In this document: positions 1 through 64,000 of the stretch, piece by piece | Numbering within the stretch: the stretch's first letter is position 1 | Layout of the letters: every line of letters starts with the position of its first letter | Virus record (IMG/VR): IMGVR_UViG_3300037247_001786 | Coordinates: 320,001 to 384,000 of that record | DNA length: 64,000 nt | DNA from: a virus | Lineage: Duplodnaviria; Caudoviricetes | Direction: 5' to 3' (one strand) | The notes under the pieces: generated by a model | Told to the model about the DNA's origin: nothing | Database searches by the model: none | The model's input: the letters and a program-made list of their open reading frames with translations, nothing else | Made by a program: the position numbers and the translations under genes

Positions 1-526
1 CTACTGACCCGGTATTAGGATCATCTTGAACTTCATCGAAAGTAAAACCAGAATCATTAAATATTAGCTCATCCGATATCCCTGTCGCTTGAGGTGTTCC
101 TTGAAAAGTTATCTTATTTTTAGGTTCAGATGTCGTTCCAATATCAATAACATTAAGGTAGTACAATGAATTAATAACACTTATTTCTATTTTATTCCCG
201 TTCCAGGTCGCATGTTGTGCGATTCCAGATTGGTCTAAGGAAGAAGTATCGTCGGGTGAGTTAGTGTTTTCTATGATATCGATAGCAAAGAAATTACCTA
301 CTACATCTCCAGTTGCGTCATCTACTGTTGGGTCATAGAATTGAGTTACAGAAATAGGCATACCTCCCCAGTTAAGAGTGGGGGTTTGGGGATCATTCTC
401 TATTGCTTGTGAGGGGTCTGCGTATGAACATAAAAGTGTATTTGGTGTACTGAATTCAGAATATCCATCTGGATAGGAAACGCTCAATACTGATGTTCCT
501 ATTGTTATTGTTCTAGTTTGACTCAT
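1..526 (-). CDS. Partial hypothetical protein (runs off window start), T/S/D/N-rich, possibly virion-associated
   Basis: Manual translation from ATG at 526 (GGAGA RBS upstream): MSQTRTITIGTSVLSVSYPDGYSEF..., open to base 1; not in ORF track. Confidence 0.65.
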   Translation of the reverse strand, partial: MSQTRTITIGTSVLSVSYPDGYSEFSTPNTLLCSYADPSQAIENDPQTPTLNWGGMPISVTQFYDPTVDDATGDVVGNFFAIDIIENTNSPDDTSSLDQSGIAQHATWNGNKIEISVINSLYYLNVIDIGTTSEPKNKITFQGTPQATGISDELIFNDSGFTFDEVQDDPNTGSV

Positions 527-665
527 TTATATTATCTCCAATTATGAGGTATATATATATTATTCGACAAAATGAATAAAAATCCTACATCTCAATATTT
601 AGATTAGAAAAGTGAAAGAGATGATAGTATAATTCGTTCTAATATTAAAATAAAGGAAATAAAAT

Positions 666-2192
666 ATGAATGGAGATGGATGTACCAAACCAGCAAAAGG
701 GGGAAGTAACCTTACCTCAACAATAACAGAGCCATATCGACGAGCTGATATAGTTGTTTCAGCCGAAGATCGAATGTACGAACGTGATGAGTGCAAAAAC
801 GAGTGTACTCCGGCACCTCTAGGTTGCGGAGAAGATAGTCTAGGAAGAAAAATTGAAGGAAAAGAGATAGATATTTCCACGGTGAATTTTGCTAATGAGA
901 TCAAAGTAGACTTTATCCCTTCTATTGATTATAGAATAATGTGCCGTTTTCTGGGGCTTTCTGTTGTCACTGAAGTTAAAAATCATCCTTATTCTGAGTG
1001 TCCTCTCATTACGTTAATGTTGATGGAAAATTTGATAGATTTTATGAAAAAAGAGGGCTATGCTTTTGCCGGAGAATTAAATTTTGATAGAAGTGGGCAG
1101 TCAGTTCCAGTTGATAAAACGGTTTGGAAGATTAAGAATAAAGAGATATCTTTCACTTCAACAGGATTCATGTATTTCGAGAACATCAAAAAGAAAGACA
1201 AACAGAGTAATTTGATTTTTTACTTGTCAACGATATTGGATCATGGATCAGCATCGATAACTTGCTTTACCAATGATGAAAAAAAATCTGAACGAGTGAT
1301 TAAAGACCTAGAGGCTTATTCTAAGGACTATAATTGTTTAAGAGGAGCTAAGATTAGAGATATTAATATGTATGGAGCTAGTTTCTCAGAAGTCGCCTAT
1401 AGAGAGGAATGCACTTGGGATAACTACTATTACACTGATGATGTTAAAGATATTTTTGAATTAGAAGTATTCGGATTTCTTAAAAATGTAAAACAATATA
1501 ATCTTCATGGCATAACTAAAAGAGGCTTGATAATTTACGGTCCTCCAGGAACAGGTAAAACTACTATCGGACATATTCTATGTAACAATCTCCCAGATCA
1601 TACTGTTATATGGATAACTCCAGAAATTATACAGGAGAATCAACATCACTCTTATTCCTCTATTAAGTTGTTGTATAAGCTTGCAGATTTTGTTTCGCCA
1701 TCAGTTATTATATTAGAAGACTTAGATCTATTTAGTAATGACAGAGAGAGGGGAGGGGACATGTTAGGATTGGGATCTCTTATGAATGTTTTAGATGGCG
1801 TTAACTCAATATACAATGCCGTTACTCTCGGAACGACTAATAGGTTAGAAACTATTGAAAAAGCTCTCACAAACCGTCCTGGGCGTTTTGATAGGATAGT
1901 AGAGATATCTCCCCTCGACGATGATTTGAGAAGAAGGATGTTCGAAAATAGATTAGAGGAATGGGAATATGAGGATGAGGTACTTGAACATCTTATTGCA
2001 AAAACTGGGGAATGGACTGGGGCAGAGTCTCAAGAGTTTATAAATACACTTAATCTTAAATTAATCAGTTCTGATAATGAAGATAAGAAAATAGATATTG
2101 AACTGGTAAACGAAATCATCGAGATAATGCAAAAATTTGGCGTTGGAGAGAGTTCAGGAAAAGTGCTTGGTTTCGGTCAAAGAGATAAGTAG
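666..2192 (+). CDS. AAA+ family ATPase
   Basis: Walker A GPPGTGKT, Walker B IILEDLD, SRH TTNR...RPGRFD. Confidence 0.92.
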   Translation: MNGDGCTKPAKGGSNLTSTITEPYRRADIVVSAEDRMYERDECKNECTPAPLGCGEDSLGRKIEGKEIDISTVNFANEIKVDFIPSIDYRIMCRFLGLSVVTEVKNHPYSECPLITLMLMENLIDFMKKEGYAFAGELNFDRSGQSVPVDKTVWKIKNKEISFTSTGFMYFENIKKKDKQSNLIFYLSTILDHGSASITCFTNDEKKSERVIKDLEAYSKDYNCLRGAKIRDINMYGASFSEVAYREECTWDNYYYTDDVKDIFELEVFGFLKNVKQYNLHGITKRGLIIYGPPGTGKTTIGHILCNNLPDHTVIWITPEIIQENQHHSYSSIKLLYKLADFVSPSVIILEDLDLFSNDRERGGDMLGLGSLMNVLDGVNSIYNAVTLGTTNRLETIEKALTNRPGRFDRIVEISPLDDDLRRRMFENRLEEWEYEDEVLEHLIAKTGEWTGAESQEFINTLNLKLISSDNEDKKIDIELVNEIIEIMQKFGVGESSGKVLGFGQRDK

Positions 2193-2231
2193 TTTATGTA
2201 TAACGAGTTATGAAAAATAGATATTTTTTTC

Positions 2232-2260
2232 TTGACAAAGACTTGGATTTATGGTAGATT
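2232..2260 (+). promoter_or_regulatory. Sigma70-like promoter
   Basis: TTGACA-17-TAGATT with TG before the -10. Confidence 0.6.
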
Positions 2261-2293
2261 ATAAATAATTAAGTAAGAAAATAATAAAATAAA

Positions 2294-2989
2294 GTGATTT
2301 TTAGCGTTGATTTTGCCGATAGGTATGTAGCTAATAAGATATCAGTACTTAATGATTCGAAAGGAATCCTCATGAACGTCATGAAAACAAGAACCCGAAA
2401 AACAGATAGAAGTAAATTTTTCGATATTTTACTTGGGAATAAAGTGTTGAACGCTATGCCTATAAAGAGACAAAGGTTTATGATGAAAAAGATTATGGAT
2501 GATCTGGATAAAGATGGAACATTAGACCCTATTAACTACGATGATGAGATGGATACAATAGACGATGCTTTAAGCGAAATAGAGTTTGATACAACAAAGA
2601 CTCCAAAGGAAAAAGCTCTTGCAATAGAATTTTTGACCAAGACCAAAGAAGAAGAAGAGCAAGAGTTTTCCAATGTTATTTCTTTGCAAAGTTTAGAAAG
2701 AATTAGAAAAAAAAGAATAGAAATGTCTGAAGATATTGATACTGAAATTATTTTGACTCCAGAAGATACGGATCCAGTAAGTGATACTGATATGCCTAAT
2801 TCATATGGTAGAAGCTCTCTTCATGAGGCTATCGGCATGAGAAATCTTGAAATGATACAAGAATACGTTAAGGAAAAGAGATATTTAGATGTGATAGACA
2901 ACAACGGAAATACTCCGTATCAAATGGCTTATCAAGAAGGTTATGAAGAAGCAATTAAAATATTTGTGACAGCGGGCGTCGCTGTTTAA
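2294..2989 (+). CDS. Protein with C-terminal ankyrin repeats
   Basis: GRSSLHEAI...D..DNNGNTPYQMA...GYEEAIKIFV ankyrin consensus; true start may be downstream. Confidence 0.75.
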   Translation: MIFSVDFADRYVANKISVLNDSKGILMNVMKTRTRKTDRSKFFDILLGNKVLNAMPIKRQRFMMKKIMDDLDKDGTLDPINYDDEMDTIDDALSEIEFDTTKTPKEKALAIEFLTKTKEEEEQEFSNVISLQSLERIRKKRIEMSEDIDTEIILTPEDTDPVSDTDMPNSYGRSSLHEAIGMRNLEMIQEYVKEKRYLDVIDNNGNTPYQMAYQEGYEEAIKIFVTAGVAV

Positions 2990-3025
2990 ATAGAATATTA
3001 TTAGATTTATTGGAGATGTATTAAA

Positions 3026-3349
3026 ATGTTTATTAATCATTCAGATGGAAGAAGTTTTAAGGTAACGTTCTCAAGCCACTTTGTTAAAAATAGTGTGGGT
3101 AGGGAAGTTCGAGAGACGACTTGTAAGTTTGCTACTGTTGACGATGCAAAAACGGGTCGTGATAAATATGAGACGGTTGCTACTGGAGTGGCTCGTCAGA
3201 ATAGTAAGGACAGGGATAGCCGCTCTGTCGGACAGAGAGTAGCTCTTGGTCGTGCTATTCAAGGCTTTCCTAAAAATGAAAGAGCGTCTTTATGGCTACA
3301 GTATGACCCGAATATGCAAATTGATAGAGAGGCGGTTGTCTCTGCATAA
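3026..3349 (+). CDS. Hypothetical phage protein
   Basis: GGAG RBS; D...R.VG.RVALGRA motif typical of small phage proteins. Confidence 0.65.
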   Translation: MFINHSDGRSFKVTFSSHFVKNSVGREVRETTCKFATVDDAKTGRDKYETVATGVARQNSKDRDSRSVGQRVALGRAIQGFPKNERASLWLQYDPNMQIDREAVVSA

Positions 3350-3380
3350 GTAAGACGGAAAAATATAGGTTTATATTTAA

Positions 3381-3413
3381 GGGAGTCCGTCACTGGCGGA
3401 TTCCCTTTTTTTT
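3381..3413 (+). terminator. Intrinsic terminator
   Basis: GGGAGTCCG/CGGATTCCC stem followed by T8. Confidence 0.85.
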
Positions 3414-3422
3414 GGTGATATT

Positions 3423-4655
3423 ATGAAAGATTTAGTTAAGACAATTAAAAAAATAAGCAAGAGACACCCAGGATATCTAGGAGATTTTTTGCCTATAAGA
3501 TTATTGAAGTATAATTTCTTGAAGAGAGGTTTAGATAGAGAAGTTAAAGCTGACATGGTGAATGTACAGTCTCATCCACAGTTTCCTCATCTAAAAATAT
3601 ACAAGTACTCTCAAGACGCAGTTTGCGAAAGAAATTGGAACGAGATAACTCTTATAGCTAGAGGTCTGATAGTAGATACAGAAGCTAAAAAAGTTATAGC
3701 TACTCCTTTTGTAAAATTCTTTAATTATTCAGAGTTGATACCTATCGCTGAAATAATGGAAAAAGAATTTGTTGCTTTAGAGAAACTTGACGGATCAATG
3801 GGTATATGCTTCTTTTACGAGAACAAATGGAGAATAGCTACTTGCGGTTCTTTTGCTTCTGAGCAGTCTCAGTGGGCTAATAAATATTTTGCAAAGTATA
3901 TACAAGATAGGCATCTTGAAGAAGATACTACATACTTATTAGAAATAATATACCCAGAGAATAAGATAGTTGTTCCTTACTCAAAAGAAACTTTATGTTT
4001 GTTATCAGCTTACAGAAAAGGTTACGAGTTAGAGAAAAAAGAGTTAGATATAGTGGCTTTTAAATCTGGATTTTCTGTTCCAGAAACTTATGACTTTAAT
4101 AAATTGGATAAGATATTACACGAAGCATCTATCATAGATCATACTCAAGAAGGTTTTGTAGTTAGGTTTAAGTCTGGTGTTAGAGTTAAGATAAAAGGTG
4201 ACGAATATTGTCGTATCCATAAGTTGATATCTAGAGTAACTCCTATTGCCGTATGGGAGATGTTGGTAAGCGGCGATGATATGGAATCTGTGAAAAAAGA
4301 TCTTCCAGAAGAGATGGAGTTCGACTACGATAACATAGTTTCTATCTTAAGAGCTATGTTGCAAGAAACTCTTGACGGTATAGATCATGCTTACGAAGCG
4401 ACAAAACACTTGTCTGATAAAGAACTTGGTTTGGACTTGTCTAACAAAGAATCAGAGTATCTTAAAGACGAGATAGTGAAACAATTTAAGTCTTATATTT
4501 TTCCTAGGAGAAAAAACACATTTGAGGAGCAGTTCAATGATGTTGATTCTTTGATGAGAAGGAAGATATTTAAGTTGTTTAGACCTAAGAGCAACTTTTT
4601 AGAAGGGTACGTTCCTTCTTCTGCTATGAACAGGTTTCAAGACGGAGTGAATTAA
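3423..4655 (+). CDS. RNA ligase, T4 Rnl1-like
   Basis: ARGLI...PFVKFFN, motif I EKLDGS, EIIYPENKIVV, EGFVV, RVKIK. Confidence 0.9.
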   Translation: MKDLVKTIKKISKRHPGYLGDFLPIRLLKYNFLKRGLDREVKADMVNVQSHPQFPHLKIYKYSQDAVCERNWNEITLIARGLIVDTEAKKVIATPFVKFFNYSELIPIAEIMEKEFVALEKLDGSMGICFFYENKWRIATCGSFASEQSQWANKYFAKYIQDRHLEEDTTYLLEIIYPENKIVVPYSKETLCLLSAYRKGYELEKKELDIVAFKSGFSVPETYDFNKLDKILHEASIIDHTQEGFVVRFKSGVRVKIKGDEYCRIHKLISRVTPIAVWEMLVSGDDMESVKKDLPEEMEFDYDNIVSILRAMLQETLDGIDHAYEATKHLSDKELGLDLSNKESEYLKDEIVKQFKSYIFPRRKNTFEEQFNDVDSLMRRKIFKLFRPKSNFLEGYVPSSAMNRFQDGVN

Positions 4656-4682
4656 TCACTGTCAAGTATCTACATTTTCTAC

Positions 4683-4711
4683 TTGACAGTGATTCTCTTT
4701 TATGCTATAAT
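4683..4711 (+). promoter_or_regulatory. Sigma70-like promoter
   Basis: TTGACA-17-TATAAT, extended -10 TG. Confidence 0.8.
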
Positions 4712-4750
4712 GCCTCTTATCGTATTATTTACAACTAGAGGAATTTATAA

Positions 4751-5182
4751 ATGGAAAAAAAGTATGTATTGCTAGCATGTCCCATATTAAAAGATGGTAA
4801 AGATATAATAGGAAACCCTTTTGTATCTGGTGAGTTTATTCAATCTAAAGTTTTTGTTCGAGATGGAAATATCGATACTGGTTTGAGAGGTTTCTTATGG
4901 GGAAAATGTCCTAGATTTCGTCATAAAAATATTTTAAAATTTGACTGGGCGGTAGTGAAAACAGAAGTAAACGAAAATTTACTTTTGTTAGATAATGTCA
5001 CTAACGAGACCAAATTTAAAAGGGGGATAATACTTTATATCGGAAAGATACAAAGTTGTGCAGATTTCATCTTAAATATTAAAGATGATGAACAGCAGTA
5101 TTTTCTTGATGAAATAAAATCTTTAACATTAGAACAAATACTTGGAACAGAAGAATGGAAAAGGAAACAAGAAAAATGGTAA
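4751..5182 (+). CDS. Hypothetical protein
   Basis: ORF downstream of promoter with GAGGA RBS. Confidence 0.6.
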   Translation: MEKKYVLLACPILKDGKDIIGNPFVSGEFIQSKVFVRDGNIDTGLRGFLWGKCPRFRHKNILKFDWAVVKTEVNENLLLLDNVTNETKFKRGIILYIGKIQSCADFILNIKDDEQQYFLDEIKSLTLEQILGTEEWKRKQEKW

Positions 5183-5490
5183 AACCAATTACGCCAGAAG
5201 AAATTACGACTACAAAAGAAGATCTTATTCCAGATGAAGTTATAGAATCATTTAACGAAATGATTGTTGCGAAATGGAATGGAACAGAATCTTTTTTCAG
5301 GCTAAAAGAGATAACTACTGTAGCCAAGAGAAAATTAAATCTGCGAAAACCAAAAAAAGAATTCGATAGTAAATGGTTAGATGTAGAAGACATTTATCGA
5401 AGATTAGGTTGGAACGTAGTATATATGTCTCCCGACTGGGGCGAAGATTATGATGCTTATTTTACATTTAGCAAAAAGGATAAAAAATAA
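5155..5490 (+). CDS. Hypothetical protein
   Basis: ORF in coupled gene run. Confidence 0.6.
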   Translation: MEKETRKMVKPITPEEITTTKEDLIPDEVIESFNEMIVAKWNGTESFFRLKEITTVAKRKLNLRKPKKEFDSKWLDVEDIYRRLGWNVVYMSPDWGEDYDAYFTFSKKDKK

Positions 5491-6167
5491 TGTTCCTGAT
5501 CGGCGACGTTCATGGCGAGTGGAAAACTTATAGACATATCATAGAAAAGATGCAACTTAAGGGTGGCAGAAAAGGTATGGACTGCTCTCTCGTTCTAGGC
5601 GATATGGGTATAGGTTTTGAAGATTTCTCAAATGATAGCATTAGAGATAGAAGTTTCATAAAAGATATCCCTCTTCAACATAAATTCATAGTGGGGAACC
5701 ACGACGATCGTGATTTAGCAAATACTCATCCTAATTGTTTGGGAGATTTTGGATATCATGAAAAGAGTGAACTGTTTTATGTGTCAGGTGGTTTTTCAAT
5801 TGATTATGAATGGAGAGAAAAAGATATTACTTGGTGGGAGAACGAAGAGCTTTCTGCCAAGCAAATAGATGAGGCTCTTGAGTTGTACTCGAAAGTTAAG
5901 CCAAAAATAATAGTGGCTCATGAGTGTCCTACAGAGGTGAAATATTTTGTTATTACTAATCCTCTAAAAAGAGAGATTAAATCAAGGACGGAGAAGATGC
6001 TTCAAAAGATGATAGAAATTCATCGTCCAGATTATTTTATTTTTGGGCATCATCACCAAAGAGAAGAAACTAATATAGATGGAACTCAATATATCTGTTT
6101 GGGAACTTTAAGTTACGATGGATACTCACAATGTATCTTTGAGATACCAGGAATAACATGGGAATAA
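5490..6167 (+). CDS. Metallophosphoesterase (calcineurin-like)
   Basis: GDVHG, GD, GNHD, H, GHHH motifs. Confidence 0.88.
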   Translation: MFLIGDVHGEWKTYRHIIEKMQLKGGRKGMDCSLVLGDMGIGFEDFSNDSIRDRSFIKDIPLQHKFIVGNHDDRDLANTHPNCLGDFGYHEKSELFYVSGGFSIDYEWREKDITWWENEELSAKQIDEALELYSKVKPKIIVAHECPTEVKYFVITNPLKREIKSRTEKMLQKMIEIHRPDYFIFGHHHQREETNIDGTQYICLGTLSYDGYSQCIFEIPGITWE

Positions 6168-6814
6168 AAAAGAAAATAATTTATTGCATAAGTGATATGC
6201 ATGGTTGCATCTCGGAACTAACTATTCCTGAGTGTGATATATTGCTGATAGCGGGAGATGTATCTCGTTATGGTAGGCAACTCTATAAAGACGCGAATTG
6301 GCTGGAAGACCACTTTAATAAGTGGCTTGGAGAGCAACCCGCTAAACATATTGTTATGACTCCTGGTAATCATGATATTATTTTTGAGAAGATGCCAGGA
6401 CTAATTCCTAAAATAAATTGTCATGTTCTTATAGATGAAATGATAGAGATTGAAGGGATAAAGATATATGGATCTCCTTGGACTATCGAATTTTATCATT
6501 GGGCTTTTAATCTGAAAGAAGAAAATCTTAAAATGGTTTGGGACCAGATACCAGATGATACCGATATATTGCTTGTTCATTCTCCTCCTTATTGCATCTT
6601 TGACATGACTAACTCACCAGGATATCCTAGAAAAAGAATAGGTAGTAAGAGTCTTAAAAAGAGGATAGAAGAGGTGCGTCCTAAATATGTTATCTTTGGG
6701 CATAATCATGGAGAAGTAGGCGTAAAGGAAGAAAAGGGCATTACTTATATTAATGCTTCTCTCCTTGACGACTTATATATGATGGTTAATTCTCCCATTT
6801 TAATAGAGATATAA
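6158..6814 (+). CDS. Metallophosphoesterase (calcineurin-like)
   Basis: SDMHG, AGD, PGNHD, HSPP, FGHNH motifs. Confidence 0.9.
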   Translation: MGIKKKIIYCISDMHGCISELTIPECDILLIAGDVSRYGRQLYKDANWLEDHFNKWLGEQPAKHIVMTPGNHDIIFEKMPGLIPKINCHVLIDEMIEIEGIKIYGSPWTIEFYHWAFNLKEENLKMVWDQIPDDTDILLVHSPPYCIFDMTNSPGYPRKRIGSKSLKKRIEEVRPKYVIFGHNHGEVGVKEEKGITYINASLLDDLYMMVNSPILIEI

Positions 6815-6815
6815 T

Positions 6816-7703
6816 ATGGCGAAAAGTAGAGTAAATAATGGAAGAACACCAAGAAGAAGAAATCTAACAAGAATAGATATTAGCGAACCTGCACCTCCAT
6901 CGCCGGAGATATTACGAGAAATTTTAGAAGCAGCTAATTCTGTAGGTCCTACGATGGGTCCTGGCTCAGGTGCTTGGATTGATGCCGCCGCTGAGGAGTA
7001 TGACGATGACGAAATTGATCTCGACGAAGAAGAATGGGATGGACAACCTCATAGCGAATATGATTTTTCTGATGATATAGACGAAGAAAAAAAAGTTATC
7101 CCAGTTGGTTCAATCGAAGTTAGAGAAATAATTTGTAAGAGAAAAAATAGCCTATATATCGTTTCCCAATTCGAAGAATATAAAGTTTTTGAAGCTCTTG
7201 ATGGAGAGATTTTTAATAGCCTCTCCGCCGCCAAGAAATATAATAAAAATTTGAGTAGAAAGATAGATTTTGATAAGATGTTTTCCGAGGAGAAAGGAAA
7301 TCTTAGGGCAGGAGAAGAGAAACTAGCAAAAGTATTGTCCTCCCCTAAAAGTGAACTTGTAGATTATTTTTGGATATTTGTCGAAGAGAAAGAGAAGAAA
7401 TATTTTGAAAACTTCATTTCTACTCATTATCTTGTTCCTAAAAAAGACGTATTTGGTGAGACAGAAAAATTTAAAGTATATGATAAGTGGATATTTTTTG
7501 TTGTTTCTAAAAATATTAAAAAGAAACAGATATCAGTGGACATGACAGATAAAGAATCAATTAAAAAACAGATATCAGAGTTAAAATCCTTTTTACCAGA
7601 AAATACTGTTTCGACTATACAAAAAGTAGACACTTCTAAAAAGAAGAAAAATAGATTAGAAGAAGAAGCAGAAAAAGGCTTTAATAAAATAGATTTAGAT
7701 TAG
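6816..7703 (+). CDS. Hypothetical protein with acidic N-terminal tract
   Basis: Long ORF, EEYDDDEIDLDEEE stretch. Confidence 0.6.
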   Translation: MAKSRVNNGRTPRRRNLTRIDISEPAPPSPEILREILEAANSVGPTMGPGSGAWIDAAAEEYDDDEIDLDEEEWDGQPHSEYDFSDDIDEEKKVIPVGSIEVREIICKRKNSLYIVSQFEEYKVFEALDGEIFNSLSAAKKYNKNLSRKIDFDKMFSEEKGNLRAGEEKLAKVLSSPKSELVDYFWIFVEEKEKKYFENFISTHYLVPKKDVFGETEKFKVYDKWIFFVVSKNIKKKQISVDMTDKESIKKQISELKSFLPENTVSTIQKVDTSKKKKNRLEEEAEKGFNKIDLD

Positions 7704-7712
7704 GAGAAGAAA

Positions 7713-8027
7713 ATGAATGAAAGTAAAACAAAGAGTGACGTATTATGCAATCTCCGTGACATTTTCCTGCGGGTTGAAACAATAGGAATGTCCCAGTTCA
7801 CGATTGACTTCCAACAGGAAATGCTAGGAATAGAGGAGCTTTATGATCCAAATAAAATAGGGTCGCTGACCGAGGGAAAGAATTATTTGGGGAGTTTATC
7901 GTATACATGTGAAAATATTTTAGATATAATGAAAAACGATGCACCAGACAGGAAATTTTTCGAGGTGATAGTTTTCCTTTGTGAGAACATTAGATTGCAT
8001 GATTTTGATTTTAAGGAAAAGTCTTAA
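7713..8027 (+). CDS. Hypothetical protein
   Basis: GGAG RBS, co-oriented ORF. Confidence 0.55.
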   Translation: MNESKTKSDVLCNLRDIFLRVETIGMSQFTIDFQQEMLGIEELYDPNKIGSLTEGKNYLGSLSYTCENILDIMKNDAPDRKFFEVIVFLCENIRLHDFDFKEKS

Positions 8028-8038
8028 CTGGAGCAAAA

Positions 8039-8332
8039 TTGAAAGGAGAAGTAATGCCATATATTAAACAAGAAGACAGAAAAGAGTTAGACCCACTTAT
8101 TGACGCTTTAAGTGATAAATTAGTACAGGAAAAAAATGTCGGTGACTATAATTATGTGATAACTAGACTAATTCATGATTTTATTAGATCTCAAGGTGTT
8201 AGGTATCAACATCTTAATTCTGCTGTTGGCATATTAGAATGTGCTAAAGCGGAACTCATCAGAACAGTCGTATCGCCCTATGAGGATCAGAAGATAAAAG
8301 AAAATGGTGCTATAAGTGAATTAGATAAATAG
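8039..8332 (+). CDS. Hypothetical phage protein (MPYIK...R family)
   Basis: MPYIKQEDR...GDYNYVITR...GILECAKAELIR...PYED.KI.ENG pattern; likely start 8054. Confidence 0.7.
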   Translation: MKGEVMPYIKQEDRKELDPLIDALSDKLVQEKNVGDYNYVITRLIHDFIRSQGVRYQHLNSAVGILECAKAELIRTVVSPYEDQKIKENGAISELDK

Positions 8333-8393
8333 TTCTTGATAGTGTTTCTTATTTATGACATAATATAAGTTAATCAAGTTTAAGGAGCAAAAC

Positions 8394-8846
8394 GTGAAAT
8401 CAGAAAAGAATAGTGAAGATATGTTTTTCGGTAAGAAGTTAAAAGAAATAAGACTTGATGCAAAGATGGGAGTCAGAAAATTTGCGGAAAAGATAGACAT
8501 TAATGCTTCCACTCTTTATAAAATAGAAAGAGGGTATGAGCATCCTAGACTGAATCGCATAGAGAGTGATTACCTCTATCCAGTAGGAGATTTAATCTTA
8601 GACAGGATAAAAAGACTGTTGGTAGATGTCGTCGAAGAAAAAAAGATAGAAGAGTTGTATCGGTTGTATGAAGAACCTTTTGTTATGCAAAAAATGCAAG
8701 AAAATGTTGTTGTTAGTCCTCTTACAGCTAAGACCGATGGGACACAATTAACTACAGAAGAACATATGGATATTAATGATTATATAAATGACATCGCCAG
8801 AGAACATAATAAAAAAGCGGATATTTATAATGGGAAATCAAAATGA
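8394..8846 (+). CDS. XRE-family HTH DNA-binding protein
   Basis: FGKKLKEIRLDAKMGVRKFAEKIDINASTLYKIERG. Confidence 0.8.
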   Translation: MKSEKNSEDMFFGKKLKEIRLDAKMGVRKFAEKIDINASTLYKIERGYEHPRLNRIESDYLYPVGDLILDRIKRLLVDVVEEKKIEELYRLYEEPFVMQKMQENVVVSPLTAKTDGTQLTTEEHMDINDYINDIAREHNKKADIYNGKSK

Positions 8847-9580
8847 ATAAACCTTCGGATAAAGAAATAAGTGATATATTAAAAGTCGATCCTCTAGTGG
8901 AAGCAGAGAAGGCAACCGGCAAAAGCTATAAAGAAGATGATGCAACTATGAATCTGGGCTTTTTATTGAATGTCCAAAATAACCTCGTTAAAGAAAATGC
9001 GTTGAAGAGTACAGGAGATTCTGTTTTCTCAATGGATTGGTTAGCCTATTGCGAATTTGTAGAAAATCTTGGTTTCGGACTTATGATTGAAGATTTTAAC
9101 GAAGATGGCACCGAATCTGTTAGAATATATTACCACGAAAAAGATGGGCTTCTTCTCAAAACAGATTCATTTAACGGAAATAGAAATTCTGCTATAGTTT
9201 ATTACAATTGGCGTCCCGATATCAAACCAAAAGAAGAGTGGAAAGATCCCAATAAAGTAGAATTGGCTGATTGGGGAGTTACTAGTAGCGGGTCATGGAA
9301 CCGTACCGATGACATTACAGATAAAACTGTAGAAGACCATTGGAGGTCTTTAGTCTGGTCAGGAGATCATGATGCGAGAGAGGCTCTGTCGTTTAATATG
9401 AGACAACTTAGAGAGAATGGTACATTCATGCCAATATGGAAAAATAGACCCTTCCTGTGGCTTCTGGGGCATTGGGAATCCAAAGGTGAGTATTCTTATG
9501 CAAAGATAAATGAGTCTCGTATAAAAAAATTACCAGAATGGGTTCAAGATGCTATAACCCCAAATAAGGAGAAACAATAA
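8843..9580 (+). CDS. Hypothetical protein
   Basis: Long ORF overlapping upstream stop (ATGA). Confidence 0.65.
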   Translation: MNKPSDKEISDILKVDPLVEAEKATGKSYKEDDATMNLGFLLNVQNNLVKENALKSTGDSVFSMDWLAYCEFVENLGFGLMIEDFNEDGTESVRIYYHEKDGLLLKTDSFNGNRNSAIVYYNWRPDIKPKEEWKDPNKVELADWGVTSSGSWNRTDDITDKTVEDHWRSLVWSGDHDAREALSFNMRQLRENGTFMPIWKNRPFLWLLGHWESKGEYSYAKINESRIKKLPEWVQDAITPNKEKQ

Positions 9581-9973
9581 ATGATAAGAACAGTAGAAAC
9601 TCCGAAAAGACCTCACTTTATTTTTGATGGCAAGATGTGGGAAATAGAAAACAAATTTACCTCTGTTAGTGGTGAAAGGCAAAGGACGAAAGTAAAATTT
9701 GAGCATATCTGCGAAACTATGATGATTGATCAAGATAAAGGTTTTAATAGTGGAGAACCAGTAGGAAGTCATTGGTCATATGTCGAAACGGTTACAGTTC
9801 AATTTGATGACGATTATGATGATCCCGAAATAACTCTATATATACTAAATAGAGGCACCATTGTATCGCAAGGGAAAAAAAATAAAATAGAAAATTTAAC
9901 TCTTCCATTCTTCGTCGTTCAAAAACTCGTAAAAGAAGCAAGTAAGATAGATGCGAAAAATAGAGATAAGTAA
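9581..9973 (+). CDS. Hypothetical protein
   Basis: Coupled ORF. Confidence 0.55.
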   Translation: MIRTVETPKRPHFIFDGKMWEIENKFTSVSGERQRTKVKFEHICETMMIDQDKGFNSGEPVGSHWSYVETVTVQFDDDYDDPEITLYILNRGTIVSQGKKNKIENLTLPFFVVQKLVKEASKIDAKNRDK

Positions 9974-9984
9974 TAAGATAGTTC

Positions 9985-10012
9985 TTGAAAGTGATTTTCC
10001 TTTCTATATAAT
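9985..10012 (+). promoter_or_regulatory. Sigma70-like promoter (TTGAAAGTGATTT family)
   Basis: TTGAAA GTGATTTT...TATAAT. Confidence 0.65.
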
Positions 10013-10103
10013 AATAAGTGTTCTTTAAAAATAGAGAGGAAAATAGTTTTTTTCGCAGAATGTAAGATATCAATCACTAACCTTTTTTGTTGGGAGAAAT
10101 ATC

Positions 10104-10397
10104 ATGAATTCTCAGAATCAAACGGTTGTGCCTCCAAGTAATGAAGACCAGTATTCTAATACTGATTTTCATATCTCAAATGTTGCCCCTAAAACTATTT
10201 GGGTAGTTCATAGTCCCAAGGGTCCACATTTTTTCTTAACTAAAAGAGATGCAGAAAAACAGTACAAAAAATGGAAAAAAGAGCATCTCTATGATAAAAA
10301 TAAAGATTTTGAGAAAATAAGTAAGCCTCTCAAGTATATTTTAGATCATAGCAAACAAAGAAAATATATAAAAATGAACGGTATAGAAGCAGCTTAA
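10104..10397 (+). CDS. Hypothetical protein
   Basis: GGGAG RBS. Confidence 0.55.
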   Translation: MNSQNQTVVPPSNEDQYSNTDFHISNVAPKTIWVVHSPKGPHFFLTKRDAEKQYKKWKKEHLYDKNKDFEKISKPLKYILDHSKQRKYIKMNGIEAA

Positions 10398-10421
10398 AAC
10401 TATTTATTGAAGTAGAATAAA

Positions 10422-10724
10422 ATGACGAAGAAAAAGTTAAAAGCTATAACGGTACTCACTATTGCTGCAATTATATTGTTAGTAGTACTGGCCTCCACTG
10501 GAGCTATACTCATATTCTCTTTCCCCCTACTTATTCTATTGGGAACAATTCTCGTAGGCTGGGCCCTTAAGTCAGCGGTTGAATGGTTAATAAAACATAT
10601 CGACTATAAAAAAGTTGCGGACAAAACTGTTGAACATTCCAAAAAAGTAGCAGAGAAGATAAGGTTTAAAGAAGGTAAAAAAATAATTATAGAAAGCATA
10701 GACGAATTAAGGAATAAGAAATGA
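10422..10724 (+). CDS. Hypothetical membrane protein
   Basis: Long N-terminal hydrophobic segment. Confidence 0.55.
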   Translation: MTKKKLKAITVLTIAAIILLVVLASTGAILIFSFPLLILLGTILVGWALKSAVEWLIKHIDYKKVADKTVEHSKKVAEKIRFKEGKKIIIESIDELRNKK

Positions 10725-11356
10725 TGTACGAAGATAGAGTAATACAACTATGTTCTGATTATGCGGCAATAGCTCATATGAAACAGTTAAGAAAAGATGG
10801 AAAAACTCCCTATATATCTCACCCAGGCAGAGTATCTTGCTCTACTGCAACTATTGGTAAATTGGATTTTATAGGAGTCTGTGCATCTTGGCTACATGAC
10901 ACTCCCGAAGATTGTGCCGTTGGAAAACACGGCGATAAAGATTATCCATTTATAATCGAAAATCATACTGATAGATACAAAGATATAAGATTGTTCCTAT
11001 TGGATAACCCAGATATTGAAAAAACTGATGGGCAAAAGATTCTTCAATTGACGATGGAACTTTGTATGTCTCAAGATAAGTCCATTCCGAAGTGGATAAG
11101 AAAAGAACAATATATAGATAACATAGCTGGAGGTTCTGTTGATGCGGCAATTATTAAATATTGCGATAGAATCGATAATCTAACTACTTGTCATATCTTT
11201 TCAAAGAGTGGCTTTGCCTTCTATATAAAAGATACTCAAATGCTTCTGGATAAACTTTCTGGAAAAATTAAAGCGACACGCCCCCTCCTACACCTACACT
11301 TGGAACGCAAGTTAGAAGTAGTAACGAAGACATATGAAGAGATGTATAAAAAATAA
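10721..11356 (+). CDS. HD-domain protein, RelA/SpoT hydrolase (Mesh1/SAH)-like
   Basis: H..Q.RKDGKTPYISHP, WLHDTPED, IKYCDRIDNL. Confidence 0.8.
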   Translation: MMYEDRVIQLCSDYAAIAHMKQLRKDGKTPYISHPGRVSCSTATIGKLDFIGVCASWLHDTPEDCAVGKHGDKDYPFIIENHTDRYKDIRLFLLDNPDIEKTDGQKILQLTMELCMSQDKSIPKWIRKEQYIDNIAGGSVDAAIIKYCDRIDNLTTCHIFSKSGFAFYIKDTQMLLDKLSGKIKATRPLLHLHLERKLEVVTKTYEEMYKK

Positions 11357-11366
11357 TATTTTTATA

Positions 11367-11394
11367 TTGAAAGTGATTTTTAAACAGATATAAT
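11367..11394 (+). promoter_or_regulatory. Sigma70-like promoter upstream of membrane module
   Basis: TTGAAA GTGATTTT...TATAAT. Confidence 0.7.
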
Positions 11395-11451
11395 ACTGTT
11401 TTGATGTTAACCGTATATTTTTATTAAATGTAGTAGAAAGGAAAAACACAG

Positions 11452-12135
11452 ATGAAGAAATTTAAATCGATGTTAGTAGTAGGTATGTTGGCAGTAATGA
11501 GCTTTGCTTTTACCGCCGAAGATGTTCTCGCCAGACGTTCAGGAGGCGGCGGCTTTAAATCATCACCAAGGTCGGCTCCAAGGTCGGCTCCAAGGGTTCG
11601 TACAGCACCAAAGGTTCGTAGGGCACCAAAGGCTACGCCAGCCAAGAAGCGAACAACTCAAAAGAGAACAGCTACGGCTCCTAAAAGAACAGCCGCACAG
11701 CAAAAATCTTTTGAGACAGCAAAAAAGAATGGGACTTCTTTTAAAACAAAGTCCGCGGCTTCGACAGCTTTCAAGCAGAAACATTATGCAAAGTATCCTG
11801 CAAAGTATGCATCGAAACCGGCTACACGACCCGCTCATGTTCCACAGTCAACAAGCGTTGGGGGAGTAAACTATAATGTCTCCTATAATGCTGGCTATGG
11901 AGGTTATGGGTATATGGGAGCAGGAGGCAGATGGATGATGTATGATGCGATGACTGATGTTATTATGTTAAATATGCTGATGTCTCGAAATCATTACATC
12001 GTAGATACCGTCGCTCCAGCACCTGTTGTTCGAGTTCGTAGAGCTAACACAGGCAGAACCATATTTATCGTACTCGGATCTATCGTTGCTGTTATTGTTA
12101 TAGGCAGTATCGTTATCGGTCAATCCCGTCAGTAA
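11452..12135 (+). CDS. Exported, membrane-anchored basic low-complexity protein
   Basis: Signal peptide (..EDVLA|RRSGGGGF), PRSA tandem repeats, YGGYGY tract, C-terminal TM. Confidence 0.7.
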   Translation: MKKFKSMLVVGMLAVMSFAFTAEDVLARRSGGGGFKSSPRSAPRSAPRVRTAPKVRRAPKATPAKKRTTQKRTATAPKRTAAQQKSFETAKKNGTSFKTKSAASTAFKQKHYAKYPAKYASKPATRPAHVPQSTSVGGVNYNVSYNAGYGGYGYMGAGGRWMMYDAMTDVIMLNMLMSRNHYIVDTVAPAPVVRVRRANTGRTIFIVLGSIVAVIVIGSIVIGQSRQ

Positions 12136-12154
12136 AAGTTTTAACCCTCCTTGT

Positions 12155-12193
12155 ATAGTAAAGAGGTGGTCGTTCAGATTGCCTCTTTACTAT
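12155..12193 (+). terminator. 13-bp stem-loop, terminator or processing site
   Basis: ATAGTAAAGAGGT / GCCTCTTTACTAT; weak U-tract. Confidence 0.45.
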
Positions 12194-12222
12194 CTATGTA
12201 TAATTATTAAGGCACATGTTTA

Positions 12223-12897
12223 ATGGAAAAAACAAGTAAAAAATATTGGGATAGTATTAAGGTCGGTAGCATCGTCCAACTGGACGACCAACAAACTCTT
12301 GAATTTCTTATAGAGAAAGGGTTTGAGGGTATAGAACATGGAGCAGATTTTGAAGTAAAACGAATTAAAGATATCTCAGAACAAGATAATCTCGCTATAT
12401 GGAGAATTATTTATATTGAATTCAAAGAGATACTATGGTATCTAGTTATCAAAATGATTGACGGAGAGAATCAATTAAGGATATACTATCAACCAGATGA
12501 TTTCGATTGCGGTAATAGAGAAGATATGATTAATAATTATTCTGAATATCTTTTCAAACATATTGAGGATATGGACAATTGCAATTTAAATGATCTAGAA
12601 TTTGCTGATTCCATAATGGATCATGAATTCGAATATACTTCTGAGGGAGTCTTCTACGGAGCTTCTGTCGAAGATGGTAAAGAGGATTTCGCAACTGTTG
12701 TTGAATACGCTACAGATACAGAATGCGAGAATCCTTATCTCTTGGTTTTGGAATTATGTAATGTCGAAACGATTGAACAATACGATGAAGATGACGATGT
12801 CTGCGGTTCAGAGACCGACATCGATTTTAATAACGGTTTTATAATGTTACTACAAGGTTGCGACGTAAACATAAATGATATAGAAGTTTTAAATTAA
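12223..12897 (+). CDS. Acidic hypothetical protein, possibly DUF4178/YjfK-like
   Basis: IKVGSIVQL start, very acidic, next to PspA; family assignment is inference. Confidence 0.45.
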   Translation: MEKTSKKYWDSIKVGSIVQLDDQQTLEFLIEKGFEGIEHGADFEVKRIKDISEQDNLAIWRIIYIEFKEILWYLVIKMIDGENQLRIYYQPDDFDCGNREDMINNYSEYLFKHIEDMDNCNLNDLEFADSIMDHEFEYTSEGVFYGASVEDGKEDFATVVEYATDTECENPYLLVLELCNVETIEQYDEDDDVCGSETDIDFNNGFIMLLQGCDVNINDIEVLN

Positions 12898-12909
12898 GAG
12901 GCAATTAGC

Positions 12910-13119
12910 ATGACTGGTAAAAGACAAGTACAATATGGAATAACGGCTTTAGCATTTTTTTTCAATACTCTTTTAGGTATTGCGGTAATGATTAAGGGTT
13001 GGGGCGTTCAACCAGAAAGTTACGGATGGATATGGGGAGGTGCTTTTACTACTGCTCTTGTTGTGATGTTTACGACTGACTCGATAAAAAAATTATGCGG
13101 AGTTAAAGACGATGAATAA
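12910..13119 (+). CDS. Small 2-TM membrane protein
   Basis: Two hydrophobic helices; KGWG motif shared with next ORF. Confidence 0.6.
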   Translation: MTGKRQVQYGITALAFFFNTLLGIAVMIKGWGVQPESYGWIWGGAFTTALVVMFTTDSIKKLCGVKDDE

Positions 13120-13345
13120 AGAATATTATTCTGGAACTGAAAGTGAGACAGCGAAAGTAATTTTGGGAGTTGTTCTGTTTCTTTTTTCGATTGTATTTAT
13201 CGTTGTTATGCATTTCGTTATTTTTTACAAGGGGTGGGGTCTATCAGTTGTAAGTTGGCCATGGTTGATATTTTTATGGATAATGGCAGGAATAGTGAAT
13301 ATGGTTAAAGACTGGGCTCATAAAGCAGTAAAAAAAATATTATAA
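13112..13345 (+). CDS. Small 2-TM membrane protein
   Basis: Two hydrophobic helices; KGWG..SWPW. Confidence 0.6.
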   Translation: MNKEYYSGTESETAKVILGVVLFLFSIVFIVVMHFVIFYKGWGLSVVSWPWLIFLWIMAGIVNMVKDWAHKAVKKIL

Positions 13346-13364
13346 ATTTAAAAGGAAAAAAGTT

Positions 13365-14033
13365 ATGAAGATTTTTAGCACAATCAAAAACATCGTTAAG
13401 GGTAAAGCGGCAGAGGCAGATGAGTCTCTCAAAAAATCACAAGCGGTCACTCTTGGTAAACAAGCGATTAACGAGTCGGAGACAAAGATAGATGAACATA
13501 GAAAGCGTATCGGCGATTTCTCCGCTAAGATCAAAGTTCAAGAGAAAAATCTTGGGAATGCAGAAGCAGATGTAAAGAAGTGGACAAACATAGCAACTGC
13601 ACAAGCAAAGAACAATAGCGAGTCAGGAGCGAGAACCGCTCTTACTGAAAAGAATAAAGCTGCGTCAAAGGTAACTAGCTTGAAATCGGAGATAGCTAAG
13701 AATACGACTGTTCTCAATGCCGAAAAGACAAGTCTTCAAAAGTTGATAGATAAGGTTGACCAGGCTAAAAACAACTTTGATAATCTCTCCATTCGCAAAG
13801 AAGGAGCAGAGATGAGAAAAAATCAAACTGGCATCGGCGAAGATGACAGTTGTTTCGACGCCTTGGATGATTTGAAAGATCAAGTTGAAGAGTCGGAGGC
13901 TCAAGCGGAAGCCTATGAAGAAATGTCCGAGGTAGGTAACGAGGCTGCTCAGTTGGAAGCAGAGTACGATTCCGGCAATACCGGCGTAGAAGATGAATTG
14001 ACGAAGTTAATGAATAAAAATAACAAAAAGTAA
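13365..14033 (+). CDS. PspA/IM30 family protein
   Basis: 222 aa all-helical coiled coil; MKIFSTIKNIVKGKA start, A..AL.EK, C-terminal VEDELTKLM. Confidence 0.8.
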   Translation: MKIFSTIKNIVKGKAAEADESLKKSQAVTLGKQAINESETKIDEHRKRIGDFSAKIKVQEKNLGNAEADVKKWTNIATAQAKNNSESGARTALTEKNKAASKVTSLKSEIAKNTTVLNAEKTSLQKLIDKVDQAKNNFDNLSIRKEGAEMRKNQTGIGEDDSCFDALDDLKDQVEESEAQAEAYEEMSEVGNEAAQLEAEYDSGNTGVEDELTKLMNKNNKK

Positions 14034-14057
14034 TTAAATATTTTGTAGGATGATATT

Positions 14058-14201
14058 ATGGAATTTGGTCAATGTGACGATTGCGGGGGAACGATGGTAG
14101 GCGATGGTTATTCTCAAGTATTACATTGTGAGTTTGTTACAGATGACCTGTCGGATCGTGAAGCTGATTCCGGACCCATATTTTGTGGATTTAAAGATTA
14201 A
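14058..14201 (+). CDS. Small Cys-containing protein (47 aa)
   Basis: Manual ORF MEFGQCDDCGGTMVGDGY...HCE...FCGFKD with AGGA RBS. Confidence 0.5.
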   Translation: MEFGQCDDCGGTMVGDGYSQVLHCEFVTDDLSDREADSGPIFCGFKD

Positions 14202-14222
14202 TTTATTTTGTAGGAGAATATT

Positions 14223-14489
14223 ATGCATATTCCAGATGACGGAACACTCGGAGGAAAAGTCCTCTTCGGAGCTATTGTTGCAATAGTTATACTTTGTATT
14301 GATGTCTCAATAACAAATGATATTTATGATTATTGTAAAACTTTTGAGGCTTTTGCGAATGCCCCAGGAATGATACACTTCTTTTCATGGACAGGAATGT
14401 TCTTGGCAGTAGTTAGCGTTGTAGGGGTAATCGTCCAATTAATTTGGGCACTTCTTCTAATAATATTTGCTGCCATCTGCGGCGAATAG
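14223..14489 (+). CDS. Small membrane protein
   Basis: AGGAG RBS, two hydrophobic segments. Confidence 0.6.
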   Translation: MHIPDDGTLGGKVLFGAIVAIVILCIDVSITNDIYDYCKTFEAFANAPGMIHFFSWTGMFLAVVSVVGVIVQLIWALLLIIFAAICGE

Positions 14490-14506
14490 AAAGATATGGT
14501 GATTCT

Positions 14507-15589
14507 ATGTTTAAAGAAATATTAATGAAGAAAAGAATTCTAATATTGACGTTTTTAGTTATTGCAGTCTCAACAACTTTTGGTGAGCCTACAGATACTC
14601 TTCAAATAAAGGTGAAATCTTTTCCTCCTTGCGTCATTATCGAAGACGATGGCACCGTAACAGGCTATGATATTGAAATATGGGAAGCCATCTGTCATGA
14701 GAATAACTGGCAACCCGAATACACGGTCGCCTCCTCTCATAATAATATCTTAAAAGAGTTGGGCGAGAAGAAATTCGATGTTGGTATCGCTGGTTTTACA
14801 AAGACAGAAAGCAGAGAAGAATTAATAGATTTCTCTGATCACTATTTAGATTCTGGTTTAAGAATTCTTACGCTGAAATCTGAACCTGGCATAATAGATA
14901 AGATAGTATCTTTTTGGAACAATATCGATGATACTTTAGCTTTCTATGGCATCTTTTTGATTCTTTTTGCTCATATCGTTTGGGCATTAGAAAGAGATAA
15001 TGACCCCACAAATAATGATGGTAGTTTTGATGATAGTTACTTCGTAGGTATTGCCCAAGCATTATATTATTGCATCGTCACAGCTTCTACAGTCGGATTC
15101 GGAGACTTCACCTGTAAGAAAGCAAGAGGTAAAATATTTACTGTAGTCCTTATCTTTTCAGGTCTCATAGGTTGGAGTAATTTGACGGCTGTTTTATCAT
15201 CGTCTTATACTATTGAGAACCTTTCAGCGATACAGTCCGTTGAAGACTTAAAGGGCAAAACTATCTTGACTCAAGATGGTCCGTCTCTAAAAGTTCTTCA
15301 AGGCATTGGGGCTAATATCAAGTTAGTACCGACAATAGACCAAGCTGTTGATTGGCTTATGTTAGAGAGAGGCGATGCGGTAGTATACGACTCTCCTGTT
15401 ATTTTAGAATATGCAAAGAAGTACCCAGACAAAGTAGAGGTAGTTGGTTACCTGTTTGATAAGCAGTATTATGGTTTCGCTCTTCAAGAGGGAAGTCCGT
15501 TAAGACAAGACGTAAATAAAGCTCTTTTGAAGATTAGAGAGAGTGGTAAATATGATAGTATCCATTTGAAATGGTTTAAGAAGGAGTAG
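14507..15589 (+). CDS. GluR0-like ionotropic receptor: split family-3 solute-binding domain plus K+ channel pore
   Basis: Signal peptide; S1 (FPP..GYDIEIW..DVGIAGFT.T..RE..IDFS..Y); M1; pore helix and filter TASTVGFGD; M2; S2 (SVEDLKGK..DAVVYD..YYGFA..GSPLR..VNKALL.IRESGKY..I..KWF). Start moved from 14444 to ATG 14507. Confidence 0.9.
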   Translation: MFKEILMKKRILILTFLVIAVSTTFGEPTDTLQIKVKSFPPCVIIEDDGTVTGYDIEIWEAICHENNWQPEYTVASSHNNILKELGEKKFDVGIAGFTKTESREELIDFSDHYLDSGLRILTLKSEPGIIDKIVSFWNNIDDTLAFYGIFLILFAHIVWALERDNDPTNNDGSFDDSYFVGIAQALYYCIVTASTVGFGDFTCKKARGKIFTVVLIFSGLIGWSNLTAVLSSSYTIENLSAIQSVEDLKGKTILTQDGPSLKVLQGIGANIKLVPTIDQAVDWLMLERGDAVVYDSPVILEYAKKYPDKVEVVGYLFDKQYYGFALQEGSPLRQDVNKALLKIRESGKYDSIHLKWFKKE

Positions 15590-15592
15590 GTA

Positions 15593-15970
15593 ATGTTAAA
15601 TTTTGATATAGTTCTCGCAAAAGATGTTAAAACAATTGGCTTTCTGGTTTCATATGGTTATCATTACGTTCACTATGTTCCTCTCAGTAAATTGTATTTA
15701 TCGCCTACGTCTGTGATGTTCAAAGATGAGTATCATATTCAAGAAAAGACTTGGTGTGAGAAAAAATATATTTACTGGGACAGACCTTATGACGAAACAA
15801 AGGTTGAAGTTTTTACAAGTTTAACCATTGAGGAAGTCTCTGAAGTCCCAGAGTGGTTAAATAAAACGCCAGAAAAAGCAGAAAAGGAAATAGCGGATTA
15901 TAAAGAAAAACTGCGTAAAAAAACTTGGTTCTATAAAATGTGTCATTGTTTAGGTAAGAAGGAAGAATAA
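15593..15970 (+). CDS. Hypothetical protein
   Basis: AGGAG RBS. Confidence 0.55.
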   Translation: MLNFDIVLAKDVKTIGFLVSYGYHYVHYVPLSKLYLSPTSVMFKDEYHIQEKTWCEKKYIYWDRPYDETKVEVFTSLTIEEVSEVPEWLNKTPEKAEKEIADYKEKLRKKTWFYKMCHCLGKKEE

Positions 15971-15971
15971 T

Positions 15972-16184
15972 ATGTTAGCATGGTTATGTTTGTTAGGTTG
16001 GTTGTTACTGTTCACAGTAGTAACGATAGTATTAGGAGCTTGTCAAGACTGGAGTAACGGTTGGACATCGGCATGGACATCCCTGCCAAGTAAGCCTACT
16101 AATTGGATAGCAACAAATATATTTATTGTTGCGATATGGATCATATCAATAATCCTCAAAGTTGCCATTTGGGGTTGGTTGTAA
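15972..16184 (+). CDS. Small membrane protein
   Basis: Two TM segments. Confidence 0.55.
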   Translation: MLAWLCLLGWLLLFTVVTIVLGACQDWSNGWTSAWTSLPSKPTNWIATNIFIVAIWIISIILKVAIWGWL

Positions 16185-16231
16185 AAGAAGAAAAATAACT
16201 GAAAATTTTTTAACAAAAAGGAAAAAGTAAA

Positions 16232-16492
16232 ATGTACAATTTCGACAATGCAGGCATCAATAAGTTATTAATAATTTTAGCGGCGGTAGTTGTTCTTACC
16301 CTCTTACTTTCAGAAGTAGTTGGTTTTATAATTGTGGTATCTACTCTATGGGCACTCAGCGGTCTGGCTGGTTGGGGTATAGGCAGAATGCAAAACAAAA
16401 TAGATCCCAGTGAAAATCTCTCCAAGGATAGCGTGTTCTATGATCATATCGCTAGGGGACCTATCGCTATATTTCAATATTTGCGAGAATAA
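16232..16492 (+). CDS. Small membrane protein
   Basis: Long hydrophobic segment. Confidence 0.55.
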   Translation: MYNFDNAGINKLLIILAAVVVLTLLLSEVVGFIIVVSTLWALSGLAGWGIGRMQNKIDPSENLSKDSVFYDHIARGPIAIFQYLRE

Positions 16493-16495
16493 CAC

Positions 16496-16523
16496 TTGAA
16501 AGTGATTTTTTAATTGGTACAAT
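16496..16523 (+). promoter_or_regulatory. Sigma70-like promoter
   Basis: TTGAAA GTGATTTT...TACAAT. Confidence 0.65.
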
Positions 16524-16551
16524 TAGTAAAGTTAAAGCAAGAAAGGGCTTT

Positions 16552-16857
16552 ATGTTCGATAAAAAAATCATAAGAGTATATTACTTAACAAGGGACGAAC
16601 AAGGTAGAGTTGAGCTTTGGGAGTCAAAACCCGTTTTTGTTCATGCCGAAGATGGAAATGGTTTTTTTGTGGATGTAAGAAATCCAGAAAATCAGCTATC
16701 TCTCGATGATCCATTTAATAGAGTTCTCTCTCATAGAGTTCTTGTTTTGAATAGTACTTGTCAAACTGTTATAGTAAATATGACAAAAAAAGGCAGTACT
16801 ATATTGCTCGGCGAAACCTTTTCTTATAAAGAAAGTAAAGAATTATGCAAGATATAG
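16552..16857 (+). CDS. Hypothetical protein
   Basis: First ORF after promoter. Confidence 0.55.
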   Translation: MFDKKIIRVYYLTRDEQGRVELWESKPVFVHAEDGNGFFVDVRNPENQLSLDDPFNRVLSHRVLVLNSTCQTVIVNMTKKGSTILLGETFSYKESKELCKI

Positions 16858-17645
16858 ATACAAAATATGCTAGTAAAGTGGATAAAGTTTTAAAGTCTTT
16901 AATAGTAGTTACGTCACTCGGAGCAGTTCTTTTCTATTTCTATTGTACTTATCAAACCAAATATGCAAAAATAGAAGTTGATGCTCTTGCTGTCGTTACT
17001 GAGGATATAGGCAGCCTCGTCAGGTCTCCATGGGATCAAAAGAAATATATTGACAAATATATCAAAGAAGGCTCTCCCCTATCTACATACAATGAGCCAT
17101 TTGGTTATTCGTATAGTTATTATAAATATGAAGATGATAAAATTATAGTATTGACTAGCGAGAGAGACAGAGCAAGTTGGTCTTTTGCAAGATATATCAG
17201 AGAAGGGCAACAAACTTATATCTATTTAAAAATGGATGAACCTATTTTGGTGTATCATAGTATGTTACCCGATAATTTTATAGATCCAACTCCCAGACGA
17301 TTAGAGAGAAATAGAGAGAACCTAATTTGTCATGAAGGTCAATGGATCGAGTATTTAGACGTTATAGCGGAAAAAAGGAAAAAGGATGTTCGCTCAAAAG
17401 CGAAAGCTGATGCTAAGAGGCTTAAGGCAGAATGGAGAGCCTCTCAAAAGCTTTCAAAAAAGCTTTCTAGGGATATGTCTGAAGAAGATAAGAAGAAACA
17501 AAAAGCCATCGAAGAGAAAGAACGCAAAGAGAAGATGACGGAAGAACAGAAAGAATCTGAACGTTTAGAAAAAGACACCACCTTGATAGATGATAGTCTT
17601 TTATTTCTCGCGGAGAAGAATAATGACGCAAAAATTGATAATTAA
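16845..17645 (+). CDS. Membrane-anchored protein with charged coiled-coil tail
   Basis: N-terminal TM, K/E-rich C-terminus. Confidence 0.6.
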   Translation: MQDIDTKYASKVDKVLKSLIVVTSLGAVLFYFYCTYQTKYAKIEVDALAVVTEDIGSLVRSPWDQKKYIDKYIKEGSPLSTYNEPFGYSYSYYKYEDDKIIVLTSERDRASWSFARYIREGQQTYIYLKMDEPILVYHSMLPDNFIDPTPRRLERNRENLICHEGQWIEYLDVIAEKRKKDVRSKAKADAKRLKAEWRASQKLSKKLSRDMSEEDKKKQKAIEEKERKEKMTEEQKESERLEKDTTLIDDSLLFLAEKNNDAKIDN

Positions 17646-17817
17646 ATTACTCATTCAAATTATTAGAAATCAAGTAAGATCTTTGAATAATCAGAGTATC
17701 ATCATCTCGACTTTAGATAGTCGTCCAGCCGCCGATATGGTTCATAAAAATTTAGAGCAAGTAGAGCAGTCAACATTACTGCTCGCTGAGGCGAAAGAAT
17801 TTATTGGAGAAGAATAA
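17623..17817 (+). CDS. Hypothetical protein
   Basis: ATG preceded by GGAG. Confidence 0.45.
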   Translation: MTQKLIIKLLIQIIRNQVRSLNNQSIIISTLDSRPAADMVHKNLEQVEQSTLLLAEAKEFIGEE

Positions 17818-18002
17818 TGGCTGACTATATTTGTTACGCTTGTGACGGATTAGAAGACAACCCCCCAAACTGCATTATCTCTAATTCTGGTTGGGGAAAG
17901 CCAACAATTTGCCCGTATGACGGCACAAGAAATTGTGATTTTAAAGAAAAAAAGGAAATAGTATTATGCCAACATCAAACGATAAGTTGCCAGAAGAGAT
18001 AA
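17817..18002 (+). CDS. Small Cys-rich protein
   Basis: CYAC...C...CP...C. Confidence 0.45.
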   Translation: MADYICYACDGLEDNPPNCIISNSGWGKPTICPYDGTRNCDFKEKKEIVLCQHQTISCQKR

Positions 18003-18148
18003 CAGCGGAACTCGAAAAGTAATGACTGTCACGATAATACTAATAACGCTTGGTACTCTAAATCTTATTTTAGGCGTATTTAATTTTATAGCAAATAGAA
18101 AAGTTTTGGCAGAAGAGATAAAACAAAATAAAAGATTGAGAATAGATA

Positions 18149-18592
18149 ATGAATAAATATGACTACTATAATTTGATACAGAGAGTATACACTCAAGGTA
18201 TAACTAAAGAGGGGCTTACTCCAAATCTTCTTGACGAAATAAGAAATGTTATAGAAGCAGATAAAATAAATGTTAACTGCGTATTTGGTATAGGCTACTA
18301 TCCAGAATATGAACCAGATGTGCTATGTGTTTTTATCTCTGATATGAAAGTTTGGAAAGAAGAAGGGTGCTGTTCAGATTATTCTACAGATGAAGTTTAC
18401 GAAGCTTTAACTACTATGGGTTTTCGTGAGCAAGAAGATGGTATCTGGGCGACAGGTGATATCGGTTTTGATAAAGAAGATGGGCGAACAATTAGGATCA
18501 ATCAATTGAGTAGAGAAAAAATATACGAAAAATTATCAAACTTAGGATTTCATTACGACGAAAAATTTGAATATTTTATGATGGACGTTTAA
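18149..18592 (+). CDS. Hypothetical protein
   Basis: Co-oriented ORF. Confidence 0.55.
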   Translation: MNKYDYYNLIQRVYTQGITKEGLTPNLLDEIRNVIEADKINVNCVFGIGYYPEYEPDVLCVFISDMKVWKEEGCCSDYSTDEVYEALTTMGFREQEDGIWATGDIGFDKEDGRTIRINQLSREKIYEKLSNLGFHYDEKFEYFMMDV

Positions 18593-18691
18593 ATTTTATC
18601 TTGTAAGTGATTTTTTGATATGCTATCATATTAGTATGAAAACGATGTATCTCATTTTAACAGCTTTGATAGCTATATTGGCAATGGTCGT

Positions 18692-19081
18692 TTGGAATAT
18701 TATAGGGTAATAATGGGAATTAATGGACTTACATTACAACATGCTTGGTGGGTACCTGTAACTATATTTTATTATATTGTATATAGTTGGTTGTCCAAGT
18801 ACCAGAACGACCACGCTCTTGATGGAGACGTATGGTATAAGCAGTTTCAGTTCTGGTTGATGTTCGCTTGGGGGGCTTTGTGTCCTCTCTGGTTAGTTAT
18901 CAGTCGAATATCTAAAAATATAACTTTCGACGGGATGCTATATGACAATATAATGTTTTTAACATTTGTTGGGACAATGGCGGTAATGGGAGCAGGAAGT
19001 AAATTTGAGGCTCATCAGTGGATAGGGGTTGCTTTAATAGTTTTCGGCTCTATATTAATGAGAGTAGAATTGCAAGGGTAA
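18692..19081 (+). CDS. Multi-TM membrane protein
   Basis: About four hydrophobic segments; start uncertain. Confidence 0.6.
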   Translation: MEYYRVIMGINGLTLQHAWWVPVTIFYYIVYSWLSKYQNDHALDGDVWYKQFQFWLMFAWGALCPLWLVISRISKNITFDGMLYDNIMFLTFVGTMAVMGAGSKFEAHQWIGVALIVFGSILMRVELQG

Positions 19082-19124
19082 CGATGATAGTTAGAAAATC
19101 AAAAAAAACTAAAGAGGAGTCAAA

Positions 19125-19322
19125 ATGTTAGCAAGTATATTAATGATGGCTATATCAATAGCCTTATGGAAGGTATTGTTAGGTATAACGATAGTCACTC
19201 TTTTTATCGCTATTTATTTAGAGAATAAAGAAACGGCATCGTATATCCAGATCCCTGTTTGGATTCCTATATGGTTGTTTTGGAATCTTGTAATGTGGCT
19301 TATTTATTTTATAATTAATTAG
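19125..19322 (+). CDS. Small membrane protein
   Basis: GAGGAG RBS, two TM. Confidence 0.55.
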   Translation: MLASILMMAISIALWKVLLGITIVTLFIAIYLENKETASYIQIPVWIPIWLFWNLVMWLIYFIIN

Positions 19323-19334
19323 AAAGACAGTAAA

Positions 19335-19763
19335 ATGTCAAAAGTAAGATTACTTGCTACTTATCCAGCAGAAGAGATACTTTCTCAAGTAAAGGATAAG
19401 GCGAAAATAGAGTTGACTGTGGGAGAGGAAACATACTCTTTGGCGTTATGCTCTGTACGTTTAAAAACGTTTAAAAGAAGTCCCGTATGTGTTTGTTGCG
19501 GCAAAAAAGGGACACTTATGGGATTAGACCTACCTTGTGGACACAATAAGCCTCATCTTAATCTCTATCACATAAGCAGAAAAGGAAAACCTTTGCTAAT
19601 GACCAGAGATCACATTATACCGAGATGTCTCGGAGGTAGAAATCATATCTCTAATATGCAAACTATGTGTACTGTTTGTAATGGGAAAAAGGGGTCTAAA
19701 ACTCCTGAAGAATATGAAATTTATTTAAAAGCCAGAAGAGATTCAAAGCCTAAAAAACGTTAA
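19335..19763 (+). CDS. HNH endonuclease
   Basis: CVCCG...TRDHIIPRCLGGRNHISNMQTMCTVCNGKKG. Confidence 0.88.
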   Translation: MSKVRLLATYPAEEILSQVKDKAKIELTVGEETYSLALCSVRLKTFKRSPVCVCCGKKGTLMGLDLPCGHNKPHLNLYHISRKGKPLLMTRDHIIPRCLGGRNHISNMQTMCTVCNGKKGSKTPEEYEIYLKARRDSKPKKR

Positions 19764-19775
19764 AAGGATAAAATT

Positions 19776-19988
19776 ATGCTTGACTTAATTGCGATAAATG
19801 AGAGAGAAACCCTTCGAATTGTAAAAAGGGGAAAGTTGTATATTTTCCAGGTATATGTTTTGGGAGAATGGGGACCTTCTAAAGAAACAGATAAAGAATG
19901 GTTAGCCTCTAAGTGGATATTGCAATTTGATATGAGGGTATCTACTGACTATCCAACTATCGAAGAGATAAAAAATCAACAAAAATAA
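19776..19988 (+). CDS. Hypothetical protein
   Basis: AGGA RBS. Confidence 0.5.
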   Translation: MLDLIAINERETLRIVKRGKLYIFQVYVLGEWGPSKETDKEWLASKWILQFDMRVSTDYPTIEEIKNQQK

Positions 19989-20022
19989 TTTGCCAGAGTG
20001 TGAAAAAACATAATTTATATAG

Positions 20023-20325
20023 TTGAAAGGATATAAGATGATTTGTAAATTTAGAAGAGCAATAGTTATTGAAGCTATAAGATTTGAAGATACTAAAGAA
20101 AGTTTCGACGAGATAAGAGCTTGGGTAGGAGATAACTTTTATTATGATTATCAAAATGCTCCAAGAGTTTTCCTTAAAGATGCCGATGGAAGGGGAATGC
20201 CTATAAATGAGAATGATTGGGTAGTTAAAGAAGAGAATATCTTCTTAGTTCGTTCCGATACAGACATGAGCTATTTTACAAAAATGTCACATGATGAGAA
20301 AGCCATCTTTAAGAGATATGAGTAA
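20023..20325 (+). CDS. Hypothetical phage protein
   Basis: FRRAIVIEAIRF...GDW-type pattern seen in small phage proteins; likely start 20038. Confidence 0.55.
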   Translation: MKGYKMICKFRRAIVIEAIRFEDTKESFDEIRAWVGDNFYYDYQNAPRVFLKDADGRGMPINENDWVVKEENIFLVRSDTDMSYFTKMSHDEKAIFKRYE

Positions 20326-20777
20326 TGAAGCCTTATAGGAAATTTAAAAATTTTCAGATAAGATGGAAAGAAGCATTAGGTAGACCAGAATGTCCTTATC
20401 TTTATAGATGGACATTCTTATTCTTCGGTTTTTCTATAAGAATTCATCACTGGTTAAAGTCCGATGATAGGAGATATTTTCACGATCATAGCGGAGACCT
20501 TATTTCGATGGTCGTCAAAGGTATTTATAAGAACGTAGTTCCTGACCCTGACAGCCCTGATGGTAAGAGGGAGATTCAAGTCAAAAGATGGAGACCTTGG
20601 AAGTTTAAGGCAGAAGAAAGACATTATCTCGACATACCTAAAGAAGGTGCTTGGACATTATTGTTATTTTGGCCGAAAAGAAGAAACTGGGGCTTCTGGG
20701 ATAGAGAAAATCATATGTTGAGACCTCTAGAATATTTTCACAGACATGGCATAATACAAGATGAGAATTACCAGTAA
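20325..20777 (+). CDS. Cupin-like protein
   Basis: YLYRW...IRIHHW..SD..RYFHDH...MVVKG.Y...HYL. Confidence 0.55.
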   Translation: MKPYRKFKNFQIRWKEALGRPECPYLYRWTFLFFGFSIRIHHWLKSDDRRYFHDHSGDLISMVVKGIYKNVVPDPDSPDGKREIQVKRWRPWKFKAEERHYLDIPKEGAWTLLLFWPKRRNWGFWDRENHMLRPLEYFHRHGIIQDENYQ

Positions 20778-20788
20778 GGAATAATCTT

Positions 20789-21115
20789 ATGGGCATTATT
20801 ATTACATTAGGTATTTTGGCATTTATTGCTGCTTGCGTCGCCGCGAATGCCGATGACGACAGTAACGTTTTCTATAAACAGCAATGGTATAACGATGCTG
20901 CGAAAGAGTTCGGAGAGGATTACTATTATCCTCCATCTACTCATAGGAGCATTATGAATTCTTCTGGTACCGTTATTCGAAATTCACAACATTATCGACC
21001 AGTTAGAAGTTCAACTTACTCATCTGCTTTTGACAAACTGACTCCCTGGTTTATTGATACCAAAGCCGTTTACAACGGAGGATGCGAAAAGTTGTTAGAA
21101 AGAAAATTTAATTAA
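20789..21115 (+). CDS. Hypothetical protein with N-terminal TM
   Basis: AAGGA RBS. Confidence 0.5.
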   Translation: MGIIITLGILAFIAACVAANADDDSNVFYKQQWYNDAAKEFGEDYYYPPSTHRSIMNSSGTVIRNSQHYRPVRSSTYSSAFDKLTPWFIDTKAVYNGGCEKLLERKFN

Positions 21116-21252
21116 TAGATATTTTGGTTCTTTAAAAAGAGTGTCAAGAGATGAATACTGATAACGAATAGATGTGATTTTAAGATATTTAAAGGATTTT
21201 AAGCATTTTCTCTTAATTATAGTTATAATAAAACTATTTTAGGAGAAAAATT

Positions 21253-22134
21253 ATGGAAGATCGTTTTATCGGCAAGCGTATTGGAAGAGTTGTAGTATTA
21301 AAGCAGATTGGTGTCAAAAAGAAAAGAAAAGCTTACGAATGCCTATGTTCTTGTGGGAAAAAAGATATATTAAGTTCTGATCAATTATCAAGAAATAAGA
21401 ATCCTGGGTGTAAGAAATGTAGCCGTAGAATTAAATTTACAGATTTAAAAGGGCAAAGATTTAACAAATTAGTAGTTATAAAAGAAGATGTAAGTTATAA
21501 AGGTAACGGGGTAAAATGGCATTGCCTCTGTGACTGTGGGAATAAGACAGTCGTTTTGTCGGGGTCATTAAAAAACGGACATACAAAATCTTGCAGTTGC
21601 TTACAAAAAGAAAAAGTCAGTAAAATAAAAGTTAATTTAACAGGACAGAAATTTGGGAAATTAACAGTTATAAAAAAAGAGCCCGAGAACGCTAAGTGGC
21701 TGTGCAAGTGTGAATGTGGCAATGAAGTTATTACTCGCTCAACGTCTTTGTACTCTGGGGCGACGAAGTCTTGCGGTTGTATTCGTATAGAAATGCACAC
21801 CGGCCCAAATAGTAGATTTTGGAAAGGTGGTATAACTTTAATTAATAGGGGTATTAAAAAATCTTCTAAATATTGGAAGTGGGTAAGATATGTAAAAAAA
21901 AGAGATCAATATACTTGCCAATGTTGTTCTTTGCAAGCAATTAGTAAGAAATTACATGCTCATCATATAAGAAATTTTGCTGATAATATTGATGTAGCTT
22001 TTGATACTAATAATGGGATTACTCTATGTGAGGGATGCCATAAAAAATTTCATGCTGTTTATGGAAAAATTAAAACAGATAATAAACAATTAACGGAATT
22101 TATTAAAAATGAAAAAATCAAAAATAAAACTTGA
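21253..22134 (+). mobile_element. Free-standing HNH homing endonuclease with three Cys-rich repeats
   Basis: 3x G..FGKL.V...W.C.C.CG repeats; C-terminal YTCQCC..LHAHH..NGITLCEGCHKKFH; overlaps start of next gene. Confidence 0.85.
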
Positions 22135-23113
22135 AGATATTGGTTTCTATACCTTATATGAAGAGAGGTGTAAATATGCTAATGCGACAAGCCCTATGAT
22201 TAGAGCGGAACTTATTATAACTAGTTTTTGTAATTTTAATTGTCCCTACTGCCGAGGTATGAGAGAAGAATGTAGAGGCGACATGTCATTATTCCAAGCT
22301 CTTCGAACCATTTATTTTTGGACAGATGATAACCTCAAAAACATTCGCTTCTCAGGAGGAGAGCCAACTCTTCATAAAGGTTTAATGGATATGGTTCGCT
22401 ATGCTAAAGAAAGAGGAGTAGAAAGAATTGCTCTCTCCACAAATGGTAGTGCGAAAACAGAATTATATGATGAACTTGTCGAAGCTGGCGTTAACGATTT
22501 CTCGATTTCTTTAGATGCCTGCTGCTCAACTTATGCAGATAAAATGGCTGGCGTTGACGGTCAGTTCCAAAAAATTATTGATAATATTAAGTATCTTTCA
22601 GAGAAGACTTATGTAACTGTCGGCGTTGTGTTTACCGAAGAAACTGTTGATAGTATTGTAGAGGTTATACAATTGGCTAATGACTTGGGCGTATCTGATA
22701 TTCGTATCATCTCTGCTGCTCAAGAGAGTGAAACATATTTCAAATTTTCAAAGTCAGTTTCTGTCTTCGGCACAGGTTTCAGAAAGAGATATCCTATATT
22801 AGCGTATAGGTTAGAAAATATCGAAGAAAATGTTCCTGTCAGAGGTTTGATAGAGAGCGATTCTCATAGATGCGGTTTGATGACAGATGACAGTATGGTT
22901 GCTGGTAAGTGGCATTATCCTTGCATCATACATTTCAGAGAGGGAGGAGACCCTATCGGAGAAGTTGGTCCTAATATGAGAAAAGAGAGAATAGATTGGT
23001 TAAAGACACATGATACCCACTCTGATCCTATCTGCAAAAAAAATTGTTTGGATGTATGCGTAGCATATAATAACAGATTCGCAAAATATTCTGGCATGAG
23101 AAAGAATATTTAA
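22109..23113 (+). CDS. Radical SAM protein
   Basis: CNFNCPYC, GGEPTLH, STNG, ISLD; extra C-terminal Cys. Confidence 0.9.
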   Translation: MKKSKIKLEDIGFYTLYEERCKYANATSPMIRAELIITSFCNFNCPYCRGMREECRGDMSLFQALRTIYFWTDDNLKNIRFSGGEPTLHKGLMDMVRYAKERGVERIALSTNGSAKTELYDELVEAGVNDFSISLDACCSTYADKMAGVDGQFQKIIDNIKYLSEKTYVTVGVVFTEETVDSIVEVIQLANDLGVSDIRIISAAQESETYFKFSKSVSVFGTGFRKRYPILAYRLENIEENVPVRGLIESDSHRCGLMTDDSMVAGKWHYPCIIHFREGGDPIGEVGPNMRKERIDWLKTHDTHSDPICKKNCLDVCVAYNNRFAKYSGMRKNI

Positions 23114-23114
23114 C

Positions 23115-23145
23115 TTGAAAGTGATTTTTAAATATGATATAGTAT
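23115..23145 (+). promoter_or_regulatory. Sigma70-like promoter
   Basis: TTGAAA GTGATTTT...TATAGT. Confidence 0.65.
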
Positions 23146-23170
23146 TGTTTTAAGATAAAAGGAGATAAAT

Positions 23171-23362
23171 ATGTTATATATTTTAGTTGGTATCGTTTGG
23201 GGAATATTCTCTGTAAAAATGCAGCAAAAGTTCCATCCTACTTGCAGCGATAAAAGAGATTTAGCCATTAACTTTATTGTTAATGGGGTGATATGGCCTA
23301 TCAGTATGGTTGTCGCCGCTTATCGTTATTTCACTAAAACTGGTTGGGCAAAGAATTTATAG
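23171..23362 (+). CDS. Small membrane protein
   Basis: AGGAG RBS, two TM. Confidence 0.55.
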   Translation: MLYILVGIVWGIFSVKMQQKFHPTCSDKRDLAINFIVNGVIWPISMVVAAYRYFTKTGWAKNL

Positions 23363-23373
23363 TATTGTAATAA

Positions 23374-23530
23374 CGGCTCGTACCTCAGAGGACAGAGGGT
23401 CTAGCTCATGTAGTCATGTCCATGCCTAATTTCGAAATACGGCTAAGGAGAAGACGGAGTCATTCTAGAATAAGACTTTAATACGTGAGAACTACTAGAA
23501 AGTCGCAGTGTTCGAATCCTGCCGGGCCGA
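23374..23530 (+). tRNA. tRNA (CAT-like anticodon) interrupted by ~83-nt insertion in the anticodon loop
   Basis: Acceptor CGGCTCG/CGGGCCG, D stem CCTC/GAGG, anticodon stem TCTAG(23400)/CTAGA(23495), TTCGAAT T-loop; 90 nt where a 7-nt loop is expected. Confidence 0.75.
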
Positions 23531-23552
23531 TTTTTTTGGAAAGGAAAGTGTT

Positions 23553-23744
23553 ATGGCTAGTTTTATATGTTTATTAATTATAGCGGGATTAATTTATTGT
23601 TTCGTAAATAAGGACAACGAAATAGTAGAGTGCATAGTCGCTGCAATCGTAACTATCTTTTTACTATTGGTAGCTTTGATCATTGCTTATTTTCCTTATA
23701 TTCTTATCGCATGTGCAGTAGTCCTCCTTGCTAAAGGTTGTTAG
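23553..23744 (+). CDS. Small membrane protein
   Basis: ATG with AGGAAAG RBS; track start 23508 lies inside the tRNA. Confidence 0.5.
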   Translation: MASFICLLIIAGLIYCFVNKDNEIVECIVAAIVTIFLLLVALIIAYFPYILIACAVVLLAKGC

Positions 23745-23769
23745 CAAAGAGGAAGAAAGGTAATGTCGT

Positions 23770-24633
23770 ATGAAGATACAAACTTTTTCAATAGTAATAG
23801 GTGATAAAAGATGTAATGCTAGATGCCCTTATTGCGTTTCTAAAATGACGGGCGATGAAGGGCTTGAGTGCGGTTCTCAAGGCATCAATTACAGAAACCT
23901 TAAGAAGGCTTGTGAGTTCGCAAAGATGTCAGGAGTTAGTACTATACTGCTAACTGGTAAAGGAGAGCCTTTACTCCATATAGATCAAATCACAGAATAT
24001 CTCCGTTTAATAGATGGATATAATTTCCCATTTATCGAATTACAAACCAATGGGATAAAACTGTCTGAACCCGTAACTCAATCCACACTTGGACTTTGGT
24101 ATAGCCTCGGATTAACTACTGTATCTCTCTCTTGTGTTCATTGGGACGATAGCTATAATCAAAGAATTTTCGGCAAAAATTATGGTTCTTTAAAAGAATA
24201 TGTTGACATATTACATGATAATTTTCTTTCTGTAAGATTAAGTTGCGTAATGTGTAAAGGTTATATTCATAATCTTCAAATGGTTCAAGCTTTTGCCAGA
24301 ACATGTAAGAGATGGGGAGTTGAGCAGTTTACTGTACGTCCAGTTAATTATGCTACTGGAGGTAACGAGAAGATAGAAAACTGGGTCAGAGACCATTTTG
24401 TAACTGAAGGTATGATGAATAGCATTGAGAGATTTCTTGATAGGAGTAAAGAATCTACTCTATTATTAGAACTCGCTCATGGAGCGAAAGTGTATGATTA
24501 TATGGGTCAGAACCTCTCCTTAAGTTCTTGCTTGACTAGTAGTCCTAATCCAGATGATATAAGACAACTAATATTTTTTCCAGACGGGCACTTGAAATAT
24601 TCTTGGACCGAGGCTGGAGCAATTTTATTTTAG
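23770..24633 (+). CDS. Radical SAM protein
   Basis: CNARCPYC, GKGEPLL, ELQTNG. Confidence 0.9.
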   Translation: MKIQTFSIVIGDKRCNARCPYCVSKMTGDEGLECGSQGINYRNLKKACEFAKMSGVSTILLTGKGEPLLHIDQITEYLRLIDGYNFPFIELQTNGIKLSEPVTQSTLGLWYSLGLTTVSLSCVHWDDSYNQRIFGKNYGSLKEYVDILHDNFLSVRLSCVMCKGYIHNLQMVQAFARTCKRWGVEQFTVRPVNYATGGNEKIENWVRDHFVTEGMMNSIERFLDRSKESTLLLELAHGAKVYDYMGQNLSLSSCLTSSPNPDDIRQLIFFPDGHLKYSWTEAGAILF

Positions 24634-24645
24634 AAAGGTTTTACA

Positions 24646-24846
24646 ATGTTATTTACGATAGCCATGTCAGCAGTCGGTTTGATAATCGTTCTATCAATAT
24701 TATGTCAATCCAACGATTTTTTAGATTGGGTTGTGAGGCTTGATGATCCTGAGTGGTCAGAATTATATAAGGAGAAACTACCTGATATCATCAGAGCGAG
24801 AGATAGTATAAGAAACCGCAAAGAAGAACTAAAATGGGGTAAATAG
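24646..24846 (+). CDS. Small membrane-anchored protein
   Basis: N-terminal TM. Confidence 0.5.
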   Translation: MLFTIAMSAVGLIIVLSILCQSNDFLDWVVRLDDPEWSELYKEKLPDIIRARDSIRNRKEELKWGK

Positions 24847-24914
24847 ATTTTTTACTTGAAAGTGTTTTAGTTTTCCCCTAAAATAGGAAATAGTTATTTA
24901 ATAGGATAAAAAAT

Positions 24915-25184
24915 ATGACAATAGTATGTAAATATTTTATAATGTTTGTCATCGTCTCTACTCTATCCCTTGTGGATAAGTTTAAGGATGACCCTCATAT
25001 GGATAGTTTCGAGAAATTCATATCAGTATTAGTTTCTTTACTGTACGGATTATTATGGCCTATTACGATATGGGTAAGTGCCGTTCAATGGATAGTTTCA
25101 AAAGAGATTCCTGCTTGGGCAGAAGTTCTAATGAACGCCTTAAAATCTATTACTAAATTTATAACGAATAAGTTGCCGGAGTAA
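24915..25184 (+). CDS. Small membrane protein
   Basis: After promoter at ~24856; LLWP motif. Confidence 0.5.
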   Translation: MTIVCKYFIMFVIVSTLSLVDKFKDDPHMDSFEKFISVLVSLLYGLLWPITIWVSAVQWIVSKEIPAWAEVLMNALKSITKFITNKLPE

Positions 25185-25187
25185 GAT

Positions 25188-25544
25188 ATGAAAATCGAAG
25201 AAAATTTACAACTTTTCTGGGATGATATAAGATTTAAAAATGGATTATTTGGTTTAATCGTAGGGTCTATTTTTCTCATTATGATAACCGCTTTTGTCGC
25301 CGGTACTACTTTTTTTATTATAACGTCTAACATTGATTTCTTGGGGTTATCTGCTGGTATCGGACTTGTTTTCTTTATGATATCTTCGTATGGTCAAAAT
25401 AGAAAGATACAGGAGTTAGAAAATACTATCAAAGAGCAGAAAAACTCGCACCGGGGAACCGATAGAAGATTTAGCGTGGATAGAAAAGTTAGTGTGAAGA
25501 ATATAGACGCACAGATGAAGGAGATGAATGAAGAAGATAGGTAA
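25188..25544 (+). CDS. Membrane protein
   Basis: Two TM plus coiled tail. Confidence 0.55.
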   Translation: MKIEENLQLFWDDIRFKNGLFGLIVGSIFLIMITAFVAGTTFFIITSNIDFLGLSAGIGLVFFMISSYGQNRKIQELENTIKEQKNSHRGTDRRFSVDRKVSVKNIDAQMKEMNEEDR

Positions 25545-25893
25545 AAAGATATTAAGTTTTTATGCTGAATGCTCTCAAGAGGTCTCGGAAAAAAGAAAGA
25601 TAAGGAAACAAAAAAGAGAGGCAAAGGCGGAGCAAGAAAGACTCTTACAAGAAAGAAGAGAGTCCGCTTTTTGCCCTCATTGTAATACTCAACATACTTC
25701 TTCTTATTACTATTCTCATAGTACTAAGAAAGAAGATATCGAGATAAGAGAAGAACATGTCCACCGTCATATAAATTTTTTAAAGTGTTCTGAATGTAAA
25801 TGTTTATTTGGAGTAGAGGGTAGGTATTGCTTTGTGCATAGTCTTGATCTATCGAGAACGACTTTTAAACTAGAGGATAGGGAAAATGTTTAA
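25528..25893 (+). CDS. Hypothetical zinc-ribbon protein
   Basis: CPHC...CSEC. Confidence 0.5.
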   Translation: MKKIGKKILSFYAECSQEVSEKRKIRKQKREAKAEQERLLQERRESAFCPHCNTQHTSSYYYSHSTKKEDIEIREEHVHRHINFLKCSECKCLFGVEGRYCFVHSLDLSRTTFKLEDRENV

Positions 25894-26248
25894 CTGGTTT
25901 AAGAAAAAAGATAATAGAGAAAAAATAGTTCTTAATGTAGTAGATTTTTCTGTGTCACCTGGAGCTAGGTATATCGCTGATGGAGATTTCTCAGGTGAGT
26001 TATTTAGAAAAAATTATCTATATCCGAAATTAGCTGAGGCAATGTGTAACGATAAGATTTTAGTCGTTTGTTTAGATGGAGGTTATGGATATGGTGTCGC
26101 ATTTTTAGAAGAAGCTTTTGGCGGATTAGTAAGGGTTGAGGGAGAATCAGCCGTAGAGATAAAAAATCACCTTGAAATAATATCCGATGAAGAGCCTAAT
26201 CTTATTAATGAAGTTATGAATTATTTAGATGAAGCAAAATTAATATAA
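25886..26248 (+). CDS. STAS-like DUF4325 protein
   Basis: DFS..PGARY...G.FSGE.FR...L...LDG..GY..AFLEEAFGGLVR. Confidence 0.75.
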   Translation: MFNWFKKKDNREKIVLNVVDFSVSPGARYIADGDFSGELFRKNYLYPKLAEAMCNDKILVVCLDGGYGYGVAFLEEAFGGLVRVEGESAVEIKNHLEIISDEEPNLINEVMNYLDEAKLI

Positions 26249-26259
26249 GGACAAATAGC

Positions 26260-26472
26260 ATGGTAGAAATACTTATAGAAATGACAGAGGAACAAAAGGC
26301 TTCTTTAGATGAAATTGCTAAAGAACTCGGGACAACAGATGTCGAAACTTTTCAGGCATCATTGGACATACTAAAACATATGATGGCAGAAACGAAAAAT
26401 GGAGATGTGAGGGCGGTAAGAGAGATGAGTGAACTTATAAATAATATAAAAAAGGCAAAGAAAAATGTTTAA
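26260..26472 (+). CDS. Small, possibly ribbon-helix-helix-like protein
   Basis: IEMTEEQKASLDEIAKELG. Confidence 0.4.
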   Translation: MVEILIEMTEEQKASLDEIAKELGTTDVETFQASLDILKHMMAETKNGDVRAVREMSELINNIKKAKKNV

Positions 26473-26722
26473 CTGGTTGCGTAAGAGAAGAGAAATAAAA
26501 AAGATTAAAGCTATAAGAGCGAATCTCGATAAAGCAGTTGGTGAATTGGAAACGATACGAGATCGAACAATTATCGGAGAATCCCTTGAAGAATTTCATA
26601 TCACAGAAACGATTGTTAATCTCTATAAAGTAATCGAGGAAATAGATAAAGAAGTAGATGACAGGACGAGAGTAAGGAAGTCCATCTTCCAGGAGAAAGA
26701 CTGTAATGAACATGAAATTTAA
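26465..26722 (+). CDS. Hypothetical protein
   Basis: Coupled ORF; MFNW start like 25886. Confidence 0.5.
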   Translation: MFNWLRKRREIKKIKAIRANLDKAVGELETIRDRTIIGESLEEFHITETIVNLYKVIEEIDKEVDDRTRVRKSIFQEKDCNEHEI

Positions 26723-27161
26723 CAATATGTTCCAAAAAGCATTAGATACTATGAAGAACGGTATCGTCAATATCACTAAAGATATGCAATCTGAAGAAAA
26801 AGTTAAAACTATCAAGATAAGGAAAAGTAATAATATGAATGTTAGTACCGTAACTATAAATGGTTCTCATATATTTCAAACTTCTAATTGTATTCAAATT
26901 AATATAGAAGGAGACGTTCACTCGGTAGACTCTCAAGGCTCTGTAACTTGTGAGAATGTTACTGGTGATGTTAATACTCAAGGATCAGTTACTTGTCACG
27001 ATGTTGGAGGCGAGGTGGACACTCAAGGCTCTGTAAGGTGCGAGAATGTTAAAGGGTCTATTAGTACTATGGGGTCGGTAAGGGCAAATGACGTTTACGG
27101 AGATATAGATACAATGGGAACGGTTACAGTTAATAGGAGAAAACAACATGGTATGTCTTAG
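26706..27161 (+). CDS. Beta-helix repeat protein (bactofilin/adhesin-like)
   Basis: ~16-aa repeats V.GDV.T.GSV.C.. Confidence 0.6.
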   Translation: MNMKFNNMFQKALDTMKNGIVNITKDMQSEEKVKTIKIRKSNNMNVSTVTINGSHIFQTSNCIQINIEGDVHSVDSQGSVTCENVTGDVNTQGSVTCHDVGGEVDTQGSVRCENVKGSISTMGSVRANDVYGDIDTMGTVTVNRRKQHGMS

Positions 27162-27537
27162 TACCTTAGAAGAAAATCGTAGAAAAAGTGATATGGCTAT
27201 GAAGAAAGATAGTATAGTGGTCAATCCCTCTGTCCTAGAACAAAAACTGGGAGAGATATTCTACAAGTTATCAGTTAAAGAAATTATGGCTATTATTAAA
27301 AAATGTGATATGGTAGAACCAGAGATAGAGCCGACTGTTATTTTAAATAATAGCTCGAAAGGAATGAAAGAGCTAATAAAAATGATAGAGGCAGGCGAAC
27401 CACATGATTGGAAAAGATTACGCTCTTGTGATCCAAGGGCGATGCGTGGAGGAGAAGCTAATTGGAGATGTTCCAAATGTGACCAAGAGATAACTGCTTC
27501 TTACGCCTGTCTGCCCGTTAAAGGATGTAAAAAATAA
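27148..27537 (+). CDS. Hypothetical protein with C-terminal Cys cluster
   Basis: H.W...C...CSKC. Confidence 0.45.
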   Translation: MVCLSTLEENRRKSDMAMKKDSIVVNPSVLEQKLGEIFYKLSVKEIMAIIKKCDMVEPEIEPTVILNNSSKGMKELIKMIEAGEPHDWKRLRSCDPRAMRGGEANWRCSKCDQEITASYACLPVKGCKK

Positions 27538-27573
27538 TTTAGTAATCACAGTATATTAATTTAAGGAAATAAA

Positions 27574-28149
27574 ATGAAAAAGTTTTTAGTAATTTTACTA
27601 TTGTTGGTATGTATTAACTCAGCCCAAGCCGATAAGTGGGTTGTATTGAAGAAATTTAAGGATGTTGTACCTGTCAGTATCTCTTATGGCAGCAAAGCGT
27701 ATACCATTACATTAGAGTCAGGAAGATGGTTTGTATGTGCTGATTCATATGCGGATGCCTCTGTCGAGAAGATGATATTAGGTTCAACTGGTACATATTA
27801 TTGGAAGGTTTCGGCTGATGGCAAATTTATTCGCGAAGATGATACTGTTAAATGGGTAGAAAATAAGGAATTAACAAAAAAGGGAAAACAACTTAAGAAG
27901 ATAGAAGATACTTCAGAGAATAAAAAAGTATTCTCTTCTAGAAAAATTAAAGAGACTCCCTCAACTTGGGTAGAAGTATTTAGAAAATTGCCTCCAAAAG
28001 ACACTGTTGTTCTGGTTAAATATACCAATGGGGTTATCACTACCGCATATGTTAATTTTAAAAATGAGTGGAAACTTACAACAGATAAAGGTAGGATTAG
28101 CGGTGGAGTGACACTGAAGTCCGTCTCTGAGTGGAAAACAATAAATTAA
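27574..28149 (+). CDS. Secreted hypothetical protein
   Basis: Signal peptide MKKFLVILLLLVCINSAQA. Confidence 0.6.
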   Translation: MKKFLVILLLLVCINSAQADKWVVLKKFKDVVPVSISYGSKAYTITLESGRWFVCADSYADASVEKMILGSTGTYYWKVSADGKFIREDDTVKWVENKELTKKGKQLKKIEDTSENKKVFSSRKIKETPSTWVEVFRKLPPKDTVVLVKYTNGVITTAYVNFKNEWKLTTDKGRISGGVTLKSVSEWKTIN

Positions 28150-28168
28150 TAACTAAGGAAATGTAGCC

Positions 28169-28609
28169 ATGTGTCTGAAAACTAAATTATCAATAAAAGA
28201 ACAAAATAAAATAACAAAAGATATAGGCAAAGAAGGGATAGAAGTCTATAAGGTGGTAGGCATCGGAGTAAGGGGGTATCATCCTCTTTGCATCAGGAAT
28301 AAAGGATCATATAAAGAAGGCATAGATGAGGCTGATGGAGGTTCAATATATGATTTCGGCATAGTTTCCTATAAAGCAGGGTTTCACTTCTATCTGACTA
28401 AAAAAGATGCAGACAAGGCTCTAGTAGAAGTAAACCATTGTTTCGTGTTGAACCAACTTGCAGAGTTTGTCTTCCAAGGAGAATATAAAGTTATTAAATG
28501 CATCGTTAAAAAATCATGGATAACAACAATCGGAGAGGATAATATGTCGGGTATATTTGCGACTACTCTCGTAGCCAAAAAAGCAATTTTTCCTAAATTC
28601 AGAGAATAG
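28169..28609 (+). CDS. Paralog family A protein (MC..YKV..GFHFY..KKSW)
   Basis: Shares motifs with 44418, 45696 and more distantly 40960, 44858. Confidence 0.65.
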   Translation: MCLKTKLSIKEQNKITKDIGKEGIEVYKVVGIGVRGYHPLCIRNKGSYKEGIDEADGGSIYDFGIVSYKAGFHFYLTKKDADKALVEVNHCFVLNQLAEFVFQGEYKVIKCIVKKSWITTIGEDNMSGIFATTLVAKKAIFPKFRE

Positions 28610-28696
28610 ATATGGAAGTAGATAATAAATGGAATACCAAAGATTATAATTATTGCGAAGAACATAACATGTTTTATAGAAAATATTGTTTAGGCT

Positions 28697-28999
28697 GTGC
28701 CTTATGCCCATATGACGAAACAGAGAAACAAAATGAAAACAATAGCACAAAAAGCAGAGGAATATATAAGGAGCATTAACGGCACCGGAGTTATGTGGGG
28801 AGATGGAAGCCTGTTACATAACATCGCTGAGTATTGCGGCATACCTCACGAAGGACTTAAAACAGAAGATAGGATATTAAATGCCATTGATAGGGGACAC
28901 AAAGGAGTGTTCAAAAAAAGTTTTGTAAGGATACATGTTGGGATGCATAATCGGGAAACTCTAGTTAGGAATTTTTCATTAATAGAAGAAGATGAGTAA
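28697..28999 (+). CDS. Hypothetical protein
   Basis: Co-oriented ORF. Confidence 0.5.
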   Translation: MPYAHMTKQRNKMKTIAQKAEEYIRSINGTGVMWGDGSLLHNIAEYCGIPHEGLKTEDRILNAIDRGHKGVFKKSFVRIHVGMHNRETLVRNFSLIEEDE

Positions 29000-29303
29000 A
29001 GAAAAAATATATACTGAAATACAGATAGTAAATGCGAGGGAAACTGAACTTGCAAAGATCGCTATATCTTATTTCTCACCGAGGTTGTGGACATGTGATA
29101 TTGATGTAGATGATTGGAATATCGCTATGATGATAAGAGATATAGTGATATGTGCTTATGGTTATGAGGAATTCGAATTTGGACTAAATCAAGTTTTGGG
29201 AGTAGACTACAAATTCCCCCATAAGGGAACCTCTCAAGATTATATTAAAGCTTCATGCATAGTAAGATTAAAAAAAGGAAAGATCAATGAGAATATGCCC
29301 TAA
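28992..29303 (+). CDS. Hypothetical protein
   Basis: Coupled ORF. Confidence 0.5.
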   Translation: MSKEKIYTEIQIVNARETELAKIAISYFSPRLWTCDIDVDDWNIAMMIRDIVICAYGYEEFEFGLNQVLGVDYKFPHKGTSQDYIKASCIVRLKKGKINENMP

Positions 29304-29586
29304 ATGTAAGTCTAGAAAAGTAATCACTATCGATTCAGATAATGATTATTGCGAGAAATGTCAAGAATGGTTTCCCGCAGTAAAAGTATTTTGCGATGAT
29401 TGCGAAAAACCTCTTGGTACTCCGCATTTGCATAAGTGCGATCCCAGTTATAAAGATATCAAAGATGAGATAGAAAAGCTAAAATTGTTTCAAGATTATT
29501 CTTATTATGTTGGAACAGAAATAACGTGTGAGCGTATGCCTCTTAAATTTTCCCCTTGGTTAAGTGAAAGAAAGAAAAACAAATGA
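29287..29586 (+). CDS. Zinc-ribbon protein
   Basis: CPKC..CEKC..CDDC..H..C. Confidence 0.55.
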   Translation: MRICPKCKSRKVITIDSDNDYCEKCQEWFPAVKVFCDDCEKPLGTPHLHKCDPSYKDIKDEIEKLKLFQDYSYYVGTEITCERMPLKFSPWLSERKKNK

Positions 29587-30050
29587 AAAAAATAATGTTT
29601 GTAGCAATAATGATGTTGGTTGTATCGGTAAGTAATGCTTCATTTACTTATTCACTCACTACTAATAAAGAAACGTACAGTACTGATGAATCTATTTTTA
29701 TAGATTTTTCGGTAACTAACGAAACAGAAGAAGTTCTTATCTGGCCAAGAACATGGGGAACTCTAGGAGCAAAGATAATAAATACTGCTACAGATGAGGT
29801 CGTATGGTCGTCGCCGCGACCCGAAGTACATAGTATGATTTTTCTGCCGAATAAACTTCTCCCAGGAAAAACTTTTGAAATAGATTGGACAATAGATACA
29901 GGACTTCCTCATGGGCTTTATGATTTGGAAGGAACGTTTTTCGGATTAGACTATACTGAATATAGTGCTATAACCGTAATTCCAGAACCCAGTACATTAA
30001 TATTACTATCAATAGGAATTATGACGATCAGAAGGAGAAAAAGATGTTAA
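29583..30050 (+). CDS. PEP-CTERM sorting-domain protein
   Basis: Signal peptide; C-terminal VIPEPSTLILLSIGIMTIRRRKR. Confidence 0.85.
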   Translation: MKKIMFVAIMMLVVSVSNASFTYSLTTNKETYSTDESIFIDFSVTNETEEVLIWPRTWGTLGAKIINTATDEVVWSSPRPEVHSMIFLPNKLLPGKTFEIDWTIDTGLPHGLYDLEGTFFGLDYTEYSAITVIPEPSTLILLSIGIMTIRRRKRC

Positions 30051-30361
30051 AAATACCAGAATCACAATTACAAAAAGTTATGTTCTATCTTTATGAGTGG
30101 ATAGAGGAAAATGAAGTTAGCAGAGCTTCCTTGCTCATAGAAGATGATAGATTAAGATTTGTAGCTGGAACGAAAGACAATGTTTACGATGATGCCTTTG
30201 AAGATGGTTTGTCGAAATTGGATTGGAATATAGCCCAGGATGAGGGTATATCAAAAATAGAGATGTCTGTGCAAAGTACTCCAAAAGATATCTTTGATGG
30301 TCTTGTTGAATCTTTTAATCCAATAGCTATAATCGAATTTGACGACATCGAGGGTAAATAA
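30044..30361 (+). CDS. Hypothetical protein
   Basis: AGGAG RBS. Confidence 0.55.
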   Translation: MLKIPESQLQKVMFYLYEWIEENEVSRASLLIEDDRLRFVAGTKDNVYDDAFEDGLSKLDWNIAQDEGISKIEMSVQSTPKDIFDGLVESFNPIAIIEFDDIEGK

Positions 30362-30745
30362 ATGTTTGGAAGCGGATACGAAGCACGCATAAATAGAAAA
30401 GTACAAGAGCAAGCCAAAAGTCTAGACTACCGTAACGAGGAACTTGAATCAGAAATTAAAAATTTAAGACTCGTTATGCTTCAAGATAATAGTAATCTTG
30501 TTGATCTAGGAAGAAATGAAGTTCTAGATATAATAGCATCAGCCGCTTCTCCAGAGAATCACAATCGAAATATATCTATAAGTACTAGGAGACTACTAAG
30601 TACACCAGAAGGAGATCGTGTATATCGAGAAATAAATAAGCTACTAGAAGAAAAAAAAGAAAAGAGTGGAAGATTGCAGAAAGCCGAGCGGACATATCAA
30701 GAAATAATTAAATTATCGGAAAAAAGAAAAAATGGACAAACCTGA
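30362..30745 (+). CDS. Hypothetical coiled-coil protein
   Basis: Coupled ORF. Confidence 0.55.
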   Translation: MFGSGYEARINRKVQEQAKSLDYRNEELESEIKNLRLVMLQDNSNLVDLGRNEVLDIIASAASPENHNRNISISTRRLLSTPEGDRVYREINKLLEEKKEKSGRLQKAERTYQEIIKLSEKRKNGQT

Positions 30746-30992
30746 TTGTTACAAATGCATACATAGAGGAAATACACCAGGAGACGCACATAGCTGCTGT
30801 CGGCATCCGAAAGTAGGAGATGACCCATTTGCTGCTATATTAACTATGCTCTCCACAGGGGGAGCAGTGGCTAATGAACTTAATATAAAAGGTAATGAAT
30901 ATGGGGTTCAAAGCGGTTGGTTTTTATGGCCAGCCAATTTCGATCCTGTATGGCTTGAAAGTTGTGATGGTTTCGAAGGAAATGATAAATGA
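30732..30992 (+). CDS. Cys-rich hypothetical phage protein
   Basis: CYKC.HR...PGDAHSCC.HP...GWF.WP.NFDP.W...C.GF. Confidence 0.6.
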   Translation: MDKPDCYKCIHRGNTPGDAHSCCRHPKVGDDPFAAILTMLSTGGAVANELNIKGNEYGVQSGWFLWPANFDPVWLESCDGFEGNDK

Positions 30993-31315
30993 AGGCGTAC
31001 AAAACATTTATAGTGAAAAGAGACGGAGTCTTAAGATCTATTTTTCATTTTTTTGATTTCCACGATGGAGAGAATGTATATAAAGAAAAAACCAGGGGAT
31101 TTCTTTCCTGGGCGACAAAAAAACAAGCGGAAAGGTATAGAGAAACACTAGTAGCTATTCATTTTTCTGAAGTGATAGTAAAAGAAATCGAGATAAAAAA
31201 AGAAGATATTATCAAAGAAGAAAAAGAAAGATTATATACAAAAGACGGTCAGAAGAAATTAAAAATCAAGAATCCATATGGAATAGCTATATACTCTACA
31301 AAGATATATATATAA
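30989..31315 (+). CDS. Hypothetical protein, distant family A-like
   Basis: AYK...GFLSW..KKQA...EI. Confidence 0.5.
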   Translation: MKAYKTFIVKRDGVLRSIFHFFDFHDGENVYKEKTRGFLSWATKKQAERYRETLVAIHFSEVIVKEIEIKKEDIIKEEKERLYTKDGQKKLKIKNPYGIAIYSTKIYI

Positions 31316-31339
31316 TAACTGTCTTCTAAATAAAAATAC

Positions 31340-31368
31340 TTGAAAGTGTTTTCTAAACTGGTATAATA
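31340..31368 (+). promoter_or_regulatory. Sigma70-like promoter
   Basis: TTGAAA GTGTTTT...TGG TATAAT. Confidence 0.7.
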
Positions 31369-31374
31369 GATATC

Positions 31375-31812
31375 ATGAATCTAAAAGATATTAAAGATGA
31401 TATAGATAAAATCGTTCATAACTACAAAGATAAGTGGATGAATTTTGTCTTTGAAGATGATCCAGAGACAGCAGTGGCTTTTAAAGAAAAACAGATATAC
31501 AAAGCTATGTATATTATGTCTAAAATTAACGCCTACTATTCTTTCATCAAAAACCCTATTGTGACCACTAGACAAGAGGGATTCGATTTCATATTTACCT
31601 GGGAATTCAAGAAAAGCAATCGTGTTAAATTAGAATTAGTTATTCCATGGGAAGGGAATATGTTATATATGGCACATTTTATTCACGGTATGGACAGGTC
31701 GGAAAATGAATATTTTGACAAAAGTTTTTCATCCATAGGTCAGGAGATTTCGGATATTGGAGTAATGTTAAAAGAAGCGACAATAGAGGAGACTATAAAT
31801 GGCAGTAAATAA
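31375..31812 (+). CDS. Hypothetical protein
   Basis: First ORF after promoter. Confidence 0.55.
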   Translation: MNLKDIKDDIDKIVHNYKDKWMNFVFEDDPETAVAFKEKQIYKAMYIMSKINAYYSFIKNPIVTTRQEGFDFIFTWEFKKSNRVKLELVIPWEGNMLYMAHFIHGMDRSENEYFDKSFSSIGQEISDIGVMLKEATIEETINGSK

Positions 31813-32401
31813 TGACTTATTACTATATATTGAGCCGAAAACAGACCCATCTGTGATGCCAGTAATAGATGCTCTTACTTGTTCAATGGTTCATGCTTTG
31901 AGAAAAGCGAAAGAGGGAAGTGTTAATTACTGGACTGAACCTCCATATACTTTCGAAGAAGGTAACGGATATAAAGGTTGGCATAGGTGTTCCTGTGGAG
32001 TTACTTCTAGCAATAAGGATTACCAGTTGCCAGGTGGAGAGATGACAAATAGTTTGGCAATACATTACCTCGCCTATCATAGAAATGAAATAAGTGAAGA
32101 ACAATTGAAAAGAGTTGAAGCTCTTACCGAGGATACAGATTTGCCCACTGATGAAGAATTAAAAGTCCCGAAAGGATCAGAAGGCTATAGTACAAAAGCT
32201 GTAATAGACTCGATATACCCTCCACCTGATGAAGACTATTCAGTTGGTTTTAAAAATAGAGGAATGGGTAGGGGCGATTTTTGTGTCATGTCTAGAAATG
32301 GAGAGGTCATAGCAGAAATAATTACAAACGAAAAGGCGGAAGAGAATGCTAATTTTATAGCTAAGGCTTGTAACGCATATGCAAAAAAGGAAGAAAAATA
32401 A
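31799..32401 (+). CDS. Hypothetical protein
   Basis: H.CSCG..S...Y..P.G..TNSLA.HY..YHR pattern. Confidence 0.6.
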   Translation: MAVNNDLLLYIEPKTDPSVMPVIDALTCSMVHALRKAKEGSVNYWTEPPYTFEEGNGYKGWHRCSCGVTSSNKDYQLPGGEMTNSLAIHYLAYHRNEISEEQLKRVEALTEDTDLPTDEELKVPKGSEGYSTKAVIDSIYPPPDEDYSVGFKNRGMGRGDFCVMSRNGEVIAEIITNEKAEENANFIAKACNAYAKKEEK

Positions 32402-33227
32402 GATGGATAAAAAAGAGCTAAAAGAAGAGTTAAATAGAAGCCAAAAGATAGTTGAAGGTTTTAGGAAACAAGACAGCGATGCCCTCAGATACGGTAAGCA
32501 GATAGCAAAAAGAATGATCGAAAGATATCGAGCGGTGCCTTTCGAGGCACATGGGAAAAAATATCATGATAAAGGAGGACTGCAAACTGATCATGTTTCA
32601 AATGTTCTGTCTGAAATACTTTATCAGTGTTATAGTGAAGACAGAAAATGCGGGTGCCAAGAACTTCTTATGGAATGGATAATGGATAAATTCTGGGGCA
32701 AAATAGTAATGGAATATATCCCTACATTTAGAGAGGTATGGCAATATTTACATGATAATAAATTTAATAAAAGAAGTAATGCTCTTTCCTACGGAGATGC
32801 CGATGCAAGTATTTGGGTAGAATACCCGAAACAATTAAATGCATGGGAAGATAAAAGAAAAGTTGTTATACATAAATCTCATTGTAGCTGTTCGAAAAAC
32901 AATACTCATATATTTATTTATGATGAAGATGGTCTTCCAGTTTGCAGGGGAAAGTTTAATGTCAGGACGGTTTGGAATAGAGAAGTTAATAGGGGAAACC
33001 ATTGGGGCGATGATAGGGATATTGAAGTCCCCTCTCTTAGTACCTATAGAAAAAGAAATTTTGAGTATAGCTATGGGGACGGTAGAGATAAAGGATATGC
33101 ATTAAGGCTCGACGATACATCTACACCAAGAGTAGAGTGGTCGATGCTTTATCAAAAAGAGATAGAACATGCCTTATATTTGATTAGTGCGATGAAAAGA
33201 GCGAAGGAAGAAAATGAATCCATTTAA
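32379..33227 (+). CDS. Hypothetical protein
   Basis: Long ORF; likely start 32403. Confidence 0.6.
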   Translation: MQKRKKNKMDKKELKEELNRSQKIVEGFRKQDSDALRYGKQIAKRMIERYRAVPFEAHGKKYHDKGGLQTDHVSNVLSEILYQCYSEDRKCGCQELLMEWIMDKFWGKIVMEYIPTFREVWQYLHDNKFNKRSNALSYGDADASIWVEYPKQLNAWEDKRKVVIHKSHCSCSKNNTHIFIYDEDGLPVCRGKFNVRTVWNREVNRGNHWGDDRDIEVPSLSTYRKRNFEYSYGDGRDKGYALRLDDTSTPRVEWSMLYQKEIEHALYLISAMKRAKEENESI

Positions 33228-33519
33228 ATGTCCCAAATGCGGAAGTCAAAAACTTACAGTTAGTGAAAAATACCGATATAGTAGATATTTTCGATTAGAA
33301 GATAATATGTTATTTGGATTAACTGAACCAAAATGCGAAACTGCTCTTGAGACTTGGATTGATTGTAGCGACTGTAGGGAATTATCAGGTTACAGAGATG
33401 GACCCGGCCCAACAGAATGGATTGCAAACGAAGAAGAGAAAAAAATAATTTGGGATATGCTAGATAAGGCAAGTGAACCAGTTGATGTTTCTGAATTTTT
33501 AGAAAAGGAAGAAGAATGA
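33214..33519 (+). CDS. Zinc-ribbon protein
   Basis: CPKCGS...CSDC. Confidence 0.55.
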   Translation: MNPFKCPKCGSQKLTVSEKYRYSRYFRLEDNMLFGLTEPKCETALETWIDCSDCRELSGYRDGPGPTEWIANEEEKKIIWDMLDKASEPVDVSEFLEKEEE

Positions 33520-33914
33520 AAATTATACCAAAAGAAGAGATTAAAAATGACGATTACTATGGAGAGATAGTCGAAACTCTTGACCTATGCGGTTTGAATC
33601 CCATATATATAGAAGATGAAAATGGCACATATAGATTTCAATCTAATTCTATTGTTAGATATCTTGTAGGTAGTAGCAGCCTTAATCTTATATGGGGCGA
33701 GGCTGGTGAAAAAGAATATTCTTTGAGAGAGTTTTTAGAACTATATATTCATATGGGGTATTCACTTGGAGGCTATCTCGAAATTTTTGGAGAGGCAATA
33801 GATAAGATATTAAGGATCAGTTATGACTACCATACGGGAGATCGTACTTCAAAACTGGGATATGATGAGGAGTCTATTAAGTTTTTTGATAAACCAGTAT
33901 ACGAGAGTAAGTAA
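33516..33914 (+). CDS. Hypothetical protein
   Basis: Coupled ORF. Confidence 0.55.
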   Translation: MKIIPKEEIKNDDYYGEIVETLDLCGLNPIYIEDENGTYRFQSNSIVRYLVGSSSLNLIWGEAGEKEYSLREFLELYIHMGYSLGGYLEIFGEAIDKILRISYDYHTGDRTSKLGYDEESIKFFDKPVYESK

Positions 33915-34243
33915 TGATATATCTACCAGAATTACCAATCAGTGTTAAGCATATGGTACAGAACTATAATGCTTGGATAGTAGGCAGTGCCGCTGATCCA
34001 AGTTCTACAATAAAACAAGTTAAAGACATAGACGTTATAATTTCTTTCAGTCTATGGAATAAAGTTGTAGGATTGATACCGGAAAATGCTACTAAGAATA
34101 ACTATGGAGGTTGGAAGTACGGTGATAACGGAAAGATAATAGATGTATGGCCAGATGAATTAAATCATTTTATGAGTTCTGATATGCCAAAATATTTATG
34201 GCAACCAAGATATAATATAAGATATGTAAAAAATAATTATTAA
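33914..34243 (+). CDS. Minimal nucleotidyltransferase-like protein
   Basis: WIVGSAA...KDIDVII...IDVW (GS + DxD + D). Confidence 0.6.
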   Translation: MIYLPELPISVKHMVQNYNAWIVGSAADPSSTIKQVKDIDVIISFSLWNKVVGLIPENATKNNYGGWKYGDNGKIIDVWPDELNHFMSSDMPKYLWQPRYNIRYVKNNY

Positions 34244-34252
34244 GGAGAAAAT

Positions 34253-34567
34253 ATGACACCAAAAGAAACAAGAAAAGAATTCGATATGCAAATAAAAGGG
34301 ATGCAAGTAATGATAATAGACAAGATAGAAGCATCTCTCACAGACGATATATTGATACTAGAAGAAGAGAAAAAAGTAGAAATAAATATAGATAGTATGG
34401 TAAGATGTAGTTTCAGTTCGAATATAAGAAACCTGTACAATAAGCGAAGAGCTGATACCATTGAATTTCTTAAAGAAACATATCAGAATCAAGAATGGGA
34501 AGTTGAGCAAAAGTTAACATCCCAAACTGGAGATGAGATAGCTCTTATTTTCAGTATCAAAAAATAA
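34253..34567 (+). CDS. Hypothetical protein
   Basis: AGGAG RBS. Confidence 0.55.
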   Translation: MTPKETRKEFDMQIKGMQVMIIDKIEASLTDDILILEEEKKVEINIDSMVRCSFSSNIRNLYNKRRADTIEFLKETYQNQEWEVEQKLTSQTGDEIALIFSIKK

Positions 34568-34570
34568 TGC

Positions 34571-34599
34571 TTGAAAGTGATTCCATAATATGTGATAAT
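34571..34599 (+). promoter_or_regulatory. Sigma70-like promoter
   Basis: TTGAAA GTGATT...TGT GATAAT. Confidence 0.6.
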
Positions 34600-34638
34600 A
34601 GCGTCAGTTAATATTATTCAATATGTAAGGAGAGTACA

Positions 34639-35634
34639 ATGTTTGATTTTTTAGGTTTAAAAAAGACCGGAACAACAGAAACAAAACAAGAGAGTAAACC
34701 TGTCGAAGTTTTAGATTCGATTGTAGATACATATGTCTCGGAGATACCAGAAATATCTGTTGACGTAGACGCAGAAAGACAAAGGCAAATAGAGGGTAGT
34801 GCTAAGGTATTAGACTTCTTTAGCAAAGAGTTATCCTCCACAACTTTTAATAATGAGAGAGAGGCTTTGTTGCAGAAAAAAAAGGAATATGAAGAAAAAA
34901 TTTGGGATCTCAAAATGACAGTATCTCAAAATGAGATTAACAAGTTGTATCCCAAAATAGATCTATCTTTTCTTTCTATGAAACAACCTAATAAAAATGG
35001 AGAAGAAGAGACAGACATATTTTCAAGCGATAAGATGAAAATAAAAAATATCATTTCTTTTACTCCCAAATTCTCTATTCATCAACTGGAAAAAAGAGGA
35101 AGCTCCTTCAATTTCCGGGCTTGTGAAATTGTTTTTGATATCGTCGGAAATGTGTCTAAAAAATATGCGATAAATGGAGTAAGCTTGCGAGCAGGATCAG
35201 TACATATTTTTGAACATCTTGTAAAAGTATATCATGATAAACAAGTAAAAATGATTAATGACACTGAGTTTCCTCGTTTTGGAGAGTCCTTACTGGGGGG
35301 AGCCAGATCAGTTAATCGTGTTCGTTGTGACTTTAATGTTCCAAGAGCAGGCGGTCGTAAATGGTTTCATCAAGATATATTATTCTCAAGCGAATTTAAG
35401 GGAATGATACCCTCAACCACCAAAAAGAAAATTGAAAAAGCGACAGATGAATTTGCTCGTCCAGATGGAACAGGATATGATGTCTACCTTATAAAAGAAT
35501 GTACCGACTGGGAAAGTAAAGCCATCACTAAAGACCCTCTTATAGTCGGAGTGTCTGGAGATCAAGCTTACCTTATCGATCATTTTGATTGTACCGATCT
35601 CGAAAAATATGTAAAACTAGAATTCGGAATATAA
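34639..35634 (+). CDS. Hypothetical protein (331 aa)
   Basis: AGGAGAG RBS, long ORF. Confidence 0.65.
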   Translation: MFDFLGLKKTGTTETKQESKPVEVLDSIVDTYVSEIPEISVDVDAERQRQIEGSAKVLDFFSKELSSTTFNNEREALLQKKKEYEEKIWDLKMTVSQNEINKLYPKIDLSFLSMKQPNKNGEEETDIFSSDKMKIKNIISFTPKFSIHQLEKRGSSFNFRACEIVFDIVGNVSKKYAINGVSLRAGSVHIFEHLVKVYHDKQVKMINDTEFPRFGESLLGGARSVNRVRCDFNVPRAGGRKWFHQDILFSSEFKGMIPSTTKKKIEKATDEFARPDGTGYDVYLIKECTDWESKAITKDPLIVGVSGDQAYLIDHFDCTDLEKYVKLEFGI

Positions 35635-35660
35635 CTGCCCCAACTTGAAAGGCAAGTAGG

Positions 35661-36035
35661 ATGAATACTTATGGTACGGTATATAGAGTAGAGAACGATG
35701 ACACCGGAAATGGTCCTTATCATTCCACTTCAACTGGGAAGTACAATTGGATAGTCTACGACAGAGTTCATAGAAAATCTTATCAAAAAAATCATCCTAT
35801 TCCATGGATGGATGTAGGTTTTAATCCCAGAGGAGAAGAGGTTTGTGGCTTTTCTTCAATCAAACAATTAAAGAAATGGTTTTGTAAGACCGATTTAGAT
35901 TTTATTTTAAGACATAACTTTTCCGTTTTAAAATATGAAAATGTTGTTATAGAGGGAACGAGTTCTCGTCAAGTTATTTTTTCGAGAAAAGGTAGAAGAG
36001 TAAAAATAACAAATATAACGAAAAGTTTTTTATAA
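35661..36035 (+). CDS. Paralog family B protein
   Basis: YGTVYR.EN...GPY...HP.P...CGF.SI.QLK.WF; tandem duplicate of 36046. Confidence 0.65.
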   Translation: MNTYGTVYRVENDDTGNGPYHSTSTGKYNWIVYDRVHRKSYQKNHPIPWMDVGFNPRGEEVCGFSSIKQLKKWFCKTDLDFILRHNFSVLKYENVVIEGTSSRQVIFSRKGRRVKITNITKSFL

Positions 36036-36045
36036 TAAGGCAATA

Positions 36046-36438
36046 ATGAAATACGGAACCGTTTATAGATTAGAGAATAGCAGTAATGGCGGCGGACCAT
36101 ATTGCTCAAGCGTACCAGGTGGCTATAATTATGAAGTATATTGTCTCGTACATAAGAAAGGGATGCAGAAAAATCATCCAACACCAGAAAGAGATATTGG
36201 ACGAGAGACGGTAAAAGGGGAATTCTGTGGATTTATTTCTATTTCTCAATTAAAGAGATGGTTCTGTAAAACTGATCTTGAGTTTATATTAAGTCATAAT
36301 TTTTCAATTATGAGATATGAAAATGTCTCTATAGAGGCTGTTGGTAAAAGTCAATGTATCTTTAAAAAAGTAGATTATAAAACAAAAAAAACAAATATAA
36401 CAGATAGATTTCGGATAAAGGAAAAACATGAAAGCTAA
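36046..36438 (+). CDS. Paralog family B protein
   Basis: Shares WFCKTDL.FIL.HNFS...YENV with 35661. Confidence 0.65.
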   Translation: MKYGTVYRLENSSNGGGPYCSSVPGGYNYEVYCLVHKKGMQKNHPTPERDIGRETVKGEFCGFISISQLKRWFCKTDLEFILSHNFSIMRYENVSIEAVGKSQCIFKKVDYKTKKTNITDRFRIKEKHES

Positions 36439-36832
36439 AGGTTTTACACTAATCGAGTTAATGGTAGTTATGTTGATTGTGTCTCTTCTGGTAGCGGTGG
36501 CTATCCCAGTTATAAGTGGGAAAGTACAGTCGAAAGTACAGTCGAAAGAACAAGTACCGCAAAAACAAAGTATTGCGATTGTTGAACTGAAAAACGATTC
36601 GTTACTGATCCATCAAAATATTAATTACAAGATAATATTAAAACCAGCATTTCAAGGTCCTAATGTAGATCTCTATTTAACAGAGATACCAGATAATGCA
36701 GAGGTAATTATCGAGAACGGTAGGTATTATTTGCTATGGACTCCGATGACAGGGAGTACTCTAAGGACTACTATTATTACGTCTGCACCAAATCTTATGA
36801 AAGAACAAGATGTAACTATATTTGTAAAATAA
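36428..36832 (+). CDS. Prepilin-type N-terminal cleavage/methylation protein
   Basis: KG|FTLIELMVVMLIVSLLVAVAIP. Confidence 0.85.
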   Translation: MKAKGFTLIELMVVMLIVSLLVAVAIPVISGKVQSKVQSKEQVPQKQSIAIVELKNDSLLIHQNINYKIILKPAFQGPNVDLYLTEIPDNAEVIIENGRYYLLWTPMTGSTLRTTIITSAPNLMKEQDVTIFVK

Positions 36833-36990
36833 TTTTGCGAGAAAAATATGCTAAAAGTTAATTTAGAAAATGTAATAATATTATACGCCTATGACAAAGA
36901 TGGTGTATGCGATAAAGTTAAGATAACACAGCGAGACGGAAGTTGCCAATTGTTTCAAGTTGATGCGAATAATGAGATGGTACTAATAAT

Positions 36991-37527
36991 ATGAAGATAG
37001 ATATTAAACCTAATTTTATAGTAAATTCGCTTGAAGATATAATGGACTTATCAAAAGTCTACCGTTGTAAGAAACTACCAGATGCTATTAAACAAAATGT
37101 CATAGCTTGGCATAATAGCAGTAAGTATAAAGATAAACATTTGGTAAGGTTCGGCGATTGCACTAATGTATATGGAGCAACTTGTATTAAGTGCGACTGT
37201 AGTATGTGGGACTGGGGAGGATATGCAGGAGACACACAAACTATGTCTGACGAGTACTTCGAGCCATGTAAAAGGTATTCTCGTCATGGACTTATAATGC
37301 AACTATTGAAGGTAGTAGAAACATACGACTGGCAGTCTGATGCAGAATGGCTAAATGATGTCTTTGAAGAGTTTAAACTTACTACAGAAGAAGGTCGTAA
37401 ATTTTTCAACTTTTATAGTAAAAATAGGCAGTTAATAGAAAAAGATGAGAACGGTAAAATCATAGGATTTGAGAACCGTCCAGAAGAATATATAGATAAA
37501 AATAAGGAAAAGAAAAATGAAAATTAG
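36991..37527 (+). CDS. Hypothetical protein
   Basis: C...CIKC.C..W pattern. Confidence 0.55.
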   Translation: MKIDIKPNFIVNSLEDIMDLSKVYRCKKLPDAIKQNVIAWHNSSKYKDKHLVRFGDCTNVYGATCIKCDCSMWDWGGYAGDTQTMSDEYFEPCKRYSRHGLIMQLLKVVETYDWQSDAEWLNDVFEEFKLTTEEGRKFFNFYSKNRQLIEKDENGKIIGFENRPEEYIDKNKEKKNEN

Positions 37528-37993
37528 AGAAGGATTCGTATCAAACTCAAGCTCAAGTAGCTTCATCATCGGCATCGCTGTAGTCAAAGATATTGAAAAG
37601 TGTAAAAAATATATCGAAGATAATAAGATAGATCAAGATGTTATTATCAAAACATACAAAGAAATTAAAGAACAGAGACCTTACTATCTTGATACGATTA
37701 CAGATACAACTTTGGAGATAGAATCATTTGCATGTTCAACCGTATCAATAAATCCAGAAGATCTCAAGGATGAAGACAATGTCCTAATCTATTATTTCTG
37801 CGGAAATGAAGGAGGCTGCTGTTTTATGGAAGATTACGATGATGGAGAATATTCAGATATAGATTATGACATAGGCTATGACTTCTTCTATCAGGCACAA
37901 AAAAATGTAATTGATATGTTAGGAAGTGCAGAAGATGCAGGACTTAATAAAGAGCAATGTAACTATAGCTACGGTGCAGCAAGGAACGGATAA
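37517..37993 (+). CDS. Protein with MKIR.GFVSNSSSSSF N-terminal motif
   Basis: Distinctive N-terminus; acidic C-terminal half. Confidence 0.65.
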   Translation: MKIREGFVSNSSSSSFIIGIAVVKDIEKCKKYIEDNKIDQDVIIKTYKEIKEQRPYYLDTITDTTLEIESFACSTVSINPEDLKDEDNVLIYYFCGNEGGCCFMEDYDDGEYSDIDYDIGYDFFYQAQKNVIDMLGSAEDAGLNKEQCNYSYGAARNG

Positions 37994-38265
37994 TGAGAGT
38001 AATTTTACAAGCCAAAGAAATACCAGAGGGGTCGATAGTTACCCTTCCAGGAATGGATCAGCAATATGTACTTCTAGATGAAGTTGAGGTGTTTTCTGGC
38101 GAAACTACATATGAGAATATGGTACAACCAGATTGCCTATTTATGATAGTGCCAGGAGATCTAGGTTCCTTAAAGGCTGTCCCTCGAAAAACCATGTTGG
38201 AATGGATAGTCTTAACAAAAGAAGACTATATAAAACTTAGAAATATAATCGTAAAACATTGTTAA
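37993..38265 (+). CDS. Hypothetical protein
   Basis: Coupled ORF. Confidence 0.5.
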   Translation: MRVILQAKEIPEGSIVTLPGMDQQYVLLDEVEVFSGETTYENMVQPDCLFMIVPGDLGSLKAVPRKTMLEWIVLTKEDYIKLRNIIVKHC

Positions 38266-38434
38266 TTTTTGGGATTAGAAGAGGTTTCTCATGAAAAAAG
38301 TATGTATTACTCTTATTTTTATTTTTGTTATTGGTAGCCTAATAGTTCTACCGATAAGCTTACTCGTTTCTCTTAGCTTTTTTGCAGCTGGTTGCATATT
38401 CTCTATAATTTGTCCTAGATAATAAAAATAACAC

Positions 38435-38462
38435 TTGAAAGTGATTTACTGGTAGGTATAAT
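38435..38462 (+). promoter_or_regulatory. Sigma70-like promoter for radical SAM pair
   Basis: TTGAAA GTGATTT...TATAAT. Confidence 0.7.
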
Positions 38463-38469
38463 AAATACT

Positions 38470-39636
38470 ATGAAAGTAAATAATCAAGAAAAAAATATTA
38501 TGGATATACATAAATACTTGAGAAATAATTTGGGGCAAAGAAAAATGAACTATGCTGTAAGAGTAACTGACTTTTGTAATTTGGACTGCGAATACTGTTA
38601 TGCAAAAACAGATGTCCCTCATAATATGGACTTTAGGACACTACATAAAGTCATGGACAGAATATGCGAATACGCAGAAAAGGATGATGACAAGAATATC
38701 ACTATCAACTGGACAGGAGGAGAACCTTTCCTCCAAGGCGTAGATTTCTTTCAAGAGATAGTCAATATACAAAATGAATTAACAGATTACACTTTTGAGA
38801 ATGTCATACAAACAAATCTTACACTGTTGGATATGCATTTCTTAATCTTTTTTGATAATAATAATTTCAAGTTAAGAACAAGTCTTGATTTGCCAGCAGA
38901 GATTCATAATGAACGTAGAATTCGCGACCGGAAGTTTGATGGTTTTAAAAATACACTCGCTAAAATTCGTATACTTCAAACAAATGGTATTTCAATTAAT
39001 GTAAATACCGTCATCACAAGTCAGAATGTTCACAAAGCACAAGAGATATACGCATTCCTTAAAGAGAATAAGATAACAAGTTTTTCTGTTTCTAGGTTTG
39101 TCCTACAAGGCAATGCTTGCGACCACGAAGGACTGCTTATCGCGGAGCCTGGTCAATTCGGTAGATTTCTTATCGAACTATACGACCTTTGGAAAGCTGA
39201 TGTAGATGGTTGTCTTGAAAGAATTACCCCACTAGATAACCTCGAAAATGCTTGTAAATTCTATCTCGAAAAGATAGACTATGCCAAGGCTTGCTTCCAT
39301 TGTCAAGACCAGATATTTGCTATCGACCCGTATGGTAAGGTCTTTTCATCTTGTAATAAATTCTTGGCTCATAAGGATACTTGCTTCGGCGACATCAAAA
39401 CCGATACGCTCGAAAATATAATGAACTCGGAGAAGCGACAAGCCTTTCTAAAGAAGGTTACGAGTTCTACTGGTAAAGTATGCCCAACTTGTAAATATGC
39501 TCCTATATGTAAAGGTGGTTGTTTCTTCTTGGCATATACGGCGAAGTTAGATGGGAACTTGGATAGAGAAGATTTCTGCAAAGGTTACTACTTTGTATTT
39601 GAACATATCATTAAATATTTGGAAGGACAAGAGTAA
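38470..39636 (+). CDS. Radical SAM/SPASM-domain protein (anSME-like)
   Basis: CNLDCEYC, WTGGEP, QTNLT, SLD; SPASM C..C...C....C..C....C.GGC...C. Confidence 0.9.
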   Translation: MKVNNQEKNIMDIHKYLRNNLGQRKMNYAVRVTDFCNLDCEYCYAKTDVPHNMDFRTLHKVMDRICEYAEKDDDKNITINWTGGEPFLQGVDFFQEIVNIQNELTDYTFENVIQTNLTLLDMHFLIFFDNNNFKLRTSLDLPAEIHNERRIRDRKFDGFKNTLAKIRILQTNGISINVNTVITSQNVHKAQEIYAFLKENKITSFSVSRFVLQGNACDHEGLLIAEPGQFGRFLIELYDLWKADVDGCLERITPLDNLENACKFYLEKIDYAKACFHCQDQIFAIDPYGKVFSSCNKFLAHKDTCFGDIKTDTLENIMNSEKRQAFLKKVTSSTGKVCPTCKYAPICKGGCFFLAYTAKLDGNLDREDFCKGYYFVFEHIIKYLEGQE

Positions 39637-40706
39637 TGGACAAGCCCGTATTAGGCTCACTTAAATTAGCGTTAGGTTATGATTGTAATTTAAAATGCGG
39701 ATTCTGCCTGCAACAAAATGCCGACAAATCTCCGAAATTAGATTTTGCGGATGTACAGAAAATCATGCAAGAAGATATGGTCAAAAGTGATGTAAAACGC
39801 ATTACCATTACCGGAGGAGAGCCTACTCATGAACCGTATATAGATACAGCCGCTACAATTGTAGAATTGGCTAGTCGAATGGGAAAAGAAACTTGTATCT
39901 TTACCAATGGTGTTCTTCTTGATGACGATATGCTAGGCATGTTTAAGTATATGGGGCTTACTCGCTTCAGAGTTAGCTTGTACGACCCGATCGATTGGAA
40001 ATGGGTCAGAGACCTCATGAAGAGACTTAAAGCTCACGATTTCCCACGCATGGCTAAATATACAGTTACCAAAGAGACCATCGGAAACATCGATGAAGTA
40101 CTTCATAATGTAGCTAATAAAACTGGCATTGAGTGGTTCCAAGTAAAACCATATAACAGAATTGAAGTTCCAGAAGTTGATGCTCAATATGAACTTGAGC
40201 CTGATCAAGTATTTGAACTTTCAGCGAAACTTCTTAAGTTTAAAATGGAAGAGCCTCAAATCAAAGTTGACTTGCTCCCTCTCTGTTATGAGTTCCTCGT
40301 AGATAATACTATCAAGGCAGAGGATATTAGCCCTTGTAATTGTGGTCAAGGCAAAGAGGGTTATCTTGTGGTTACTCCAACTGGCGATGTAAAGATATGC
40401 GGTGCGTATCCTGTAGCTTTGGGTAACATCAAAACAGATACCATTACAGACATTTGGGAAAACCACCATCTTCTGAAAGAGGTAAGAACAAGAACTCAGC
40501 CAGAACAATGTAAAGATTGTGATCATTGGGAAAAATGTAAGAAGAATGATTGCCACTCAGCGACTTATGCGATGCATGGCGATTTCAAACATGGAAACCC
40601 CCAATGTCCTATCATCAAGAAAAAATATGCGAAATACGCAGGAAAAATAACTAATTTAACGCATGACGAATGGGATGATAAACTAGAGAGAATGGGAAAA
40701 ACATAA
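39636..40706 (+). CDS. Radical SAM/SPASM-domain protein (PqqE/MftC-like architecture)
   Basis: CNLKCGFC, ITGGEP, FTNG; CNCG...TPTGDVKICG...LGNI...CKDC..W..C...CH...CP. Confidence 0.9.
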   Translation: MDKPVLGSLKLALGYDCNLKCGFCLQQNADKSPKLDFADVQKIMQEDMVKSDVKRITITGGEPTHEPYIDTAATIVELASRMGKETCIFTNGVLLDDDMLGMFKYMGLTRFRVSLYDPIDWKWVRDLMKRLKAHDFPRMAKYTVTKETIGNIDEVLHNVANKTGIEWFQVKPYNRIEVPEVDAQYELEPDQVFELSAKLLKFKMEEPQIKVDLLPLCYEFLVDNTIKAEDISPCNCGQGKEGYLVVTPTGDVKICGAYPVALGNIKTDTITDIWENHHLLKEVRTRTQPEQCKDCDHWEKCKKNDCHSATYAMHGDFKHGNPQCPIIKKKYAKYAGKITNLTHDEWDDKLERMGKT

Positions 40707-40707
40707 C

Positions 40708-40956
40708 ATGAAGCCGGAACAAGTAGCTAAAAATCCTTTCTCTAAAGATGAACAAACAGCGTTAACTAAAAAAATGTATCATATTATAACAGATTGTGTT
40801 GTAGATGAGGTTATCGAAAAAGCTGGTTCTTGGGAAAATGTTAATGAAGTAGATTTACATAGCGGTATTGTCAATGGTTTCCGAGATATCTTGGGAAGAA
40901 TGACAGGTAAAAAACTTCGTCAAAGTATTCAAGAACTTAATATGGGAAAAGAATAA
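40708..40956 (+). CDS. Hypothetical protein following the rSAM pair
   Basis: Directly coupled ORF. Confidence 0.55.
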   Translation: MKPEQVAKNPFSKDEQTALTKKMYHIITDCVVDEVIEKAGSWENVNEVDLHSGIVNGFRDILGRMTGKKLRQSIQELNMGKE

Positions 40957-40959
40957 AAT

Positions 40960-41436
40960 ATGTGTCTAAGAACTAAACATACAGGAAAAGAAAAAAAAGA
41001 GTTAATGGAATCTCTCACTTTCCCATTAACAGCGTATAAAGTTGTCAGGAAGCCATACGGAGATGATATAATGTCATCAGGCGTATATTCAGAAACTAAA
41101 GGCACTAAATACGGACATGATAAAAACGAAAATAGACATAAAGTACAATTATGTGTAGACTATAATTTTCTGTTCTTTGACGGACCGAAAGAGTACTACA
41201 CATCTGGGTATCACTGCTTTTTAAATAAACAAGCTGCCATAGATATGCATAATTCTTTATATTGGAAGGATGAGTTAGAGATTTTCGAAATAGTTATTAA
41301 GTGTAAAAGTCATATAACAACTGTAGGGATGGAAATGGTGGAAGACCCCCGACACCCATATGATTATAACGACGTATATAGTAGTAAAGAAATAGTTTTG
41401 GTTACGCAACAATTTACTTTCGCGGAGAAAATATGA
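40960..41436 (+). CDS. Paralog family A-like protein
   Basis: MCL...AYKVV...SGYHCF..K..A...ITTVG. Confidence 0.55.
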   Translation: MCLRTKHTGKEKKELMESLTFPLTAYKVVRKPYGDDIMSSGVYSETKGTKYGHDKNENRHKVQLCVDYNFLFFDGPKEYYTSGYHCFLNKQAAIDMHNSLYWKDELEIFEIVIKCKSHITTVGMEMVEDPRHPYDYNDVYSSKEIVLVTQQFTFAEKI

Positions 41437-41651
41437 AAACAAGAATCATTGAAAGAACTGGTCCAAGCGGTAGAGTATCATATGTTATACAACAACCTCA
41501 TTTTCTATTTAGATGGTGGTGGGTAGATGCTTGGATCAACAGTATGTGCGGAGCAAACTGCCAAGATTCGTTTGACACAATGGAAGAAGCAAAAGCTAAT
41601 CTATGCTACTTCGATGGGACTCCGACAGTAGAAGTTATTGTAACTGCATAA
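41433..41651 (+). CDS. Hypothetical protein
   Basis: Coupled ORF. Confidence 0.5.
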   Translation: MKTRIIERTGPSGRVSYVIQQPHFLFRWWWVDAWINSMCGANCQDSFDTMEEAKANLCYFDGTPTVEVIVTA

Positions 41652-41663
41652 GAGAAAATAATT

Positions 41664-41936
41664 ATGATATTAACGTATATAACATTGGTATTGTGTCTGA
41701 TATGGATAGCTATCATTCTTATAGGACATGATGGGTACTCTATCAAAGGACCTCTTAAATGGTGGTCGTGCGGAATAGGGATAAGCATCTTCGGATTGCA
41801 AGCCTCTAGTGCTCAAATATGCTTTGGTTTCCCAGAGATATTTACTATCATACTCTTTATCGTGATGACGATTATGCTTGTTACTGTTGCAATTAAAACT
41901 CCTAAAAAGCCTTTACATGAGAGATTGGGCGAATGA
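41664..41936 (+). CDS. Small membrane protein
   Basis: Three hydrophobic segments. Confidence 0.5.
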   Translation: MILTYITLVLCLIWIAIILIGHDGYSIKGPLKWWSCGIGISIFGLQASSAQICFGFPEIFTIILFIVMTIMLVTVAIKTPKKPLHERLGE

Positions 41937-42166
41937 TAAACCACCATATACCAGAACGATGTAAAACATGTTCGTATCATAGAACATGGTACTGGCCTTC
42001 AAAGCTAGAACATAGGCATTGCTACCATCAGGATAGTTATAGATGTATAGAAAGACCAGGGAACAGTACGTCAATAAAAGACCACTATAGTCCTCGATGG
42101 CGTTGGTTGCTTTGGTGGGGATTAACATTTCAATGGAACAAGTTAGATAAAAAGGAAATAATATGA
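41933..42166 (+). CDS. Small Cys/His-rich protein
   Basis: CKTC.YH...C.H...C. Confidence 0.45.
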   Translation: MINHHIPERCKTCSYHRTWYWPSKLEHRHCYHQDSYRCIERPGNSTSIKDHYSPRWRWLLWWGLTFQWNKLDKKEII

Positions 42167-42561
42167 ACAGTATTATAGAAGAAAATAAAGATGTACTAAA
42201 AATACGGTTTAATACATATTATAGGGATGAAGGACAAGATGTAGGAACCGTTAAATTAAAATCATGTGATGAAAATGGGAAATTATTTGAAACACTGTTC
42301 GCCTGCTCAACAATAACAAAAAATTATGTACAGCGAAAAATATATAATTTGATGTTAAAAGAAAGTTGCGAAGTGGAATTAACTATCTCGATAGAACCGA
42401 TTGATCATACATTCATAGCACGATTAATTAATAATGGATTTCGATTAGAAGATGATAATGGAAAAGAGATATGGGGGCAGTACCATGGAGGAATTATTAA
42501 TTGGATGAAAAAATATGAATATCAAGGAAAAGAAGCGTACTTCTTTTTCGAAGTGTTATAA
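42163..42561 (+). CDS. Hypothetical protein
   Basis: Coupled ORF. Confidence 0.5.
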   Translation: MNSIIEENKDVLKIRFNTYYRDEGQDVGTVKLKSCDENGKLFETLFACSTITKNYVQRKIYNLMLKESCEVELTISIEPIDHTFIARLINNGFRLEDDNGKEIWGQYHGGIINWMKKYEYQGKEAYFFFEVL

Positions 42562-42597
42562 GGAAATATAAAATAGTAGATTCAAAAGGATAATGAT

Positions 42598-42786
42598 ATG
42601 GTAACAATACCACAAATAATAAATCAAACTAACCAGATAGCTGATGGGATAATGGCTAATAAAGAAATGAGAGGTTTCTCTGTCGCACAAGAACTAGAGC
42701 TTCAGATAGCTTCCATAGAAGCTGCATCTAAAATTATGCAAGCTATACTTATAGGTAAAGAGATAGATAATATGAGAAGATTTTAA
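42598..42786 (+). CDS. Hypothetical protein
   Basis: AGGA RBS. Confidence 0.45.
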   Translation: MVTIPQIINQTNQIADGIMANKEMRGFSVAQELELQIASIEAASKIMQAILIGKEIDNMRRF

Positions 42787-42796
42787 AAGGAACGCT

Positions 42797-43114
42797 GTGA
42801 CACCTGAACAAGCAATACAATTAAATAAAGAAAGAATATCACTCAAAATTAAAATGGTAGCAGAGCTACTCATATCATTCATGGACGATGTGCTTATCGA
42901 GGAGATAAAGTCTCTGGAAAAAGGAACACCTCAGAAATTTTGTATGAGATATTTCGCAACTACCCACCTTACGAATAAGGATAAAAATCTATTTGTTGAG
43001 CATAAATTTGCAATAGCAAAAAATATAGTGAATCATTATAATGAACACAGATGGGAAGCATATATAATAGAAAATAGTAATCTTGTTATATCCATAGAAA
43101 TACCAGGAGAATAA
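42797..43114 (+). CDS. Hypothetical protein
   Basis: GTG start with AAGGA RBS. Confidence 0.5.
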   Translation: MTPEQAIQLNKERISLKIKMVAELLISFMDDVLIEEIKSLEKGTPQKFCMRYFATTHLTNKDKNLFVEHKFAIAKNIVNHYNEHRWEAYIIENSNLVISIEIPGE

Positions 43115-43117
43115 AAT

Positions 43118-43345
43118 ATGATCATAATAATAGTAGCAGCGTACATCTTACTGACAGCCATATGCCTACCTTTTATGATAAACAGCGGAAACTTTGATTT
43201 TAAGTATGATTCTAAATGGACAACTACAAAACAAATAGCAGGACTGTTTCTTGCAGGATGGTTGTTGACAGTGATGGGCATTATATTCGTTATACTCGCT
43301 GCAATGTTCTGGATAGTTATGACTATCTTTGAAATAGAAGGTTAA
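43118..43345 (+). CDS. Small membrane protein
   Basis: Two TM. Confidence 0.5.
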   Translation: MIIIIVAAYILLTAICLPFMINSGNFDFKYDSKWTTTKQIAGLFLAGWLLTVMGIIFVILAAMFWIVMTIFEIEG

Positions 43346-43363
43346 ACTTCGAGTGAAAAGAAT

Positions 43364-43678
43364 ATGAATAAAAAAATATGGATAACAAGAAGTCGCAGCC
43401 ATCGATCAGATGGACCAAAATATGTTGTCTCAATATGGTGGATACAAAAACCATTTTGGCACAGTGATGAGAATAATAAATTTTGGTGGTCAACCTGTCT
43501 AGGAGAAAGTGAACTTATATCAACAAAATTAAGTAAACAGTTATTTGGATTAGCACCAAAAGAACATGAAATATATACAGCCGAAGAAACAGATGATGGA
43601 TATAAAATAACACAAAGACAAACAGCAAGAGATTGCTATCGTACTGATGTAGATAGAAAATTAGGTTTGGAATGGTAA
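43364..43678 (+). CDS. Hypothetical Trp-rich protein
   Basis: Co-oriented ORF. Confidence 0.5.
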   Translation: MNKKIWITRSRSHRSDGPKYVVSIWWIQKPFWHSDENNKFWWSTCLGESELISTKLSKQLFGLAPKEHEIYTAEETDDGYKITQRQTARDCYRTDVDRKLGLEW

Positions 43679-43688
43679 AATTTAATAC

Positions 43689-43717
43689 TTGAAAGTGTTT
43701 CCTAAATAAGATATAGT
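43689..43717 (+). promoter_or_regulatory. Sigma70-like promoter
   Basis: TTGAAA GTGTTT...TATAGT. Confidence 0.6.
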
Positions 43718-43838
43718 AGTGACATGAACATATGTGAAATAATTGGAATTGGATGTTTACTAGCAGTTGGAGCAGGAATATTAGCTGGTTTTATAATAAT
43801 GATGGCAGGAATAATGGAAGAAAATAAAAGAGACTGGA

Positions 43839-44114
43839 ATGAATAGACGCAACGAAATAATAATTGGAGCATCTATAATAACTCTTATTGCGATAATCCT
43901 TATGCTGTTAATAAGTTCTGTAAGATCAATGACCCCAAGGTGCCTCGAATGTAAAACTGTATCATATAGTACTGAATACTGCGGTAGTTGCGGAGAGTGG
44001 ATGAACCCTCCATATTGTAAAAAATGCGACAGAAGATATTTTAGCGGTTGTAAAAAAGATAAATACTGTGAGGACTGCGGAGAAGAACTTGTAACCTTGA
44101 CAGAGAAAGAATAA
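43839..44114 (+). CDS. Membrane-anchored double zinc-ribbon protein
   Basis: TM then CLEC..CGSCG..CKKC..CEDCG. Confidence 0.6.
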   Translation: MNRRNEIIIGASIITLIAIILMLLISSVRSMTPRCLECKTVSYSTEYCGSCGEWMNPPYCKKCDRRYFSGCKKDKYCEDCGEELVTLTEKE

Positions 44115-44120
44115 AATAAT

Positions 44121-44414
44121 ATGAACATATATAAACAAAGATGGAACAAGGCTAAACAACTAGCTAACGAGATAAATGATAGGTACGAAAAAGCCATTAA
44201 AGAATATGGCAATAAATGTATCCTCATGTATAGAGAAATACTCGAAGATGCGAATATCGTTATATATGATGATCAAATTATATTACATGTACCTGGAGCT
44301 AATTTTATATTGTTCATAGATGATCCAGAACAAGATATGGGGTCACTCTCAACGATAAAAGAAATAGAAGAACTATTCGATGAAATTAATATACTCGTAC
44401 CATATAAGGGATAG
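44121..44414 (+). CDS. Hypothetical protein
   Basis: Co-oriented ORF. Confidence 0.5.
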   Translation: MNIYKQRWNKAKQLANEINDRYEKAIKEYGNKCILMYREILEDANIVIYDDQIILHVPGANFILFIDDPEQDMGSLSTIKEIEELFDEINILVPYKG

Positions 44415-44417
44415 AAG

Positions 44418-44867
44418 ATGTGCATAGAATATAAATTAACAACAGATAAAAAAAAGAAAATACTTGATAAGATAGGCAGAGAAGGAATAAAAGTCTATAA
44501 GATAGTAAGACATGGAGATTGGGGACACTATCCTATATATCGAAATAAACAAACTCCATATGAAGAAGGAGTAAATACCGCCCAAAGAATACAAATAGTA
44601 TCGTGGGACGCAGTATCGTATATGTCAGGCTTCCATTTCTATATGAACAAATATGCCGCGAAAATGACACTAAAGTATGAATGGGAAGATATGGATGATG
44701 GTTATCAATATAAAATTATAGAGTGTATTGTCAAAAAATCATGGGTGACAACGATAGGAGAAGAATACATTTTTAACGACGATGGAAGATATCAAGATCT
44801 CACCCAAGTTATTATCACTAAAAAAGCTATCTTCCCTGTTTTCGCGGAGAATAAAACATGTGTATAA
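44418..44867 (+). CDS. Paralog family A protein
   Basis: MC...GIKVYKIV...YMSGFHFYMN...IECIVKKSW.T.IG...KKAIFP. Confidence 0.7.
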   Translation: MCIEYKLTTDKKKKILDKIGREGIKVYKIVRHGDWGHYPIYRNKQTPYEEGVNTAQRIQIVSWDAVSYMSGFHFYMNKYAAKMTLKYEWEDMDDGYQYKIIECIVKKSWVTTIGEEYIFNDDGRYQDLTQVIITKKAIFPVFAENKTCV

Positions 44868-45271
44868 ATAGAATAGCAAATAAAGAAAAATGGCTGAAAG
44901 ATAAACCAAAAGTCATAACAGCATATAAAGTAGCAATAGCATGTTATAGTAAAGAACTAGACGTAAGACTATATCCAGTCTTTAATAACGATAAATACTT
45001 TAAAAGAAATAACCTACTCAGAAAAGTTAAATCTGAAAGAAGTGAAAAATACCAACATGTCGATGGATCGAAAAACTCGACATATATAGCATATTACCAC
45101 CTGTTCGCAAAGAGAAAAGACGCAGAGAGACACAGAAACTGGATGGGAGGATCTGTTATAGAATGCACAGTACCAAAAAAATACATAACAGAGATAGGAT
45201 ACCAATACGGACATACAGTAATCGTAACAAGAAAATTCTCCATAGTAGGAGAAGATGAATTCCTAGACTAA
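44858..45271 (+). CDS. Paralog family A-like protein
   Basis: MCI...AYKV...YYHLF..RKDA...IEC.VPKKYITEIG...IVTRKF. Confidence 0.55.
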   Translation: MCINRIANKEKWLKDKPKVITAYKVAIACYSKELDVRLYPVFNNDKYFKRNNLLRKVKSERSEKYQHVDGSKNSTYIAYYHLFAKRKDAERHRNWMGGSVIECTVPKKYITEIGYQYGHTVIVTRKFSIVGEDEFLD

Positions 45272-45305
45272 TTACAGAGAAAGAATACATATAAGGAGAA
45301 TTATA

Positions 45306-45527
45306 ATGATATATATTAAAGAAAAAACAGAAGAATTACTGACAATGACACCAGAACAAGCCAGAGAACTTGCAAAAGAACTTAACTATATGGCTGACGA
45401 AACAGAAGATCATGAATACTCATTTTCAACAGAATTATGGATGGAAGGAAGTTTAACGACGGTTAAACCAATGAAGATTATTATAAAAAATATAGATAAA
45501 AATCCAGAAACACTCTTTCCAAGATAA
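45306..45527 (+). CDS. Hypothetical protein
   Basis: AGGAG RBS. Confidence 0.5.
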   Translation: MIYIKEKTEELLTMTPEQARELAKELNYMADETEDHEYSFSTELWMEGSLTTVKPMKIIIKNIDKNPETLFPR

Positions 45528-45695
45528 ATAGAAAATATGAAACCTATAAAAATAACAAACCCCAAATATAAAGAAATAATAAGAGAACAAACAAAAGAAC
45601 CACTAATACAAAATATAGCAATAGGGTTCGCAGAAGCTCTAAAAGAACTCGGACACAATAACTTCGAAATTATTATAAAAGAATAAGGAAACAGT

Positions 45696-46145
45696 ATGTG
45701 CCTAGAACATAGATTGCCAAAAAATAAAGCAAATAAAATCATAGATAAGATACCACCAGAAGGAATCAAAGTTTATAAAATAGTAAAATGCGGAAGCGTA
45801 CATTACCACCCAATACATAGATATGAATTCGGACCATATAATGAAGGAGTAAATAAAGCACAAACAAAACAAATATCGGCATGGGAAGGGGAAAAATATA
45901 TGGCAGGCTTCCATTTCTATATGAACGAAAAAAACGCTAAATATATACTCAATAAGGAATGGGGAGATTCAGTATATACCTTCAAACTTATAGAGTGCAT
46001 AGTTAAAAAATCGTGGATAACAGCAATAGGACATGAAGTCGTATTTAAAACCGTTCATGGAGATTTCGACGATGTGTATCTTACAACAACAGTCATCGTA
46101 GCAAAAAAAGCCATATTCCCTAAATTTTGCGGAGAAAATAAATAA
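45696..46145 (+). CDS. Paralog family A protein
   Basis: MCL...GIKVYKIV...YMAGFHFYMN...IECIVKKSWITAIG...AKKAIFP. Confidence 0.7.
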   Translation: MCLEHRLPKNKANKIIDKIPPEGIKVYKIVKCGSVHYHPIHRYEFGPYNEGVNKAQTKQISAWEGEKYMAGFHFYMNEKNAKYILNKEWGDSVYTFKLIECIVKKSWITAIGHEVVFKTVHGDFDDVYLTTTVIVAKKAIFPKFCGENK

Positions 46146-47122
46146 TGCTATTTAAAGTATGTATGAGTATAGCCACTATACTATTCTTAATAGTTATAGT
46201 AGTTAATATAGTCTCGTCAATCAAAGAAAAAAAGAAATATGAATATCTCAATGAGAGAGATGATGGATTCACAGGAACAGCGAAAAGATATAGAAAAAAA
46301 CACCCTATTAAAAAATAAGGATAAATATGATAGAAGTAATTAATGAACCAGATGATTGCCCATTCCAGAGAACAGATTATGACGGATTCCCAGATGGATG
46401 TAAGTATGATGAAACTAAATGCTATAATCATAACGAATTCCCAGAGGATTGCCCACTGAATGATGGCGATATTACAGTTACAAAAGGATAAATATGAAAT
46501 GTAAAAAACATCCAAGATATAAAGGGAAAAATAAAGAACAAGCAAAAAATTGCCCAGCCTGTATCTGTATATATATGAATAGACTATTTAAAGAAAAAAG
46601 GGAAAGACAATGAAATGCAAAAAACACCCAAACTATAAAGGAAATGGAAAACCAAGAAATTGTGCAACCTGTCTATGCATACACCTGGAAAAACAACTTA
46701 AAAAAAGTAGAGAAAATAGAGAATAGCTCTTTTTCCCGCGAAAAATAATAAATATAAGGATCAATACAAATGACAATAAACAATATAAACAGAGAAACAG
46801 AAATGGTATATGATAACCTAAAAAGAATAACCAGCAATATACCATCAAAAGATACACTAATAGAAGCAACTGCTAAAATAATGCAAGCTAAAATTATAGC
46901 TGAAGCAATAAGTAACATAAGGAACATAACATGAGGAAAACAAAAGTTATTAAAGCCTCTCCAGCAGCACTCGAACAAAGGATAGATACTTGGATAAAAT
47001 GTAACCCAAGAGCAGAAATAATTAGAACAAGTGCTGCAGCCATAAATGAATACAATGTTCTATATGTGATAATATATGAAGAAAAACCAATATAACACCG
47101 ATACCTCAAATAATTTGCCAGA

Positions 47123-47452
47123 GTGGTAAAAAATGGAATTTATAAGAATATGAAATATAATACTTGTCAAAATCATAAAACTCCTGACCAAATAGAAAAA
47201 GAAGATCATCGCTCTATATATCAAAAAAGATGCCTACTGTCTATAGGAGATAAAATAAAGGCTACTACCGAATTTAGAAAAGTAATGATTGGCTCATATA
47301 GACCAAAAGAACCTGTATTCGAGGGTGGCAAAATCATAGAGTTTAAAGATCCATACGACTCAGATGGAAAAACAGCACACTCATTGGCAAATGTAGAAAT
47401 GCCTTGCGGTTGTACACATCGTATCAATACAGCTTGGCTTGTCAAAATCTAA
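47123..47452 (+). CDS. Hypothetical protein
   Basis: Likely start 47151; CGCTH motif. Confidence 0.45.
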   Translation: MVKNGIYKNMKYNTCQNHKTPDQIEKEDHRSIYQKRCLLSIGDKIKATTEFRKVMIGSYRPKEPVFEGGKIIEFKDPYDSDGKTAHSLANVEMPCGCTHRINTAWLVKI

Positions 47453-48234
47453 CCCTTTTTCGCGAGAAATAAAAATCCCCATTAATAACCCAAAAATCCA
47501 TATAAACTACAATATACACAAGATTAATATATAATGACTACAATACTTAATATAATAGCAACTATAATATATGGACTAATCATATTTAGCGAACACATAT
47601 ATATAAAGATAACACAAAGATAACAATATGAAGAATAAATTCACATGAGGACACGCTAACGACGAATCCAACATAAGACTAAATGGAGAACACTATCTCG
47701 AAATATCTAACTATGGACATACAAAAGAAGTAATAGATAGAGTAGAACATATCACCGAACTACTAAACCAAACAACAACTGCTGATGTAATACCAGAGCC
47801 TCCACAACCTCCACCAAAGAGAGTAATCATAGAGGGAGTAAAGATAATACAAGAATAACAAACAAAGCACAGATCAAACCACAGGGCTTATACCCCCTTA
47901 TCAGAATACCAGTTAATAGCTCAAAAATCAACTATGGCAATCAATAGGGAAAATAATGGAACTAAGTGGTACAGAGTGGTGTAAAAGGGTGAAAAACCCC
48001 ATTATTACCCAAAAACCCAATTAGAGGTCAAAAACCCAATAAATATTGCTCACAAACCTATAACCCAAATATAATAAGAAAAATGCTTATTATTGATACA
48101 CAAGCACCAAATAGGAATATCTTTAAATAATTCTCATCGACCGATCTCGATAAACCGACTCTATTTACCCTTAATATAATAATAAGAATTATTTTTATTC
48201 CTTATATAAAAGTAATGATACACCTTATATCAAG

Positions 48235-48452
48235 TACTATGGCACTCTTTGTCATATTTGCCAGAGTGACAAAAAAACTGTTGTCTGGTATAAGTTGTTT
48301 TCAGTTGCACCAAGTTATTACCACTCTGGCAGTTATTTGATACAATTATTTGCCAGAGTGTGAAAAAACACTTCTTATATATGTAGCAGTCATATATTTT
48401 GTTAAAAACTGTCACTCTGGCACTGTATGGGTCATATTTATTTGCCAGAGTG
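48235..48452. repeat. Iteron-like array of TGCCAGAGTG boxes; probable replication origin
   Basis: + copies at 48259, 48351, 48443 (92-bp period); - copies at 48322, 48413; degenerate - copy at 48235; lies at strand-composition switch. Confidence 0.75.
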
Positions 48453-48482
48453 GTAAAAAGTGCTTTTTATAAGAAATAATAC

Positions 48483-48511
48483 TTGAAAGTGATTTATCAT
48501 TATGATATAAT
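48483..48511 (+). promoter_or_regulatory. Sigma70-like promoter
   Basis: TTGAAA-17-TATAAT, extended -10 TG. Confidence 0.8.
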
Positions 48512-48551
48512 CACGTTCTGTATTTGAGTTTATTTTTTGGAGAGAAAAGTT

Positions 48552-49232
48552 ATGAGTGACGTAGTAAGAGATTATTCAGATGTCAAGGACACAGTAGAGT
48601 TATCTATTGGTGATCGCACCAAGATAACTAATCGCAGAGGAAACGTTATCACTCCTCGCAAATACCATATGGCAGATGATCAGATAGAGGAAGCACGTAA
48701 TCGCTGGAGAGAGTTGATAAAAGATGTTCCTGCTTCTATTCGCCATAAGGCCAGGCGATCGTTCTTTAATCCATTTAGGGTTAATGGTTCTTATTTTGGT
48801 CAAGTTCAAGCACTGTATCTACTTGGTGCTAATGAGTGGCATACTTACTCATCTGTTCGTGGTAAGATGCAGGAGGACATGAGTACCCGTAAGAGTCCTC
48901 TCAACACTTTGAATAGTTGGGAGAAATTTGCTACTAGGAGTGCTCGTGAGGGAGCTACTTCTACTAAAGATTTAATGGGTAGAATAGTTAGTAACTTCCG
49001 TACTCTTCAGCGTTTAGGTGGCACTAACCCTTATGGTTATAAGCTTAAGCAGTTGTTATCGAGTGTTGATGCTCGTCGTAGAGTGGATAGTATTTGGGAG
49101 TTTAGGTTAGATACTACTTGGACTGATATGGACTTGGTTAAGCCTTTTTATGATATATCTGCTTATGTTGTTCCTAAAGGTAAGAAGGTTGATACTGTAG
49201 TAGTTTCTACAGATGTTCCAGTTGTTGACTGA
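48552..49232 (+). CDS. Hypothetical basic protein adjacent to putative origin
   Basis: ATG with GGAGAG RBS; R/K-rich. Confidence 0.65.
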   Translation: MSDVVRDYSDVKDTVELSIGDRTKITNRRGNVITPRKYHMADDQIEEARNRWRELIKDVPASIRHKARRSFFNPFRVNGSYFGQVQALYLLGANEWHTYSSVRGKMQEDMSTRKSPLNTLNSWEKFATRSAREGATSTKDLMGRIVSNFRTLQRLGGTNPYGYKLKQLLSSVDARRRVDSIWEFRLDTTWTDMDLVKPFYDISAYVVPKGKKVDTVVVSTDVPVVD

Positions 49233-49631
49233 TTGGGAGAGTATGCACTGAATTGGGTATACCCTTTTTCTTTTCCGCGAAAAAATGGGTTTTAAGGGTA
49301 AAAACAATGATTAAGTACTATTTAAAAAGATATGGTTATGCGGCATGGTTAGGTCTTGCACTGGGTATGTTCGCCAATATAGGTATATTTGATATTGATT
49401 TCTGGCTTATTCTTGTGCCTTTTTACTTCTTACTAGGTTGGAGAGATCAATGATTGAAGCACTGATTAAGATATTATGTATATGGTGTATCCTTGGTTTT
49501 ATAGCCCCTATGCTCACTCCTGACCCTGAAACAAAGAAGGGGGCTATTATCCAGTTAATAACTTTTGGTCCCATTATGTGGGCTTGTGTAGGCGTAAGTA
49601 CGTTAATTGATATTTTTTCGCGGATAAAAAA

Positions 49632-49943
49632 ATGGCTAAATGGTTAAAAATTCCCAAGACATATGGTGGACTTCAGGATAATATTGCCTATGAGAAGGCA
49701 TTATCTACTCCCACTAAAGAAGAGAAGATGATAAGTCTATTTAATTTTAGCACCAAAATCTTTAAGTTCTTATCTTGCCTATGGTTAGCACTGATTATCT
49801 TAGGTTTTAGTTTAATGTCTCTTGCACCGAAAGTAGCTGGAGTTATAGGAGCTACAGGTAGTTTCCTCTTTGTAGTTAATTTTATTAGTTATATTTGTTT
49901 AATAATGATGATATTGTATATGAAAGGTCTAAGTAATGAGTAA
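49632..49943 (+). CDS. Membrane protein
   Basis: Two C-terminal TM. Confidence 0.5.
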   Translation: MAKWLKIPKTYGGLQDNIAYEKALSTPTKEEKMISLFNFSTKIFKFLSCLWLALIILGFSLMSLAPKVAGVIGATGSFLFVVNFISYICLIMMILYMKGLSNE

Positions 49944-50157
49944 CATAATTGAATGGATTAAAGACAAAGATAATGAGTTAGTGGCTACTATTGTCCTCTT
50001 TGTAGTTGGGATATTAATAGTACTGTTTGGAGTTATATCTATTGCACTGACAAGTTCAGGGATATTTATTGTCTTTGGATCCTTGTTAATGCTAATGGGT
50101 GTTATAATTGTAATATTCGGGTTCGTTACTCTGATGGAGTTCCTAGGCGGTCTATAG
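49936..50157 (+). CDS. Membrane protein
   Basis: Two TM. Confidence 0.5.
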   Translation: MSNIIEWIKDKDNELVATIVLFVVGILIVLFGVISIALTSSGIFIVFGSLLMLMGVIIVIFGFVTLMEFLGGL

Positions 50158-50169
50158 CACTGAATAGGA

Positions 50170-50271
50170 AACCACTATATGTAGCGGTGCAGACTACCCC
50201 CAATACCCACTACATATAGTACATACAACATATGGTGGGTATGCAATGGGTAATACCCACTACATATAGTA
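50170..50271. repeat. Four-copy alternating-orientation CCCACTACATATAGT-type repeat
   Basis: 20-bp AATACCCACTACATATAGTA at 50202 and 50252; partial inverted copies at ~50170 and ~50229. Confidence 0.7.
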
Positions 50272-50287
50272 TATTGAAAGGTAAAAA

Positions 50288-50513
50288 GATGCAAAAAATT
50301 GCAAAATGGTTAAGAGATGAAGTTATCTATAAGTTAGTAGCTAGTGTTTTCATGTTTTTGGGTGGAATTTCTACTCTATTTATAGCTATTCACTTTTGTA
50401 ATAATTCTAAAATTGGTATGGGAGTAGTTCTCCTTATATTAGGTTTAGTTTTTAGTGTTCTTGGGATTATTCCTTTGATATCTAAGTGGTGTAATTGGCA
50501 GGATATAGAATAA
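50288..50513 (+). CDS. Membrane protein
   Basis: ATG after AAAGG; two TM. Confidence 0.45.
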
Positions 50514-50882
50514 ATGAGTGATTCTATTCAGGATAGTTATCAAGATGGTCATGAATCTTATTATGACGATATATTAAGATATAAGAATCCTTATAGTGGA
50601 TTGGAGTCTGAGTCTTGGTTTCGTGGTTGGGATGAAGCTGAAGAGTATCATCGGTTATTCACTGATAATCAGACCTTCAGGGATCAGATTAAAGAGTTAA
50701 AAGAAGAGATAAAAGAGTTAGAAGATAGTGTTAGTGGGTTCAAGAAAAGTATGATCCAGATTAATACAAATATATTATCTTCTATAGATCACATAAGAAA
50801 GAGTAAGTTTCTTTATTTTCACCGCGAAAAATTGGTATCTAAGCTTAAAAATATAAATTTGCCAGAGTGTGAAAAAAGCTAA
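50514..50882 (+). CDS. Hypothetical protein with coiled coil
   Basis: Y.DG...NPY.......W.RGW pattern. Confidence 0.55.
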   Translation: MSDSIQDSYQDGHESYYDDILRYKNPYSGLESESWFRGWDEAEEYHRLFTDNQTFRDQIKELKEEIKELEDSVSGFKKSMIQINTNILSSIDHIRKSKFLYFHREKLVSKLKNINLPECEKS

Positions 50883-50891
50883 TTTATAGAG

Positions 50892-51731
50892 TTGTATAAT
50901 AAATATGCGGAGAGAGAAATGTACCAATCGTTAAATAGTATAAAATATGTAGAAGTATCCCGTTTATCGACTGGTATACCTGAATTAGATTGGATATATG
51001 GAGGAGATGGTACTAATGTAGGTCTCCCTCAAGGTAAGATAAGTTTATGGAGTGGTCCATCAGGTTGTGGTAAGAGTAGGTCATTAATTACTCTTTCTAA
51101 GAAAATGAGTTCCGCTGGTCATAACGTTCTTTACTTTCAGAATGAAGTTAATTTGAGTGATTTTCGTTCTTGGGCAGGCAATGAACCCTTGGCTCCGAAT
51201 CTTTATGCATCGGATACAACTACTTTGGCTGGACAAGTAGATGAGATAACGAAGAGCAAAGCAAGAGTTGCTATCATTGATAGTATCGGATTGATTAAGG
51301 AATTCAAGACAGGACATGAGACTAATGTAAGAAACATTTATGCTCATTACCGTGCATTAACTAAAAAGACTGGTGTTCATGTTATCTTTGTTTGTCAGTT
51401 GAATAGTAATTATAAGATAAAAGGTTCATCTGAAATCCTGTATTTAGCTGATATTTCAGTTGATTTAGACAGGCATGTAGTTAATAAGAAGATAATTAAG
51501 AACCACTTTGTGATAGGCATCAATGGTCGTAATGGTGGTAAACATCGTTATGGCGAGATGGGCGATGACATAACTACTCTTTGGAGGTATTCTCCTGGTG
51601 GAGCTATATGTATCTCTAATAATAGGGGATCCTCTGATATAGTTCCTTATGGTCATATTGATAAAAAGGTAGTTGATACTGTTTCTGGATCTACTTTCTT
51701 TGTGCCGAAACTAAATTTTAAATTTGCTTGA
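50892..51731 (+). CDS. RadA/Sms-like RecA-fold ATPase lacking Zn finger and Lon-like domain
   Basis: STGIPELDWIYGG, GPSGCGKS, IIDSI, G.....YLAD, KHRYG (cf. KNRFG). Confidence 0.8.
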   Translation: MYNKYAEREMYQSLNSIKYVEVSRLSTGIPELDWIYGGDGTNVGLPQGKISLWSGPSGCGKSRSLITLSKKMSSAGHNVLYFQNEVNLSDFRSWAGNEPLAPNLYASDTTTLAGQVDEITKSKARVAIIDSIGLIKEFKTGHETNVRNIYAHYRALTKKTGVHVIFVCQLNSNYKIKGSSEILYLADISVDLDRHVVNKKIIKNHFVIGINGRNGGKHRYGEMGDDITTLWRYSPGGAICISNNRGSSDIVPYGHIDKKVVDTVSGSTFFVPKLNFKFA

Positions 51732-51894
51732 AAAGTGAAATTAGATATATTATAGTGTTGTTATGTTACGAAGGGGTGGTACCCTAGAGAGATGTAAAAA
51801 CTAATTTGTGATGAACCCATCCCTTAGCGGGGAATGGCTGAAAGTCACCGTTAAACTCGCATGACCAAATGCTCGTAATATTTTAAAAAAAGCT

Positions 51895-51922
51895 TTGAAA
51901 GTGATTTATATTATGCTATAAT
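51895..51922 (+). promoter_or_regulatory. Sigma70-like promoter upstream of the RNA gene region
   Basis: TTGAAA GTGATTT...TGC TATAAT. Confidence 0.75.
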
Positions 51923-52185
51923 GCATTTTCGAGTCAAGGGCAAGAGATTGTTGCTTGGCAGTGATTTTATTTTTTCAGCGATTTAAAATTACAACAGAAA
52001 CTAGGTAATAGGGTCTGAACATAAACCCTATCATCTTTAAAAAATATTATTTTAGTTAAAGTTATTTTAGTTAAAGTGACGATATAGTAGTATATCAACG
52101 ATATGCCGATAAGTGAGAGACGACTTGGGGCGTCGATGCCGAGAGATAGCCGTCCGACATATTTGTTGATGAATAGTAGTATACT

Positions 52186-52258
52186 GACGTAGTAACAGTA
52201 GGGTTAAGGTTGTTGATTTCGGTTAACTTCTTGGGCAGTTCGAATCTGTCCTACGCCA
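52186..52258 (+). tRNA. Degenerate tRNA-like gene (possible Arg TCG)
   Basis: GACGTAG/CTACGCC acceptor, GGCAG-TTCGAAT-CTGTC T arm, no D stem, 6-nt anticodon loop. Confidence 0.45.
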
Positions 52259-52523
52259 TTGATGGTACTGAGGATGAGATAGGAAATAAGGTTGACTAAT
52301 CTTATCTTAGGGTAGATTCTTTCGAGGCTATTTGAAAACGTTGTAAGTACGGAATAAAGTGATAGATAGAATAGAATCGAGATGGTAGCTTCAACCGATT
52401 GTTGACGATGTTAACCCTTACAACAATCCCTTGAGGTGTGTAGGTATTATCATTTATAACGATGAAGATATAGACTAAGTAGGTCGCACCTATTGGAGGG
52501 TCACTCCCTTCCATCGTTGCCAA

Positions 52524-52611
52524 GACGAAGAAACAGTAGGGTTTAGCCTCAATGACTCCGGGTCAACCGGACGTATTTGAGGAATGGGGAGTTCGAATCT
52601 CTCCTTCGTTA
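52524..52611 (+). ncRNA. tRNA-like RNA with elongated anticodon arm
   Basis: GACGAAG/CTTCGTT, GGGAG-TTCGAAT-CTCTC, CCTCAA/TTGAGG capped by TCCGG-GTCAA-CCGGA. Confidence 0.6.
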
Positions 52612-52685
52612 TTATTAGTTGGTGTCGTCTAAATCTGGCAGGTAACACAAGGGCATGCTCTGAATAACTTGTCCAACTGATTAGA

Positions 52686-52771
52686 TACGAAGTATGTACG
52701 CTCTTCGGAGTAGGATAGTTGGCTTATTCTTGCAAGAAGGTCAACTGTGGGTTCGACTCCCACCTTCGTAG
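52686..52771 (+). ncRNA. tRNA-like RNA with TTCG hairpin in D position and elongated anticodon arm (CT TGC AA)
   Basis: TACGAAG/CTTCGTA, GTGGG-TTCGACT-CCCAC, AGTTGGC/GTCAACT. Confidence 0.6.
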
Positions 52772-52957
52772 TTTAAGTATAGTATTATCCGCCACCGTCG
52801 AATACTTTTAGTATTTGTGGGAGAATTTTATTATACTTATGATAGCTGCCTTCGGGCTAGGGATTTATAACCCCGATGAGAAACCAAGTTATAATGGATT
52901 TAGTAACATAGTTATTAGAGTGAACTATCTGTCCTATAGGGACTAATAATTATATAT

Positions 52958-53040
52958 TGCAAAAAGTAGTTTAATTATGGTAAAATGCCGTTGTTACGCT
53001 TAGCGATGCGGGTATGAAGGTTCGAATCCTTTCTGAGCAA
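52958..53040 (+). pseudogene. Degenerate tRNA (possible Arg ACG)
   Basis: GAAGG-TTCGAAT-CCTTT T arm, CGTTG TT ACG CT TAGCG arm, poor acceptor stem. Confidence 0.35.
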
Positions 53041-53482
53041 TATAATTTTAAAAAATAAAAAAGGATTTATTTCGATAGTTTCGGAATAGAGTATTAATAG
53101 TAATTTAAATAGGATTAACAAAAGATGACTAACCTAAAGCATAATTTATCAGTATCTTGGCATTGTATGAGTATAACACTCAGACAACAGGCTATTTATA
53201 GCTTGGTCCCTGCCAATTTTGCGTCAGATAAAGAACGCGATGGTTAGCCGCTTTTGAATATATATACCCCATTTCAAAGGCGACTACCGAAAAGTAGTTG
53301 CCTTTTTTTTATGGAAAAATATAAAATGGATAAAATGATAAATAATATAGTTAAAGAGCTAAAGAGAAAAGAAGATATAAGAATCTTCTATCGTTTAGCT
53401 GCTAAATATGGTTTCTATGAAGGGAACCCGATCGTGACTAGAACGATCAAAAGAAAACCGTGTAGCTTATGTAATTAAATTT

Positions 53483-53553
53483 ACCCGATTAGCTGAGTGG
53501 CTTAGCACTTGTTTTACATGCAGGGGAGAGTGGTTCGATTCCACTATTGGGTA
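53483..53553 (+). tRNA. tRNA-Val(TAC)
   Basis: ACCCGAT/ATTGGGT; loop TT TAC AT; TTCGATT. Confidence 0.85.
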
Positions 53554-53694
53554 TTATGAAATGTAGAAAATGTAAAAAAGATTTTGTAGTAGGAATAAAT
53601 GGTAGTAGTCATAGACACTGTAAGAGGTGTAGGGGGTTGCTTCCATAAGGTAAAGAGAATTTTACCTTTAAGCTATTTGAAATTTAGATATTAA

Positions 53695-53766
53695 GGCCCG
53701 TTCTTCTAGAGGTTAGGATCTTAGGCTTTCATCCTGAAGACAGGAGTTCGATTCTCCTACGGGCTA
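53695..53766 (+). tRNA. tRNA-Glu(TTC)
   Basis: GGCCCGT/ACGGGCT; loop CT TTC AT. Confidence 0.88.
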
Positions 53767-53804
53767 TTTGCCAGAGTAGAAAAAAATCTCTATTATGGCA
53801 ATAC

Positions 53805-53876
53805 GGAGATGTAGCTCAGTGGTAGAGCGTTGCCCTGAAGAGGCAAGCGTGGGTGGTTCGATTCCACTCGTCTCCA
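53805..53876 (+). tRNA. tRNA-Phe(GAA)
   Basis: GGAGATG/CGTCTCC; loop CT GAA GA. Confidence 0.9.
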
Positions 53877-53922
53877 TTTAGTTCTTTAAAAAGTAAATAG
53901 AGTTATAAACAATAATACATAT

Positions 53923-53993
53923 AGTTGTGTACTTTAACTGGCAAAAGCGACCGCTTGTGGCGACGTATATGGGTTCGAGTCCCATTATGATTA
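53923..53993 (+). tRNA. tRNA-Thr(TGT), degenerate
   Basis: D and T arms intact; anticodon stem mismatched, wobble-rich acceptor. Confidence 0.5.
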
Positions 53994-54006
53994 TATGTAT
54001 ATTATT

Positions 54007-54078
54007 AGTCCTATGGTGTATCGGTTTGCATGGAAGACTTTGAATCTTCAGGGTTAGGTTCGATTCCTAATAGGACTG
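54007..54078 (+). tRNA. tRNA-Gln(TTG)
   Basis: AGTCCTA/TAGGACT; loop CT TTG AA. Confidence 0.9.
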
Positions 54079-54132
54079 TATCCAGTATGACGAAATTACT
54101 ATGTCGAGGGTAGTCCCTTACTGGATTTTTAT

Positions 54133-54203
54133 AGGTCGGTAGTGTAATGGTAGCACGGCGGTCTCCAAATCCGCAAATTAGGGTTCGACTCCCTACCCTC
54201 CTG
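54133..54203 (+). tRNA. tRNA-Trp(CCA)
   Basis: Loop CT CCA AA; two acceptor mismatches. Confidence 0.8.
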
Positions 54204-54206
54204 TTT

Positions 54207-54295
54207 GAAGAGGTAGCTCAGTTTGGTAGAGCGTCAGTCACGTCTGGCCAGACTATGAAATCTGAAGGTCGCAGGTTCGAATCCTGCCCTCTTCA
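54207..54295 (+). tRNA. tRNA of undetermined identity with 15-nt hairpin insertion in the anticodon loop
   Basis: Perfect GAAGAGG/CCTCTTC, GCTC/GAGC, GCAGG-TTCGAAT-CCTGC; 22-nt loop containing GTCTGGCCAGAC. Confidence 0.75.
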
Positions 54296-54298
54296 TTT

Positions 54299-54372
54299 GG
54301 GTATGAAGCTTATGAGGTAAAGCACTCGGCTTTTAACCGAGAGTTTTGAGGGTTCGAATCCCTCTATACCCA
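54299..54372 (+). tRNA. tRNA-Lys(TTT)
   Basis: CTCGG CT TTT AA CCGAG. Confidence 0.9.
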
Positions 54373-54378
54373 TTTTAG

Positions 54379-54450
54379 CTCTTTGTAGTATAATGGCAAA
54401 CATACATGGTTTGGGACCATGTGATGGAGGTTCGATTCCTCCCAAAGAGA
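54379..54450 (+). tRNA. tRNA-Pro(TGG)
   Basis: CATGG TT TGG GA CCATG. Confidence 0.88.
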
Positions 54451-54536
54451 TTGTTTATTCCGGTTAACAATTAAAGGAGTTTACCATTATATATCGAATA
54501 TATAAATAGAACATTATTTATATAGGAGACATTTAG

Positions 54537-54944
54537 ATGAGATACTCTAAAAAGAGATTAGCTATGGGAGAAGAAGACTGGGTAGAATACCAAAAAGAGA
54601 GAAAAAATAACAAAGCTAAACATTGGAAAAGGAAAAACGCTGATAAAGTAGTGAATTGGAGGCGAAGAGCCAAAATTAAACTTATTCACTATAAAGGTGG
54701 TAAATGTTTAAAATGTGGATATAATAAGGAAATAGCTTCAGCTTATGATTTCCACCATAGAGACCCCTCTGAAAAAGAATTTGGAATAGGAGGAAAAACT
54801 CTTGCCCTGGAAAAATTAAAAAAAGAAGCTGATAAGTGTGATTTATTGTGTAAGCTATGTCATATGGAGATACACGAAGAAGAATATCAAGAACAAAGAG
54901 AGAGAACTATTAAGGAATGGTCAGCACTAGCTGACAGAATATAG
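54537..54944 (+). mobile_element. HNH endonuclease within tRNA array
   Basis: GGKCLKCGY...DFHHRDP..KEF...KCDLLCKLCH.E.H. Confidence 0.85.
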
Positions 54945-54948
54945 ATTT

Positions 54949-55038
54949 ACCCAGGTACGCTAATTAGGTAAGCGGAATGGCTGTTAACCATTTGTATCCC
55001 GTTCAATCGGTATGGAGGTTCGATCCCTCCCTTGGGTG
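54949..55038 (+). tRNA. tRNA-Asn(GTT) with long variable region
   Basis: AATGG CT GTT AA CCATT; 21-nt variable region with CCG-TTCAAT-CGG hairpin. Confidence 0.85.
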
Positions 55039-55040
55039 TT

Positions 55041-55118
55041 AAGAAAACTGTCGTCTAAAGTCATAGGACACCGGGTCGTAATCCCGGAAATGCAATTTAA
55101 TGCACTGTGGGTTTTCTT
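55041..55118 (+). pseudogene. tRNA remnant with degenerate T arm
   Basis: AAGAAAAC/GTTTTCTT, D arm, CCGGG TCGTAAT CCCGG; no TTCG loop. Confidence 0.4.
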
Positions 55119-55122
55119 TTTT

Positions 55123-55193
55123 AGTCCTTTGGTGTAACGGTAGCATAGAACACTCTGAATGTTTTGGCGAAGGTTCGAATCCTTCGAGGACTT
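55123..55193 (+). tRNA. tRNA-Gln(CTG)
   Basis: GAACA CT CTG AA TGTTT. Confidence 0.88.
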
Positions 55194-55197
55194 TTTT

Positions 55198-55257
55198 GGG
55201 ATAGTTAAAAGTGGGAGCCTGCCGCGGAAGTTAAGGGTTCGAGTCCCTTCTATTCCA
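55198..55257 (+). ncRNA. 60-nt truncated tRNA-like RNA (acceptor and T arm intact)
   Basis: GGGATAG/CTATTCC, AAGGG-TTCGAGT-CCCTT; short middle containing CT GCC. Confidence 0.55.
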
Positions 55258-55445
55258 TTTTATAACTCTATGTTATATCGTAATATGTTACGAGTTATAT
55301 CTGAAATTAGATGCGTTAACTCGTCATATTATGTATTGTTCCTTTACAAGTTAATAGTGAGTATATCCAAAAAATGTTAAACACCTCTCTAGAGGATGCT
55401 AACACTAAATAGGGTTCCCCTGTTTTCTTTAGATCCTCTAGTTTT

Positions 55446-55518
55446 GGCTCTATAGTTCAATTGGCTAGAACGCACGACCGATAATCGTGTAATCCAGGTT
55501 CAAGTCCTGGTGGAGCTA
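55446..55518 (+). tRNA. tRNA-Ile(GAT)
   Basis: CACGA CC GAT AA TCGTG. Confidence 0.88.
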
Positions 55519-55522
55519 TATT

Positions 55523-55595
55523 GGGGGGTTCATTGCTAACGGGAAGCAGCCTGCTTTGCACGCAGGAAATAAGGGTTCGATTCCCTTACTCTCCA
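55523..55595 (+). tRNA. tRNA-Ala(TGC)
   Basis: Loop TT TGC AC; G3:U70. Confidence 0.9.
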
Positions 55596-55738
55596 TTTTT
55601 GGAACAGGTACAGAGTATTTAGTGTTAATTTACTTAGAAATTGTCGCGAAGAGTAGATGAGTAGTAGATAATACATTCTCAAGGGCAATACGAGAGTCAC
55701 TTATTTATTAGCAATAGGTACCAACTGTTCCAGTTTAA

Positions 55739-55810
55739 CGCGATATCGTATAACGGCTAGTACACCAGGTTGTCAACCTGTAAATCGGAGTTCGATTCTC
55801 CGTATCGCGA
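55739..55810 (+). tRNA. tRNA-Asp(GTC)
   Basis: CGCGATA/TATCGCG; loop TT GTC AA. Confidence 0.9.
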
Positions 55811-55823
55811 TTTAGTTTTTTAA

Positions 55824-55907
55824 GGGAGTACGCCAGAGTTGGAGAGCTGGGGCAGATTGTAAACCTGTTGCTTAACCGCTGAGTAGGTTCGAATCCTATT
55901 GCTCCCA
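55824..55907 (+). tRNA. tRNA-Tyr(GTA)
   Basis: Loop TT GTA AA; long variable arm. Confidence 0.88.
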
Positions 55908-55921
55908 TTTAACATTTTAGC

Positions 55922-56035
55922 GGGAACGCTGACATTAATATAGAAATATGATTAAGCTTTATGTGGCGAGTCAGCCTATAATCGTATGTATAGGTACTTT
56001 TGATAGTTATGTAGGTTCGAATCCTGCCGTTCCCA
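55922..56035 (+). ncRNA. 114-nt tRNA-like RNA with greatly expanded D loop
   Basis: GGGAACG/CGTTCCC, CTGAC..36 nt..GTCAG, CCTATA/TATAGG, GTAGG-TTCGAAT-CCTGC. Confidence 0.65.
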
Positions 56036-56048
56036 TTTTTGTAACACT

Positions 56049-56133
56049 GGATGAGCAAGCAGATTGGTGACTGCACTTCTTTGCTAAAGAAACGAGCGTA
56101 ATTGCCTTGTAGGTTCGATTCCTATCTCATCCG
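56049..56133 (+). tRNA. tRNA-Ser(GCT)
   Basis: Loop TT GCT AA; long variable arm; G73. Confidence 0.88.
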
Positions 56134-56136
56134 TTT

Positions 56137-56229
56137 GGAATGCGTGGTAACTATTGGTAGGTTGCGTTAGTCTTGAAAACTAAATTGCCTCGTTGAGGGG
56201 TAATAAGGGTTCGATTCCCTTCCATTCCG
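56137..56229 (+). tRNA. tRNA-Ser(TGA)
   Basis: TTAGT CT TGA AA ACTAA; long variable arm. Confidence 0.88.
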
Positions 56230-56238
56230 TTTAGCACT

Positions 56239-56322
56239 GGATAGGCATTAGATTGGCGACTTACTTCGCTTGGAAAGCGTGTGTTCCGCAAGGGCTTACA
56301 GGTTCGAATCCTGTTCTATCCG
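56239..56322 (+). tRNA. tRNA-Ser(GGA)
   Basis: Loop TT GGA AA; long variable arm. Confidence 0.85.
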
Positions 56323-56655
56323 TTTTTTATAACACTATATCAGTAGTTATAGCACTGTATAGTATAGTAATTTGCCAGAGTGTGAAAAATGTGTTATTAG
56401 TAAGAAAAAGAGGTATTTTTCTTTATTTTCGCGAAAAAATAGTTTGTAAGTGAAAAGTATTTTGATATAATAAAATAAGTAGGAGAATAATATGGCAAAA
56501 AAGATAAAAACTACTGAAGCAAGTAGAGAAGCGAGAATCAATATGGCTATGTCTATGAGATGTATGGCTTCTAAAATGTTGAAAAAGTCTGATGAAGAGG
56601 ATCGTATAGCACGGCAAAAGATAAATCAACTTAGAGATAAAAGAAAGTAATTGAT

Positions 56656-56727
56656 TGCGGGGTAGAGCAGTGGCAGCTCGTCAGCCTCATAAGCTGGAGG
56701 TCGGTGGTTCGAATCCACCCTCCGCTA
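56656..56727 (+). tRNA. tRNA-Met(CAT), initiator-like
   Basis: 1:72 mismatch, GAGC/GCTC D stem, loop CT CAT AA. Confidence 0.85.
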
Positions 56728-57006
56728 TTTTAAATTGAAATCCTGTTTGTTACATAGGGACATGAATAAGGCTTGAGCTGGACGCACCGGCAAAGAGATA
56801 AGATACAGTCATGTAGTCGCCATAGAGTATAAGGGTAAAATGCGAATAAATCCCGGATAGCAAGTGGCTCCTGGAATACTGGCGTATTAAATCCTGCCAG
56901 AAACTGAGATATCACGTTGTGTAACAGGTAGACCTTTGTGTGTGGGTATAGGACAAAACACTCAACTTCTTAACACCATATTGCGGAGGATCGCAAAAAG
57001 GTTTAT

Positions 57007-57078
57007 GGCTATATGGTATAATGGCAATTACGCTTCTTTCATACGGAAGAAAATCTGGTTCAATTCCAGGTATAGCTA
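57007..57078 (+). tRNA. tRNA-Met(CAT), elongator-like
   Basis: CTTCT TT CAT AC GGAAG. Confidence 0.8.
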
Positions 57079-63923: not shown

Positions 63924-64000
63924 ATAATAGGTTATAATAGTTTTTTAGTTTCAACACGGGAAGCAGGGAAGGTATATCTTTCCCTGTTTCTTTCTTTTGC

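Follow-up and report, generated by a model that had tools for sequence, protein, structure and literature searches.

A PspA and predicted GluR0-type channel cassette of huge phages, a putative viral counterpart of bacterial CesT/Tir-PspA operons

Organization and promoters of the cassette

In a 461-kb phage from marine sediment, 11 tightly packed open reading frames (ORFs) lie on the plus strand, flanked on either side by a copy of a recurrent phage promoter with the sequence TTGAAAGTG-N-TATAAT. The first copy, P1 (TTGAAAGTGATTT...TATAAT, 11367..11394, + strand), marks the start of the unit, and the following promoter of this class, P2 (16496..16523, +), marks its nominal end; all ORFs that a preliminary description had listed between 11367 and 16496 are present on this strand. 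Intergenic gaps range from -8 to 47 nt, with the exception of the 87 nt that separate g1 from g2. Within the window, that is the whole 64,000-nt stretch of DNA analysed, TTGAAA-N16/17-TAYAAT occurs seven times, always on the plus strand, against 0.31 sites expected, and these sites have an extended box, TTGAAAGTG(A/T)TT, in common; the two bounding promoters exceed chance. Across the whole genome the full promoter motif has 16 forward sites, and none of the 16 falls inside an ATG-initiated ORF of at least 60 aa, a class of ORF that occupies 81% of the strand. The box also precedes the g1 orthologue by 60-85 nt in five relatives (L002, L004, L007, L008 and, as a one-base variant, L003). The unit begins at a conserved sigma-70-like phage promoter. 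A search for an intrinsic terminator before 16496 found none, and transcription may therefore read through into or out of the unit.

The g1/g2 transmembrane unit

The first gene, g1 (11452..12135, +), encodes an exported basic protein of 227 aa (pI 11.3) with a signal-like N-terminus, a Gly/Ser/Arg-rich linker, a conserved extracytoplasmic domain of ~100 aa that contains GGYGY and is rich in Met and aromatic residues, and a C-terminal transmembrane anchor. Its family comprises 84 relatives, many of them on contigs of 170-550 kb, and has no Pfam match. The second gene, g2 (12223..12897, +), encodes an acidic, cytoplasmic, beta-rich protein of 224 aa (pI 4.1) without a transmembrane segment, for which 322 relatives were found. 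In 20 of the 150 best g2 relatives both proteins are fused in one chain, in the order g1 domain, transmembrane segment, g2 domain, and all 17 of these 150 that reach at least 400 aa carry the N-terminal g1 domain and the transmembrane segment. Because they are found fused in single chains, g1 and g2 form one transmembrane unit, in which g1 provides the outer domain and the transmembrane segment and g2 the cytoplasmic domain. A strong hairpin (12152..12196, +; dG about -24 kcal/mol), which may act in attenuation or in mRNA stability, lies in the spacer between the two genes; L002 and L007 have equivalent hairpins of 16-17 bp, unlike it in sequence, at this position.

An AF2 model of g2, mediocre in quality (pLDDT 62), has E. 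coli YjfK as its top Swiss-Prot fold match and Rv2597 as the next, and comparison with the DUF2491 clusters of the atlas gave 0.91 for features and a TM of 0.65 for structure. As modelled, g2 resembles the DUF2491/DUF4178 (YjfK-like) fold; this assignment rests on fold and language-model similarity, since the hhalign comparison with DUF2491 was not significant (E = 0.24) and Pfam HMMs gave no match to g2.

PspA and the channel

The membrane-binding protein PspA/IM30 of the ESCRT-III superfamily (13365..14033, +) is a genuine member of its family, as had been proposed: it matches PF04012 with 59.3 bits against a cut-off of 33.9, its sequence matches in the PDB are Vipp1, PspA and Snf7, and the gene is present in a single copy in the genome. 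Profile comparison with the YjfJ family gave a probability of 98%; by sequence the phage protein stands no nearer to YjfJ than to classical PspA. A PspA-like protein of P. aeruginosa, BacB, increases in level after osmotic shock (PMC10948618).

Further downstream lies a predicted GluR0-type ligand-gated K+ channel (14507..15589, +; an alternative ATG is present at 14525), in which an SBP_bac_3 domain is split by Ion_trans_2, the sole match to this family in the genome. A signal peptide is followed by S1, M1-P-M2 with the filter STVGFGD, and S2, with no further transmembrane segment, and the best PDB match is 2pyy, the ligand-binding domain of a bacterial iGluR homologue. Among 11 sequences the filter follows the consensus T-x-S-T-V-G-[YF]-G-D, and R103 and D295 are invariant. 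Read from its sequence, the channel is built like GluR0, with its K+ filter intact and with the conserved Arg and Asp predicted to bind an amino acid. It has these features, namely S1-M1-P-M2-S2 without a third transmembrane segment, the K+ filter and the ligand Arg and Asp, in common with Synechocystis GluR0 and prokaryotic iGluR homologues, from which it differs in the filter Phe that replaces Tyr (TVGFGD) in the window genome and its three closest relatives. It differs also in being phage-encoded and in its surroundings: all four relatives found in IMG/VR lie within the PspA cassette, whereas none of 29 full-length GluR0-like loci of cellular genomes has PspA, g1, g2 or the CesT-like gene (see below) within 5 kb. 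In Synechocystis subjected to a KCl upshock, GluR0 mediates K+ uptake and buffers cell volume (PMC13099474).

Small and accessory genes

The remaining genes are small. The two similar two-transmembrane proteins with a shared KGWG that had been picked out earlier are paralogues, g3 (12910..13119, +) and g4 (13112..13345, +, overlapping g3 by 8 nt), with a common loop M-[IY]-KGWG. The lineage-specific g3 is found in L002, L003 and L007 and is absent from L004, L005 and all distant phages. An acidic ORF of 47 aa with four Cys, g6 (14058..14201, +), and a two-transmembrane ORF of 88 aa, g7 (14223..14489, +), occur in the window genome only, with no counterpart in any relative; their ribosome-site regions are near-identical. 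Behind the channel follows g9 (15593..15970, +), a soluble protein of 125 aa that keeps this position throughout the near clade of relatives, and there only; it had not been singled out before. The two-transmembrane ORF g10 (15972..16184, +; 70 aa) is an accessory gene found elsewhere only in L006, and the membrane protein g11 (16232..16492, +; 86 aa) is kept in four relatives at varying positions, in L002 behind the next promoter. Neither g10 nor g11 is a constant member of the cassette.

Holin triggering depends on membrane energisation, and a gated K+ conductance together with PspA could set the triggering potential and thereby adjust how long the infection cycle lasts. Such a role in lysis timing is highly unlikely: g3, g4, g7, g10 and g11 are indeed transmembrane proteins of holin-like size, but the small transmembrane genes are the least conserved parts of the cassette, the unit holds no endolysin, spanin or recognisable holin family, and the promoter class shows no link to late genes in the present data.

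Conservation across phages

Co-conservation, on which the preliminary description had made its module depend, is found: at least 14 phage contigs, with a GC content of 30-53%, show the order g1, g2, PspA, K+ channel. Seven contigs of the near clade (PspA identity 53-66%) retain g1, g2, PspA, the channel and g9; as these genomes are collinear for more than 10 kb on either side of the cassette, they add little independent weight. The flanks are rearranged in one member, L003. Six of the contigs come from distant huge phages in which the flanks are unrelated: L008 (548 kb), L009 (502 kb), L017 (499 kb), L010, L014 (298 kb) and L016 (351 kb). With protein identities of 23-59% and GC contents of 30-53%, they carry g1, g2, a CesT-like gene, PspA and a GluR0-like channel; L008 is not fully independent of the window, because the promoter box is common to both. 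In L018, g1, g2 and PspA are followed by a Kv-like channel, and in L013 a Kv-like channel lies 2 kb downstream. The channel is not obligatory, since L019 and L020 have PspA, g1 and g2 with no channel within 7 kb.

Could the cassette be no module at all, only unrelated accessory genes that became neighbours by chance and are held by synteny among related phages? The near-clade collinearity beyond 10 kb on both sides and the presence of clear add-ons (g6, g7 and g10) speak for this, but the order recurs with unrelated flanks across GC contents of 30-53%, g1 and g2 occur as fusions, one channel type takes the position of another and the composition parallels a bacterial operon (L065, see below); the comparative data already contradict this reading, which retains a very slight probability. 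The module first described is co-conserved and no chance neighbourhood, but its constant part is g1, g2, PspA and the channel; g6 and g7 are unique and g10 and g11 inconstant. Judged from the sequences compared, the conserved core is these four genes plus a CesT/YjfI-fold protein that the window genome lacks.

That huge phages carry PspA is already known. A recent preprint by Yuan and Chen (bioRxiv 10.64898/2026.10.24.761521, October 2026) counts 189 pspA genes across 184 huge phages and notes membrane proteins in their neighbourhood. The neighbour it names first is very probably the GluR0-type channel; the accessible part of its text mentions neither potassium nor ion channels nor glutamate, and describes no g1/g2 unit, CesT-fold partner, channel swapping or link to yjf-type operons. 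New here are the g1-g2 fusion, the g2 fold with the yjfIJKLM parallel, and channel swapping.

Parallel with bacterial yjf-type operons

The bacterial yjfJ-type pspA locus invoked in the preliminary description is real: CesT/Tir(DUF2170)-PspA(YjfJ) operons were described as a 'third group' by Ravi et al. 2024 (PMC11237479), and one was recovered here from Zooshikella (L065), with DUF2170, PspA, an Ion_trans_2+TrkA_N channel, DUF2491, DUF350, DUF1190 and GSP_synth. The distant phages have a gene of ~150 aa directly upstream of PspA whose model (pLDDT 83.5) matches YbjN, BacA/PA14_16140 (YjfI family) and CesT; hhalign against DUF2170 was not significant (E = 0.073) and Pfam HMMs gave no match. 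In L129 DUF350 adjoins a bacterial g1-g2 fusion; in both L010 and L013 its neighbour is g1. Because g2 has a YjfK-like fold and the distant phages add a YjfI/CesT-fold gene and sometimes DUF350, the cassette parallels the yjfIJKLM-type operon of bacteria. An earlier likening of the cassette to DUF350/DUF1190/DUF4178 loci stands in so far as g2 resembles DUF2491/DUF4178 in fold; g3 and g4, however, are not DUF350, and g1 is not detectable as DUF1190 (hhalign E = 0.04, not significant; no match with Pfam HMMs).

In both the phage cassette and the bacterial operons (E. coli yjfIJKLMC, L065), PspA is directly followed by a K+ channel, and both encode a DUF2491/DUF4178-fold cytoplasmic protein and an exported envelope protein; the distant phages likewise have a YjfI/CesT-fold gene before PspA and, in some of them, a DUF350 membrane protein. 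In contrast, gene order differs, phage g1 and g2 have no Pfam match, the phage lacks a polyamine or ATP-grasp enzyme whereas the bacterial operons have an ATP-grasp ligase, and the window lacks both the CesT-like gene and DUF350, with small KGWG two-transmembrane proteins at the position of the former. The channel also differs; in L065 it is RCK-type and stands directly after PspA. As had been surmised, a channel predicted to sense a periplasmic ligand takes this place in the phage; the channel type is swapped by non-orthologous replacement, GluR0-like (ligand sensed outside the cell) or Kv-like in phages and RCK-type in bacteria.

Proposed function

It is fairly probable that the cassette serves membrane and ion homeostasis and is the viral counterpart of bacterial CesT/Tir-PspA operons of the yjfIJKLM type. 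Many unrelated giant phages keep the cassette, and these viruses therefore probably manage the membrane and ion balance of their hosts during infection; the sequences point to membrane and K+ homeostasis as the probable role, and the cassette may, as the preliminary description proposed, protect proton-motive force during infection.

Superinfection exclusion or inter-phage competition, in which PspA would seal injection lesions and the channel would shift the potential needed for injection, so that an altered envelope and potential block DNA injection or completion of infection by later phages, is unlikely. Every part acts at the envelope, with g1 exposed outside the cytoplasm, the cassette sits among accessory genes with an early-looking sigma-70-like promoter class, and its movement between unrelated phages resembles that of mobile fitness modules; PADLOC, however, gave no match to a known defence or exclusion family, and the same gene set forms a chromosomal housekeeping-type operon in bacteria (L065). 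The present data fit exclusion and general membrane maintenance alike. Slightly less likely still is counter-defence against abortive-infection effectors that kill by depolarising or perforating the inner membrane, a case raised in the preliminary description, in which PspA would patch the lesions and the channel would restore the potential. Limiting leakage at damaged membranes is the known activity of PspA, and the cassette is phage-borne and widespread among huge phages, but no anti-defence gene was recognised beside it and the bacterial operons with the same parts (L065) favour a general physiological role; this reading overlaps with membrane and ion homeostasis, and the two are compatible.

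In the homeostasis reading, the cassette would be expressed as a single transcript after infection. PspA would coat and seal the host inner membrane where it is stressed, reducing the leak of ions and protons. A periplasmic amino acid would gate the channel, which would pass K+ down the membrane potential, and this K+ movement would let the cell keep its K+ pool, turgor and membrane potential over the long cycle of a giant phage. The g1/g2 unit would report the state of the envelope, or couple it, to PspA at the cytoplasmic face. The window lineage would have lost the CesT/YjfI-like partner of PspA and have g3 and g4 in its place. LiaI is the membrane anchor for LiaH. Although g3 and g4 have no sequence relationship to PspBC or to the LiaI-LiaH partners, they are likewise small membrane proteins encoded beside PspA and possible recruiters to the membrane; by analogy with LiaI-LiaH, they may be membrane anchors for PspA.

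Organization of the cassette

The cassette lies in a virus record of 460,978 bp with direct terminal repeats, and the whole window region is present in one sequencing run only, a marine-sediment metagenome. The + strand of the window carries nearly all genes, and between 11367 and 16523 eleven + strand ORFs (g1, g2, g3, g4, PspA, g6, g7, a channel, g9, g10 and g11) follow each other with gaps of -8 to 47 nt plus a single 87-nt spacer. The preliminary description had called this unit promoter-delimited, and correctly so: the motif TTGAAA-N16/17-TAYAAT recurs at seven sites in the window, all seven on the + strand, against an expectation of 0.31, with TTGAAAGTG(A/T)TT common to every copy, and two of these promoters, P1 (11367..11394) and P2 (16496..16523), bound the cassette. 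Genome-wide, 16 forward copies exist, none of them inside an ATG-initiated ORF of at least 60 aa, though such ORFs make up 81% of the strand. A 42-kb stretch (genome 329,985-371,895, window 9985-51895) contains ten of these 16 forward TTGAAAGTG...TATAAT boxes, suggesting that its accessory genes belong to a single temporal class. The box is also found upstream of the g1 orthologue in three loci of near-clade relatives (L002, L004, L007) and in a distant phage (L008), with a one-base variant in the near-clade locus L003; in L002 the next promoter copy follows directly 3' of the g9 orthologue. No terminator-like site closing the cassette was found. From the conserved promoter boxes, the short gaps and the use of one strand, we infer that the cassette is probably co-transcribed as a single operon.

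Directly upstream of P1, an HD-domain protein is encoded at 10721-11356, as in L002, L004 and L007; L003 has its HD gene elsewhere. Relatives of this protein give a faint HD_4 match.

PspA and a GluR0-type potassium channel

The genome encodes one PspA and one K+ channel. PspA/IM30 (13365-14033) matches PF04012 over its full length (residues 3-219, profile positions 2-218) with 59.3 bits against a cut-off of 33.9, and scores 58.7 bits in the genome-wide search. Compared by sequence with solved structures, it retrieves Vipp1 and PspA chains (E = 1.5e-7 to 4e-5) as well as Snf7 (E = 0.0026), which bears out its proposed membership of the ESCRT-III superfamily. Its homology to the YjfJ family is clear (98% probability in hhalign), but the phage protein cannot be placed in that subfamily by sequence, since its profile scores 41.8 bits with E. 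coli PspA, the classical type, vs 26.7 bits with YjfJ.

In the channel (14507-15589), an SBP_bac_3 domain (residues 37-358) is split by Ion_trans_2 at residues 151-231, and the protein also weakly matches Lig_chan-Glu_bd and Lig_chan, the two ionotropic-glutamate-receptor families of Pfam. Its closest solved relative is 2pyy, the ligand-binding domain of a bacterial iGluR homologue; AMPA receptors align with it over S1, pore and S2, and the chain stops right after S2, with no further TM. The K+ filter reads STVGFGD, part of the motif T-x-S-T-V-G-[YF]-G-D that is invariant in 11 phage homologues. Because the SBP fold is split by a two-TM pore, the filter is STVGFGD and the chain ends after S2, the channel follows the GluR0 plan S1-M1-P-M2-S2, as previously claimed, and K+ conductance and amino-acid gating are predicted. 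R103 and D295 are conserved in the phage homologues as well; they probably correspond to the alpha-carboxylate and alpha-amino contacts of iGluRs.

Each of the phage channel's four relatives in IMG/VR belongs to a copy of the cassette. A channel scan of species-representative cellular genomes returned 29 full-length GluR0-like loci, none of which has PspA, g1, g2 or a gene for a CesT-like protein (the ~150-aa acidic protein encoded directly upstream of PspA in distant phages) within 5 kb. Within the reach of these searches, only phages combine GluR0 with PspA, while the combination of PspA with some K+ channel is found in bacteria as well.

A separate observation concerns the near-clade locus L006 (241-2029), where the channel is 93% identical to that of the window and the adjoining PspA only 64%, a contrast that points to recombination inside the cassette.

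g1 and g2 as two halves of one transmembrane unit

The g1 protein starts with a signal-like N-terminus, contains a Gly/Ser/Arg-rich region and ends in a C-terminal TM, and g2 is acidic and lacks a TM, in agreement with the earlier picture of an exported Gly/Arg-rich TM-anchored protein and an acidic soluble one. An exhaustive profile search yielded 322 relatives of g2. Among the best 150 of them, 20 begin with a g1 domain (E = 1e-5 to 5e-67), followed by one TM and a g2 domain, and all 17 proteins of at least 400 aa are such g1-TM-g2 fusions. The fusions fix the topology, with the g1 domain outside and the g2 domain inside, and g1 and g2 therefore encode halves of one transmembrane protein. 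The g1/g2 unit also exists in a cellular version without PspA: on a bacterial MAG contig (L129, 5966-8518), a 505-aa g1-TM-g2 fusion comes immediately after an eight-TM DUF350 protein, and no PspA lies in the vicinity. A g1-alignment scan of genome contigs found no cellular relatives of g1, which in the ESM Atlas falls into unnamed viral clusters only.

The fold of g2 emerges from structural rather than sequence comparison. No Pfam match was obtained for g2 at E <= 0.1, nor for 10 sampled relatives; the DUF2491 and DUF4178 profiles match nothing in the whole genome at E <= 10, and hhalign of the g2 family with the YjfK (DUF2491) family is not significant (E = 0.24 over 134 collinear columns). 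In the ESM Atlas, g2 joins DUF2491 clusters (features 0.91, 208/256 shared; structure TM 0.65/0.65). For an AF2 model of moderate quality (pLDDT 62), E. coli YjfK ranks first among 550,129 Swiss-Prot models (probability 1.00, E = 3.6e-3, TM 0.42), ahead of the DUF4178 protein Rv2597, and the AFDB cluster matches are mostly DUF4178 and DUF2491; Foldseek of the model against the PDB gave no match. On this moderate-quality model, g2 probably has the same fold as DUF2491/DUF4178 proteins (YjfK, Rv2597).

The idea that g1 is DUF1190 (YjfM) was rejected, with no match to PF06693 or any other Pfam family and non-significant hhalign results (E = 0.04 over 24 columns against the YjfM family, E = 0.09 against the single E. 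coli YjfM).

The g1-g2 spacer contains a hairpin of 16-17 bp (dG -24 to -27 kcal/mol) in the window (12152-12196), L002 (6741-6778) and L007 (1554-1593). The hairpins differ in sequence and share the same shape, with a T-run behind the hairpin only in L007; they may set the g1:g2 expression ratio.

Conservation of the core in distant phages

Fourteen relatives of PspA were found, with 53-69% identity, and all of them come from metagenomes. In seven of seven near-clade contigs PspA is directly followed by the channel and then by the g9 orthologue, and those contigs that reach far enough upstream also hold g1 and g2. The near-clade genomes are collinear well past the cassette, so that this conservation is weak evidence alone; in L003, different genes lie on both flanks and the cassette block is intact.

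More distant relatives were reached through g1: a profile search with it gave 84 relatives, and many of these come from contigs 170-550 kb in length. Contexts from three look-ups and eight IMG/VR loci were mapped with purpose-built HMMs. The order g1, g2, CesT-like gene, PspA, GluR0-like channel is found in L008/L015 (548 kb), L009 (502 kb), L017 (499 kb), L010, L014 (298 kb) and L016 (351 kb). The distant cassettes share 23-59% identity with the window, range in GC from 30 to 53%, and have unrelated flanking genes. In L018, a Kv-like channel (Ion_trans, 88.8 bits) comes after PspA, and in L013 a Kv-like channel lies 2 kb downstream; L019 and L020 have a divergent PspA (34.1 and 19 bits) upstream of g1 and g2, with no channel within 7 kb. 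The same order in distant phages with unrelated flanks thus speaks against an absence of co-conservation, the outcome that would have refuted the module: the core, made up of g1, g2, PspA and a K+ channel, moves together. It is important to point out that the promoter box is common to several of the 'independent' phages, which are therefore members of one broad lineage.

Among GenBank phages (INPHARED), neither near-identity nor tblastn searches gave a match, and nor did single-sequence IMG/VR scans with PspA or the channel, for which alignments were needed as queries; the IMG/VR scan with the PspA alignment returned two loci, both already in the set.

Parallels with the bacterial yjf-type operon

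PspA-type ESCRT-III proteins and their yjf-type partners (DUF2491, DUF350, DUF2170 and K+ channels) are widespread, and to our knowledge the yjf-type operon (yjfIJKLM) has no known function. CesT/Tir-PspA dyads are joined to a K+ channel that senses intracellular ligands, to DUF350, DUF1190 and DUF2491, and to an ATP-grasp ligase (Ravi et al. 2024, PMC11237479). In the channel scan of species-representative genomes, a Zooshikella operon (L065) comprised DUF2170, PspA, Ion_trans_2+TrkA_N, DUF2491, DUF350, DUF1190 and GSP_synth; its channel is thus of the Ion_trans_2+TrkA_N type, whereas the phage cassettes carry a GluR0-like or Kv-like channel. When the phage families were compared by hhalign with bacterial family alignments assembled from 5-21 members, only PspA-YjfJ was significant (98%), and none was significant against the single E. 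coli YjfK, YjfI or YjfM. Since hhalign is non-significant except for PspA-YjfJ, while fold matches exist, the parallels between the phage and bacterial operons concern fold and architecture, not sequence-family membership.

The CesT-like protein is a case in point. Its gene lies directly upstream of PspA in L008-L010, L013, L014, L016 and L017, and its model (pLDDT 83.5) has the plan alpha-beta3-alpha-beta2-alpha, as in YbjN, CesT and YjfI proteins. PDB fold matches include YbjN, AmyR, ExsC, CesT and PA14_16140/BacA (TM 0.68/0.73 for BacA), and the Atlas YjfI/DUF2170 cluster matches with TM 0.71/0.79; hhalign against the YjfI family gave E = 0.073, which is not significant. BacA is a YjfI-family protein encoded beside the PspA-like BacB in P. 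aeruginosa (PMC10948618). Neither the window nor the rest of the genome contains the CesT-like gene or DUF350, whereas both occur in the bacterial yjf-type operon.

A possible role in membrane homeostasis

In the proposed mechanism the cassette would be expressed as one unit, PspA would stabilise the host inner membrane, the channel would provide an amino-acid-gated K+ path supporting K+ content, turgor and membrane potential, and the g1/g2 unit would couple envelope state to PspA. Two published findings fit this mechanism, namely K+ uptake and cell-volume buffering by Synechocystis GluR0 after KCl upshock (PMC13099474) and the rise of BacB on osmotic shock in P. aeruginosa (PMC10948618). Giant phages might, as a tentative reading, possess self-contained membrane-state control, in which a g1/g2 split sensor and an amino-acid-gated K+ channel, both acting in physical contact with an ESCRT-III-type PspA polymer, take over membrane repair in the host together with its membrane potential and K+ content; joining GluR0 to PspA would then be a viral invention not in cells. 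Control of lysis timing by the same genes strikes us as very improbable. PADLOC matched no known defence family in the cassette; superinfection exclusion is an unlikely function, and there is only a small chance that the genes act as a counter-defence against depolarising abortive-infection effectors.

An October 2026 preprint reports 189 pspA genes in huge phages (bioRxiv 10.64898/2026.10.24.761521), and neither potassium nor ion channels nor glutamate comes up in the accessible part of its text; a literature search found no published phage GluR0. The cassette would exemplify a virus-encoded homologue of ionotropic glutamate receptors. If it keeps up host membrane potential and K+ during long giant-phage infections, then ion and membrane homeostasis would join the known host-takeover functions of huge phages, and the cassette would give a concrete test of the link between PspA and K+ fluxes. 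As a compact version of the operon, it would be a good experimental handle, with a four-gene conserved core, a natural g1-g2 fusion fixing topology, and interchangeable channel types.

Variable small genes

The two similar 2-TM proteins noticed earlier, g3 and g4, are indeed paralogues with a common KGWG loop, and in the window they occupy the position of the CesT-like gene of distant phages. Both the KGWG proteins and g9 are confined to the near clade, where the number of g3/g4 genes ranges from none (L004, L005) to two. PF03994 (DUF350) matches neither g3/g4 nor anything else in the genome. The idea that g3/g4 are half-DUF350 units was rejected, hhalign against the YjfL family being non-significant (E = 0.27). 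True DUF350 genes flank the cassette in L010 and L013, where an eight-TM member lies directly upstream of g1, and also flank the g1-g2 fusion of L129.

The g9 protein (15593-15970, 125 aa), encoded directly after the channel in 7/7 near-clade contigs, combines an invariant P-E-W motif with a C-terminal tail that is basic, and it could be placed in no fold or family (ESM Atlas model, pLDDT 0.39). g10 is found elsewhere only in L006, and g11 at shifting positions. In L005, the cassette is followed at a distance of a few kb by a TnpB/IS605 OrfB (Cas12f-like) gene (5690-6841).

Between PspA and the channel, g6 and g7 form an insertion without counterparts in the near-clade contigs. Their ribosome-site regions (14035-14060 and 14200-14225) are near-identical (TTTTGTAGGA-N-ATATTATG), and both genes are found in this genome only, as though two small mobile ORFs had come in together.

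Follow-up and report, generated by a model that had tools for sequence, protein, structure and literature searches.

Known viral ion channels are minimal pores: chlorovirus Kcv and the phage 'potassium channel domain' proteins in BFVD and PHROGs are virus-encoded, tetrameric K+ pores with two transmembrane (TM) segments, bare proteins of ~80-130 aa with no ligand-binding domain. The fusion of a viral pore to a ligand-binding clamshell has so far been built artificially, as GluATCV* (PMC6385376). In cells, the closest described relatives of the protein reported here are the GluR0 proteins of Synechocystis PCC 6803 (slr1257) and Nostoc punctiforme, prokaryotic glutamate-receptor K+ channels of 'Group 1' (Ger et al. 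2010, PMC2950845), of which the Synechocystis protein rescues K+-uptake-deficient E. coli and has a role in volume regulation (PMC13099474). At the level of gene neighborhoods, the nearest counterparts are the cellular yjfJ-type operons, in which a K+ channel with intracellular ligand sensing is accompanied by DUF350, DUF1190 and DUF2491 (Ravi et al. 2024, PMC11237479). Finally, an October 2026 preprint by Yuan & Chen reports pspA in 184 huge phages and in 667 IMG/VR phages (10.64898/2026.10.24.761521); the 'transporter substrate-binding protein' that it places next to huge-phage pspA is probably the same gene as the one analyzed here. The words channel, potassium and glutamate are absent from the preprint in the context of pspA neighbors, the gene is not recognized there as a GluR0/iGluR-type K+ channel, and the YjfK-like and P0266-like partners described below do not appear in it (10.64898/2026.10.24.761521).

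Our analysis concerns a gene at 14507..15589 (+ strand) of the window, the whole 64,000-nucleotide stretch of DNA that was analyzed; its 360-aa product, P0001, is read from an ATG to a TAA-type stop included in these coordinates. The replicon, 460,978 bp long, is filed as a virus in IMG/VR; it is a single contig from marine sediment with a CheckV completeness of 100. It encodes a portal protein (phrog_16240, E 1e-49) adjoined by a head-maturation-protease-like domain, a tape-measure-like protein and 29 tRNA genes arranged as an array, its coding lies on the + strand in nearly every 20-kb bin past 40 kb, and its ORFs are mostly unannotatable. Because the Pfam models Terminase_6N, Terminase_6C and Phage_capsid (HK97) found no match in the 461-kb genome, its phage status rests on the PHROG matches of the portal, the protease and the tape measure, which provide the virion hallmarks of a huge tailed phage in a genome well above 200 kb. 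The original prediction had called the channel phage-encoded, on the condition that the contig should not prove cellular; the IMG/VR record, these virion genes and the tRNAs are what we found instead of a cellular contig.

The architecture of P0001 is that of GluR0, with which it shares the signal peptide, the S1-M1-P-M2-S2 order, the K+ signature, the lack of a third TM segment and the Arg/Thr/Asp triad. All parts lie on the + strand: a signal peptide (residues 1-26, 14507-14584), the S1 lobe (residues ~30-128, 14594-14890), M1 (residues ~143-161, 14933-14989), the pore helix with the K+ filter (15038..15106, matched by Ion_trans_2; pore helix residues 178-193), within which the selectivity filter T195-V-G-F-G-D200 occupies 15089-15106, the M2 inner helix (residues 209-233, 15131..15205) with SNLTAVLSS (224-232) at the predicted bundle crossing, and the S2 lobe (residues ~237-358, 15215-15580). 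Pfam searches returned SBP_bac_3 (E 1.8e-28, residues 37-358) split by a nested Ion_trans_2 match (E 3.7e-12, residues 151-231), while Lig_chan (5.6e-5) and Lig_chan-Glu_bd (2e-6) gave matches below the Pfam cut-offs. By inspection, the N-terminus MKKRILILTFLVIAVSTTFG|E has a basic n-region and a hydrophobic core, with an equivalent in all full-length homologues, and this predicted signal peptide would place the binding domain outside the cytoplasm. The start at 14507 is preceded, 4 nt upstream, by GGTGA; alternatives are an upstream TTG in the same frame (14444) and another ATG at 14525 (MKKRIL...), and the homologues start with MKK. In the AlphaFold (AF2) model (pLDDT 89), DSSP assigned helices to residues 129-162, 178-193 and 206-235, and the last S2 helix spans residues 348-357. 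Since the chain of 360 residues stops two residues past this last S2 helix, there is no third TM segment, and the protein has two TM helices around a re-entrant pore helix, without the additional C-terminal M4 of eukaryotic iGluRs.

Comparison with solved structures led to the same family. The best PDB sequence match was 2pyy, the ligand-binding core of Nostoc GluR0 (E 1.8e-29, both lobes covered), and both lobes align to 2pyy as well as to the glutamine-binding protein GlnBP. The top 50 PDB fold matches of the model were without exception LBD-TMD chains of AMPA receptors (best E 5e-24; TM up to 0.70 by query), so that the fold is that of an AMPA LBD-TMD without M4. In the alignment with E. 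coli GlnBP, T98 falls on T70, R103 on R75 and D295 on D157 (the HD of LHDTP), positions that serve as the alpha-carboxylate and alpha-amino contacts in the GlnBP family. Across 31 homologues R103 and D295 are invariant and T98 is nearly so (at least 90%), and the alignment thus points to an amino-acid-binding Arg/Thr/Asp triad. The filter is conserved as TVG[FY]GD, with T195, G199 and D200 invariant in the 31 homologues (alignment A1); most relatives carry TVGYGD, whereas P0001 has the less common TVGFGD, and the M2 motif SNLTAVLSS corresponds to NFTA.LSS in the relatives. GluR0 differs from P0001 in being cellular, in carrying GYG where the phage filter reads GFG, and in lacking the M1-P turret insertion DPTNNDGSFDD, which is shared mainly within the phage clade.

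We then modelled four copies of the pore (residues 128-242) in three runs and obtained a predicted channel-like tetramer with an ipSAE of 0.77, against 0.00 for the best control; the runs share at least 88% of contacts, with a partner pLDDT of at least 77. The predicted interface is formed by filter residues 194-200 and M2, with inter-subunit contacts at residues 223-239. In the calibration of this score, the mark was reached by 21 of 30 true homomers and by 0 of 23 monomers, with two copies modelled there and four here. The passing score of the tetramer may come from the model's memory of solved K+ channels. At the level of the gene, dN/dS was 0.12-0.17 in six phage-phage comparisons of closer pairs, and the channel is thus under purifying selection in phages. 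Taken together, the domains, the match to a solved structure, the fold, the predicted tetramer, the ligand triad with the filter, the selection and the phage hallmark genes bear out the original prediction of a complete GluR0-type channel, whose signal peptide, S1, M1, pore helix with TVGFGD, M2 with SNLTAVLSS and S2 were all found in the 360-aa ORF. All these tests support the structural reading of a phage-encoded, complete, GluR0-type ligand-gated K+ channel, for which K+ conduction, the identity of the ligand and gating are predicted. Like the known viral K+ channels, this would be a virus-encoded tetrameric pore with two TM segments; unlike them, its pore sits inside a complete clamshell.

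How rare such a gene is depends on the collection. Full-length homologues are present in at least 13 IMG/VR contigs and in several metagenome contigs; a scan of IMG/VR with the single protein returned nothing, and an alignment-based scan was needed to find them. In INPHARED there was no full-length match, tblastn of P0001 gave partial matches to the SBP part and nothing else, and megablast of the 10 kb around the gene gave no match. Among BFVD phage entries there was likewise no full-length match, the sole full-length viral fold match in BFVD being CroV E3T502, a protein of a giant eukaryotic virus. The description of the channel as unusual in a bacteriophage therefore stands for cultured and deposited phages (INPHARED, BFVD), but the gene is not unique, and the claim has to be softened because it recurs in many huge-phage contigs and because it is probably the gene reported under another name in the preprint (10.64898/2026.10.24.761521). 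In cells, GluR0-type proteins form 426 representative clusters in bacteria at E<1e-30, a pattern-limited scan of genome contigs with alignment A2 yielded few full-length cellular homologues, and the closest homologue in a cellular context, P0125, is 39% identical. In a FastTree phylogeny of the channels, the backbone is weakly supported as to whether the phage sequences form one clade or several. The source annotations (JGI) list the family as amino-acid transport substrate-binding proteins.

Rather than being an isolated moron, the channel gene closes a module that is conserved among phages. In the window the module runs on the + strand, starting with P0266 (227 aa, 11452..12135), which has no Pfam match and combines a signal peptide or anchor at the N-terminus, a basic linker rich in S, R and P, a conserved domain of ~100 aa (KKNGT..AFK..RP.YIP..NV.YN..GGYGYM; alignment A4, 15 phage homologues) and a C-terminal TM anchor. 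A comparison of its family with E. coli YjfM/DUF1190 was not significant, and neither a known family nor a cellular counterpart was found for it. The second gene encodes P0267 (224 aa, 12223..12897), an acidic, beta-rich cytoplasmic protein with a YjfK-like DUF2491/DUF4178 fold: its AF2 model (pLDDT 91.7) has E. coli YjfK as best Swiss-Prot fold match (E 1.9e-5, TM 0.50), its AFDB cluster matches are DUF4178/DUF2491, and the Atlas features agree. The profile comparison of its sequence with YjfK was not significant (hhalign probability <1%) and the Pfam DUF2491 model gave no match, so the predicted link to YjfK is one of fold only. Two small predicted membrane proteins follow, of 69 aa (12910..13119) and 77 aa (13112..13345), which have no family match and are paralogues of each other; the HMM of each matches the other's homologues in the three closest phage contigs (L001-L003), and no significant sequence link to DUF350 was found for either. 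Next comes the single pspA of the genome (P0268, 222 aa, 13365..14033), with a Pfam PF04012 match (E 5.4e-16; 59.3 bits, cut-off 33.9) that covers model positions 2-218 of 220. Because its BLASTP match to E. coli YjfJ is weak (22% identity, E 0.014), we did not assign it to the YjfJ subfamily.

Several smaller ORFs accompany these genes, again on the + strand. Between pspA and the channel we read a possible Cys-rich mini-ORF of 47 aa (MEFGQCDDCGG..., 14059..14202), which shares its leader TTTTGTAGGA..ATATT-ATG with the next gene, and an 88-aa predicted membrane protein (14223..14489) with no family match and no homologue in other channel loci. Directly 3' of the channel lies a 125-aa ORF (15593..15970) with no Pfam or PHROG match and 25-35% identity in L001-L003, and the putative operon ends with a weakly evidenced 70-aa predicted membrane ORF (15972..16184).

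The module, or at least pspA, adjoins the channel in about 20 phage or phage-like contigs whose channels are 28-81% identical, and L001-L003 have the gene order of the window. Using iterated HMMs on the IMG/VR loci with a full-length channel homologue, we found module genes 5' of the channel in every one of them; L035 has just a P0266-like gene, and in L029 there is just a fragment of pspA where the contig ends. Apart from L035, pspA thus lies 5' of the channel in all related loci, the P0266-like gene is 5' of the channel in every IMG/VR locus that has it, and pspA is directly upstream of the channel also in the contigs of P0133, P0024 and P0121. In contrast, the four cellular homologues examined (P0125, P0022, and those of Bryobacterales and Saccharibacteria) have no module genes or pspA nearby; with exceptions such as L035, linkage to pspA therefore sets the phage channels apart from them. 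What is new here is this tie of the channel to P0266-type, YjfK-like and PspA/IM30 genes as a conserved module, a setting that suggests a role in the homeostasis of membrane and ions during infection rather than a stand-alone signalling device. The original prediction had read the channel without this context.

The module resembles the yjfJ-type operon (E. coli yjfIJKLMC) in joining a PspA/IM30 gene, a protein of YjfK-like predicted fold, small membrane proteins and a K+ channel, though one of another type. In related phage loci a CesT/Tir-like gene also adjoins pspA, as in L030 (CesT_Tir_1, PF22550, E 3.9e-15), with a weak match in L025 (E 0.055); such a YjfI-like gene is absent from the window and its clade, where the stretch from 12897 to 13365 contains just the two small TM ORFs. 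For the membrane protein DUF350 (YjfL), the lipoprotein DUF1190 (YjfM) and a GSP-synthase/peptide-spermidine ligase no match was found, PF03994 and PF03738 being without a match in the genome. Because CesT/Tir, DUF350, DUF1190 and GSP-synthase were not found, the parallel rests on PspA, the YjfK-like fold and the K+ channel. There are two more differences: the phage channel would sense its ligand outside, through the SBP clamshell, where the cellular channel does so inside, and the P0266-type first gene has no cellular counterpart that we could find.

We lean towards reading the locus as a functional GluR0-type channel within a phage version of the yjfJ-type phage-shock operon, maintaining the membrane and ion state of the infected cell; K+ conduction, amino-acid gating, co-operation with PspA and a benefit to the phage are what we infer. 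Such an operon would encode, in order, an anchored envelope protein, a YjfK-like protein, small membrane proteins (CesT/Tir-like in relatives), PspA/IM30 and the channel, with an externally gated GluR0 replacing the internally gated K+ channel. During a long infection cycle its products would go into the host inner membrane, where PspA would stabilize and reseal stressed membrane. Each subunit would be a secreted, amino-acid-binding clamshell of two lobes (S1/S2) with an inverted 2-TM K+ pore set between them, and four subunits would form one pore that opens on binding periplasmic amino acids, so that K+ could flow along its electrochemical gradient. For a well-energized cell in low-K+ seawater, K+ might thus be taken up and the membrane potential partially clamped in the direction of the K+ equilibrium potential, which would keep turgor, counter-ion supply and proton-motive force in a range that supports replication. 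Many huge phages pair a GluR0-type channel gene with a phage copy of pspA, and it is therefore probable that they govern both the membrane state and the ion balance of infected cells. More tentatively, huge phages of multiple lineages may possess a vertically maintained 'membrane-state control' module, in which an ESCRT-III-like PspA and the external ligand-gated K+ channel work as one unit that senses outside amino acids, e.g., from lysing neighbors, and responds with K+ flux and membrane remodelling.

A complete phage receptor-channel would let the membrane of the infected cell respond to an outside chemical signal. If this is true, it would be the first natural viral receptor-channel, a phage would sense its surroundings electrically, and a sizeable share of the nearest 'bacterial' GluR0 entries would be phage genes annotated as 'transporter substrate-binding proteins'. 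The pairing of channel and PspA offers a testable handle on how huge phages with long cycles keep the host envelope energized and intact, and bears on the purpose of phage-borne pspA genes. With 360 aa, no auxiliary domains and many natural variants (GFG, GYG and pore-less), these proteins could also serve as compact models of iGluR gating.

The role first proposed was that of a weapon or timer, in which a shift in membrane potential serves superinfection exclusion (by keeping competing phages from injecting DNA), holin triggering and lysis timing, or the countering of depolarizing abortive infection. The underlying coupling of extracellular amino-acid level to membrane potential is plausible, as the architecture would couple an external ligand to ion flux, amino acids from lysed neighbors would be a sensible cue, and phages have conserved the gene under purifying selection. 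Nevertheless, we regard this role as unlikely: no holin, endolysin or known exclusion gene was recognized in the module, and its constant partner PspA protects membranes, a property more in keeping with maintenance than with a collapse brought about on purpose. A K+ channel, moreover, shifts the membrane potential only up to the K+ equilibrium potential, and full depolarization of the cell would therefore be impossible.

The protein might instead be mainly a membrane-anchored ligand sensor that reports periplasmic amino acids to PspA and the module, or a tethered binder, with ion conduction secondary or absent. The P-loop and the filter have been lost from L034 and L038, where the SBP lobes, two TM segments and the entire module remain, so the module can persist without a canonical pore, and the substrate-binding annotation of the family would agree with such a role. 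Yet P0001 and most relatives retain the K+ signature, the pore helix and the inner helix, the Ion_trans_2 match is significant and the tetramer model is confident and channel-like, and a scan of ten ORFs at 10721-17645 and the called genes of related contigs revealed neither an ABC permease nor an ATPase; we thus consider this reading quite improbable. That the gene is a recent host capture, a passenger moron with no role in infection, would fit the wide spread of GluR0-type proteins in bacteria and the many host-like genes that huge phages hold, but has very little to recommend it in view of the gene order (which phage contigs share although the identity of their channels is only 28-40% and that of their portals anywhere from 70% down to undetectable), the low dN/dS, and the distance to P0125. 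It is barely credible that the contig is a cellular or non-viral element filed as a virus and the channel an ordinary bacterial GluR0, for although the terminal repeat is just 53 bp and may be an assembly overlap, and the Pfam terminase and capsid models found nothing, the portal, the adjacent protease-like domain, the tape measure, the strand bias, the unannotatable ORFs, the tRNAs and the completeness of the single contig argue against it, and its relatives are likewise IMG/VR huge-phage records.

With regard to expression, no run recorded as RNA contains the channel gene, and one sediment run labelled RNA-Seq, flagged as probably DNA, gave short contigs over 15329-15754, a stretch that includes the 3' end of the gene. 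In the gap 5' of the first module gene lies a candidate sigma-70-like promoter (TTGAAA-16-TATAAT, 11367..11394, + strand), which matches the consensus at 11 of 12 positions and is proposed on that match only; the next comparable + strand promoter-like site in an intergenic gap is at 16496-16523, and a terminator-like hairpin at 16154-16174 lies near the end of the putative operon.

The open frame at window positions 14507-15589 (+ strand, 360 codons) encodes a protein in which Pfam SBP_bac_3 covers residues 37-358 (E 1.8e-28), with an Ion_trans_2 pore inside this span at residues 151-231 (E 3.7e-12), and NCBIfam likewise puts a K+-channel segment between two halves that match GlnH/ArtJ-type binding proteins. 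Lig_chan and Lig_chan-Glu_bd scored under the Pfam cut-offs. The K+ filter TVGFGD occupies channel residues 195-200, SNLTAVLSS residues 224-232, and the N-terminus, MKKRILILTFLVIAVSTTFG followed by E, resembles a signal peptide. Since these domains, motifs and N-terminus are all present, the description given in the original prediction of a GluR0-type channel, which had named SBP_bac_3, Ion_trans_2 and Lig_chan as the models to search, is correct at these coordinates, and the start codon alone is left ambiguous: ATG 14507 has GGTGA 4 nt 5' of the codon, and ATG 14525 agrees with the MKK N-terminus of channel homologues.

The top solved-structure sequence match, aligned over both lobes, was 2pyy, the Nostoc "ionotropic glutamate receptor bacterial homologue" (E 1.8e-29). 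Behind it ranked glutamine-binding proteins, with dozens of chains from AMPA receptors after them. AlphaFold2 modeled the channel from an alignment of 31 homologues with a mean pLDDT of 89.1, placing M1 at residues 129-162, the pore helix at 178-193 and M2 at 206-235, with no helix following S2. A Foldseek search of PDB returned AMPA-receptor LBD-TMD chains for all of the top 50 matches (best E 5.4e-24; TM by query at most 0.70). At the ligand site, T98 and R103 align to T70 and R75 of E. coli GlnBP, and D295 to the Asp of LHDTP, positions that in the GlnBP family contact the alpha-carboxylate and alpha-amino groups. Across the 31 homologues, R103, D295 and the filter residues T195, G199 and D200 are invariant, and T98 is nearly so. 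The tetramer suggested along with the original prediction was also predicted to assemble: four copies of the pore alone (residues 128-242) reached an ipSAE of 0.77, where the highest-scoring of three controls gave 0.00. This pass may stem from the model having memorised solved K+ channel structures, and its mark, which 21 of 30 true homomers but none of 23 monomers attained, was calibrated on two copies, not four. The predicted interface comprises residues 194-200 and 223-239, namely the filter and inner-helix bundle, with contact agreement between runs of at least 88% and partner pLDDT of at least 77.

The phage origin assumed from the outset holds. The window covers bases 320001-384000 of a contig that is a single sequence of 460,978 bp, recorded in IMG/VR as a virus with terminal repeats (CheckV completeness 100), and its genome encodes a portal protein (phrog_16240, E 1.1e-49) followed by a gene with a head-maturation-protease-like domain, as well as a tape-measure-like protein, a ribonucleotide reductase and a tRNA nucleotidyltransferase. 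Coding is dense under standard code 11, the + strand predominates among ORFs of at least 100 aa in nearly every 20-kb bin past 40 kb, and 29 tRNA genes form an array at window 53482-63659 (+). The Pfam terminase and HK97-capsid models tried gave no match on the genome, a frequent outcome with highly divergent huge phages. The DNA comes from a marine sediment metagenome run, and a different study's marine metagenomes contain diverged relatives of the module. Beyond the window, the "direct terminal repeat" at the contig ends measures just 53 bp, and 57-bp tandem repeats lie in the first ~170 bp. The 53-bp repeat may not be physical but stem from overlap in the assembly of a circular or permuted genome. 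The portal homologue of one relative (G004:C1:68046-72032) is a single 1331-aa frame matched by our query in three separate pieces, which suggests an inserted element, e.g., a putative intein or homing-endonuclease domain; in the portal ORF of the window's phage, residues 626-720 show weak HNH-like similarity.

Upstream of the channel lies a PspA/IM30 gene (window 13365-14033, +; E 5.4e-16), and the whole phage genome holds one pspA and one Ion_trans_2 gene. The same gene order extends over more than 10 kb on a single strand in three metagenome contigs, L001-L003, whose channels are 50-75% identical. An alignment-based scan found 13 more IMG/VR contigs with full-length channel homologues, most of 92-548 kb. 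With HMMs derived from proteins of the window and refined iteratively against these 13 loci, we detected three genes upstream of the channel in 11 loci, coding for a membrane protein resembling P0266, a relative of P0267, and PspA; L035 has the P0266-like gene alone of the three, and L029 a pspA fragment at the contig end and no other module gene. In phage-like contigs, pspA directly precedes channel homologues P0133, P0024 and P0121. Several best matches in an exhaustive representative search are themselves phage proteins (P0122 is identical to that of L029, P0123 to that of L028). Module neighbours were not found beside four homologues in cellular context (putatively cellular for the last), namely P0125, P0022, and those of a Bryobacterales chromosome and a Saccharibacteria contig. 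The last of these (L055, CAZRBB010000001.1, 240 kb, binned as Candidatus Saccharibacteria) carries a GluR0-type gene, 36% identical and with TVGYGD, with no module gene within 6 kb; Saccharibacteria genomes are about 1 Mb. Three loci (L030, L033, L036) have an extra 267-aa gene between pspA and the channel.

Portal identity to the window's phage is 70% in one complete record (548 kb), 60% in a 186-kb fragment and 28-29% in 424-kb and 119-kb records, and no portal match could be detected in two complete module-bearing records (395 and 264 kb); the module therefore spans close, distant and apparently unrelated huge phages. A FastTree built on 154 homologues recovered a clade of 24 sequences (support 98) that unites the window's group with that of L025-L027 and whose members of known context are all phage, on a backbone too weakly supported for counting acquisitions. 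dN/dS between phage channel copies is 0.12-0.17. Homologues in two huge-phage contigs (L034:8013-9074 and L038:7914-8915) keep the SBP lobes, two TM segments and the module and have lost the pore helix/P-loop and TVGYGD filter. These appear to be naturally occurring "pore-less" variants and are the chief indication that there may be more to the protein than conduction.

No sequence family matched P0267; its AlphaFold model (pLDDT 91.7) has E. coli YjfK as top Swiss-Prot fold match (E 1.9e-5, TM 0.50) and matches DUF4178/DUF2491 proteins in AFDB clusters, consistent with the Atlas search. Between the YjfK-like gene and pspA, distant module-bearing phages encode a CesT_Tir_1 protein (L030:6030-6428, E 3.9e-15; a weak match in the same slot at L025:6773-7222, E 0.055), so that L030-type loci recreate the CesT/Tir-PspA dyad of cellular yjfJ operons, whereas in the window's clade a pair of small paralogous TM proteins takes this place. 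Because PspA, the YjfK-like fold and CesT_Tir_1 in relatives parallel the yjfJ-type pspA operons of Ravi et al. (PMC11237479), the phage module looks like a reduced yjfJ-type operon with an externally gated GluR0-type K+ channel. DUF350, DUF1190 and the peptide-spermidine ligase of that operon were sought for the phage module and not found, and comparisons of P0266 gave no family assignment.

There is precedent for GluR0-type channels, for viral K+ pores and for phage pspA, taken singly. Full-text literature searches returned no description of a phage-encoded GluR0 or iGluR-type channel, Ger et al. 2010 (PMC2950845) reported the K+-filter group from bacteria only, and the preprint on huge-phage pspA neighbourhoods (10.64898/2026.10.24.761521) does not read the neighbouring protein as a channel. 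BFVD gave a single full-length fold match, to a protein of CroV, a giant virus of eukaryotes. We conclude that this is a real, conserved, phage-borne predicted receptor-channel within a PSP-type module.

The gene is intact, under selection, phage-borne and, L035 excepted, partnered with PspA. GluR0 is described as a channel selective for K+ and gated by glutamate (Chen et al. 1999, as related in PMC12332018); it rescues E. coli deficient in K+ uptake and, following K+ shock, buffers cell volume (PMC13099474). PspA, in the summary of the preprint on huge-phage pspA, forms ESCRT-III-like assemblies that stabilise stressed membranes. We infer a module that would be expressed during infection and keep the inner membrane sealed, the channel providing a ligand-controlled K+ pathway that could hold turgor, counter-ion supply and membrane potential of the infected cell in a workable range. 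Superinfection exclusion, lysis timing or anti-defence, as first proposed, are possible roles but less favoured, because the PspA partnership is constant and no lysis genes were recognised in the module.

Just 5' of the module, window 10721-11356 encodes an HD-domain phosphohydrolase-like protein (phrog_990, E 3e-17); this gene and two adjoining ORFs at 5490-6814, whose counterparts in L001 have Metallophos matches, are all conserved in L001. A 334-aa ORF at 22109-23113 shares 85% identity with a radical-SAM gene on the related contig L002, well above the 35-55% typical of its neighbours. The decamer TTGCCAGAGT occurs in 13 exact + strand copies (window 19990 and 47115-63676), mostly between tRNA genes and small ORFs; with at most one mismatch allowed, the count over both strands is 17, versus 2.5 expected. 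Within the tRNA array, ARAGORN made two odd calls with a two-base anticodon, at 54206-54296 and 62465-62555.

Follow-up and report, generated by a model that had tools for sequence, protein, structure and literature searches.

A 64,000-nt stretch of viral DNA (hereafter the window; bases 320001-384000 of an IMG/VR phage record) carries at 23374-23530, on the + strand, a tRNA-shaped gene of 157 nt with an 83-nt insert in its anticodon loop. Comparison with metagenomic homologues shows that this element is a real feature at the RNA level and under selection. The reading that we favour, with evenly balanced confidence, is that it is a carrier RNA derived from tRNA-Val, whose selected payload is the insert, folded as a three-way junction, and not a working tRNA(CAU) gene.

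Results

The source phage, whose DNA was present in a marine-sediment metagenome, has a record of 460,978 bp with direct terminal repeats and a GC content of 35%. ARAGORN finds 36 tRNA genes in it, mostly in one array that begins near 53.5 kb of the window. The element, which the initial annotation had placed apart from this array and between two radical SAM genes, indeed lies about 30 kb upstream of the start of the array and is flanked on either side by a radical SAM gene, both proteins matching only generic MoaA/SPASM-like models, far below the cut-offs. Searches of the phage GenBank collection returned only remote matches to the flanking genes, for example in the 735-kb LR756501. Given that the phage encodes a tmRNA (Rfam RF00023, 101 bits, G000 298915-299266, elsewhere than the element) and contains sigma-70-type promoter matches, we infer that its host is bacterial.

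The body of the element follows the tRNA plan, with all its parts on the + strand. The acceptor stem pairs CGGCTCG (23374..23380) with CGGGCCG (23523-29), which is followed by the discriminator A73 (3' strand and discriminator together, 23523..23530); the D arm consists of a CCTC/GAGG stem and a GG-containing loop (23383..23398), and the tRNA core bases U8 (then A9), A14, G18G19 and A21 are in place, as are G53, T54-T55-C56, A58 and C61. The strands of the nearly invariant anticodon stem, TCTAG (23400..23404) and CTAGA (23495..23499), stand 90 nt apart. Inside this stem, the former anticodon loop (C32 U33 CAU G37 U) together with the first insert base forms the 5' strand CTCATGTA (23405..23412) of an extension helix, whose 3' strand TACGTGAG (23482..23489) is contributed by the 3' end of the insert; seven Watson-Crick pairs and one U.G pair are followed by a conserved 5-nt bulge, AACTA (23490..23494; RACKA in the family), the last A of which would become position 38 if the insert were removed. 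Between the two strands of the extension helix lie two hairpins. Hairpin A (23413..23455) is built from three 3-bp stems with two conserved internal loops, and the palindrome ATTTCGAAAT sits in its 14-nt loop; in hairpin B (23456..23479) a 6-bp stem bears a 12-nt loop in which the palindrome ATTCTAGAAT occurs. Two unpaired A residues separate hairpin B from the 3' strand of the extension helix. The palindromes at the two tips are 10 nt each and of the form AUU-NNNN-AAU. A 5-nt variable loop and a T arm, GCAG[T]G / TTCGAAT / CCTGC (23505..23522), complete the body, and CCA is encoded neither in the element nor in any tRNA of the phage. Of the stems in the canonical 7/4/5/5 pattern, those of the acceptor, D and anticodon arms are found and show covariation. 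In the T stem, one base of the 5' strand (T23509) bulges out, a feature common to all four full-length copies known; canonical tRNAs of related phages lack this extra base. The minimum free energy fold of 158 nt is a cloverleaf whose extended anticodon arm ends in a three-way junction, with an energy z-score of −1.6 that is not significant by itself. The first description, of a cloverleaf with an 83-nt insert that pairs through its 3' end with the anticodon, is correct to the letter and agrees with both this fold and the homologues.

Judged on the single genome, the case for the element is weak. ARAGORN in its default mode makes no tRNA call at 23374-23530 and detects the element only when introns are permitted at a reduced threshold of 90%; because this setting also gives 13 matches in the reversed genome, such a call alone is no evidence, and further calls in the phage genome with introns of 121 nt and 125 nt look like false positives. 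Several other tRNA-like genes with enlarged anticodon loops are present in the same genome. Rfam searches at gathering thresholds and at E<=10 placed no tRNA, ribozyme, intron, riboswitch or other family on the element, two matches at E~7 being noise. When the 83 nt were removed in silico, all four copies were called as tRNAs by default ARAGORN, a mode that gives 0 matches in the reversed genome.

Group I introns are not known to be smaller than about 200 nt. Like the group I introns of bacterial tRNAs (cyanobacterial tRNA-Leu(UAA) and tRNA-fMet, Azoarcus tRNA-Ile(CAU)), the insert interrupts the anticodon loop, but here the insert uses its 3' end, and not a 5' guide sequence, to pair with the anticodon, and it ends in ...ACU(A) and not in a terminal G. 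A group I intron was therefore rejected, and the earlier judgement that the insert is too short for one stands, at 83 nt and with no match to any Rfam family, intron families included, up to E<=10.

Three complete metagenome homologues, L040:106-263, L041:2090-2246 and L042:718-876, were retrieved with a pattern from the insert core and were combined with the window copy in a four-sequence alignment (A1); as the search pattern lies in hairpin A, it inflates the apparent conservation of that hairpin among these four full sequences. Contigs from four other marine metagenome runs that fall on window positions 22800-24200 all carry the insert, cover the element better than its flanks and show few changes in 23412-23470. 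The insert is exactly 83 nt in each of the four full copies. RNAalifold on A1 returned the cloverleaf plus three-way junction, with standard pairs in 98.9% of the cells of the four sequences, and 13 of the 44 pairs have changes on both sides, compared with 5.4±1.6 in shuffled alignments (0 of 500 reach 13) and only one or two in slid controls. Every homologue therefore retains the architecture, and the pairing between anticodon and insert, first noticed in the window copy, is kept in relatives. These compensatory pairs are spread over the acceptor stem (two of seven), the D stem (one, pair 10:27, C-G to G-C in homologues), the extension helix (five of eight), hairpin B (two, 88:105 and 89:104) and the T stem (three), and the G.U and U.G pairs are compatible only with RNA of the + strand. 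In one 2.9-kb contig the changes C23407T, G23410A and T23411C occur together with G23487A, C23484T, A23483G and G23485A, and they are compensatory within the helix between anticodon and insert.

Conservation is unevenly distributed over the element. Mean pairwise identity is lowest in the extension helix, at 68%, and reaches 94% in hairpin A and 95% in the anticodon stem. Hairpin A has 38 invariant columns out of 43, though 24 of the 43 positions are fixed by the search pattern; it is also the best covered and least changed part of the element in the contigs of the four other runs, which did not use that pattern. An insert-less allele was found neither among those contigs, a small sample biased to insert carriers, nor in IMG/VR with a pattern designed for it. 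Exact-pattern scans of IMG/VR with three insert-core patterns gave no match, and two pattern scans of 185,579 prokaryote genomes gave none either and so provided no prophage or host clue; BLAST with the element against five whole related huge-phage records returned only chance matches.

The anticodon itself is not conserved. The window copy and one close relative have CAT at its position. L041 and several contigs have TAT there, combined with either G37 or A37 and either U33 or C33, and L040 and L042 have TAC; each of these changes is offset in the insert. The window copy has G37, in a phage in which all tRNAs that read ANN codons have A37, the three canonical CAU tRNAs included, and the canonical tRNAs of the phage already cover 20 of 20 amino acids, Val-UAC and those three CAU tRNAs among them. 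The drift of the anticodon, G37, the T-stem bulge and the complete canonical set thus indicate selection on pairing rather than on decoding. The identity tRNA(CAT) assigned at first is not supported, since the homologues carry TAT or TAC in this fastest-evolving segment, G37 is atypical and the loop, instead of being free, takes part in the 8-bp helix.

A covariance model built from A1 finds one copy in the phage genome, and in four related huge-phage records its best matches are canonical tRNA-Val(UAC/GAC) and tRNA-Ile. In addition, about three quarters of the body of the L040 and L042 copies, by a by-eye estimate, match the tRNA-Val(UAC) of one related phage. These matches make the family a tRNA-Val derivative, the body of which descends from a huge-phage tRNA-Val(UAC). 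Removing the insert at 37/38 yields the loops CCUACAA (L042), CUUACAA (L040) and CUUAUAA (L041), and these three of the four restored loops occur unchanged in canonical tRNAs of related huge phages, the first two fitting Val and the third Ile-UAU. C33 was dropped as an argument against decoding, being found also in the canonical tRNA-Ile(GAU) of the phage and the tRNA-Val(UAC) of relatives. The restriction to Val, Ile and Met anticodons was likewise discarded as evidence for decoding, as transitions at 34 and 36 lead to it trivially once A35 is fixed. Both syntenic copies could read AUA, the window copy through CAU if lysidine-modified and L041 through UAU, and AUA is the commonest Ile codon of the phage (3.7% of codons).

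The element keeps its place while neighbouring genes turn over. L041 shares genes with the window on both sides of it (<=90% amino-acid identity to 20.3-20.8 kb, and matches to 24.9-27.1 kb) and retains the element but has neither the HNH gene nor either of the radical SAM genes. In L040 and L042 the element occupies another locus, beside a homologue of the gene just past the tRNA array of the phage. No homologue of the element was found, by BLAST or by intron-mode ARAGORN, at 36 IMG/VR loci that hold relatives of either radical SAM protein. A functional link to the neighbouring radical SAM enzymes, raised as a speculation in the initial annotation, finds no support in the synteny of L041, L040 and L042.

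Upstream of the element, a sigma-70-like, TG-extended promoter sequence, TTGAAA-17-TATAGT (23115..23143, +), probably marks the transcription start region. It precedes a 63-aa ORF (23171..23362, +) that ends 11 nt before the element, has only a weak match, to phrog_4955, and is probably co-transcribed with the element; in close relatives, loose contig ends upstream of the element show the C-terminal coding sequence of this ORF. The promoter that the initial annotation placed upstream of the element is not borne out, because the site lies 230 nt upstream, before the ORF, and the number of such sites equals the chance expectation, not exceeding that in shuffled sequences. Promoter-like sites precede every copy, at 14-150 nt in the homologues, and the hexamers TTGAAA-17-TATAGT recur 14 nt upstream of the L041 copy. 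Directly 3' of the element, a run of seven T residues (23531..23537, +), with a terminator-like site at 23510-23527 plus the T tail, is a probable terminator tail.

It is improbable that the element is a decaying tRNA pseudogene, hit by a selfish or accidental insertion and functionless, even though it is rejected by standard finders, has an imperfect T stem and a G at 37, and duplicates canonical tRNAs. Every helix, from the acceptor, D and T stems to both helices of the insert, is maintained by compensatory changes, and the insert keeps its length of 83 nt. Far from being random, the T-stem bulge is conserved, every copy has its promoter-like sites, and the element stays put during the turnover of neighbouring genes.

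The geometry around the insert bears on how it might be removed. The only bulge of the extended arm is the 5-nt bulge on the 3' strand; the 5' strand is bulge-free through eight covarying pairs, and a cut after position 37 would fall inside a Watson-Crick helix, 5-6 bp from that bulge. The loose resemblance to archaeal splice sites seen at first does not withstand this comparison, as the arm is a continuous covarying 8-bp helix and has neither bulge-helix-bulge nor bulge-helix-loop form. With archaeal and eukaryal pre-tRNA introns the insert does share a position at or beside the canonical 37/38, its pairing with the anticodon and a would-be 3' splice site in a bulge. An archaeal-type intron, cut by EndA at a bulge-helix-bulge and sealed by RtcB, nevertheless has only a minimal probability, given that the arm lacks the succession of 3-nt bulge, 4-bp helix and 3-nt bulge and that its helix covaries over the entire length. 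Moreover, neither PF01974 (EndA) nor PF01139 (RtcB) was detected in the 461-kb phage genome with models that match both in control genomes, and the tmRNA and sigma-70-type promoters point to a bacterial host, unlike the archaeal and eukaryal settings in which EndA or TSEN acts with RtcB or Trl1. Structure and covariation together thus largely exclude both a dead pseudogene and a bulge-helix-bulge intron. A further route to a working tRNA, in which RNase P and RNase Z would release an inner mini-tRNA that has the extension helix for its acceptor and hairpin B for its T arm, was also rejected, because the anticodon loop left by these cuts would have only 4 nt.

A protein-spliced intron of the 'enigmatic' kind described from the tRNAs of Lak megaphages is a substantial minority possibility. 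According to this explanation, the anticodon helix, the 5-nt bulge and hairpin A would form the recognition structure for a hypothetical endonuclease, and the exons would be resealed by a phage RNA ligase, Rnl1-like or Rnl2-like, with phosphoesterases assisting; the product would be a working tRNA, for Ile2 or Met in the window phage and for Ile(UAU) or Val(UAC) in relatives. Three genes of the RNA-ligase family are present in the phage. An Rnl1-like one (window 3423-4655) is followed by two calcineurin-type metallophosphoesterases (window 5490-6814), and two PF09414 ligases lie at G000 282075 and 314952; no endonuclease candidate was found in the phage. Exact removal of the 83 nt restores a 7-nt loop with C32, A35, R37 and A38 in all four copies, each of which default ARAGORN then accepts, and three of these loops are canonical in related phages, as is C33, whereas the window copy combines G37 with CAU and the conserved T-stem bulge is left unaccounted for. 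Purifying selection on the entire tRNA core and the heavy use of AUA as an Ile codon would suit a tRNA that decodes; the product, however, would duplicate canonical tRNAs, and the identity of its anticodon shifts among close homologues in the segment that evolves fastest. No known splicing endonuclease would suit a 5' cut that falls inside a covarying Watson-Crick helix, 5-6 bp away from the 3' site, and an insert-less allele did not appear among the four-run contigs or in the IMG/VR pattern search. Conserved non-group-I inserts in megaphage tRNAs offer a published precedent, although we found no paper showing splicing of such inserts, those of Lak phages included. In its fullest form, to which we give a slightly lower probability, this explanation takes the 83-nt module as a true protein-removed intron, with the extension helix, RACKA and hairpin A as the endonuclease substrate, an Rnl1-type ligase and phosphoesterases rejoining the exons, and Val, Ile, Ile2 or Met identity re-tuned among sister phages.

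Discussion

Short non-group-I inserts in huge-phage tRNA genes have been in print since 2019 and are still unexplained. Lak megaphages have highly conserved 'enigmatic' tRNA introns together with a T4-type ligase, for which no mechanism was given (Devoto et al. 2019, PMC6784885), and we found no later paper that supplies a mechanism or reports splicing of the Lak inserts. The element resembles them as a huge-phage tRNA gene with a short insert in the anticodon loop that belongs to neither group I nor group II (93 nt in Lak tRNA-Tyr), is conserved among relatives and occurs in a phage that encodes its own RNA ligases. It differs from them in several respects. The authors describe the Lak inserts as resembling tRNAs themselves, and the example in print, from tRNA-Tyr, has a canonical T arm (PMC6784885), whereas the insert studied here is a three-way junction without an inner 5-bp stem and 7-nt T loop; the loop of hairpin A does contain TTCGAAA, but without the closing G-C pair. 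Lak relatives also include intron-less alleles, in contrast to the small sample available here, in which none was found. What sets the element apart is its three-way-junction insert, its use of the anticodon as a strand of a covarying helix, the drift of anticodon identity and the conserved bulge in the T stem.

The engineered 'tRNA scaffold' has a cargo RNA built into the anticodon arm of a tRNA so that bacteria express it stably. By analogy, this is what the element most looks to work as: its acceptor, D and T core is intact, and its anticodon loop is replaced by a helix that bears a structured cargo. The scaffold is a laboratory design, in contrast to the natural and conserved element, in which processing and stability are presumed. 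As non-decoding mimics of the tRNA L-shape, some of them phage-encoded, tmRNA and YrlA (Chen et al. 2014, PMC4201824) are also comparable, with clear differences. YrlA ends at the anticodon-side stem and works with Rsr/Ro (PMC4201824), unlike the element, which ends at the acceptor stem of a phage in which no TROVE protein (PF05731) was found, and tmRNA lacks an anticodon arm and contains a tag ORF.

We return to the tRNA-derived carrier RNA as our preferred reading. The comparisons show the structure of the element, its conservation and covariation, its tRNA-Val ancestry and the drift of its anticodon; transcription, tRNA-type processing, function in the unspliced form and a binding role of hairpin A are proposed on this basis. 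The + strand would be transcribed from a bacterial-type promoter, and the intact acceptor stem, D and T loops and A73 would allow excision and stabilisation of the RNA by host RNase P, 3' trimming and the CCA enzyme, yielding a 157-nt tRNA-shaped small RNA to which CCA is added post-transcriptionally. In this RNA, the former anticodon loop would be closed into the 8-bp helix with the 3' end of the 83-nt insert, leaving the anticodon permanently paired, and the insert would fold into a tightly stacked three-way junction with two hairpins tipped by the 10-nt palindromes. Selection would act on the fold and on the near-invariant hairpin A, not on the anticodon, from which it would follow that the insert is the payload. 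That payload would most probably be bound by a protein or by another RNA, with the tRNA body as its carrier, and the invariant internal loops of hairpin A and the palindromic tips may suggest a dimeric protein partner or RNA-RNA kissing.

Several observations can be set beside this reading. On its side are the covariation in every helix, with the anticodon-bearing helix the least conserved, the fixed length of the insert, the common T-stem bulge, and the lack of EndA, RtcB and any Rfam family match. On the other side are the canonical form of three of the four restored loops, the possible reading of AUA, the RNA-ligase-family genes, the enlarged anticodon loops elsewhere in the genome and the fact that the Lak inserts were read as introns by their authors.

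At 157 nt the element is compact, and compensatory changes already fix its secondary structure, so that both the spliced and the unspliced reading can be tested at the bench. For annotation, it implies that intron-aware tRNA finding in huge phages can report anticodons on which decoding exerts no selection. If the RNA is spliced, protein-based tRNA splicing would occur in bacteria or their viruses, a route that textbooks reserve for archaea and eukaryotes. Were the insert truly a protein-removed intron, a protein-dependent pathway of tRNA splicing would be known for the first time from the bacterial world, and the introns of Lak megaphages would gain a tractable model. If the RNA instead acts unspliced, it would be a natural counterpart of the tRNA scaffold and would define a new class of small phage RNAs, which exploit the machinery of tRNA maturation to deliver a payload that is structured and conserved.

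tRNA bodies with enlarged anticodon regions and other tRNA-like genes

Enlarged anticodon regions on tRNA bodies form a whole set in this phage. Outside the window, on the minus strand of the complete 460,978-bp record (G000), lie two tRNA-like genes whose acceptor and T arms are intact, one with an anticodon loop of ~40 nt (G000 32000-32108) and the other with a loop of ~25 nt (G000 32164-32253). Within the window, a plus-strand tRNA-like gene (54206-54296; 60 bits to the Rfam tRNA model) contains perfect acceptor, D and T arms and a ~22-nt anticodon loop enclosing the palindromic hairpin GTCTGGCCAGAC, and was called by ARAGORN either as 'tRNA-???' or as tRNA-Phe(GAA) interrupted, at a non-canonical position, by a 17-nt intron. 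ARAGORN also reported a 91-nt 'tRNA-???' on the plus strand (62465-62555), with a long variable arm and a 6-nt anticodon loop bearing the anticodon 'tg'.

In addition, the covariance model built from the four-sequence alignment of the element with the 83-nt insert weakly matched (E 0.03) a 114-nt plus-strand element flanked by tRNA-Tyr and tRNA-Ser (window 55922-56035), which has a tRNA-type acceptor stem (GGGAACG/CGTTCCC), a T arm and a non-canonical middle. In the intron mode of ARAGORN, an Ala call with a 121-nt 'intron' (window 52576-52771) and a Cys call with a 125-nt 'intron' (G000 384777-384996) had poor stems; both are likely to be false positives.

Genes adjoining the element and RNA-repair-like genes

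An HNH endonuclease gene on the plus strand (window 21253-22134; phrog_374, E 1.5e-42) extends into the beginning of the first radical SAM gene. The syntenic metagenome contig L041 lacks the HNH gene and likewise both radical SAM genes, and, given this joint absence, the HNH gene looks like a mobile cassette. One contig of a marine metagenome run omits 104 nt of the second radical SAM gene (window 23803-23908), possibly an indel variant or a chimeric contig.

In another contig carrying a homologue of the element (L042), a 182-aa plus-strand ORF (L042:642-1190) is open straight across the homologue. In the contig L040 the downstream gene begins immediately 3′ of the element, so the L042 ORF probably extends that gene spuriously.

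The window also contains an RNA-repair-like cassette on the plus strand (3423-6814), comprising a 410-aa Rnl1-type RNA ligase and, downstream of it, two calcineurin-like metallophosphoesterases, and two further PF09414 RNA ligase genes are located at G000 282075-282539 and G000 314952-315533.

Departure from U33 in canonical phage tRNAs

U33 is near-universal in tRNAs. The canonical plus-strand tRNA-Ile(GAU) of the window (55445-55519) carries C33 in the loop CCGATAA, and in two related huge phages (L047 and L048) the canonical tRNA-Val(UAC) has the loop CCTACAA. These phage tRNAs are otherwise normal, and their departure from U33 may be related to the evasion of anticodon nucleases.

What the first reader, a model, noticed from the sequence alone, without database searches (positions are those of the whole stretch)
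47400..48520. Probable replication origin: 92-bp periodic inverted box pairs at a strand-skew flip
Seen: TGCCAGAGTG on + at 48259, 48351, 48443 (exactly 92 apart) and on - at 48322, 48413 (plus degenerate 48235), forming inverted pairs with 14-20-bp spacers. By eye, upstream DNA (about 43-48 kb) is strongly A/C-rich and downstream DNA (48.5-51.7 kb) T/G-rich although genes on both sides are on +, so the flip is not coding bias. An imperfect ~28-bp repeat (AAAAA[T]CCCCATTA.TA[A]CCCAAAAA) occurs at ~47470 and ~47992. Established: a C-rich to G-rich switch marks bidirectional origins. The basic 48552 protein is a candidate initiator (inference).
Basis: partly seen in the sequence, partly recalled or inferred. 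Interest (0 to 1): 0.7.

Follow-up and report, generated by a model that had tools for sequence, protein, structure and literature searches.

The report
Candidate replication origin, huge phage
A gene-free control region of a 461-kb marine-sediment phage holds alternating, evenly phased copies of the phage's own promoter box exactly where the DNA strands swap base composition most sharply, in this phage and 12 relatives, so it is a good but unproven candidate for a DNA replication start site.

Summary
TGCCAGAGTG sits at 48259, 48351 and 48443 (+) and at 48322 and 48413 (-), with a 92-bp period. The sharpest switch from A+C-rich to G+T-rich DNA in the whole 461-kb genome falls on this cluster.

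Two points change the reading.
- The box is not specific to an origin. It is the -35-like part of a private promoter class: 56 + copies genome-wide, nearly all just upstream of genes.
- The switch is local, about 6 kb on the left. The whole-genome cumulative GC and AT skew minima lie 321 kb away.

The origin idea still gains support from relatives.
- In about 20 related phage contigs the same gene-free region carries each lineage's own box in the same alternating layout, with gaps of about 30, 62 and 92 bp.
- In 12 other loci (about ten distinct lineages), third-codon-position composition also reverses at the cluster, although the genes to the left mostly differ between loci.
- The downstream 226-aa protein heads a large orphan family. 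It is predicted confidently, looks weakly winged-helix-like, and has an invariant host-type promoter.

Best reading (about 0.5): a promoter-built replication start site with T4 oriF/oriG logic. Main rival (about 0.3): a purely transcriptional control hub. No coverage or RNA data could be obtained. The scan has not reported this element on other DNA.

The parts
47453..48536 (.). Gene-free control region between the last small gene of the left block and the 226-aa protein gene
   Evidence: No ORF of 40 aa or more under table 11 apart from short ORFs that overlap the boxes. The layout of its right 650 bp is conserved in 8 aligned lineages. No Rfam match.
47469..47498 (+). First copy of the imperfect ~30-nt A5-CCCCATTA-ACCCAAAAA repeat
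   Evidence: the repeat finder families D2/D3. With the second copy it brackets about 0.5 kb that is absent from relatives, whose gaps are about 0.7 kb.
47925..48020 (+). Conserved block: about six (A/G)TGG motifs 9-13 bp apart, then CCCCATTATTACCCAAAAAC (the second repeat copy)
   Evidence: Near-invariant columns in alignment A2. No consensus RNA fold and no covariation.
48133..48155 (+). Conserved CATCGACC..TCGATAAAC element (5-bp inverted repeat ATCGA/TCGAT)
   Evidence: Invariant CATCGACC in 8 lineages and present in distant L028. This is the only + strand copy in the genome.
48100..48250 (.). Most A+T-rich stretch next to the boxes (73-76% A+T)
   Evidence: 100-bp composition profile; the genome mean is 66% A+T.
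48259..48268 (+). Box 1 (+), without a -10 element
   Evidence: No TTATAG-like hexamer 14 nt downstream in any lineage.
48322..48331 (-). Inverted box 1 (-)
   Evidence: No -10 at the class spacing.
48351..48380 (+). Box 2 (+) with TTATAT 14 nt downstream: promoter P2 of the private class
   Evidence: Matches the class consensus TGCCAGAGTG-N14-TTATAG. The -10-like element is kept in 7 of 8 aligned lineages.
48413..48422 (-). Inverted box 2 (-)
   Evidence: Only a weak TATATG, 1 nt out of register.
48443..48472 (+). Box 3 (+) with TTATAA 14 nt downstream: promoter P3
48483..48511 (+). Host-type promoter TTGAAA-17-TATAAT with TG extension
   Evidence: 11 of 12 consensus match. TTG.A.GTG and TG.TATAATCAC are invariant in 8 lineages.
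48552..49232 (+). 226-aa conserved orphan protein, possibly winged-helix
   Evidence: No Pfam, PHROG, NCBIfam or PDB sequence match. More than 100 close homologues and 331 clusters at 50% identity. AlphaFold model pLDDT 88.8. Structural neighbours are winged-helix domains, at only Z 4.5-5.8.
50892..51731 (+). 279-aa RecA-superfamily ATPase (KaiC / AAA_25 / RadA-like; best PHROG is DnaB-like helicase), syntenic in close relatives
   Evidence: synteny. The structure model was too poor to use.
43364..47452 (+). Left zone of reversed third-position composition (A3-rich small genes)
   Evidence: keto3 -0.13 to -0.48 per gene.
47116..47125 (+). Ordinary box promoter in front of the last left-hand gene

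Best explanation
The 1.1-kb gene-free stretch is a conserved cis-acting region of a group of huge marine-sediment phages. I think it most likely marks a place where replication forks start and move apart.

Layout: three rightward and two leftward copies of the 10-bp box that elsewhere serves as the -35-like part of the phage's private promoters. Neighbouring copies lie about 30 and 62 bp apart, with a 92-bp period (3, 6 and 9 helical turns), so all face one side of the DNA.

Proposed working:
1. The factor that reads the box, with or without RNA polymerase, assembles on this phased array.
2. Promoters P2 and P3 fire into A+T-rich DNA.
3. The opened DNA or the transcript lets the replisome start. 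This is the logic of T4 oriF/oriG (activator-dependent promoter plus unwinding element).
4. Leftward forks run only a few kb.

Shown here: the array, its conservation with lineage-specific boxes, and the mirror-image reversal of synonymous-site composition at this point in many lineages.

Inferred: that the reversal reflects fork direction, that the boxes nucleate initiation, and that the 226-aa early protein takes part.
For: 1. The largest G+T/A+C jump in 461 kb falls on the cluster, and the cumulative G+T minimum for 340-400 kb is at genome 368,278, inside it.

2. The reversal is at synonymous sites and is close to mirror-symmetric for A and T. Window 4-fold sites: left A .57 / T .21, right A .24 / T .57. 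Pooled over 12 loci: left A .48 C .17 G .07 T .28, right A .29 C .11 G .10 T .50; G and C mirror only partly. Two-fold codons shift the same way. Sense transcription runs rightward on both sides, so it cannot invert the bias.

3. The same reversal occurs in 12 other loci (about ten distinct lineages), although most genes to the left are not homologous between loci. In roughly two thirds of the loci with enough flank, the largest jump lies within about 1.3 kb of the gene start. In L005 the cluster sits 4.5 kb upstream of the 226-aa gene, and the jump goes with the cluster, not the gene.

4. About 20 contigs keep alternating boxes with a 91-94-bp period (61 bp in two lineages). The box sequence itself differs by lineage (TGCCAGAGTG, TCCAGAGGTG, CACCAGACA, TTCCAGAC, CTCAGACG and others).

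5. The - copies lack a -10 element, so they act as binding sites rather than promoters.

6. The region also holds other conserved repeats and an A+T-rich tract. The distant relative L007 has GCACCGAA direct repeats 22-23 bp apart.

7. In three real minus-strand gene islands, third-position bias follows the DNA strand rather than the gene's strand. This points to a strand-linked mutational cause of skew in this genome.

8. T4 precedent: oriF and oriG are each a MotA-box promoter plus an unwinding element, T4 origins share no common motif, and three of them lie at compositional shifts (PMC3016281).
Against: - The switch is local. To the left the bias fades within about 6 kb, while the global minima of cumulative GC and AT skew are at genome 47.2 kb.
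- The box is an ordinary promoter element at about 53 other sites.
- The two next-largest jumps (428.6 and 96.7 kb) have no box cluster, so such jumps do not need the boxes.
- Replisome genes lie 100-180 kb away. The nearby ATPase is only a generic RecA-fold protein.
- The minus-strand islands and the left zone could instead share an A3-rich 'gene class' codon usage.
- The amplitude of the 4-fold-site A/T bias is larger than usual for replication skew (my own knowledge).
- No DnaA boxes.
Confidence: 0.5

Rival explanations
1. A transcriptional control hub only. The cluster would be the head of the private-promoter regulon. Tandem promoters P2 and P3 boost the early 226-aa gene in the middle phase. 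The inverted boxes would be operator or decoy sites for the box-reading factor (a phage sigma or a MotA-like activator, possibly the 226-aa protein itself). They would give autoregulation or DNA looping. Replication does not start here, and the composition switch has another cause, such as codon usage of gene classes or selection at the mRNA level.
For: - The box plus TTATAG-like hexamer is a promoter class: 47 of 53 copies are intergenic, and at about 35 of 53 copies the next called ORF starts 30-80 nt downstream (at seven more, a start called inside the box is a caller artefact).
- P2 is conserved as a promoter.
- The cluster sits about 110 bp upstream of the same conserved gene in about 20 contigs.
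- That gene has an invariant host-type promoter, as expected of an early regulator.
- Cluster boxes and array boxes change together in each lineage.
- Skew jumps also occur without boxes, at the array's far end.
Against: - It does not explain a near mirror-image reversal at 4-fold sites and in both two-fold codon classes.
- It does not explain why the reversal recurs beside non-homologous left-hand genes.
- It does not explain the A/C-rich non-coding left part of the gap.
- In L005 the cluster is detached from the gene yet keeps the jump.
- The predicted recognition helix of the 226-aa family is almost invariant while the box flanks differ.
Confidence: 0.3
2. Divergent hyper-transcription. Strong rightward promoters and an unrecognised leftward promoter in the gap would expose opposite strands on the two sides, and transcription-linked mutation would create the mirror-image bias without any fork initiation.
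For: - The bias decays with distance on both sides, as read-through transcription would.
- There is a leftward TTGACA-16-TACGAT match at 47445-47418.
- Box 48413 (-) has a weak TATATG.
Against: - No - box carries the class -10 in any lineage.
- No conserved leftward promoter appears in the 8-lineage alignment.
- Antisense transcription would have to outweigh sense transcription over 4-6 kb of real genes.
- Elsewhere in this genome third-position bias follows the DNA strand rather than the gene strand.
Confidence: 0.08
3. Another DNA transaction site: a centromere-like partition site, a dimer-resolution site or a packaging site. The phased inverted boxes would bind a segregation, recombination or terminase protein.
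For: Phased inverted repeats on one helical face are typical of such nucleoprotein sites (my own knowledge). TubR, a partition winged-helix protein, is among the weak structural neighbours.
Against: - No ParA/ParB, recombinase or terminase gene lies nearby.
- The boxes are promoter elements elsewhere.
- None of these functions predicts a strand-composition reversal.
- The 110-bp end repeat of the record is an assembly overlap, so it says nothing about packaging here.
Confidence: 0.05
4. RNA-level hairpins. The box and inverted-box pairs would matter as 10-bp stems in leader transcripts (attenuators or small RNAs) rather than as DNA sites.
For: - Each unit folds as a long hairpin, with z-scores -2.1 to -5.6.
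- Both arms change together between lineages.
Against: - The interiors of the hairpins are not conserved in structure.
- Arm differences beyond the shared core are not compensated; for example L001 TCCAGAGTC faces TCCAGAGGT.
- The same change of box occurs at dozens of unpaired promoter copies.
- There is no Rfam match.
- Box 1 lies upstream of the first promoter of the cluster.
Confidence: 0.04

Closest known systems
Bacteriophage T4 oriF (uvsY) and oriG (gene 34): MotA-dependent middle promoter plus downstream unwinding element, primed by an R-loop (Kreuzer & Brister 2010, PMC3016281)
   Same: - A phage-specific promoter with a factor box around -30 and a sigma-70-like -10; here the box spans about -37 to -28 if TATAGT is the -10.
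- A+T-rich DNA lies beside it.
- The same box also drives many ordinary genes.
- Several candidate start sites per genome share no common motif, and some lie at compositional shifts.
   Different: - Here the boxes are multiplied and alternate in orientation with a fixed period of about 92 bp.
- No MotA homologue was found.
- The reversed zone on the left is only a few kb.
- Nothing has been shown experimentally.
T4 oriE with its 12-nt iterons and the early genes repEA/repEB; lambda ori with O protein; iteron plasmids such as the R6K gamma origin (PMC3016281; my own knowledge for lambda)
   Same: Repeated short sites sit next to an early gene for a small protein that could bind them, with an early host-type promoter.
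   Different: - Iterons are direct repeats about one to two helical turns apart and are specific to the origin.
- These boxes are 10 bp, alternate in orientation, lie 3, 6 and 9 turns apart, and occur at more than 50 promoters.
Archaeal oriC with inverted origin recognition boxes flanking an A+T-rich element, bound by Orc1/Cdc6 through a winged helix (my own knowledge; PDB 2qby appears)
   Same: Inverted recognition boxes face each other across an A+T-rich spacer of about 53 bp. Winged-helix domains of Orc1/Cdc6 are among the weak structural neighbours of the 226-aa protein.
   Different: The 226-aa protein has no AAA+ module, the structural match is weak (Z about 5.5), and there is no sequence relationship.
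Phage-specific promoter arrays or regulatory cassettes in hyperplastic regions of T4-type phages
   Same: The + boxes belong to such an array: about one per kb over 60 kb, each in front of a small gene.
   Different: The inverted copies, the fixed phasing and the composition reversal are features of this one site only.

Membership tests
Skew-defined bidirectional origin (bacterial type) | Global extremum of cumulative GC skew at the site | tested here: not met
   The global minima of cumulative GC and AT skew are at genome 47,184-47,248. At 368.2 kb the GC curve dips by only about 55 counts.
Skew-defined bidirectional origin (bacterial type) | Polarity switch of strand composition at synonymous sites: amino-rich to the left, keto-rich to the right | tested here: met
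   It is the largest jump in the genome, close to mirror-symmetric at 4-fold sites, and conserved in 12 other loci, but it is local.
Iteron-type origin (lambda, R6K, P1, T4 oriE) | Tandem direct repeats one to two helical turns apart that are specific to the origin | tested here: not met
   The boxes alternate in orientation, have a 92-bp period, and occur at 53 other promoter sites.
Iteron-type origin (lambda, R6K, P1, T4 oriE) | Adjacent gene for the initiator that binds the repeats | tested here: inconclusive
   The adjacent conserved early gene encodes a protein with winged-helix-like structural neighbours at Z 4.5-5.8 only. Binding was not testable.
T4 oriF/oriG-type origin | Factor-dependent phage promoter (box near -30, sigma-70-like -10) | tested here: met
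   P2 and P3 match the class consensus TGCCAGAGTG-N14-TTATA(G/T/A) at sequence level. P2 is conserved in relatives.
T4 oriF/oriG-type origin | Downstream unwinding element, persistent R-loop, and replication start | not testable with these tools
   Only a modest A+T enrichment (73-76% against 66%) was seen, and it lies upstream of the boxes. No raw reads or RNA runs were available.
Private promoter class of this phage | Box followed after 14 nt by a TTATAG-like hexamer, directly upstream of a gene on the same strand | tested here: met
   Met for + boxes 2 and 3. Not met for + box 1 or for either - box.
Winged-helix DNA-binding proteins | Helix-turn-helix plus beta-hairpin wing fold with a clear structural match | tested here: inconclusive
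   Foldseek found no match at E <= 0.001. VIA-align rows are almost all winged-helix domains but at Z 4.5-5.8, below the level that excludes a merely common arrangement.
Replicative or loader helicase next to the origin (DnaB / RepA type) | The 279-aa ATPase is a hexameric helicase | tested here: inconclusive
   It has a RecA-fold core with weak hits to KaiC, AAA_25, RadA and the DnaB C-terminal domain. The model, at pLDDT 45.7, is unusable.
Structured non-coding RNA | Rfam match, or a conserved fold with covariation | tested here: not met
   No Rfam match at E <= 1. The consensus fold is -3.35 kcal/mol with no compensatory pairs.

The most novel reading that the evidence does not exclude
A so far undescribed kind of phage origin. 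In it, the -35-like box of a private promoter class doubles as the origin-recognition element. Alternating copies at 3, 6 and 9 helical turns would assemble a complex, with the orphan 226-aa winged-helix-like family as initiator or activator. This complex would fire repeatedly and leave an unusually strong, short-range, mirror-image mutational footprint. The footprint could then serve as a purely computational marker of start sites in uncultured huge phages.
Probability: 0.3. Interest if true: 0.8.

Novelty: new variant of a known kind. Interest (0 to 1): 0.62.

Why it matters
I know of no study that maps where uncultured huge phages start copying their DNA, and two literature searches here found none. 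The global skew curves used for them are confounded by one-directional gene order.

This site offers a concrete target conserved across many lineages:
- a defined 220-bp array;
- a large orphan protein family beside it (331 clusters at 50% identity);
- a sequence-only signature, namely a local, near mirror-image reversal at synonymous sites that recurs whatever the neighbouring genes are.

If the reversal does mark fork initiation, it would allow origins to be mapped in metagenomic phage genomes. It would also show promoter boxes being reused as origin elements beyond T4. If it does not, then a strong strand-specific mutational or selective process tied to a transcription hub still needs an explanation.

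Tried and rejected
- **Tandem Repeats Finder:** it gave no 92-bp array, because only the boxes repeat.
- **Other genetic codes:** under TGA=W or TAG=Q the gap stays non-coding, apart from one 76-codon frame with a single TGA. That frame has no homologue in the genome or in any fetched locus.
- **RNA explanations:** Rfam gave only tRNAs at gathering level and nothing in the gap at E <= 1. The conserved block has no consensus fold. The hairpin interiors of the units are not conserved.
- **DnaA boxes:** none in the gap, and fewer in the window than chance.
- **GenBank phages:** no DNA or protein match.
- **IMG/VR:** the single protein found nothing. The family alignment found two loci.
- **Annotation of the 226-aa protein:** the ESM Atlas, a PDB profile search and Foldseek gave nothing usable. 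Longer family members carry no Pfam domain.
- **ATPase structure:** the AlphaFold model had pLDDT 45.7 and was not searched.
- **Sequencing runs:** only Logan contigs are held and no RNA holder is listed. So neither a coverage test nor an expression test was possible, and read laying was not used.
- **GCACCGAAT motif:** it is repeated 4-7 times in the gaps of relatives but is nearly absent from this genome's gap.
- **Other skew jumps:** the two lesser jumps (428.6 and 96.7 kb) have no box cluster.
- **Earlier scan notes:** no look-alike stretch in other genomes of the scan.
Full report
**Setting.** The window is bases 320,001-384,000 of a single 460,978-bp virus record with 34% G+C. Its 110-bp end repeat is an assembly overlap, so the map is circular and the coordinates are arbitrary. 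Nearly all genes are on +, except for a block at 10-47 kb and a few islands. The window holds 29 tRNA genes at 53-64 kb. Earlier scan notes describe the genome as a marine-sediment huge phage. The one run that holds the stretch in full is a marine sediment metagenome.

**Check of the observation.**
- Exact TGCCAGAGTG lies at 48259, 48351 and 48443 (+) and at 48322 and 48413 (-). The periods are 92 and 91 bp, and the head-to-head spacers are 19 and 20 bp.
- The window has 16 matches with up to 1 mismatch, against 1.8 expected.
- The claimed degenerate copy at 48235 lies in a block that relatives conserve whatever their own box is, so I do not count it.
- The ~28-nt repeat is real but imperfect. 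Its two copies bracket about 0.5 kb that relatives lack. That stretch includes a 76-codon frame with one TGA and no homologue.

**What the box is.** The genome has 56 exact + copies and 3 - copies.
- 55 of the + copies lie between 367,116 and 427,508, about one per 0.93 kb.
- The 53 copies outside the cluster give the consensus taAtTTGCCAGAGTG..aAAAAat..a..TTATAg.atTgT.
- 47 of these 53 are intergenic. At about 35 of them the next called ORF starts 30-80 nt downstream; at seven more, a start called inside the box is an artefact of my crude ORF caller.
- I therefore read the box as the upstream element of a private promoter class. If TATAGT is the -10, the box spans about -37 to -28. Earlier notes e1-5376708 and e1-5376725 reached the same reading on the neighbouring window, and I confirmed it independently.
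- It follows that the boxes are not origin-specific iterons.
- In the cluster, + boxes 2 and 3 have the hexamer at the class spacing (TTATAT, TTATAA). Box 1 and both - boxes do not.
- Two of the three - copies in the whole genome are here. The third heads a minus-strand gene.

**The composition switch.**
- The jump from A+C-rich to G+T-rich DNA at genome 368,150-368,250 is the largest in the genome for half-windows of 1 to 6 kb, about 7 sd.
- The cumulative G+T curve has its 340-400-kb minimum at 368,278, inside the cluster.
- The jump is largest at third codon positions (left A3 .50 / T3 .26; right A3 .26 / T3 .45) and at 4-fold sites (left A .57 / T .21; right A .24 / T .57).
- Two-fold codons shift the same way. 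Pooled over loci, the C share of Y-ending codons is .30 on the left and .17 on the right, and the G share of R-ending codons is .14 and .43.
- The right side is therefore close to the reverse complement of the left side for A and T, and partly so for G and C. That is what a strand-asymmetric process of inverted polarity gives. Amino-acid content or sense transcription would not give it, because the genes on both sides are on +.
- Limits: the reversed zone on the left spans only about 6 kb. Overall GC skew stays positive at a distance. The global cumulative GC and AT minima are at 47.2 kb, in a divergent early-promoter gap next to a sigma-70-family gene.
- Two weaker jumps, at 428.6 kb (the far end of the promoter array) and at 96.7 kb, have no box cluster.

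**Relatives.** The 226-aa protein has more than 100 close homologues. I fetched about 90 loci.
- In close relatives the order is conserved: small genes, a 0.7-1.25-kb gap, the homologue, small genes, a RecA-like ATPase, then the tRNA region.
- In about 20 contigs, the gap ends about 110 bp before the gene with alternating + and - boxes. The period is 91-94 bp, or 61 bp in two lineages, with sub-spacings near 30 and 62 bp.
- The box differs by lineage: TCCAGAGGTG, TTCCAGAGT, CACCAGACA, TTCCAGAC, TTGCCAGA, CTCAGACGGTG. Most keep a CCAGA core and a GTGAAAA-like tail with a linker of varying length.
- In each lineage the + and - cluster boxes match that lineage's array promoters.
- An alignment of eight lineages shows that the whole 650 bp is conserved in layout. 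In order it holds a block of (A/G)TGG motifs about 10 bp apart followed by CCCATTTTAACCCAAAAAC, an invariant CATCGACC..TCGAT element, the boxes, and an invariant TTGAAAGTG...TGnTATAAT promoter.
- Relatives also carry 4-7 GCACCGAAT repeats, spaced 22-23 bp in L007. This genome has almost lost them.

**The switch in relatives.** In 12 other loci, third-position G+T excess is -0.06 to -0.28 to the left of the cluster and +0.10 to +0.40 to the right.
- Some loci come from the same phage group, so these represent about ten distinct lineages. The 4-fold-site pattern agrees.
- Most left-hand genes are not homologous between loci. L007, L005 and L028 share none with the others.
- At 35-65% protein identity, synonymous sites should be saturated (inference). 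The bias must then be renewed in each lineage by a process tied to this position.
- In roughly two thirds of the loci with at least 3 kb on both sides, the largest jump lies within about 1.3 kb of the gene start.
- In L005 a reduced cluster (one inverted pair plus a second direct copy) lies 4.5 kb upstream of the gene, and the jump goes with the cluster.

**The neighbouring proteins.**
- The 226-aa protein matches nothing in Pfam, PHROGs, NCBIfam, PDB sequences or GenBank phages. Its family has 331 clusters at 50% identity and shows no fused Pfam domains.
- Its AlphaFold model is confident (pLDDT 88.8).
- Foldseek finds no clear match. VIA-align returns almost only winged-helix domains (Orc1/Cdc6, OmpR/PhoB, Fur, histone H1) at Z 4.5-5.8. 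That is a hint, not a classification.
- Its predicted helix at residues 141-153 is nearly invariant across the family. It is therefore more likely to read something constant (the CCAGA core, CATCGACC or GCACCGAAT) than the lineage-specific flanks. This is inference.
- The 279-aa ATPase has a generic RecA-fold core, and its model was unusable.
- DnaB lies at 189 kb. According to earlier scan notes that I did not check, the split DnaE and the clamp loader lie near 204 and 265 kb.

**Interpretation.** Three facts have to be explained together.
1. The boxes are promoter elements.
2. At this one site they alternate in orientation with fixed helical phasing, and the inverted copies are not promoters.
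3. The site is the centre of a conserved, near mirror-image, short-range reversal of synonymous composition.

Fork divergence accounts for the third fact with the correct polarity. It also agrees with the minus-strand islands, whose third-position bias follows the DNA strand rather than the gene strand. T4 supplies a mechanism that accounts for the first two. oriF and oriG are each an activator-box promoter plus an unwinding element, T4 origins share no motif, and three of them lie at compositional shifts (PMC3016281).

I therefore favour a promoter-built initiation site, probably one of several in the genome, at about 0.5. The short leftward reach could mean that leftward forks are short-lived or meet rightward forks early. 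I cannot test this.

The main rival, at about 0.3, is a purely transcriptional hub with operator or decoy boxes. It explains the first two facts but not the third. The other rivals are divergent hyper-transcription, another DNA-transaction site, and RNA hairpins. They are weaker for the reasons given under each.

**Caveats.**
- An A3-rich 'gene class' could mimic a strand effect, both in the islands and in the left zone.
- The amplitude of the bias is unusually large for replication skew (my own knowledge).
- No coverage, RNA or binding data were obtainable.

Noticed in passing
window 47628-47858 (+): A 76-codon frame with a protein-like sequence (it ends in a PEPPQPPPK stretch) is interrupted by one in-frame TGA. 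It has no start codon after the TGA. It has no homologue in the genome or in any fetched locus. It lies in the 0.5 kb that only this lineage has, between the two copies of the ~30-nt repeat. It may be a decayed gene or a read-through gene.
   Followed up: partly
genome 47,041-47,262 (L010:7041-7262): The global minima of cumulative GC and AT skew fall in a 220-bp A+T-rich gap with back-to-back TTGAAAGTG-type promoters. The gap lies between a GIY-YIG/NUMOD endonuclease gene (-) and a sigma-70-family gene (+). This is a second candidate replication start.
   Followed up: partly
genome 428,336-428,720 (L008:4336-4720) and about 96,100-96,900 (L009): These are the second and third largest strand-composition jumps. 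The first lies at the far end of the 60-kb promoter array, in a gap with two TTGAAAG motifs, and is preceded by about 13 kb of falling G+T excess. Neither jump has an inverted box cluster.
   Followed up: partly
whole genome; in the window for example 48483: TTGAAAGTG, a -35 hexamer with a 3-nt extension, occurs 27 times on + and 10 times on -. The - copies lie mostly in the minus-strand block. This marks a second, host-like promoter class that is invariant in front of the 226-aa gene in 8 lineages.
   Followed up: partly
L007:4100-4470; L003:9311-9842; L004:1132-1773: GCACCGAAT direct repeats, 4-7 per gap and all on +, are shared by lineages whose promoter boxes differ. In L007 four copies lie 15-23 bp apart, like iterons. 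One copy sits inside most 92-bp units. In this genome the motif is almost lost (48104 and 48307 are weak copies).
   Followed up: partly
window 48133-48155 and the homologous sites in L001, L003, L004, L013, L017, L019, L023 and L028: An invariant CATCGACC followed by TCGAT (a short inverted repeat) lies about 190-400 bp upstream of the 226-aa gene. It could be the constant target of that protein's near-invariant helix.
   Followed up: no
relatives L003, L013, L020, L022 and others against the window: The lineage-specific boxes look like two constant halves, CCAGA and GTGAAAA, joined by a linker of 0-2 nt (CCAGA-GTG, CCAGAG-GTG, CCAGAGG-GTG, TCAGACG-GTG). The promoter class may therefore diversify by changing the spacing between the halves.
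   Followed up: no
genome 105-109 kb, 226-228 kb and 448-451 kb: Minus-strand gene islands (ORFs of 146-401 aa) are A3-rich on their own strand. The + strand therefore stays T-rich at third positions whatever the gene orientation.
   Followed up: partly
genome ends (1-110 and 460,869-460,978): The 'direct terminal repeat' of the record is a 110-bp exact overlap that is itself two copies of a 55-mer. It looks like an assembly overlap inside a repetitive coding region rather than a physical genome end.
   Followed up: no
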